The notes: generated from the sequence alone by a model not told the origin. 64,000 nucleotides of DNA from Saccostrea cucullata (GCF_032062105.1 NW_026926125.1:186001-250000); one strand, 5' to 3'. Positions 1 to 64,000 are shown, numbered from the stretch's first letter. Program-made: numbers and translations.

Positions 1-1291
1 ACCTCTGAAAATTGTAAGTGTTAAACCTTTAGAGTACATCATTCGATCGTAAGAAGCAATAAATTGAATACTATAAAAAATTGCATTACTCACTGTAAGG
101 CCAGTGTCTTAACCATAGTTTTGGACGCAAACTTAAATAATGGAACTCGCCAAGATGACCAAGAAATATTGTCAAGCGATTTTGATGATTCTTGCACATT
201 TTGCCTTTCACTTCAGTCCGACATATGTCATCACGATAGACGTTGAAGACGATGACTTCGAGGGAGAACAAATCAGCGACAGCCTGTAAAATGATATGAT
301 CGCTCCATTCACCAGACCTCGACATTCTTGTCAGATATTCCTCCCATGTTTCCTCTGATAAAAAGGAAGATAGGTGACCTTTGTCTTGATGGAAGGGATT
401 TTGTCTTAGATACCTATGGATGTAAAATTTTTCTGTTGAATATCGAAATTATGCACGTCCATAGCAGCACAGCAGAGCATGCATCACTGAATGGGTACGT
501 TTCTTTTGTTAAACTTTATTATATAAACTGAATGTGTTTGGTTAAGCGTGCTATCTGACATTCATCCTGCAATATTAATTTCAATTTTTTTACTATAAAC
601 TTACTTTATTGTTGTGTGTCTAAGAGACTCTATCGAATGCCCCAGACAGCCATTGATAAGCAATTGATCAACAATAGCCCGAAACATACAGTTCCCATCG
701 GAAATGACGTCATGTACATCAAAATTGTTGTCATTTGCAAATTTTCGTAAAGACCTTTGAAAGACTGGCATATTCATGTACTGTTCTACTCCCTGGCCTA
801 AATAAAAAGGAAAAAAATTATATCCAATAAGTCAAAAAAATTTCTTGTATGTAAGCAAATTCATTTCTGAGTTGGTTGGTTGTGTAAGTTGAATATTTTT
901 TGATCATGTGATTTGAGCTAGACTTTAATTAAAGTATTATCTTACTATATCTTCCTATATTTCTTGAGCCTAAAGATGGAGAACCGTATCCATTTTCAAA
1001 TGCATCGAAATAGAAATCGTCCTCCCTTGTCGAGGTATGATTTTCCCAGTATTCGTCCTCGCTGTCGAAGTAATCAATTTTGTCGATGTCTTCTCTTTTT
1101 TGTTCATCTGGAATGGCAATTGACGCTTTTGAAAGTCTTTCCACATTTAATAACGTTTCCTTTAAACAGTTCTCAAAAACTACATCTTCGTTACCATCAC
1201 ACTCAGGCTGGTCTTCATTTCTCCATAACCCGCGAATAGGATGTTTCAGTGTTTCTTTCTCAATACATTGTGTAACATTCTGGGAAGACAT
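1..1291 (-). CDS. OTU + cGLR/Mab-21-like protein, copy A (5' part only; exons 946-1291, 605-797, 94-413, exon 4 starts at 4 and leaves the window)
   Basis: GT-AG exons join in frame; OTU motifs DVISDGNCMFRAI and LGHLGEFHYLSL; exon sizes 346/193/320 are identical to copy D. Confidence 0.85.
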
Positions 1292-2127
1292 TATGATGAT
1301 TACGCTTTTTCTGTTAACCTTCCATGTAGGACTTTATATATCCTTTGTAGTACATTCTTTTGAAATTATTAATACATGTACAATCTATGGCAAACAAATT
1401 TACTAATAAATTGTAAGTAATGAAAATAATAAAGTGTTATTTAATAAGGACGGAAAATGATCATAATATGGCTTTCATCCAGGAAAAATAAAAGTTCATG
1501 ATATAAATAATATTTAATAGTTATCAACGGAAGTGGCATTTGATTTTTCATCGAAGAAAAAATCCATTCAAAACGTCTTAAGTACATGTAGATGATCAAA
1601 GAATTATTTAGGGAATCAAAGTCTAGTTTGTTGGGTATTCCGGGACATCAATGATAGTTGAATAGATGGGATCATTTGCAAAACGCGAGAACCTTATACT
1701 TACATCTAATTGTGAAATAAAATTACATGTATATATATTTAGGTTTAAAAACATGTCTAATAGATTTTTTTTTACACAAGGTCTTCCATGTCAATTTCAA
1801 TAGTTCCTGCCCACTGATGTCAAACACAAATAAAACCGCAAGAGAATGACTTTAAAAGAATGCTTTTTAGGCCTATGCTCGGCACTCAGGGCTATTGCCG
1901 AAAAAAAAGCAGGGTCATGTTATTTTTTTCAATCGTGCCACATATTTAACAAAGGTTTAAAAACATTGTTAAAGATAGATGTTTTTTTTATAAACGTATA
2001 TGTCTTGTTCATATGTGGAACAATTTCAAAAATAGTTCCTGCTTCCATTGTCTTTTATGACTAATCAAGCAATTCTTTATAAGAAATACAACCGCAAGAG
2101 AATGACTTTAAAAGAATGCTTTCTTTG

Positions 2128-2229
2128 GTTGTTAGTACGGGAATTAATGTCGCCGCTATTGCATAAAAAAAATACTCAGGTCATGTTATTTTTTTCACAA
2201 TCCCTGCGACGTTAATTCCCGCACTAACA
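2128..2229. repeat. Imperfect inverted repeat (hairpin) in a ~250-bp unit; degenerate copy at ~1830-1990
   Basis: TGTTAGTACGGGAATTAATGTCGC ... GCGACGTTAATTCCCGCACTAACA; absent from the paralogous region near 35300. Confidence 0.5.
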
Positions 2230-4429
2230 AACACATAAAGACTTTGTTAAAGATATGTATGTTAAATATTGTATTATAAACGTATATGTACTATTTTTTT
2301 ATGCTGATTAACGCACTTGGTTTCCTTAAGAAATAAAGGAAAAAATTTCGGTGGATGTACATATATGTATATTAGGCTTCCTTACTACTTTTGCTTGACG
2401 AAATTTACATTGCAGTTGAATTATCAAGAAATCAATTCACTTAATTTTTAAAAAAGTTATCAACAGAAAAACAAATACACGTAGAAATAAAAAAAAAAAT
2501 GCGTGGTGACAAAACTGCTACATTCAGCACAGGTGTTCATGCATATGATCGTAAAAATTATTTACTGGCGGGTTACTTTTCTTCTCCTGATGTACAATGT
2601 TTAATAAAATAATTATATGAATTCGTTCTATTGCTTTGAATATCAAAATCATCATAAAATTAAAGGTTTACATTAAAGGAAAGTTGCCTTATTTCTGATA
2701 TATACAGAGTAATAATAAAATCTCGTTCGATTATATTGAAATGATTTATGTTTTTATCAGTCCCTCCTATATATCAGTCATTCTAGAGGCACTACCTCCA
2801 TCTTTATGCAAATATTCATGACTGCATTTTTTTCAAAATACTATTTTCCTAAATGCCTGATTCTTATTGTTTTCAACAAACTGTAGCTTACATTGTACTT
2901 AATTTACCATGAAAAATATTTTAAAATTAAAGTTATTAAAAACAAATTTGGCATACAAACATGGTTTTTATTTAACAATTATGGAATTATATTTTAGGTG
3001 CTTAATCTGTGGTTAAAATGTTTAATAAAGGTCAGATAAAATATTGAAACATATATTATTTTAGGGATATATGCACGATAAGTTGTTTTTATAATTTCGA
3101 ACACAGATATCGAAGTCATTGAATGAAATTCTTGATAACTGGTGATAAGACAAAAAAGACCCTAGTAACATTAGATTGGTTGATTGATTGATTGTATACT
3201 GTTTAACGTCCCTCTCCAGAATATTTCACAGTGAAGGGCTGCATGTAATAAGTGATCTTTAGGCATGGAGTTGTTTTGAATTCATTTTTTTTTCTCAACG
3301 AGTTATTGAAGTATATAACTGCTTAACACATACAATACATTTCATAAATATTTTAATCCTATTCATTAACATCGTGCTTTATCGATAAAAATAATTTCAA
3401 ATTTCCTTCTTTCTTTCTGAGAAATATACGTGCTATATCTGATGTAACCAATGAGTAAATTGAAAAAAAATTACTTCCCAAAAAGACAAGGAAGAGGTTT
3501 CTTTGATATCAAAATAATCATATTTTAAATCAGTTTTTTACTAGATGCAAATCAAGTGATAGATGAGGTAATAAACAGTACACAGTAAAGAAAAATAATC
3601 TAGTTTATTGCTTTCTTCTACCTGCAGCAATACATTGGATGACTGAGAGTTCAAAACTTTTTCTCTTACAAATATTTCACTTACATTTGGTTTTTATATA
3701 CAAATGTATAAGGTTTTAATATGAAAAAAAAAGCAATACAATTTGAGATCAAAACTATTTCTTTTAGAAAATATATAATTGTTTTTATATTGCTAAGGTT
3801 TTAATATAAAAAAATTCGATGTGATCATCAGAAAATTATATAGTTATGGCAATTGCTCTGGAATCCATTTTACTTTTTTTCCCTAATTTTTCAAATAATA
3901 GTGTATGTTTTATATTTTTAAAATGGATAAAATCTAAAACCTGCTCTTGTCCATTTAGTTTGGTCTGCTATTATTGCATGTGAAATTGGTATTTTTATAG
4001 ACATACATGTACACATTTTATTAAAAGTTTCCTTAAGCTTAGCTAAATATAATCGATACGGACCATTTTTGAGAATTGTTTTGAAACGAAGTGTGCCATT
4101 ACATAATGTTATATCCGGGAGATATAGAATGCCTCACTTTAGCATTGTTGTCAGAGATGGAAACTGTTGACACAGAACGGATCTACAAAACAAATTTTCT
4201 TGGGAAATCTGAGTAAATAAGCCATCAATCAGAGGAAGATTGTACAGGAGATGATTCTAAAAAAAATTGTACAACACGAATTTAATCAGTCTGGAAAAAA
4301 TGCATTCCTTTCAAAAGGAAATTCAGTATGAATCACAAACGATGATTTTCATAGAAGATTGATTGCATAGACGTTGCCAACATTACAATAATCAATGCCA
4401 ATAAATTGATTAAAAAAATACTGGGGCCA

Positions 4430-6460
4430 AGCTCATCATATTCAACTGAAAATACAATAATTTGAGTGCATCAACAGTGCACATACCTTTTTTGCGACAT
4501 ACTGATCATATTCAGCTGAAAATACAACATCACCAGGATCAGACAAAAAAACTAACCATCTTCTTATTGTGTACTACTGGGAAGTAAACTTCAATCGCTA
4601 CTTGGCTTCTATCACAGCCAAAATTTAGTACATGCCACATTCTGAAGTTTTATGAGTGAGTGACTCAAATCAGTTTTTTAATCCACTTTATAGCATAAAC
4701 AAAACCAGGATCATTAGCAACTGGTACAACTTACATTATGTACTCTCTATTTAGAATGTGACTTGAGTGCATCAACAATGCCCACTTTCCTCTTTGGCCA
4801 TGCCCATCATATTCAACTGAAAAATACAAAAAAAAATCATTGATTGATTGCTCGTATGTTTTTTCTTCCCTCTCGAGAAATTTTCACTCAAATTGAAACA
4901 CCATACAAAACTAAAAACAGACAAGAAAATAAATCTACTGTCTTAAATCTGTGTACTGCTTGTAAGTTCATTTTGATTGCTGTTGTTTATTTGTTTCTAT
5001 CACAGCACAGCCAAGATTTAGTACAAGTCACATTCTGAAATTTTATGTGTGAGCTCAAAACAGTTTTTAATCCCTGGGTTTGTTTATAGCATAAACAAAA
5101 CCAGGGACATTACCTACTGGTACCACTTTCACTACCTAATCAGAATGTGACTTGTGTGAATTAAAAATGTCCAATTCTCTTTATCCTTACGCCAATCATA
5201 ATCAACTGAAGAATACAAATTTGATTGATTGATTTGATATGTGTTGTTTAACGTCCCTATCGCGAATTTTTCACTCATATGGAAACCCAATAAAGAATTA
5301 AAAACAAACAAGAAAATAAACTTACACTAACATTACCCATTCAGAATGTAGCTTGAAAGCATCAACAATGTCCACTTCTCTCTTTTGGCCATGCCTCTCA
5401 TATTCAACTGAAAAATATATATACTTGATTGATTTATTGTATGTTGTTACGTCCCTCTCGAGAATTTTCACTCAAATGGAGACACCATACAAAATTGATA
5501 ACAGACAATAAAATAAACTTACTGTCTTAAATCTGTGTACTGCTTGCAAGTACATTTTGATTACTATTGTTTCTTGGTTTCTATCCATGCCAAGAATTTG
5601 TACAAGTTACATTAAAGCAATTGGTACTATCTATACTACGTATTCAGACTGTGACTTGAGTACATCAACAACTCACTTCTCTCTTTGGCCGTGCCCATCA
5701 TATTCAGCTGAAAAATACAAAATTGATCGATTGTTTTCTTCTATGTTGTTGCCGTCCCTCTTGAGAAGTTTTCACTCATTTGGAGACCCACTTAAGAATT
5801 AAAAACAGAAAAGAAAATAAACTTACTGTTATAAATCTGTGTTCTGCTGAGAATGACACTTCTATCACTGTTGTTTTTTGACTTCTATCACAGCAAAGAT
5901 TTAGTATAAGTCACATTCTGAAGTTTTATGAGGGAATGGCTCAAAAAAGTTTTGTAATCCACTGCTGGTATCACTTTCACTACCTATTCAGAATGTGACT
6001 TTGGTGCATCAACAATATCCACTTCTCTCTTTGGCCGTGCCCATCATATTCAACTGAAGAATACAAAATTGATTGATTGATTTTTTTATGTGCTATTTAA
6101 CGTCCCCCTCGGGAATTTTTCACTCAAATGGAGACCCACTAATGAATTAAAAACAGACAAGAAAATAAACTTACTGTTGTAAATCTGTGTGCTGCCGATA
6201 ATTACACTTCGATTGCTATTGTATCTTTGCTTCTATCACAGGCAGGATTTAGTACAAGTCACATTGTGAAGTTTTACGAGTGAGTGGCTCAAAACAGCTT
6301 TTAATCCACTGGGTTTGTTTATAACATAAACAAAACCAGGGACATTAGCAACTGGTATCACTTTCACTGCCTATTCAGAATGTTACTTGGGTGCATCAAC
6401 AATATTCACTTCTCTCTTTGTCTATGCCTATCATATTCATCTGAAAAATGCAAAACTGAT
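4430..6460. repeat. Complex degenerate tandem repeat (units ~190-370 bp)
   Basis: Recurring block CTATTCAGAATGTGACTT...CATCAACAATGTCCACTTCTCTCTTTGGCCATGCCCATCATATTCAACTGAAAA; same family at 37010-38120 and 41353-42660. Confidence 0.8.
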
Positions 6461-6483
6461 TAATCGACTTATTTAAGAAATAT

Positions 6484-6626
6484 ACAACGTTATTCAGTGA
6501 ACATGGCGTTATGAATAGCAATTGCTTTGTTGACATATGCCATGATGCGCGTTAACGCAGCATGGAAAATAAGCCAGCAGAGCTAAATTGCTATTCATAA
6601 TGCCATGTTCACTGAATAATCGTTGT
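6484..6626. repeat. Long hairpin (~40-bp arms), probable end of a non-autonomous DNA element
   Basis: ACAACGTTATTCAGTGAACATGGCGTTATGAATAGCAATT ... AATTGCTATTCATAATGCCATGTTCACTGAATAATCGTTGT. Confidence 0.55.
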
Positions 6627-7145
6627 TTATTACTCATATTTGCATTCTTTCATGTTGTCAAGAATGTTAGAGGAAATTCTGGTTTGCATAAGGACAGGGA
6701 TCCTTGTCTCTAGTAAAGAAAAACACATCGCTATAAAATCAGTAAACCTGGCTCCAAGACCACAAACTGAGAATAGAAAATTTAGATTTTGCATATTTCT
6801 AACAATTACTTAACGAACACGCCTAAAAACTTTAAAGTTTGTTAAATATTTGAATACAAACATAACTTAAATTTTGTTTCATTTTGAAATTTATTTTAAA
6901 AGTTACACTGATTTGAAATTTCGAATTTAAGTGTTTTCTCAGTTTATGGTCTTGGGGCCTGATTAATGTACCTTTTCTCTACTAAATCACAAACAAATTT
7001 TTAAATATTTGCCTCTCAACCACAGTTATCTGGATACAAGCTGCGCCGTCATCTTTAATTTTTGTTTTGATGCAGTTGTGACGTCATCATTCAAAGTTAT
7101 TCAAACCCTCCGAGAAAAATCAATAATTTAACACTATGCTAAAAA

Positions 7146-8856
7146 CTTACTTACTTAGGCCTGTCGTTCCGTGAGGAACATAGACCATCAACGACAGTCC
7201 TCCAACGAACACGATTTTGGGCTGCTCTGGCTGCATCGTGCCAGGTCATATTCTGTGTCCTTAGCTCCGACTCCGAGTCACGCCTCCAGGTGTTTCTAGG
7301 TCGTCCTCGTTTTCTTTTGCCCTGTGGGTTCCAAGTCAGGGCCTGGCGTGTGATGCTGGATGGTGACTTCCTTAATATGTGTGTCCAATCCAGCGCCACT
7401 TCCTCTGTCTTATTTGTACCTCCATTGGTTCCTGTCCTGCTCTCATCCATAGTTCTTCATTTGAGATCCTATCAGGCCATCGGATGTTGTAGATGCGCCT
7501 GAGACAGGTGTTGTAAAATGTCTGGATCTTCTGCAGGGTAGCTTTAGTCATCCTCCACGTCTCTGCACCATACAGTAGGACGGACTTCACATTGGAGTTG
7601 AGGATGATATCGCAGTTTGGTGGTAGTACGTATGCTCTTTGAGGCCCAGATGTTCTTTAAAATGGTGAATGCAGTCCTAGCCTTGCCAATTCTTGACTTG
7701 ATGTCGCAGTCTGTGCCACCGTGTCTGTCCACCACACTCCCCAGGTAGATGAAGGATTCAACTTCTTTGATGGCCTCACCACCAACTGTGACTGGTGTTT
7801 GGACAGTGGTGTTTATCTTCATCAATTCTGTCTTCCTCAAGTTAATTTTGAGGCCCGTTCCTGCCGATGTTGTTGTAAGGTGGGTTGTTTTATCCTGCAT
7901 CTGATTTTGGTTGTGTGAAAGGAGAGCCAGGTCATCTGCAAAATCAAGGTCGTCCAGTTGCGTCAGGAGTGTCCACTTTATGCCATTGTTCCTGCCTGCT
8001 GTGGTTGTCCTCATGATCCAATCAATGACCAAGAGAAAAAGAAATGGTGACAGCAAGCAACCTTGTCGGACTCCTGTCTTGACCTCGAAACTCTCAGACA
8101 TCTGGCCAGCATGGGTAACTCTGCATATCATGCCTTGGTAGGTGTTTCTAATCAGGGAGACTAGCTTCTCTGGTACTCCATAGTGCCTCAGTATCTTCCA
8201 CAATGTCTCTCGGTCTACGCTGTCAAATGCTTTTTCGTAGTCGATGAAGTTGACATATAGGGGGGACTTCCACTCCAGTGATTGTTCTATAATGATGCGT
8301 AGACTGGCTATCTGGTCAGCACATGATCTGTTGGCTCTAAAACCAGCCTGTTGGTCACGGAGCTTTGGGTCCACTGCCTCTTTCATTCTCTCGAGAAGTA
8401 TTCTGTTGAGGACCTTGCCAGGCACTGATAGGAGCATGATCCCCCTGTAATTACTGCAATCTGTCAAGTCTCCCTTCTTTGGCAGCTTAATAAGGATGCC
8501 TTCTTTCCATTCTTCTGGGATGTTCTCTTCTTCCCAGATCTTGTTGAAAAGGTTGTATAGGATGTTAATGGCTGTCTCTGTATCAGCTTTGATCGCTTCT
8601 GCTGGTATCTCATCAGGCCCTGCCGCTTTTCCATTTTTAAGTTTATTAATTGCTCTCCTGATCTCTGTCTTTGTTGGCTTGTCACGGTTTATCGGGAGGT
8701 CTGTATTGGCTGGTTGAATGTCCGGAGGTGTTTCTGGTGATGGTCTATTTAATAGTTCTCTGAAGTGTTCTACCCACCTCTTTAATTGTTCTTCTGTTGT
8801 TGTAAGAATTTTCCCGTTTTTGTCCTTCACTGGCTTGTCTGTTTGCTGGAACTTGT
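7146..8856 (-). mobile_element. 5'-truncated RTE-clade LINE with frameshifted reverse transcriptase
   Basis: RT motifs DYEKAFDSV, GVRQGCLLSP, FADD (ORF 7544-8830); RTE-type C-terminus WNPQGKRKRGRPRNTW; (TAAG)n 3' tail; TSD TGCTAAAAA at 7137-7145 and 8857-8865. Confidence 0.93.
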
Positions 8857-8940
8857 TGCTAAAAAGACAATCCTTTAATAATGATTATAACTCAAGAATG
8901 CTTTTTTAATTATTTTTAAAGTTCTTTAATCAATATTTAA

Positions 8941-9352
8941 AGGGACCTGGACACAGTTTCAACTGATTTTTAAACCAGTTTTAATGTTTCAATTCCTCTC
9001 TCTCTCTCTCTCTCTCATATCTCTCTCTCTCTCTCTCTCATAATGTAAACAAAGCTGGTGCCTTGTTTTTGTTTACATATAAAAATATCATATTTATAAC
9101 AAAATGAAGTTCAGCAAATCAATTGTAACTGTATTTCACTTTTATTTAAAATTATCTACTTTGAATGAACATATATTAGTATATTAACCTGTGAAAACAA
9201 AAACATGAGATAACAAAGGTTTGGAGCTCTAAATCTGTCTTGTATCTGGACAACTGGCGTTCAAATTTTTGATGATCATTAGGAAGACCTTAGTTAAATG
9301 TTTGTAAAAATGGAAAATCGAATTTTTAAATTTTAGCTGAAACTGTGCCCAT
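8941..9352. mobile_element. Non-autonomous TIR element at a TTAA site (Kolobok-like), containing (TC)n at 8996-9038
   Basis: TTAA-AGGGACCTGGACACAGTTTCAAC ... GCTGAAACTGTGCCCA-TTTAA. Confidence 0.4.
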
Positions 9353-9669
9353 TTAAGAGTTGAAATCTTTCTTGAAATAGATACATGATTAAAGAACTTT
9401 TGCTTTTTTGCATGTAAAACACCCCAGTGTGAAGAGTTATCGTTCTTTGCAAAAATATGTCAAAATATGAAGAGAAAAAATAAAAATATGGCAGTTCTCA
9501 GCAATTTTTAAAAAGTTTTATTATACAATAAAATACATTGACCATAATAAATTTTTTTAAAGATATAAATCAGCAATTGTTTTTATTTTGAATTTCTTTT
9601 TTTTTCCAGAGAATATTAAAAACTTATATTTATTCCTCTTGCACAACGTTTCATATATATACTTCTGAA

Positions 9670-12600
9670 CACATAATTCTAGTGAAGTACAGCTTGTACT
9701 ATGAGTGTAGTACAGCTTGTACTCTGGGAGTGTGCAAAAGTAATTGCACTCAAAACAGAAAAACGATCAAGACTTAACAAATAGATCAGACGTAAAAGAA
9801 ATAGAAAAGAGGGAAGAGAAAAAGACCCTTCTTCTCTACCCGGAAACTCGAGTGAACGTAGTTTCTCGAACTTGGAATCATATCTAGATGAATTCGATAC
9901 TTAGGCAACTGATTATTTCGACAGTGAAGATGAGTATTTTGAAACATATAGAAACATTGTTGAGAACAATAGTATGTTTCCTTTAGATGGAATGAGTCAT
10001 TTTTCTGCCACAACGTCTGCGGAAAGCGGGAGATATAGTAAGATAATTTTCTATGTCCATGATTTGAATTACAAAGAATCTAAATTATGTTTGGAAGTTT
10101 TCAGAATCTATACTTCCACATGTTTCATCTTTTGTGGACTCTATTGACGCTTGGGAAGACATTTAAAGATTTTTCCTATATAAAGTGTCAAGTTTGGTTA
10201 AATTTCATCAATGGTTCTTTAATTAAAAGTGAAAAATGTGAAAGGGTTACAGATTCTAGCTATTATCCTAGGGGATGGTCGTTGTACATTTGGTGATATG
10301 AAATATAAGGTTAAGCTCTGGTGAGCTTAAAAGAATACCGGTTTCTATTTTTTTTTTACACTTTTTTTTTCAAAGAAAGCATAATCAAAATAATGTCAAG
10401 ATTATGATTGTGTAATTAGGTTCTCTGTGGATATTGGGAGAGGGGGAATGGAAACCATGACTATCAATGTTTTATTGGAATGTAAGCATAAATATTTACC
10501 ATTTTGACCCCAAAAATCATAGCTTACAAAAATCATATCAATAGTAAAGCTTCCCCAGCCTCATTAAAGCGAGGCAAAATTTGAGCCTAACTGGAATAAG
10601 ATACGTATATGGATTTGAAAATTCTGGTGGAAGGTGGATATAATTATTCATTTTGTAAGGGTACTCAGTAATTGTCTCTGAAACTACACAATAATACTAG
10701 AAGTTATGCATTTAAGTCTTCATTAATTATATAACATTTATTTAAATAAGTGATGTTTTCTCACATAGATTTCCTAATTTTCCTTAAACAGTTCAAGGAG
10801 TGTCACAATACAAAAACATGCTAGTTTTCATGTCGTCCTTACAGAAATTTGCAAAATCCAATGGATTTACTGTCCATGATGTTATGGCAGATGGGAACTG
10901 TCTTTTCAGAGCCATTGGTGATCAACTTTCGGTTAACGGAATCTTCGACAATTCTCCTGTTTCACTGCGGAAAAACACTCTAAAGTGCGCTAGATACGAA
11001 GTTTTTAATTTTAAATTAGAATTGAGAATATAGTTTATTTAAAGTCTTGAATAATGACAAGATTTTTAAAAATTGACAAGTTTCTTCGGGAAAATCCATA
11101 TCAAGAAGATGGGTCACATTCTGAGTCATTTCTTTTCACCGAAAGTTGGGAGCAATACTTGTCAAGAATGGAGCAAAATACTGAATGGTGTGATCATGTC
11201 ATATTTAAAGCTGCTGTGGACGCCCTTGGTTTACGAGCTGTTGTGTTTAATGTGTACGGCGACGATATCAGGCGCACCGAAGTTCTTTCCAGAAACCCGT
11301 CTGATGGCAACTTAACAGTTTATCTCGGTCATTTTGGAGAATTTCACTATCTTAGCTTGAGACCTAACAACTGGGATAAAGAGTGGCAATGCAGTTAAGA
11401 TCTACAATTTTTAGTAACCTTTTATATATAAATTTCTCAGTAGCATGTAATTTTTGGCAGAATTTAATAAGATGTTCGAATTTTTTAAACTGCATCCTTC
11501 CATTTAGAAACGTGTTCTTAACGTAAATAAGCTATTTAAAATGAAACAAACCATATATTTCGCTCTTTTTTTAAAATATTGGTTATATTTACAACAAGAG
11601 AGGCAAATATAAATGGCTTTAAACTGCGTGCAGCCATGCAGAATCTGATTTTTAAATATATTTGATATTTCGTTGTAGAACCATTGATGTTCAGACAAGA
11701 ACTACTCACTAAACAGTTTGAAGGTATGAAAAATCAAACTGATGAGATAAAGGACTCAAAGGATTTCCAAAGAATATGTGGACTCCAAACAGAGATGAAA
11801 GGTGATGGAAATCAACCCGACTTTGAACATTTCGGAAACAGAGTATGCCCAGTTTACAGTTTAAATGACCTTGATATAGAGGAAAATAAAGGTAAATTTT
11901 AAAGAAAAAAAAAACGAATGCTGTATTTGAAATTTGAAAAAAATCACTTCTCTTATTAATTCAAATGAAAAAAGGGTACTAAATTCCATAAATGCTAGTT
12001 AATGTAATTTTTTAAATTGTACAGAATCGCTAAATCGTCTAGTAGAGGATCCATTTTACGTTGATGCAAGAACAGGACTTCCACTGCAACATTTATCGTA
12101 TCTCATTTACCATTTGATTCCTCCTACGATGAGTTTGTACAATTCTTTTGATCTTCCACCGGTTCAAAAGGATGGGATGCTGTTTCAGTATTTAGGATCA
12201 TTTGCAACGGGAAGAAATATATTCATAAAGGATATTACACGAGGATATACTATAAGAAACAAGGTAAAGAAAGATGCTACTGTCGTTGCTTTACGGCCAC
12301 TTACATCTGCGATTTCAATCGACACAAAGGACACTCATCCAGGCTTCCTACGACTATTCTACATTCCCAGAAAAAAAATTGTATCGAAATGAGGACAGTG
12401 TTTTCTTAAAAAGATTAGATGTACCTGAAAAGATATCTTTATCAGAAAGGTCAGAAAGATGTTATATGGGGTTCTTCATTGATAAGTTTCCCCAAGCTGG
12501 AGAAGAGTGGATAAGCAGACGAAAGAAATTTCAATGGCCACCACATGATGTGGTGGATGCTGTACAAAATGCAGGATATACCATAATTCCAAAACATCAC

Positions 12601-14197
12601 CCAATGAGCTGTAATCCAGATATCGAATGGAAGTTCGATTTCTCAAACTCTGAATCTTGTATTTTCAAAAATGGTCTTACGGGAAAACAATGGCGCGGTT
12701 TTATTGTACTCCAAATACTTCTAGAAAACAGTAAATGCCACTTTGGACGTGGGTTAAAATTAAAGCATACTAAGGCAGTATTTTTTCAATTGCTGTGAGC
12801 AGATTCCTATTAAAGCATGGGAGACAAACCTGAGGCGATGTATTCTTTATGCTATGGTATTTTTGTTAGATTGTCTAATAAAAAAGACTTTACCTCATTA
12901 TTTCATGCAGTCACGCTATTTATTTGACAACTACACGGAGATAGATCTTGAAGCCATACATATTCAAATAGAAGCAATACGTTTGTTTCCAGCGCAGGCT
13001 TTACAATTTCTTGCTGAAGATTATGGCTAGACATACGGGGCAAACCTATCAAGATTTATTTTACAAGACTGTAGAAGATTTGCATCAAGTGGAGACATAC
13101 TGTCAACTTTTCATGAAATCTTTGTTCCTGGAACGGTCAAAACAATAAAATTTTTAACAAGACGTGGATATTATCAAGCAGCTTTATATCTTCTTCTATA
13201 TACCTTTCAGATACACTTGTCCTCTACATATGCCAAACCAAACAATTTAAAATTCAATTTTGCAGAATTTTTCTGTTGTACTCTCAGCGAAATTCTCCAA
13301 GAAGCCTCTAGGACCATTTTTGGCCAAAACGTTTGAAAACATATATGGTATGAAAATACTCGATTCAATCCTGAAAACAGATGGTCTCTTTGTTAAAGAT
13401 ATCTTACCTTGGGAGATAGACTACCATATTGCCAGTCTGCATATACCGATGGAAAAACGTCTAATTTTGAATCGATTGGCGATTTCTTTTACAAATTTAG
13501 TAAAACGGAGGTGAAGAGATTTAATAGTTACTTAGCAACACTAGGAATTTCAGAGGCAATTCGGTGTTTCGAAAGAGCTATTCAAGAGGGAATTATGATT
13601 GATATTGAAATTGACGACAAAGCTTTTAAAAATTAAGGGAAAATTAAAACAGTGCTATTTGCTTACATTCTGCATTGCAAAATTGGACTACAAATACGAA
13701 TTCCTAGAAATTTATATGCCTGCAGTAGAAGAATTATGCAAAGAATTCCCAGAAATGAGTGAAGCTGTCAGCCACATGTACGGATTCTTGCGTTATCCTG
13801 GTAAACAAAGGGAATATGAACAACTTGTTGATAGTTTCTTAGGGATAGGTATGTAAAACTTGCAGCCTTCTTTTGTAAATCTTCAAAATATCTTATCTTT
13901 AATTCAGCATACATGTACCGTATAAGTAGAATTTTTAGCGAGAATTTAATTTTAGCATTATTAGCGAGGGTGCTGACATCGCTAAAATTGAATATCGCTA
14001 AAAATTAACTGTGTATTATTTGTAATAGCTTGTACTTTAGTAAGTATTTTAAAATCACTAAAATTACTTATCGCTAAAAATAAAATACCAGATTTTGGGT
14101 AGAAATCGCTAAATTTGCGTCTCGCTAAAATTTCCACTTACACGGTAACTCTTTTCTTTTAGATGATGTGTACAAAGGGCCATCGAAATTGAAATAA
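9670..14197 (+). pseudogene. OTU + cGLR-like gene, copy B (pseudogene, same subfamily as copy C)
   Basis: Homologous exons (..10037, 10792-10984, ~11081-11393, ~11680-11891, ~12025-13849, 14163-14197); in-frame TAG at 9902 and 13028; frameshifts or deletions near 12360, 12787 and 13630. Confidence 0.85.
13916..14147. mobile_element. TA-flanked MITE in the last intron of copy B
   Basis: TIR TACCGTATAAGTAGAATTTTTAGCGAG / CTCGCTAAAATTTCCACTTACACGGTA; absent from the equivalent intron of copy C. Confidence 0.8.
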
Positions 14198-14912
14198 AGT
14201 GGATATTGAGCTGTCATCATAGAAAAATGTATGCCAGTATGGCGTGTAAGCAAAAGTTCATGATAAACATGTTTACATATCGGTATGTTAATTAAGTTTA
14301 GATATTATGGAATGAAAAGAAACACTTTCTCTTACTAATTCGGACTAAGAGGCTGAATTGTCTGTATTATTTATTTTTTTTCTATCAAACTGTATTTTAT
14401 GTTGCTTAAATATTCAGTATTTCAAACATCGTTATTTTTACAATGGTATGAATGTTTGTTTCTAAGTAAGCAAATAATTTTGAAAATCTGAATCAGTTTT
14501 CAGAAGATTTACATGTACACTGCATCTGGATACTTGATCAATAAACTTATGAAATGAACAGTTTTTGTCTTAATTTTTTAAAAAATATTTTGTAAATAAA
14601 GATTTTATTGACGATAAGTTAATATTTAAATACCAGAAAGGCATTTTGCATAAGTTTATAAGTTTATCAACATAAAGATGTCGTTACCAATGTTTCAATC
14701 CTACATTGTTGTGTGCTCGGAACAGTGATTAAAGCGTTTGCTCAAAAGCCGTGGAGTAAGGAATTGATCCTTACGTTGCGTGTTCGAATCGCATTTTGAT
14801 TAAATTAATTGAAGATTATATAGTAGGGGTATACATACATGCTAGATTACGGATTCTTCGGAAGACATCTTTAAAACCGAAACCTCGTGTCATGACGGAG
14901 AATTGTAGGCTT

Positions 14913-15615
14913 TGTTACAACGCAAAATGTAAAAGTGCGAAATGTAATAAATTTGAATTATTACATTTTGCGTTGATATCGACGCAAAATGTTTTAACAC
15001 AAATTGTAATAACTCCATTTTTTATTATTACATTAAGAAATTTTGCACCGAAATCAACGCAAAATGTAATACCGTGCTTTTGCGTCATTTTATTTTTATG
15101 CAAAATGTAATACAACAATACGCAATAAAACAAAATATAATTGTTAGCTCTACTTGTCATAGACCAGAAGAGCTTATGCTATTGTAATGTGTCCGTCGTC
15201 TGTCTGTCTGTCCGTCCGCCTGTCCAGCTGTCTGTCTGTTAACGGTTTTTCAAAATGCTACTCCTCCTACAGTTTTGGTCTGATTTCAGTATAACTTGGC
15301 ACACATAGACTACACTAAGATACATAATTCTGTGTATCCGTTTTTCATTTCGATGAACGGTGTTGCCGTAGTTACTAAAAATAGAAATTTGCTGTGAAAT
15401 ACTTTCAAAATGCTACTCCGAGTACAGTTTTAGTCTGATTATAATGTAATGTGATATGCAAGACTGCAAGTATACTACACTGAGATACATATTTGTATCT
15501 TTTTTATTTTGATGAATTATGTTGTCATGGTAACTTAAATTGAAAATGCTTATTAAAAGCTACTTCTGCAGTTACGGTCTTATTGCAAACTTGTTATTAC
15601 ATTTAGCGTTGTAAC
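14913..15615. mobile_element. TIR element with a nested HINE-like fragment (~15160-15540)
   Basis: TGTTACAACGCAAAATGTAA ... TTACATTTAGCGTTGTAACA; internal (TCTG/TCCG)n microsatellite. Confidence 0.5.
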
Positions 15616-16269
15616 AATTAAATTACATTTTGAAATAGGGTAAAATTTTATAATATTACGGTTTGTCAAAGAAAAATTATAGGCAAAAAAGAGTACCAGT
15701 TTATGTCTTTCATTTAAAATCACTATTAGAAAAGGAAAAGAAAAAGGGGAAAAGAGGGAACTAAAACAGTGCCGTGAAGAAGGATTAACACTTAGCAGAT
15801 TAAAATGGTTGCTAAAAAACAAAACCAAAAAATCAATTCATTAAAGATTTTACAACCCGTTTTTACCAGGAAATGACATAATCAAATAAAGTCATTACAT
15901 ATTTTTATACTGTATTTTAAAGTTTTGAAGTAAAAAATTAATTTTAAAAAAGCTTCGAGCGGTGAACATTTATTCTGACAAAGATCTTTTAATCTGAATC
16001 ATTAATGTCAAGAAACTTCTTAAGATTAATAGATCTATAAGTTTCTTCAACAAAAAAATAATTAATTTAGCATTTAATTTTGATTCTATGTATTTTTCTT
16101 GACAAATGCTAATAATTTCATTTTATTCAAATACTTTTGCAATCATTTTTGAATGCAAGAAATAGCGTCCATGGCTACAGTGATAATTCATAATTGATTG
16201 ATTGTATAGTGTTTATCGTCCATCTAGAGATTTTTTTCACTGCTATGTTGACCCTAATAAGCTTATGGG

Positions 16270-16460
16270 GACTCTTATTTGTTTTAGAAAGATACGATCT
16301 GAATTTCATTTCATATTCTTTCTGCTTGTCAGGCATTCTCATGATCAGGATATCAAACATTTCACAAACTTTGGCGTTCATGTGCGGAAATTCCTTACAT
16401 TGTCTTTCTTTATCATGCATATGTTCGATCAAGGGATAAAAAGCGGATACATATATGCGT
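16270..16460 (-). pseudogene. 3' fragment of a copy-D-type OTU-cGLR gene
   Basis: IEHMHDKERQCKEFPHM...MPDKQKEYEMKFRSYLSKT aligns with the copy D tail INYMDDIERQCEEFPSM...MPDKQREYELKLRSYLSET. Confidence 0.8.
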
Positions 16461-16825
16461 AATTCTAATCCCGATTTGAATTTCCTTCCTTGCCATCGTT
16501 ATGAGAGGGAATGACACATTCATTTTCATACACAATTAAATTTATCTTCCCAATAAAACAAGGACGGAATATCTAATAAATTCAACAAAGATAAACTTGA
16601 ATATTTATATCTCTGTAAACTGGAGATATCATCAATGCTATGTCCCATTGCAAGTCATTGGACGTATGTACAACCGTTAACTCTAGTGCGATGCTTGAAA
16701 GTTTTTATCATTAATAATTTCTCAGAACATAAGAAAACTCTTGTCCAGGAAAATATAATTGCTACATAAAGACTTCCTCATTGATAAGAAATGGAGTTTT
16801 GACTGGAGTTTTGACACAACACAAA

Positions 16826-19800
16826 ATGTCGCACTATAACATTCTAGCAGAGTTTGAAAAATCATCAGACAGAACAGAAACTAGAGGATATTTTCGAGGA
16901 ATCTGGTCCAATGATACACCTGAAGAAGGTGACGAAGAAATTCAAAATGAGTTTATAAATGTTCAAGAAGAAAATTTGCAGAGAAGCAGTATCACTTTCC
17001 CAAACGAAGTGCACGAACAAAACGAGCTTGATCCGATGAGGATGACCCTCTCAAATGACATTGTCGGAGACTTTGAAGATAACTTCAAGTCAATAATTCC
17101 AAAAAGCTTGGATGCACAATCAGGCCTCATTTGGTCTGGAAATGTACAAAAATCTAGTTTGACTTCCAAAAACGAAATCAGTAATGAATCATTGATAAAG
17201 ACTCACTCAGATGATTTTGATTTCAAAAACGTTGAAAATAAAGACAAAAAGGAAATGGAAAAAAGAACAGCAAATAATGTTACGAAAAAGGAAGAGGATA
17301 AAAAGGCATTTATTCACTCTAAAAATCTAAGTAAACAGGCTTTTTCAGAAACGGAACTCCATCTACATGATTTTGAAACTGATGCTACTGATTATTTTGA
17401 CAGTGAAGACGAATATTTTGAAACATACAGAAACAACTTTGAGGACAGTCCGATGTTTACTTATCATGGAATGATTCATTCTCCTTTGTCAACATCAGCA
17501 GTAAATGGAAGATACAGTAAGATTATCTTCAACATGTAATTGATACTAATTATAAATAGTAATGCACTGACCAATCTTTTGTTGCAACTCGCTTTGTTTT
17601 ACAAAGTAGTATGCTTCGTCTAGTTATACTTTAAACATTTCGGAAATCTTAATCGTTAACTGCAGTATATCTTACATTGTATTTTTCACTTACCATGACC
17701 TTTTTTAAAACACATTGTGCCTCCTTCCTAACCATGTACAGTGGAATTGATTTGAACAAGTCTGAGCACCCTATGGACATACGTCTTTCATGATATTTTT
17801 TTTTTTTTAATTTAACCCATAACCGGATTTTAAAATAATATGAAGACATGTGTTATGATAAAATGGTGAGGTTACAAGGAGTGTAGGGAAGGAAAATTTC
17901 TTAGAGAAAATATGTTCTGAATGTTTTTAAGGTGAAGGCGTATCACGGTACAATAACATGCCAGTGTTTGTGACATCCTTACAGAGGTTTGCAAAAGCCA
18001 ATGGATTCACAGTTCATAACGTTATGGCAGATGGAAATTGTCTCTTCAGAGCTATCAATGATCAGCTTTCTGTGAACGGAATCTTTGGCAACTCCCCCGA
18101 ATCATTACGGAAAAACACTATCAAGTGCGTTATACAATGCTTCTCCTTTTTATCTATACCTGTATTAAACAATCCATAAAAAAATCGTCTATTTATGAGG
18201 GTTGTCTCAGAAATTAGATGCATCGATATCAGAGGACATTGTTGTGAAAATATAAATAATTCCAAACATTATGCAAAAAAATAAATTTGGAAGGGAGTTT
18301 ATGAGATGCGTTTATTTTTTCTTGGACAGCCACTGTGTTATTAAGTGAGAAAAAATTATTCAGTACAGATTACAAACCATTTTCTAAAGGTACGAATTCT
18401 CAAATAATATATTTAATAATTTTTTCTTCTTTTTATTGTAAGCAGTTATCTTCGGGAAAATCCTTACCAAGAGGATGGGTCACATACTGAGTCTTTCCTT
18501 TTCACTGAAAACTGGGAACAATACTTGTCGAGAATGGAACAAAGTACAGAATGGTGCGATCACGTCATATTTAAGGCTGCCGTTGACGCCTTGGGTCTAC
18601 GAGTTGTGGTTTTTAATGTTTATGGGGACGATATTAGACGAACAGAGGTTTTATCCAGAAAACAATCCGTTGACATCATAACCATTTATCTCGGTCACTT
18701 TGGAGAATTTCACTACCTTAGTTTAAGACCCAATAATTGGGAGTCGGAATGGCAAAACAGTTAAGAAAATAATTTATTCAGATTAGTGTTAGATAAACTC
18801 AAGGTTTCAATGCTTCACATTTTTGTGTAAGATCGAAGGCTTATAAGTTATAAATATTAAAAAATAAGTATGTTGTAAGACATTGTCAAGATTTTCAAAC
18901 GTTTTTTTTTCTTTTGTTTTGAAGATTTTCTTATATCCGCTTGTTTTTTGTATCTAGGATTCGTATTTTGAATCATTTTGAAATCTAAATATTTCATTTA
19001 AATTATTTTTGTAGAAGCTCTAATGTTTAGACACCAATTACCCATTAGACAATTTGAGAGTATGAAAATTCAAAGTGATGAGAAAAAAGGCGTAGAAAAC
19101 TGTCTCAAAATAACATCAAAATCTGACTTCGACACAGAAATACAAACTGACTGGAAAAGCTCAGAAAAGTTTGGATTCATAGTGTGTCCAGTTTATGGTT
19201 TGAAAGATCTAGATATGGAAGAAAATCAGGGTAGAATTAATATATATTTTTGAACAAAAAAGTGATTTCAAAGTTTAAAAAAACATCATTGCCATTTTTT
19301 TTTCACAAAACATAAAGGGCTAGCATGGTATGTTGTTAAGAATTCAGAAAAAAAAATTCCTTATATTTTTATACTTTTTTTTATTTTTTAGAATCGATGC
19401 ATCGTCTTATAGAGGATCCATTTTACATTGATACACGAACAGGACTTCCACTTCAACATTTATCGTATCTCATGAATCATTTGATTCCTCCTAGGATGAC
19501 TCTCGTTAATTCTCATGCACTTCCACCAGTAGAAAAGAATGGGACGATGTTTCAGTATTTAGGATCATTTGCTACAGGGACCTATGCATTCTTACAGGAT
19601 ATTCCTCTAGGCTACACGTCAAGAAATCATATTAAGAAACATGCCACAGTCGTTGCTTTAAGACCGCTTACGTCTGCAATTCTAATCGACACAAAAGACA
19701 TTCATCCAGGTTTCCTACGGTTAAAAGTTTTATCAATGTCGCATCTATTCCCAGAAAAAAGTTTACATAGATGTGAGAATGATGTTTTCCTAAAAAGATT

Positions 19801-21400
19801 AGATGTCCCTGATAATATGTCTTTACCCAAGATGTCAGAAAGATGTTATATTGGATTTTGTAGTGGTGAGTTTCCACTAGCTGCAGATGAGTGGCGAAAT
19901 AGACAAAGAAAATGGCCACCACACGAAGTAGTGACTGCTGTCTATAATGCCGGATGTACCTTAATTCCAAAACATCACCCAAAGAGTTGTAATCCAGAAA
20001 TCGAGTGGAAATTTAACTTCACAAACTCTGAAGTGTTACTGTTTTCAAAAGCTGTTACAGGCAAGCAACGTCGCGGATTTTTTCTTCTGCACATGCTTTT
20101 CGATAACAATACATGTCACTTTCGACGCAAATTAAAAATGAAACACACTAAGGCAGTTTTTTTTAACTGCTGTGAACAGATTCCTGTTGAAAAATGGGAA
20201 ACAAACTTAAGTGGGTGCATTCTTTATGCTACAGCATTTCTATTAGCTTGTCTTAGAGAAAGGAATCTGCCACATTATTTCATCCCATCGTTCAATTTAT
20301 TTGAGAACTACAAGGAGGAAGATCTTGAAATCATGTGTATTCAAATTGAGGCTATCCGGTTGTTTCCGGTTCAAACTTTACAATTTCTCACAGAAAGTTA
20401 TGGATACTCATACGGAGCAAACCTGTCAAGATTGGTTTTACAGGACTGTAAAAGATTTGCATCAAGTAGAGACATATTGTCAACTTATCATGATGTTTTC
20501 ATTCCTGGGACAATTAAAACAGTCAAATTTTTAACAAGACAAGGTTATTATAAAGCAGCTTATTTTCTTCTCCTTAATACTTATGTGTCACGTCTTTGCT
20601 TTACCTTAACAGACACTAGCGATTTTAATTGTAATTTCACAGAATTTTTCTGTCGTGCTCTCCATGAAATTCGCCAGGAAGCCTCTCGGACCATTTTGGC
20701 AAAAAAGTTTGAAAACGAACATGGTGTAAAAATACTGGATTCCGTAATGAAAGCAGGTGGTCTTTTCGTAGAGGATATTGTACCATGGGGGGTAAATTAC
20801 GAGATTGCTAAGCTTCATATACCAATGGAAAAAATGTCAAATTTCGAATCAATTGGAGATTTTTTTTACGAATATAGTAAAACTGAAGTAAAGAGATTTA
20901 ACAGTGATCTAGCTACGATAGGAATTTCGGAAGCAATTCGCTGTTTCGAAAGAGCTATTCAAGAGGGGCCAATGATTGATGTTGAAATAGATGACGAAGC
21001 TTTGATAAAAGAAATCCAGTCTCAAAGGTCTGAAATTATGAAAAAACTAAAAGAAAAATTGATGAATTGCTACATCCATACTATGAAAATTTCCCAAATG
21101 CACCGGACTTACCTGCCACTGGAAATATATATGCCTGCAATAGAAGAATTATGCCAAGAAATGCCAGATATAAGTGGAGTTGTCAGTATTATGTACCAAT
21201 ATTTGAATAATCCTAGTAAACAGAAGGAATATCAAACGCGTTTTGATAGTATCTTAGGGACAGGTAGGTAAAATTTTGAGCTTCGATTGCTCATCTTTGA
21301 AACATATTGTATCATGTATGTATTTTAATTCCATCTTCTCTATTCCTTTGTAGGTGAAGTGTACAAAGGACCATCAACATTGAAAACTAATAGATTTTAA
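16826..21400 (+). CDS. OTU deubiquitinase + Mab-21/cGAS-like pseudo-nucleotidyltransferase + helical tail, copy C, ~1110 aa (exons 16826-17516, 17932-18124, 18446-18759, 19015-19230, 19392-21263, 21354-21400)
   Basis: Exons join to 3333 nt in frame; OTU DGNCLFRA / GHFGEFHYLSL; Mab-21 motifs HPGFLRL, WRNRQRKWP, LIPK, EWKFNF..SE, CL...LPHYFIPSFNLF. Last exon (VYKGPS.LK) is conserved in copy B; an unspliced alternative would stop at 21271. Confidence 0.88.
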
Positions 21401-22234
21401 ACTGTAAAAAAGATAGATGTATACCTTTATGACGTGTTACCAGAAGTTCATGACTATAAACACACTGTAGTATAAGTAATGGAAGTAATTATACAATAGG
21501 AAAAGACATTTGTTTTCAATTACCATAGTATCCTCAAACCCTTCATTTCAAAGATTCATATAAAAGTTACTGAATACAATAGTAATTTGTTCAATTTAAT
21601 GTAGTTGTGTTCTCATTAAATTTAATTATGATGATTTTTAAAAAATGTAAATTTAAAAAATAACCAAGATACAATAAAACAGTTGTTTTCTATTTATAAA
21701 ATAGTTTTTCGAAGAGTTGTGCTTTCGATTGCAATGATATAGGGCGATAACGAACCGTATTCAAGCTCAAAGTCCCCTAATTAAAGATTTTCATTTAAAC
21801 AATGCACATCGGGAACACACGATGCATGGACCTTAAATGGAGTGAGCATCCCCTGCAGACCGGTAACACCTGCTGTGTGCTCTCTGTCAAGATCAGGGAA
21901 GAAAGGAAAATTTAATAGACAATAATGGCCAACAATTAGTGTGAAAAAAGTAAATCAGCACTTGACTCAATGATAGGTTGAATTTACTCACAAGATCGTA
22001 AAATTTGCGAAATTATGACTTCAAACGACTGAAACAAGGCAGCTGATACCATTCTTCATTAACTTGTTTGCTGATGTTGGACGTTTGCGAGGAGCATGAA
22101 CTTTTACAGTTGACGGCTTACTTTGACATTTAAACCTGCGTTATGTATGTAGGCACGGAATTGATATTAGAGAAGAAAATGTTATATGAGTGGTTATAGT
22201 TTTAAAGTATAAGGGGTACTAACATCATTTCTAA

Positions 22235-22235
<1 letters not shown>

Positions 22236-22260
<25 letters not shown>
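22236..22260. repeat. (AG)n microsatellite
   Basis: Direct reading. Confidence 0.9.
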
Positions 22261-22265
<5 letters not shown>

Positions 22266-22920
22266 TGGAGGTAGTATAAAATTTAAAAATATTTTATTCA
22301 TTAGAGTACTGTATCTCCTTTTATTTTCATTTTCTAAAGGAATTATATAAAGTAGGAGAAAACATTTCGTAGGGAAAAGAAGTTGGCAAGAGTTTGTCAA
22401 GTTGGAAAGGGAGGGGGTCGATAGTATTGTTACCACTCTTTTCCTAGTTATCGAATATGGGCTTTGAAATGGTCCATTATTATTGGTTTAGTAAATGCTA
22501 AATATTTATATCGCAAAAGAGATTCTGTAAATTTTCCAGGTGTAAAAGTAAGCCGTCGATTGTTAAAGTCAGCGCTTCTCGCAAAAGTTTAATAGCTTGC
22601 CCACTTTAAGAAATTGTTCATAAGTAGAGCATGTTTTTGCGTATTAAACCAGCTGAGAGACAAAAAAACATATCCAGGCGATAAAGGTATATTGCTAAGT
22701 GATTAAGGAAAATTCACAGGTACTTGTAGACAGGATTCCCCCTAAATATTCAACAATATTCAACTTCGGGGTTTGTTGGGCATTTTTTCACAAATTAAAT
22801 TTATTACACTTATTCATCATTTATAAGTACAATAGAAAAAAATCGTTAAAACGTCAAAATAAGCGCTCCACAAAAATACCCCACTGTACATATTATTAGA
22901 GAAAGGTATGTCACTCCTGT

Positions 22921-23412
22921 TTGTTTGTGCCTAAAGTCAACAAAGAAATTTGGCGCCAAATGCACAAACAAGCTTTTACAAAAAAGCGTGACTTAAGATT
23001 GATGAATGTTCAGAGTTTGATCACTAAGTCAACTTGTGCAATAGTTAGTGTAGCAAACAAGTTGTTAAATTTGGATGGCCAGAAGCATGATGCAGAAATA
23101 AGAAATTGTCATGATGCAATTTATTTATTAGGCCATGCGAATACCACTATGTCTATGCAGCGGAGAGATTTATTAAGACCAGTACTTAAAAGTGATTATG
23201 CTGCATTATGTGACAGCAATGTCCCGGTTACGTCTTTGCTTTTCGGAGATGACCTTCCTAAGTCTCTGAAGGAGGCTCGTCAAGTAGGCAATGTTGGAAG
23301 GGATTTTTCAAAAAACGGGAAAAGATTTGGGTTCAGTCAGAGGAACAAGAGCGATTTTTCTTGGAAAAAGAAGAATCAAAGTCAGCAGAAGAGATTCAAG
23401 AAAGATCAGTAA
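22921..23412 (+). CDS. DIRS gag, C-terminal part
   Basis: PKVNKEIW ... RRDLLRP ... LFGDDL, typical of DIRS gag; overlaps the RT ORF. Confidence 0.75.
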   Translation: MFVPKVNKEIWRQMHKQAFTKKRDLRLMNVQSLITKSTCAIVSVANKLLNLDGQKHDAEIRNCHDAIYLLGHANTTMSMQRRDLLRPVLKSDYAALCDSNVPVTSLLFGDDLPKSLKEARQVGNVGRDFSKNGKRFGFSQRNKSDFSWKKKNQSQQKRFKKDQ

Positions 23413-25541
23413 CAGAGACCCTGACTGAGGTAAAACTTCAATCTACTACATCTGAAGAATATGCAAGTTTTATAGAAAAAACTATTTTGAATGCTAAAAG
23501 AGACATATTACAATTTGAAGGTGGCAGAATCATGCATTTTATAGATCAATGGACTGAGTTCACTTCAGATCCAGAAATATTGAGCATTGTGAAGGGTATT
23601 GAACTTGAATTTATTAGTAAACCAGTTCAAAACATTAATGCAATGCATCAATGCAAATTTAATATGACAGAGAAAAAAGCAATTGATGACGAAATACAAA
23701 AATTACTTGATAAAAAAGTAATTGTGGAAAGTGAAGAGGAAAAAGACCAGTTTGTGTCTCCTATATTTTTAAGACCTAAAAAAGATGGTAAATACAGGTT
23801 GATATGCAACTTGAAACATTTGAATAAATTTATTCAGTATCGCCATTTTAAAATGGATTCACTGGTGTCAGTTTTAAGGATGATAACACCAAATTGTTAT
23901 ATGGCTTCCATTGATCTAAAAGATGCATATTACTGCATACCGGTTGCAGATGTTTATCAGAAATATCTTAAATTCTATTGGAATTCAAAGCTTTACATGT
24001 ATAGAGCATGTCCTATGGGCTTATGCATGAGCCCTCGGTTATTTACAAAGGTACTGAAACCAGTTTTTTCAAGGCTTAGACAAAATGGCCATCAATCTGT
24101 AATTTACATTGATGACATTTATTTGCAAGGTGACAATGCTCAAGCATGTCAGGAAAATGCAATTGCTACAGCAAACATGCTGGTTAATTGTGGATTTGTC
24201 ATTAACCCTGAAAAATCTGTTTTTCAGCCAAGCCAAGAAATAGAATATCTAGGTTTCCTACTAAACTCAGTAGAAATGACAATTGCAATTACAGAAAGAA
24301 AGGCATTGAAAGTGGTTACAATTTGTGATGAATATCTTAAATCAAAAAGAAATTCAATTAGAGATCTTAGCACTGTTATTGGAAACTTGGTGGCAAGTTT
24401 TCCAGCTGTACCACATGGACAGTTGTTTTATCGTCAATTAGAGAATGAGAAAATTTTGGCTTTAAAAATGTCAAGGGGTCAATTTGATGCTGAAGTTCAT
24501 TTATCAAATCTAGCAATTAATGACTTAGAGTGGTGGAAACTAAACATTGTGGGTTCTAAGGCCTCAATTACCCGAGGTCAATCGGAGTTGATAATTGAAA
24601 CTGATGCAAGTTTGCAAGGCTGGGGTTGCGATTGTCAATCACTGAGCATATCAACAGGTGGCCCATGGAAAGAATCCGAAAAGAATTATCATATAAATGT
24701 TTTAGAACTTCAAGCTGTTTATTTTGCATTGCAATCAATATGTAATGATAAGAAAGATATGCACATAAAGCTTTTAATTGACAATACAACTGCTGTAGCA
24801 TATATTAGAGAACAAGGAGGTAGTCGTTCTTTAGAGTGCAATAAAATGGTCCGAAAAATTTGGACTTGGGCATATGAGAAAAATATTTGGCTTACAGCTG
24901 CTCATATTCCGGGGAAAATAAACTGCAAGGCAGATTTTGAGAGTAGACATTTTAAACAGGAATATGAATGGATGCTTAATAAACAAGTTTATCAATCAGC
25001 TTGTGATAAATTGAATTTTAATCCAGATATTGATTTGTTTGCTACACGCAATAACTGTCAATTAGAAAAATTTGTGTCGTGGAAACCAGAGCCTGAATCT
25101 TTTGCAATTGATGCTTTTTCTATTTCTTGGGCTGACATGAAATTATACTGTTTTCCACCTTTTAGTTTGATACCTTCGGTTTTACAGAAAATAGTGTTAG
25201 ATGAAGCCACAGGTATTTTAATAATGCCAGATTGGCCAACACAACCATATTATGCAACTGCAATGAAAATGCTCATAGAAAATCCAATCTTTGTTCACAG
25301 GAGGAAAACTTTGTTGGGCATACCGGGGACAACGCAGATACACAAAATATGGGAAAAGTTGAACTTACTAATATGTCTGTTATCAGGAGATCAATCCAGA
25401 GTAAAGACTTATCGGAGCAAACTAAAGACATTTTGTTGTCTTCATGGAGAGAAAAAACAACTAAACAATACGAGTGTTACCTACGTAAGTGGGAGACATT
25501 CTGTAGTGGACGGGAAGTTAATCCCTTTTCAACACCTGTGA
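23361..25541 (+). CDS. DIRS reverse transcriptase + RNase H + adenine-methyltransferase-like domain
   Basis: IDLKDAY, PMGL..SP, YIDD; TDASLQGWG, HINVLEL, DNTTA; DLFA..N, DAF, FPPF. Confidence 0.93.
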   Translation: MEKEESKSAEEIQERSVTETLTEVKLQSTTSEEYASFIEKTILNAKRDILQFEGGRIMHFIDQWTEFTSDPEILSIVKGIELEFISKPVQNINAMHQCKFNMTEKKAIDDEIQKLLDKKVIVESEEEKDQFVSPIFLRPKKDGKYRLICNLKHLNKFIQYRHFKMDSLVSVLRMITPNCYMASIDLKDAYYCIPVADVYQKYLKFYWNSKLYMYRACPMGLCMSPRLFTKVLKPVFSRLRQNGHQSVIYIDDIYLQGDNAQACQENAIATANMLVNCGFVINPEKSVFQPSQEIEYLGFLLNSVEMTIAITERKALKVVTICDEYLKSKRNSIRDLSTVIGNLVASFPAVPHGQLFYRQLENEKILALKMSRGQFDAEVHLSNLAINDLEWWKLNIVGSKASITRGQSELIIETDASLQGWGCDCQSLSISTGGPWKESEKNYHINVLELQAVYFALQSICNDKKDMHIKLLIDNTTAVAYIREQGGSRSLECNKMVRKIWTWAYEKNIWLTAAHIPGKINCKADFESRHFKQEYEWMLNKQVYQSACDKLNFNPDIDLFATRNNCQLEKFVSWKPEPESFAIDAFSISWADMKLYCFPPFSLIPSVLQKIVLDEATGILIMPDWPTQPYYATAMKMLIENPIFVHRRKTLLGIPGTTQIHKIWEKLNLLICLLSGDQSRVKTYRSKLKTFCCLHGEKKQLNNTSVTYVSGRHSVVDGKLIPFQHL

Positions 25542-26353
25542 AGGAAGTTTTAGAATTCTTAACTTTTTTATACGAGAGTGGCATTGGCTATTCTGGGATA
25601 AACACAGCAAGAAGTGCTTTATCGTCAGTAGTTACTCTTGTTGATGCCGTGCATCATCCAGTGGGACAGCATCCCTTAATTAAAAGATTTCTCAAGGGTG
25701 TTTTTAATAAGAGACCTACTTTTCCAAGATATTCAGAAATCTGGGATGTTTCAGTAGTGTTCAACTGGATGAAAACAATTAATTTTGATGATATGTGTTT
25801 GAAGTTGTTAACGCTGAAGACAGTAATGCTTTTAGCTTTATTATCTGGACAAAGGGTACAAACCCTTAAAGCGTTATCAGTGGAAAATTTAAAATTTACG
25901 GATTCTTATGTAGAATTTAGAGTTGATTCTTTACTCAAACAAAGCAGGCCTGGGTTTCACTTGAATAAACTCGTATTACCGGCTTATGAGGACAGAAATT
26001 TGTGTATAGTCCAACATTTGAGAAAATACATTGACATGACAAAAGAAATAAGGAACACTGATTCATTATTAATTAGCTATCAAAAGCCCCATGCGTCAGT
26101 ATCATGTGACACTATTGCTCGCTGGATAAAATCGGTGCTTAGCAAAAGTGGTGTGGATGTTAATGTTTACACTGCGCATAGTACACGTGCTGCGTCGACA
26201 TCTTGCGCAGCTTCAATGGGATGTCCAATAGACACCATACTGGCACAAGTGGGCTGGGCTAAGGAAAAAACTTTCGCCAAATTTTACAACAAAAACTATA
26301 ATGCGGAGAACATGTCTTTAGGACAAACAATATATAAGTGCATTGATAAATAA
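25232..26353 (+). CDS. DIRS tyrosine recombinase
   Basis: LALLSGQRVQ, HSTRAAS, GW....F..FY catalytic R-H-R-W-Y signature. Confidence 0.93.
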   Translation: MANTTILCNCNENAHRKSNLCSQEENFVGHTGDNADTQNMGKVELTNMSVIRRSIQSKDLSEQTKDILLSSWREKTTKQYECYLRKWETFCSGREVNPFSTPVKEVLEFLTFLYESGIGYSGINTARSALSSVVTLVDAVHHPVGQHPLIKRFLKGVFNKRPTFPRYSEIWDVSVVFNWMKTINFDDMCLKLLTLKTVMLLALLSGQRVQTLKALSVENLKFTDSYVEFRVDSLLKQSRPGFHLNKLVLPAYEDRNLCIVQHLRKYIDMTKEIRNTDSLLISYQKPHASVSCDTIARWIKSVLSKSGVDVNVYTAHSTRAASTSCAASMGCPIDTILAQVGWAKEKTFAKFYNKNYNAENMSLGQTIYKCIDK

Positions 26354-26511
26354 ATGTCATGTTTTGAAATACAGTGATGTATATATATTTATATAAGTAG
26401 ATTACATTGTAGCAATAAATTAAATTGCATTCAATGTTTTTATTACATTAATAGCCCCAGAGCTTTAAAATCTCATGTGGTTCTGTAATGAACTGGACAG
26501 TGATGAAGTAG

Positions 26512-39418: not shown

Positions 39419-40646
39419 TATGGCAAGCCCTTTTGCTATTTATTCGGAAAATAAAATTTAACTTAAAATTACAGAGATATCTCTCATTTTGAGAGATATC
39501 TCTTTAAAAATAGAGATATCTCTCATTTTGAAGAGATATCTCTATGAGAAAGAGATATCTCTTAAACTTAGAGAGATATCTCTAATACTTAGAGAGAAAT
39601 CTCTTTTTATTAGAGAGATATCTCTTCCACTTGAAAAGATATCTTTTTCTCCTTGAGAGATATCTCTTTCGTGAAAAGAGATATCTATAAACGTTAAAGA
39701 GATATCTCTTTCACCTAGAGAGATATCTTTTTTACTTTTGGAGATATCTCTCAAGGATAAAGAGACATCTCTTAAAGTAAAAGAGATATCTCTCTTAGTT
39801 TATCTTAAGAGATATCTCTTAAAGTGAAAGAGATATCTTTCAAAAGTGTCTAAAAGAGATATCTCTTTCACTTTAAGAGATATCTCTTTGTCGCAAAGAG
39901 ATATCTCTATACAAATTTTTTATTTAAGTTCCATTTCAAATGACTTCTCCCTTTACCGGAAGTAAACTTTTTATTGACGGAAGTATAGTTTATTATTCAT
40001 AAGCTGAGAAAATTCGGTCCATTGCATATGCTTACTTTCGTTTTTGTGAATATTAAACTTTACGCATTTTTATCAACGAAGTTGCCATTATTATTTGTTG
40101 TTTCAAGTAAGGGATTTATAGCATTTTTGTCTACACAGTACATGTATTATTCAGGGTAATTCCTTGCTCAGTCTTTTTTTCTTGTAACAGAGAAACTATT
40201 CCAGAGACTTTACTTCATGTTTCGCTTTCGTTTTAAAGTGGAGAATTAATTATTCTATTTTAAGCATCACTGGAAAAGAGATATCTCTTTTATTAAAAGA
40301 GATATCTCTTAAGCTCATAAAGATATCTCTTTTTAAAAATCTAAAGAGATATCTCTCTAACTAAGAAAGATATCTCTTTTAACCTTGTTAAAGAGATATC
40401 TCTCTAACTTGAAGAGATATCTCTCTCGCTTAAAGAGATATCTCTCTAGCTTATAAAGATATCTCTCTAAGTAAAAGAGATATCTCTCTTACAAAAAGAG
40501 ATATCTCTCTAAGCTATAAAGATATCTCTTTTAGATAAAGAGATATCTCTATAAACTAAAGAGATATCTCTTTATGTTAGAGAGATATCTCTATTATTGA
40601 AAGAAAATTTTTATTTCACGAATAAATAGTAAAAGGGCTTGCCATA
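39419..40646. mobile_element. Nested TA-flanked TIR element with subterminal AGAGATATCTCT palindrome arrays
   Basis: TIR TATGGCAAGCCCTTTTGCTATTTATTCG / CGAATAAATAGTAAAAGGGCTTGCCATA; arrays at 39473-39910 and 40277-40592. Confidence 0.8.
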
Positions 40647-42660
40647 GTTTTAAGATTTAAAAATCGAATGTTTACCACACCGATTTCTTCGGGGGCCATC
40701 TTAAAAGTTGTCAAATTTTACTATCGGACCCTATGGGAATTTGTTGAAAAAGCGCCAAATTATAACAATTTTTCCATATTTTTTGTATTTCTGCCCTAGA
40801 GATTTTTTTTTCATTCAAATAGATGAAAGTTATTGTAAAAAGTCACCAAATTCTGAAAGTTTAAAAAAGTTCACCATTTAGGTTGATTTAAGAATAAATT
40901 TCTAAGTTCAGAAGTTTATTTTTTCAAAGCTAAATATCTCTAAAATTGCCATATTACAGTATGAATAAATATCAGTGCAGATGAATTATCGGCGCATATG
41001 ATTTTTTTCGGTAAAAAAATAGCGATGTGTAGATTTCTAGTATGTTTCTTTTGATGTTCTGTCATCAGTTTTTAGTATATTATTCATGGACGTCTTACAA
41101 GCGAGTCACACGTCATTCTTCAACGTCATGCATTGCATACAAAATCCGAAAATGGTGACGTCGTTAGAGCCATTTTAGCGGTTTTCCTCATTATATTTTC
41201 GTAAAATCACATTTTCAGACCAGTAGGGGTTAAAGATAATGTTAATTTTGTATTAAAATCAAAATATTTAGCAAGGGTTATTGTCGCACAAATGGCTGCA
41301 AGAAATTAAAAAGCTGCGCAGTCATGCGCACTCGAATTAGACTCGGCCTCGTTAAAACTGCGTACTGCTGGCATGTACATTTTGATTGCTGTTGTTTCTT
41401 GGTTCCTATCCCAGTCAAGAATTTTTACAAGTCACATTCTGATGTTTTTTTTTAATGATTGGGTTTGTTTAAAGCATAAACAAAACCAGAGGCATTAGCA
41501 AGAGGTACTGCTTACACTACCTATTCAGAATATGAATTGGGTGCATCTACAATGTTCACTTCTCTCTTTGGCTATGCCCATCATAATCAACTGAAAAATA
41601 TAAAATTGATTGATTGTTTTCTTGTATATTGTTGTCGTCCCTCTTGAGAATTCTTCACTCATTTGTACACCTAATAAAGAATTGAACACAGACAAGAATA
41701 TAAACTTACTGTTTTAAATCTGTGTGCTGCTGACAATTACACTTCCATCAGTGTTGTATCTTGGCTTCTATCACAGACAAGATTTAGTACAAGTCATATT
41801 CTGAAGTGTTATGAGTGAGTGGCTCAAAACAGTATTTTTTTTAATCCAGTGTTTATGCATAAAAAAAACCAGGGACATTAGTGACTGGTATCACTTTCAC
41901 TACCTATTCAGAATGTAGCTTGATTGCATCAACAATGTCCACTTCTACTTTTGGCCATGCCCATCATACTCTACTGAAAAATACAAAAGTTTTTGATTGC
42001 TTGTATGTTGTTTAACGTCCCTCTCAAGAAATTTTCGCTCATATTGAGACACCATACAAATCTGGAAATTTACAAGGAAAACCTACTGTCTTAAATCTGT
42101 GTACTGCTGGCAAATAGTTTCTATCACAGCCAAGATTTAGTACAAGTCATATTCTGAAGTTTTATGTGTTAGTGGCTCAAAACAGTTTTTTTAATCCAAT
42201 GGGTTTGTTTACAGCATAAACAAAACTAGGGACATTAGCAACTGGTACCACTTACACTGCCTATTCAGAATTTGAACTGAATGTATGAACAATGTCCACT
42301 TATCTCTTTGGTCATGCCCATCATATTAAACTGTAAATACAAAATTAAAAACAGACAAGGAAAAAAAATTACTCTCTTAAATCTGTGTATTGCTGGGAAG
42401 TAGATGTAGATTTCATTTGCTGTTGTTTCTTGGTACTATCTATCACAGCCAAGATTTAGTACAAGCCACACTCTGAATTTTAATGCGTGAGTGGCTCAAA
42501 GCAGTTTATAATCCATTGGGTTTGTTTACAGCATTGAAAAAACCAGGGACATTAGCAACTGGTACCACTTACACTCCCTATTGAGAATGTGACTCAAGTG
42601 TATCAACAATGTCCACTTAGCTCTTGACTTATGTCCACCATATTCAATTGAACATACAAA

Positions 42661-43322
42661 TGTAACAGGAAAGGAGAAAATGCATTTTCTCCTTTCCTGT
42701 TACAGATTTAATAATAAATAAACCTGTTATCTACATATCCCTAGACCAGGCAGGACTTGGAAAGGGGAAACTAAATTTACTTCAAATACCCTACATCCTA
42801 ACTGTTTCCTAACATGTGAAAAACGTGAAACTAAATCTAAGCCAAAACCTAGAGAACTTGTTAAACCATAAGGTTTTCTTAGTCCACTAAGTATCTAATC
42901 AAATAGTGCTCATAAACCATAAGGTTTTCTTAGCACAGAAAAGAGGAACTAACCATGAGGCTGTGTTCCCCAACCCAAGTGAAGAAAACTGCTCGAACAC
43001 GGGTTTAAATACCCTGTCAAGGCCCAAAATAAAAACCAATGACTATCAAAGATCCTATAGCTAAATTAACCAATCAGAACGCAGGTATCAAAATTACTAC
43101 GGAAAGACTGCCAACATGGATGACATTTCCTGTTTAAAAAGCAAAACATGTGGAATGTCAACTCATGTCCTCACTTATAAAAGACAAATAATAAAGGGCT
43201 TTTATGTAAGTAACAACTGAAAACAAATGGTAAATAGAATTATCAGATTGAAATACCAGCAAATACTTGTAAATAATGAATTACGAAACGATGGCTATGA
43301 AATAAAAATCTAAACCACTACA
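42661..43322 (-). mobile_element. Probable solo LTR (Gypsy-like)
   Basis: TG...CA ends; 4-bp TSD CAAA (42657-42660, 43323-43326); CCAAT, TATTTAAA and ATTAAA in order on the minus strand. Confidence 0.6.
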
Positions 43323-45066
43323 CAAACAAACACAAAATAATACGTATCGTCTTCAATCTGTGTAATGCTTGCACCTAGACTTTAATGTATTGATGTTGTT
43401 TCCTGGTATCTATCACAACCAAGACCGCCGAATCATTGCTAAAATATTGCCCACTCGTCGTTAAACAATAATCAGTTACAACAGTTCTGAAGTTTTAAGA
43501 GTGAGTGGTTGAATACAGTTTATTTCTATCCATTTGGTTTTAGTATACCATAGACAAAAGCAATGATATTAGTAGGTGGTACCGTTTTCCTTTTGCCGTT
43601 TTGATTAACCTTACTAAGGGAAAAACATTTTATGATCTAGATATTTACCATTCCAGCTGTGAATGAGTGATATATTAGTCCATTAATATTACATTGTTTG
43701 TTTCTAATGCAACTTCAACTATGAGACAATGTGTGTTATAAACATAAACAAATCCAAAAATTATTCCAGAAAGTATCGTGGTATGATTTTCTCTCAAGGT
43801 TCTCTCAAGGTTTCAGAGTTAGTTAAAGTGACTGTTAAAATCTTTGATTTTTGGAGACTCTCATTTGCAATATGACTTAGATTTTTTCCCTAAAATAATT
43901 ACGGATGCCGGCATGGCCGCATAGTACGTCAACCAAACACGGGTAACGTCAATATCCTAGGTGGAAAGTGTATAGGATCCTTATGATTTTGGAGCGTTGA
44001 TTTCTTTTTATCAAATTCTTAAATTAAAAGCCCATGCACATAATTCAATACACTGACAGGTATAAAATGAAGGTATATTTGATCTGGAAGTAAATTTGGG
44101 GAACGTAACTGCCATGTACACTTTCAATAAAAAATGGACCTAGCAAAAAATCAAATATTTTAAGAATTTTTATTTTCTTTAAGTTTAATACTAGTTTAAA
44201 CTGCAAATTCTAAAAAATAATGGCTGAAACAGTTGCATCATTGTGTTCACTAGTCATAACAATTAAAAATGACGTCATCGATACAGAGTTCGAAACGTGC
44301 TGGTCTCGAGAACTTTGGGGACGATTTTAGGGTACGGACGAATTTAGGGTACACAACGATACTTGTGCTTATTTCATGACAATACATTCGTTTTATTTTG
44401 AATGAAAATTATAAAGATAAAAATATGAACATTGACATAAAACGCATTATAACGTCAATATCTCCAAACCTGATTTCTCTTTTATAGGCCCCAATTTCTA
44501 TTTTTATTTTAATCCTCTCCTTCTTTCCGTGCATCCAAAGCCTTCGCGGCCTACAACTCGTGTGAAGTCATGGTAACAGTATCCGGGTCGTTCGGAGCGG
44601 GTATGGTGCAAAAATAATCCGGAATATTAAGAGATATTATATCATTTTTTGAAATTAAAAAGAAAAAACATTAAAAAATAATGATAATCAATTAAATATT
44701 AATTCGTGCTTATAGTGTTCATGTCCGTTTTGGGTCACCATATGTTTCCCGAATTTTCGGAAAGATTGGTAATGGTAAAAGTAGACCATATGCGTAAATA
44801 TTAAATTATATTAATGCAAATAAGTTTTTATTTTATTTCTTCAATATAATTTTATGCAATTGAATTATCCCACATAAACACTTATCTATCAAACAACAAA
44901 TTCAGATAGCGGTACTGTCCGAATTACTCAATATTAATTAATTTGTTTAACTTGCAACTAACTTTACCCAAACCTAATTCTCCATTGTGACGTTTAGTTG
45001 TTTTATTTTTCTTATCCGACTGTCGGATTTCCTAAAGGAAGCAGAGCTAGATCAACTCTCATCAAA

Positions 45067-48000
45067 ATGTTGGGCAGGTCTTTCTTTGCTGACATGGATA
45101 ACGATCCATTTTTTGAGTAAGCATAATTTTTGTTGTTACAAATTTAAAATGGTGATTGGTTTTAAGAGTTACATGTGGTTTCATTTTGACCACAATTGGT
45201 CTTGGTCATAGGTTTATGTCTCATCTTTTAACTGTATCTCCATATATGTTGTAAGATGTATAATTTAAGCACAATGTAATGAACTGAAGATGAACTTGAT
45301 GTTATCATGGTTATTGCTTAAATACATGAGTAAACAATTGGCAAAATTCCATTATATTTTTATCACTGCAGGGGGCATCGAGAACATATGAGAAATATGG
45401 ATAGAATGTTTCAGAATCCCTTTGGGAGCATGTTTGGGGGCAATCCCATGCTGCAAGAGCCAAGAAGAGGGGGTCAGCAAATGGCGGTTGCCCCACGTAA
45501 CAACCAAGCAATGTCTCCTTTTGGCTTTGACTTTGGCTTCAACAACATTTTTAGTAACATGAACAACATGATGGCGAATATGGAAAGAACATTTGTAAGT
45601 CAGTCAGGGTAAAATTATGGTTTGTTGTGTAAGATCTTAAAAATATGTTGTTAAACATATCAGCTACGAAGGCAAATAGTTTAGGCTTATAATTGATTTA
45701 CAAAATTACATTCTCTGAGTATATACTGTATACAGGGTTAATATTTTCGCCCCATGTTATTTTCACCCTTTTGCACTAGCGAACTAGTTTGCCCCGTTTT
45801 AAATTCGCCCAGTCATAGTTTTGTTTGAGAAATTATGCTGTGTAATTTGAATTCGCACCGTTTTAATTTAAATTCACCCAATCAGGAAGAGGGCGAAAGG
45901 GGCGAAAATAAAACGGGGGTGAAAATTTCCATGTATACAGTAGTCTGATTACTATAGATCATGATGCAATAAGTTTATACTTACACCATTTTCAATTTTT
46001 GTTTAAAAATGATGAAATAATGATAAAAAAAAATCTAAATGTCCTTTGTTTTTATTATAGGAGAGTGCCAGAAATAACCCAAATGCACAGGTATTTTCCC
46101 AGTCTGCTGTATATTCCTATACAAACACAGGAGGAGAGGGAAGCAGACCCAGAGTGTATGAGGCCACATCCTCAACCCTACAAGCCCCTGGGGGAGTAAG
46201 TGCTAAAATGGTTGCTTCTATATGTATTTTGTTAAATTGTAGCATTTTTAGCTCACCTCAACGAAGTTGGGGGAGCTTATGTAATACCCTCGGCGTCGGC
46301 GTCGGCGTCGGTGTCGGCGTCGGCGTCCCGGGTTAAGGTTAAGTTTTTTGGAGCAGTTTTCTTTTTAAGTACTTCTATGTCCTATATTGATTAGACATGC
46401 ATGGAAGATGGTTCTAGTGTGTTTCATTGTACCAGTCAAAGTTTCAGATGCTGCAATTTTAGCAAAGGAATGACCAGGTTAATGTTTTTGAAGCAGGTTA
46501 ACATTTTTGGTGCAGTTTTTGGTGTAGGTTTCATTTCCAAGTAACTATAAGCCCTATGTTAACCAAACTTGCATGGATGATACATCTAAGGATGCATACT
46601 ACCGGGCTTGCTTCGGATGCTGAATCTGACCTACTTTTTCCGGTTGAGTGAACAGGTTAAATTTTTTTGGTGCAGGTTTCATTTCCAAGTATCTGTAAGT
46701 CCTATGTTGACCAAACTTGCATGGATGATACATCTAAGGATGGATACAACCAGGCTTGCTTCGGATGCTGAATCTGACCTACATTTTCCGGTTGAGTGAA
46801 CAGGTTAAAGTTTTTGGTGCAGGTTTCATTTCCAAGTATCTGTAAGTCCTATGTTGACCAAACTTGCATGGATGATACATCTAAGGATGGATACTACCAG
46901 GCTTGCTTCGGATGCTGAATCTGACCTACATTTTCCGGTTGAGTGAACAGGTTAAAGTTTTTGGTGCAGGTTTCATTTCCAAGTAACTATAAGCCCTATG
47001 TTGACCAAACTTGCATGGATGATACATCTAAGGATGGATACTACCGAGCTTGCTTCGGATGCTGAATCTGACCTACATTTTCCAGTTGAGTGAACAGGTT
47101 AAAGTGTTTGGAGCAGGTTTCATTTGCAAGTAACTATGAGTTCTTTAATGACCAATCTTGCATGGATGATAAATCTAAGGATGCACACTACCGGGCTTCC
47201 TTCGGATGCTGAATCTGACCTACATTTTCCGGTTGAGTGAACAAGTAAAAGTTTTTGGTGCAGGTTTCATTTCCAAGTAACTATGAGTTCTTTAATGACC
47301 AATCTTGCATGGATGATACATCTTAGGATGCATACTACCAGGCTTGCTTCGGATGCTGAATCTGACCTACATTTTGTGGATGAGTGAAAATGTTAGTTTT
47401 TGATGTATGTTTCATTTCCAATTAACTATGAGCCTTATAATGTGCAAACTTGCATGGACGATACATCTTAGGATGCACACTAATGGACTTGCTTCGGATG
47501 CTGAATTCGACATATATATTTTTCAGATAATAGACCAGGTTAAAGTTATGGTTGCAGGTCTATTACCAAAAAACTTTAAGGCTTTTATAACATTGTTTAA
47601 ACCAAACTTGCACAAATGTTGCATCAAGAGATGAAAACTCAAATTTGCTTTAGATGCTGAATTACATTTTCATGAAGAAGAACTACTTTAAATTTTTTAT
47701 GTTGGTCTACTTCAAAGTATCAGATCAAAATTGCTTAGATATTTTCATTTTTGGAATGTACATTTTTTGTTGGTTAATTGTGTGACTTTGCCTTATTTAA
47801 AGACAACATTCGTTGAGGTGAGCTCTGTAATCTCTGATTACCTATGTTTATACTTTGCCCCGGGTATTTGTAAATGAGATAGTTATTAGTAATACAGTTT
47901 TTCTTCATGGACAAAGGGTTTGAAAAAAATTTAAAAGGAAAAGACCACAAAAATCATTTTGGGAGCAAGGAGCTGAGTTTTTTTTTTTTTTTTCTTTTTC

Positions 48001-49082
48001 TTTACAGTTTTGAAATCTATTATAATTGTCAGTGGGTGTTATCTTACCAATGTAAATAGTGATTTATAAATTTCAGATAAGAGAAACCAGGAAAACTGTA
48101 AGGGATTCAGAAAGAGGTGACAAAATGGCCATTGGACACCACATAAGGGATCGAGCTCACATCATTCAGAAAACTCGGCGCAGGGATGGGGACATTGAGG
48201 AGGAGCAAGAGCTCATTAACCTGGAAGAAAGTAGGAGTTTAATTTATATACACTTCCATACATTGTCTTTTTTTTAATCGATTGATGTATTGCAGCTATA
48301 TATTTTATAATTAAGGTTAGAAGGAATAGAGAGAATTGATATTTCTAACATAATGTTACTCCATTACATGAATTCTTTAATAGTATGGTAGTACCATACT
48401 ATTAATTAAGGGTATACTTAACACAAACAAAAATTTAATGCATGGATTGATTTATATCTTTTGACTGATTTTGATTTGAAATTACACAAGAATAATAAAT
48501 CCATCAAATATAAAGAAATTGTAAGTTATCTTTGTTCTTTAGATATTAGACTTGATTTGTTTGCTCTCTATGCAATTCAATACAAAATTTTGCACAATTT
48601 ACCTAATACATGTGTATGACAAATTCTTATCAATTTCTCCCATTATACCCGGTAAACATTATTCATATAACCAGTTTGAATGTAAATCTATGAGGAATAT
48701 TGCTGATGTCTGAAAAACAGTTTGTGTTATTTATCTTGAATTGATTTTTTTTTTTGAAGAGTTACCCCATATGGAAAGTATGTATACTATGAGTACATTG
48801 TTTGAAAATGCCCAACTGTCAATGAATTGTCAAAAATTAGTTGCAAGGGTGAAAGGGAATTGTAGCTCATCATGTGTAACATGGAGTTCAGTATTCAATT
48901 CTTTTTAAATAATTTTACCAGGTGAAAAAGAGAGGTTTGATAGAGAGTTTGAAGAGAAGAAAAGGGAATCGATGAGAGGTCTGGAGTATAGACGCAGAGG
49001 TGAAAGGTCAGAAAGAAAAGCCCTCCCTGATCCTAATGAGAGGCGGAGCTACAGGGACCGTGAGAGAAGGGAGAGGAATTAA
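45067..49082 (+). CDS. MLF: Myeloid leukemia factor, ~240 aa (exons 45067-45116, 45372-45594, 46061-46195, 48077-48230, 48922-49082)
   Basis: DNDPFF start; [24 protein letters not shown]...[12 protein letters not shown]...[10 protein letters not shown]...FDREF motifs; exons join to 723 nt. Confidence 0.92.
45724..45942. mobile_element. TA-flanked MITE in MLF intron 2
   Basis: TACTGTATACAGGG...TTTCGCCCC / GGGGTGAAAATTTCCATGTATACAGTA. Confidence 0.7.
46246..47850 (+). mobile_element. HINE/Helentron-type element carrying a 147-bp tandem array (~46500-47540) in MLF intron 3
   Basis: TTTTTAGCTCACCTCAACGAA ... TTCGTTGAGGTGAGCT subterminal inverted repeat; (GGCGTC)n; unit starts at 46653, 46801, 46948, 47095. 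Confidence 0.75.
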
Positions 49083-50819
49083 GGTAGGGACCATATATTA
49101 AATTTTTACTGTGTAATCACTATACTTCAGAGGAGGTTAATTTTTGTCGTTTTCCAGGTATAGAGATCCAGATATTCATATTCCCACCAAATTGTCAAAG
49201 TTTTATACTACAGACAGTACAATGGTCTTCCTTTAACCACGAAATTAAATCCCGACAAATGTTATTTTTCCTTAAAACCTAAAATTTTGACTCTTCGAAA
49301 TTATGTTTGTGTCCCTTTTTATGGTAACACTAATTCATTTAATAGTATATAAATTATAAAGCCAATAAATTCTGCAATGTTTCCCAGTAGAAAGGAGAGC
49401 AGTGAAGCTTGTAAACATTCCATAACTTGTTAAAAAACATTTTTCCTCTTTTTTTTACAGACTCCAAATTAAAAAAAAATGGTTTGAGAGAATTGTGCAA
49501 GAGATGGATGCTACAGAATACCTGGTGATAACTATTATTTATGTAATAAATTATAACTGAAAGGAATCTGTGAGAGGATGGATCTCTACAATATTTCAGC
49601 TGTTGTTGTACTAAAAGCAAGAACTGACTTATTTTAATTCAAATTGATTGTACTTAGGTAGTGAATGCAACAGACAAAAGAGTTTTCACAAAGAATCTTG
49701 CAGATTTTTTTTGTTCAGCATTTTTCTGTGCAAATTGAAATCCGTCCTTTCTATCTCTCTGTTTGCATACATCATCTTGCCAGAGGAGCTTTTTGGATCT
49801 GGATTATCTCCCTTTTTAGTTGTGCAGTTTAAATGTGTAGTCCTTTAATATTTAATATGTTACACAATTTTATTATCATTATTTTTTTTTTTGTTAGTGG
49901 CCAGAGTTTATCTCTATAAATAAGTATTTATATAATGAATGTATCACACACCTTTAGGTCTAATACCTAGCATATACATTGTCCATTTACTTGTAAGTTT
50001 TTCTGTGTGTGTCACAATGATATGTACCAGGTTTTTTCAGTTTTATGTTTTAAAATAACTGTTCATTTTTACTTGATCGTTTTAATAATTAATTTCAACA
50101 ATGATGCCAAAAAGGTTTCCTTAAAGTTAGTACAAATCTTTTGTCTTTGATTTATGAAATGTATAATGACATAAAAGATGTGTTGGATATTTATTGAATG
50201 ATGGATCACATTTATAAAACCTAATGAATGTAAAATATATCGTAACCTTTTCATTATTGATTGATATATAAATAATTCTTTTTCTGTAAAATGCTTGCAA
50301 ATTTTTAAACAAAGAAAAGGGTTTCTAATGTTTTGTACTATAAAGAAGGAATATACATTTGTACAATGAACATGAGAAAAATTCAATCATCTTATGGAAG
50401 GGATGTATAATTTACTATTTAACATTCCTGTTTACTAACATTCCTTAGATAATAATGAATTAAATTGTGACTTGGCTTGTACAAGCTCAAACTACTAGTA
50501 TTTTTTCATTATTGTCATGTTTGCAATCAGTAGCTCATGATTTAATTGTCTCTCAAATGCTTACATTTCTAAACGAGATTCAGTAGCTCAAGAAGAATTG
50601 GTAAAAACCTTTGTTCCTTTTTTCCCTAGGGTCTCTTGGTGTATATTTTTGATCAGTACAATTCAATTATCCAGTGATAATATAAAATCCAGTATGCCAT
50701 ACATATTGTTTGTATATTTATTGTGTGTGTGTTTTTTTTTCATTGAATAAATAGAAACATGCATTGAAAATTTTTTTTATCTGTATTTTAACTGAATTGA
50801 GGGCTTCCATGATTCTGTC

Positions 50820-51381
50820 AACGAAGTCACAATATGTGGCAATTGAAGAAACTCGGTTGTTGGTTTTTACCTTGTTTGTCTGAAGAAACTTTAACCTTGC
50901 CTGTATCTTTTGATTGGTTAGAGCATGTGCTTTCCTCATGACAAATCCTTCTTTCGGTACTGTATGTTTTGAACAACGTATTTGACCTCTTATTTCATTG
51001 TGACAAAACCTTTCCTTGGGTATAAATAACCTTGAAGTTTGACCCACGTTTACAAAAAATTATGGAACTTTGACCTTGGCTGTATGTTTTGAACATGTAG
51101 TGCTAGGGCTTTTATATTTCATTGTGACAAAACGTTTCCTTGGGTATAAATATTGTTGACCTAGATCGTAGATTTTAACAAGTTTGACCTACTTTTAAAA
51201 ACTTTAACCTTTCAATGTCATAACTTTTATTTCTTAGGTTTTATATTTAAAGGTATATTTTTGGTGACATGAGCTAAACATGTATTTGGATTTATTAACC
51301 TTGGATTTTGACCAACTTCTGAAAAAGCCCACTTTTTACCCTTGGGGGGCAATTTAACTTTACCCAAGGATGCAGCTTTCC

Positions 51382-51415
<34 letters not shown>

Positions 51416-51715
51416 GGTTCTATATATTTCTACGTAAAACTTGGATTCCCTATAGTGGCCCCGCCCTATGTCAACTATAATTTACTATACACTACCCAAG
51501 GTGCTTCCACATAAGGTCTTCTTGAGAAGAAGTTTTTTTTCACCGGTCTATATATTTCTTGTGAAAAAGTTTTTTAATATCTACACTGGGTGCCATTAAT
51601 TATGATAATAACACCTTGACCTTTGAGTTAGACCACTTAAAAAAAAAAAGTTTACAGACGGACGGACAGACAGACTGTGATCAGAAAAAAGCCTTCGGCT
51701 CAGGTGAGCTAAAAA
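50820..51715. mobile_element. Fragments of HINE/Helentron-type repeats
   Basis: CAGACGGACGGACAGAC ... CAGGTGAGCTAAAAA end; Cg170-like GTTCTTGAGAAGAAGATTTT. Confidence 0.55.
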
Positions 51716-51874
51716 TACTGGTACTTTGCAAATAGCCATATAATGCAACTTTTGAGCAGTTGATGCTTTGGCTTTCATATTTCACAGGTTTATTGAAACA
51801 AGTCCTTTCTTTTGGGTTACAACATATTTGAAGTCAAACTGCAACAGGAAAGTTACAAGAAAGGAGAAAATGTG

Positions 51875-52310
51875 TGGCTGGACTTGGAATTGAACTTGGG
51901 ACCTCTGCATCATTAGTGAGCCACTCTACCAACTGAGCTCCCCTAATATCAATTGTCTTTGAAGGCACAACCCAGATTCTTATTTGCCTCTGGCATGACT
52001 TACTCTACAGGTGGTCAATGACTGTATATTGTCCTGGAGTTGAACTATGGACCTCAGTATTATTAAAAAGGTGCTCCACCAACTGACCTCCATGGCTCAA
52101 ACCATTACACTCCTCCTCCTTTAATTTGTCTTCGCCCTCAAATGTATCACTAAAGTTTTTTTAATATGCCCCTGGCATGACTATTATCTGCAAGTCCAAG
52201 GTTAGGTTAACAATGCCAATTTATGCAAAAGGAATAGGGGATATGGACCAGGAATTGAACCATGAACCCCTACATTGCTATTCAGACTCTCCATCAACTG
52301 AGCTCCACAG
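51875..52310 (-). repeat. Three degenerate tRNA-derived repeats
   Basis: AGCTCAGTTGG ... GTTCAA(T/C)TCC A/B-box pairs at ~51880-51940, 52035-52090 and 52248-52305. Confidence 0.5.
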
Positions 52311-52801
52311 GCTAACATTCACAGGCCAAGGCATTTAAAACCTTAGTTATATATATGACCAACTTCATTCAACCCATCCTCGCAATGACAGGGGTCCTGA
52401 GTCAACATGTTGCTAATGGACCCCTGGCAAATTTCATTCAATATTTTGTGGGCTGAATAAAGCAACGTCTTCTGAAAAAATTGCAAATCTTATCTTTCAA
52501 CCAATCACATTAAGCCATTTTATGATATTAAAAAGCTTATAACGTGCATTTGCAGTGTCAATTGAATCCTTATCCAACTATTCATGAAAGCTTTAATTTG
52601 ATTGGTACTTCTCAATGAGAGAAACAAGCCCACAAATGAAATATGCTTTGGGTCCAACGAAAACATGATGACTCAGGACATCTAGCATTGCAAGGATGCT
52701 TTTGACTTGAAAATGTTTATTTACTTGTATGCAAATAAAGAAAAAGAATGAGATCTTGAGCAATTTATTACTGTATACAAATGACTATGGCACAAAGATG
52801 C

Positions 52802-52878
52802 AAAACATTACACATATTTCTCCACTGAACACATTTTCATATTTTCTGTGCTCAGTATCATTAGCGTGCAAATATTTT
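52802..52878 (-). promoter_or_regulatory. SECIS element in the 3' UTR of the PRXL2B/SelU gene
   Basis: AUGAU-ACUGAGCACA-GAAAAUAUGAAAA-UGUGUUCAGU-GGAG: UGA/GA quartet, 10-bp helix II, apical AAA, helix I UUGCACG/UGUGUAA; AATAAA at 52764-52769. Confidence 0.88.

Positions 52879-64000: not shown

Follow-up and report, generated by a model that had tools for sequence, protein, structure and literature searches.

Does a domain of the cGAS-like receptor (cGLR) fold that has lost its catalytic residues still have a function, and if so, which one? This question is raised by a 64,000-nucleotide stretch of Saccostrea cucullata DNA (the window; positions are counted from its first letter). A sequence-only reading had described the cGLR domains of two copies in this stretch, C and D, as pseudoenzymes with replaced catalytic acids and a basic pocket, and had proposed that they bind a polyanion allosterically instead of making a second messenger. 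We find that copy C is the last large exon (exon 5) of a six-exon oyster gene for a protein of 1110 aa, whose fused OTU domain, absent from that reading, likely supplies the output.

Structure and splicing of gene C

The six exons of gene C, when spliced, encode exactly P0034, a protein of 1110 aa that is annotated at NCBI as uncharacterized in Saccostrea cucullata. In it, an acidic tail is followed by an OTU domain, a linker, a Mab-21/cGAS-fold domain and a helical tail. All exons are on the plus strand. Exon 1 (16826..17516, 100% match to P0034) encodes the acidic and probably disordered N-terminus, which ends with DYFDSEDEY (17390-17416) and GRY; the DYFDS..EY motif is 74 residues upstream of the OTU Cys. 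The N-terminal half of the OTU domain, with the catalytic Cys267 (DGNC, 18039-18041), is encoded by exon 2 (17932..18124), as supported by Pfam and splice joints, and the C-terminal half, with the catalytic His384 (EFHY, 18711-18713), by exon 3 (18446..18759), again with splice joints. Exon 4 (19015..19230), which has RNA-contig joints on both sides, contributes a helix and a low-confidence linker of about 40 residues between the OTU and cGAS-fold domains; pLDDT is <50 at the matching stretch (207-249) in the AF2 model of the ortholog P0001. Exon 5 (19392-21263) carries the pseudo-cGLR domain and the helical tail, and exon 6 (21354..21400), identified by a joint in RNA run X21 and by the identity of the spliced CDS with P0034, supplies the final residues and the stop.

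GT..AG joints were seen for 5/5 introns when four RNA runs were aligned, and the joint between exons 1 and 2 (17516-17932, GT..AG) is present in 3/4 of them. In run X2, overlapping contigs join the OTU exons via exon 4 to the cGLR exon, which supports a single spliced transcript for both domains. The reads are mostly 90-95% alike to gene C and number 47 and 76 in two raw-read runs; being so few and imperfect, they show low expression either of gene C or of a close allele or paralog, and do not single out this exact copy.

The tail (20408..21263, plus strand) is all-helical in the AF2 model, with a TPR-like arrangement in its last third, and resembles TPR proteins at Z 9-12, too low a score to be meaningful for helical repeats. 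A search of the ESM Atlas with the tail returned only unnamed mollusc clusters, at <0.9. The Atlas also contains a cluster of 81 members, possibly P0034's own, of which 100% have Mab-21_C and 99% have OTU.

Fold and register of the active site

The pseudo-cGLR domain (19421..20407, plus strand; the Met at 19397 is residue 1) has a cGAS/Mab-21 fold by AF2 model, structure match and Pfam, where Mab-21_C is found at E 3e-14 and Mab-21 falls below the cut-off. The AF2 model of the copy C domain, built on a 29-sequence alignment, has a pLDDT of 89.5 and a pTM of 0.85. Residues 9-337 of the model match MB21D2 (VIA Z 23.9, rmsd 3.5, 293 aligned), and the model also matches human cGAS (Z 23.0), coral and oyster cGLR1 (Sp-cGLR1 at Z 22.8) and MiD49 (Z 16.6). 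Aligned with hhalign, the family and the ordinary cGLRs match with probability 100 over 426 columns, across the NTase core and helical bundle. Fold and homology therefore agree with those of cGLRs, whereas the active-site motif by which Li et al. define cGLRs, GS..[DE]h[DE]h..h[DE]h, is absent, so we class the family as cGLR-derived and not as cGLR.

The motifs quoted in the sequence-only reading are all present. In copy C they are LGSFATG (G56 at 19562), KKHATVVAL (H82 at 19640-19642, T84 at 19646-19648), RCYIGF (R149 at 19841-19843) and KMKHTK (20135-20152), all on the plus strand; in copy D, on the minus strand, they are FIGPLCDP (32667-32644), KKRQFKKPRIVII (32589-32551) and KRKHLK (32034-32017). 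The segment at 19562..19648 thus spans G56-S57, D68 (19598-19600) and a basic loop of variable sequence, and includes H82/T84, which occupy acid positions one and two; R149 falls at the third, and the GP hairpin that should precede it is deleted. The register had been set by eye, and it holds. The second strand, which bears the DxD motif, is formed by residues 83-90 in the AF2 model, and hhalign against 28 ordinary cGLRs pairs H82/T84 with D90/D92, R149 with D207 and KMKH with SSYC, with low column confidence around DxD. By model and profile alignment, then, the metal site of copy C would be occupied by His82, Thr84 and Arg149 and not by an acidic trio. A rival MAFFT register, which takes D68 (LQDI) as the first acid, is disfavoured by both the AF2 strand and hhalign; in it, the residue at D68+2 is acidic in 0/35 members, so there is no DxD under either register. 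The spacing of D68 is that of the first acid in short cGLRs, and D68 may be near the metal site.

Loss of the catalytic residues

We compared 35 family domains (20 from this genome and 15 from databases, after removal of three near-duplicates) with 28 ordinary cGLRs (18 from this genome and 10 from databases), which were picked by similarity and not at random. The three catalytic sites are acidic in 12, 2 and 3 of the 35 family members and in 28, 28 and 28 of the 28 controls; the first of these columns is the least certain because the preceding loop varies in length. The full triad is found in 0/35 members and 28/28 controls, and one member, L012, has DxD without the third acid. At the GP hairpin, retained in 1/35 members compared with 26/28 controls, about 30 residues are deleted, and the SY motif is lost from the family. 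G56 is kept in 34/35 and the Ser of GS in 19/35, while D68 is found in 34/35 and an acid at position 60 in 20/35. A regular expression for the motif of Li et al. matched 4/35 members and 6/28 controls and was uninformative.

The description as a pseudoenzyme is thus borne out: no member has the triad, and the family has lost the second and third acids together with the GP hairpin and SY. We infer from these residues that the pseudo-cGLR domain has no synthase activity. The claim that the catalytic acids were replaced needs to be narrowed, as the first acid is often kept and the His of copy C is recent. The nearest relatives of copy C have Asp at the first acid (KKDATVV), and the codon for H82 (CAT) is one base away from that of the paralog L002 (GAT).

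Family size, age and selection

A genome search gave 124 matches, and the 1.17-Gb assembly holds 24 family loci, some of which are perhaps haplotype duplicates. Besides gene C, the window contains copy A (86..1333, minus strand; exons 1-3 with the OTU Cys and His, the cGLR exon, L018, being just outside the window), copy B (9815..13894, plus strand; a C-type paralog with frameshifts and stops that keeps KKDATVV) and copy D (30895..35005, minus strand; OTU exons at 33777-34497 and an open 664-codon pseudo-cGLR exon at 30895-32889). Copy B, L003, L021 and L028 are broken. The family has expanded in tandem, broken copies included.

Named members occur in four oyster genera, Saccostrea, Ostrea, Magallana and Crassostrea. 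A quick tree was made from 66 rows, and its base is unsure because of long branches. One branch separates the 38 family rows from all others (SH-aLRT 84; 96-98 for an inner core), and several genera are intermingled in the C-type group as well as in the D-type group. The catalytic loss therefore predates the splits between these genera, which agrees with the view that it is old, given that the triad is missing from all 35 domains.

The dead cGAS-fold domain is mostly under purifying selection. Across 11/11 paralog pairs dN/dS of the second lobe is 0.14-0.39, as expected if the loss was kept by selection, which the sequence-only reading had supposed. For the first lobe, 7 pairs have a dN/dS of 0.21-0.39, and 4 close pairs reach 0.54-1.08. 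Pseudogene decay of copy C is ruled out by the open frame, the splicing and dN/dS.

Pocket lysines and domain charge

The residues K192, K205, K247, K249 and K252, together with H232 in copy C, map to the former nucleotide pocket (19970..20152, plus strand); its geometry and charge are deduced by mapping the sequence onto known cGAS-fold sites. Position 192 is Lys or Arg in 34/35 members and Pro, Ala or Ser in 28/28 controls. Lys is found at 247 in 30/35 and at 249 in 32/35, compared with 0/28 controls for both, and at 232, where copy C has His, in 29/35. K192, K247 and K249 are thus newly gained family-wide, and positions 205, 232 and 252 are basic as before. Over 14 mapped pocket positions the net charge is 0 to +6 in the family and -2 to 0 in controls. 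The domain pI has a median of 8.7 compared with 5.9 for ordinary cGLRs and exceeds 8.5 in 23/35 members and 1/28 controls; L022 and L072, which branch deepest, have an acidic pI (5.4 and 6.1).

The proposal of a basic pocket therefore stands by way of these lysines, but not by way of the basic loop originally quoted, which is not conserved: the run before the strand has a net charge of -2 to +10 across members, and pLDDT is <50 at 71-78. The base-stacking Tyr of cGAS (Y436; PMC4897736) falls in a column that is Lys in 32/35 family members. Loss of this Tyr would weaken nucleobase binding.

The OTU domain and its possible contact with the cGAS fold

Pfam identifies the OTU domain in P0034 above the cut-off (E 9e-11), and the Cys267 and His384 pair is intact in gene C. 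At His+2 the family has Leu, Val or Phe, neither Asp nor Asn; this third triad residue is also absent from some active OTUs. From the Cys and His pair we infer that the family OTU is a deubiquitinase, with predicted activity. OTU exons with both Cys and His are found upstream of 21/24 family loci, while at L072 a Cys exon was seen, L028 has an OTU fragment and L007 has no OTU exons; in L002, OTU exon 3 is frameshifted in this assembly. No OTU was found within 8-9 kb of 2/2 ordinary cGLRs checked. The genome has >100 OTU matches, among them an integrase-OTU element of the Ginger1 type; many of the matches lie in reading frames of great length, as is typical of transposons.

Among solved structures, the best OTU by family profile is OTUD5/DUBA (E 2e-10), and 3pfy and 3tmo are the sole OTU chains at E <1e-7; a single-sequence search placed a viral OTU slightly above OTUD5. 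The AF2 model of the ortholog P0001 (890 aa) has a pTM of 0.80. With an unplaced OTU, a rough bound on the expected pTM is 0.66-0.73 for a core of 0.9 and 0.73-0.80 for a perfect core. The modelled value lies above the first range but within the second, and the domains are separated by a low-confidence linker of 40 residues; it suggests that the OTU domain may be in contact with the rest of the protein, in a predicted fixed position. A two-chain prediction of the OTU with the cGLR-tail part, run without alignments, scored 0.01 and speaks neither for nor against contact.

Proposed mechanism

We tentatively favor a model in which the lysine-lined pocket binds a small phosphate-rich ligand without metal and thereby controls when or where the OTU domain removes ubiquitin. 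With the metal-binding triad gone, the cGAS-fold domain would no longer synthesize a messenger, and its former nucleotide pocket, now lined with lysines, could take up a cyclic dinucleotide or NTP, metal-free. The ligand in the pocket would then gate or aim the OTU, and the outcome, a putative role for the family, would be the tuning of ubiquitin-dependent antiviral signalling. A small phosphate-rich ligand is favored because the newly gained, conserved charge sits in the former nucleotide pocket, whereas the face for nucleic acid has become shorter and varies. Ligand binding by a dead NTase fold has precedents in OASL (PMC4446440) and in MAB21L1 with CTP or ATP (PMC4897736). A possible counterweight lies in D68 and the acid at position 60, which could form salt bridges with the lysines and simply fill the pocket.

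A bolder form of this model makes the domain a STING-independent receptor for cGLR messengers, i.e., a former synthase that binds the cyclic dinucleotides of its own family and is wired to a deubiquitinase. We regard this form as unlikely. If it is true, a family of ligand-gated ubiquitin editors reads the output of the very large oyster cGLR repertoire. The family would then be an animal receptor for cyclic dinucleotides other than STING, and this would help to explain tuning of the response in bivalves, which have hundreds of cGLRs and few STINGs. Whatever the ligand, one lineage has likely exchanged messenger synthesis for protease output here and kept it across oyster genera.

Alternative explanations

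The dead domain and the helical tail could instead form a protein-binding adaptor that takes the OTU to a host signalling protein, with the pocket lysines being structural. We consider this possible but doubtful. It fits with shrimp Mab21 proteins, for which neither binding of dsDNA or dsRNA nor cGAMP production was found and which acted by binding IKKepsilon (PMC12928593), and also with the TPR-like tail of gene C, with MiD49 as a fold neighbour and with the near-invariant D68, which could pair with the pocket lysines. However, three neutral-to-lysine changes fixed at mapped pocket positions and a rise in domain pI of about 3 units exceed what a filled pocket needs. Even as an adaptor, this would be a testable, expanded family of putative deubiquitinases in farmed species with viral mortality.

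Binding of long dsRNA or DNA on the outer surface, as in OASL, to localise or activate the OTU is in our view improbable. The high pI of most family domains is in its favor, as pI >8.5 was linked to nucleic-acid sensing by Li et al. 2023 (10.1101/2023.02.22.529553), but the surface itself has changed. In the AF2 model the spine helix is short (residues 19-29). Its continuation, as seen in active cGLRs, is replaced by a short hairpin (residues 31-49, 19487..19543, plus strand; strands 35-37 and 45-47). The spine helix is the nucleic-acid-binding face of active cGLRs, and the equivalent surface is also noted for MAB21L1 (PMC4897736). When pN/pS was computed by segment over six paralog pairs, the hairpin was the fastest-changing segment (1.16, Fisher p 3e-5), ahead of the loop 69-82 (0.6, Fisher p 2e-4) and the other segments (0.15-0.49); the segment borders were set after the D-type pairs had been inspected. 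A long nucleic acid is thus a less likely ligand, since the spine helix is short and what replaces its remainder changes at a neutral rate; several of the conserved basic columns, moreover, map to the pocket.

Within the three closest pairs, the same hairpin differs at 24 amino-acid-changing and only 5 silent sites, as might be expected of an integrated decoy: inhibitors with which pathogens target cGLRs would bind the dead domain instead and would either trigger the OTU or lose ubiquitin to it. The tandem expansion with broken copies and the first-lobe dN/dS of 0.68-1.08 among D-type copies also suit a decoy. We nevertheless hold it to be very unlikely, since the hairpin ratio of 1.16 is not clearly >1 and fits relaxed constraint, and a decoy is expected to mimic active cGLRs, yet the pocket has been remodelled.

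The polyanion could also come from the same protein: the acidic DYFDSEDEY motif, perhaps in phosphorylated form, would dock in the basic pocket and switch the OTU in cis. Seven positions of the motif (D-Y-F-D-S and E-Y) are invariant in 13/13 aligned copies, while the surrounding tail is variable, and the N-terminus has a pI of 4.7. According to a review (PMC10136533), OTUD5, the closest solved OTU, has TRAF3 and STING as targets and depends on phosphorylation of Ser177 by CK2. None of the folded models, however, included the motif, and if it is an OTUD5-type site, the motif would act on the contact between the OTU and ubiquitin instead; docking in the pocket is hardly to be expected. Most improbable of all is residual catalysis of some nucleotide reaction via D68, the acid at 60 and the retained first acid: D68 and G56 are near-invariant and, besides L012 with its DxD, three members have two of the three mapped acids, but no member has all three, the second and third acids, the GP hairpin and SY are lost, and the Ser of GS survives in only 19/35.

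Comparison with known systems

The family shares its fold with cGLRs (Z 20-24 to MB21D2, cGAS, Sp-cGLR1 and Cv-cGLR1), and among ordinary cGLRs it is closest to those of oysters that carry a helical or TPR tail, L024 for example (hhalign E 8e-50). It differs from them in having no triad, GP hairpin or SY, a short spine helix and an N-terminal OTU. Li et al. 2023 (10.1101/2023.02.22.529553) retained only proteins with the active-site motif. Surveys of animal cGLRs filtered on the catalytic motif leave dead members out by design, and the six supplement files of Li et al. had no match to OTU, PF02338 or three family identifiers.

OTUD5/DUBA resembles the family at the level of the OTU profile. 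Both OTUs share a DG.CLFRA.ADQ motif, whereas OTUD5 has a UIM and no NTase fold; no UIM is among the Pfam matches of P0034, P0065 and P0052 at E 0.01. The DYFDSEDEY motif of the family is an acidic Ser motif upstream of the OTU, which may resemble the OTUD5 Ser177 site. A profile of this motif had no match in solved structures, and a short pattern for an OTUD5-like site had none in the genome. The OTUD5 profile alignment stopped short of the S-E-D-E motif, which is conserved in the family.

Dead NTase folds are already known, and the OTU fusion family is present in databases as uncharacterized proteins; in the openly accessible literature we found no paper describing an OTU-Mab-21 fusion. Like the family, MAB21L1, MiD49/MiD51 and shrimp LvMab21 have the cGAS fold and are not known to be synthases. 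MAB21L1 is reported to bind CTP and ATP and the LvMab21 proteins to bind a kinase, and an OTU fusion is not seen in these descriptions. MAB21L1 keeps most donor-NTP and metal residues, and its CTP sits beside the spine helix, outside the active site (PMC4897736). The closest functional analogy is OASL (PMC4446440), in which a catalytically dead immune NTase fold is joined to a ubiquitin-related module. OASL derives from OAS, has kept its dsRNA groove and mimics ubiquitin chains with ubiquitin-like domains, whereas the protease domain of the family would remove chains. Pfam gave no match to C-terminal ubiquitin-like domains of the OASL type, and the gene C tail is all-helical. By analogy, the family may work like OASL or like the shrimp Mab21 proteins.

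Genomic surroundings of the family copies

Segments on the side of copy A (window:1-1618 and 3794-5530) match segments on the side of copy D (33683-35332 and 36402-38122) at ~85%, which indicates a segmental duplication. Diverged tandem-like repeat arrays (4460-6475, 37080-38120, 39460-40620, 41350-42680 and 46330-47720) are common to the neighbourhoods of these two family members. Copies A and B are separated by a reverse transcriptase frame that we assign by eye to the LINE type (7544-8884, minus strand). Copies C and D are separated by a retroelement (22900-29724) whose frames encode a reverse transcriptase, an RNase H and a tyrosine recombinase; its composition suggests that it is DIRS-like. 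Within it is a 2.7-kb direct duplication of 99.7% identity (24298-27011 and 27010-29724), either a recent event or an assembly artefact. Upstream of copy C, a short minus-strand fragment (16286-16444) resembles the C-terminal end of the family (E 0.002).

Divergent members and a candidate source of the OTU domain

Two OTU and dead-cGLR genes, L072 (G000 C1411) and L027/L069 (G000 C14202), are very divergent. They form the deepest branches of the family and differ from the rest in exon structure; of all members, they are the most suitable queries when looking for relatives beyond the oysters. Locus L012 alone among family members has D-G-D at the DxD position; it has Leu at the third acid and has lost SY. 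In the Magallana gigas protein P0052, the OTU Cys is retained, the DGN loop before it reads DEL and the OTU scores under the Pfam cut-off; this is possibly a weakened protease.

Elsewhere in the genome, seven tandem OTU-containing frames, each of ~1078 aa, recur with a period of 3.6 kb (G000 C3756:25534-47511). The next-best matches to the OTU exon of the family (32% identity) are about a dozen near-identical Ginger1-type frames typified by L071, an integrase (rve) and OTU frame of 985 aa (L071:2323-5277, G000 C200). This integrase-OTU element is a possible donor of the OTU domain.
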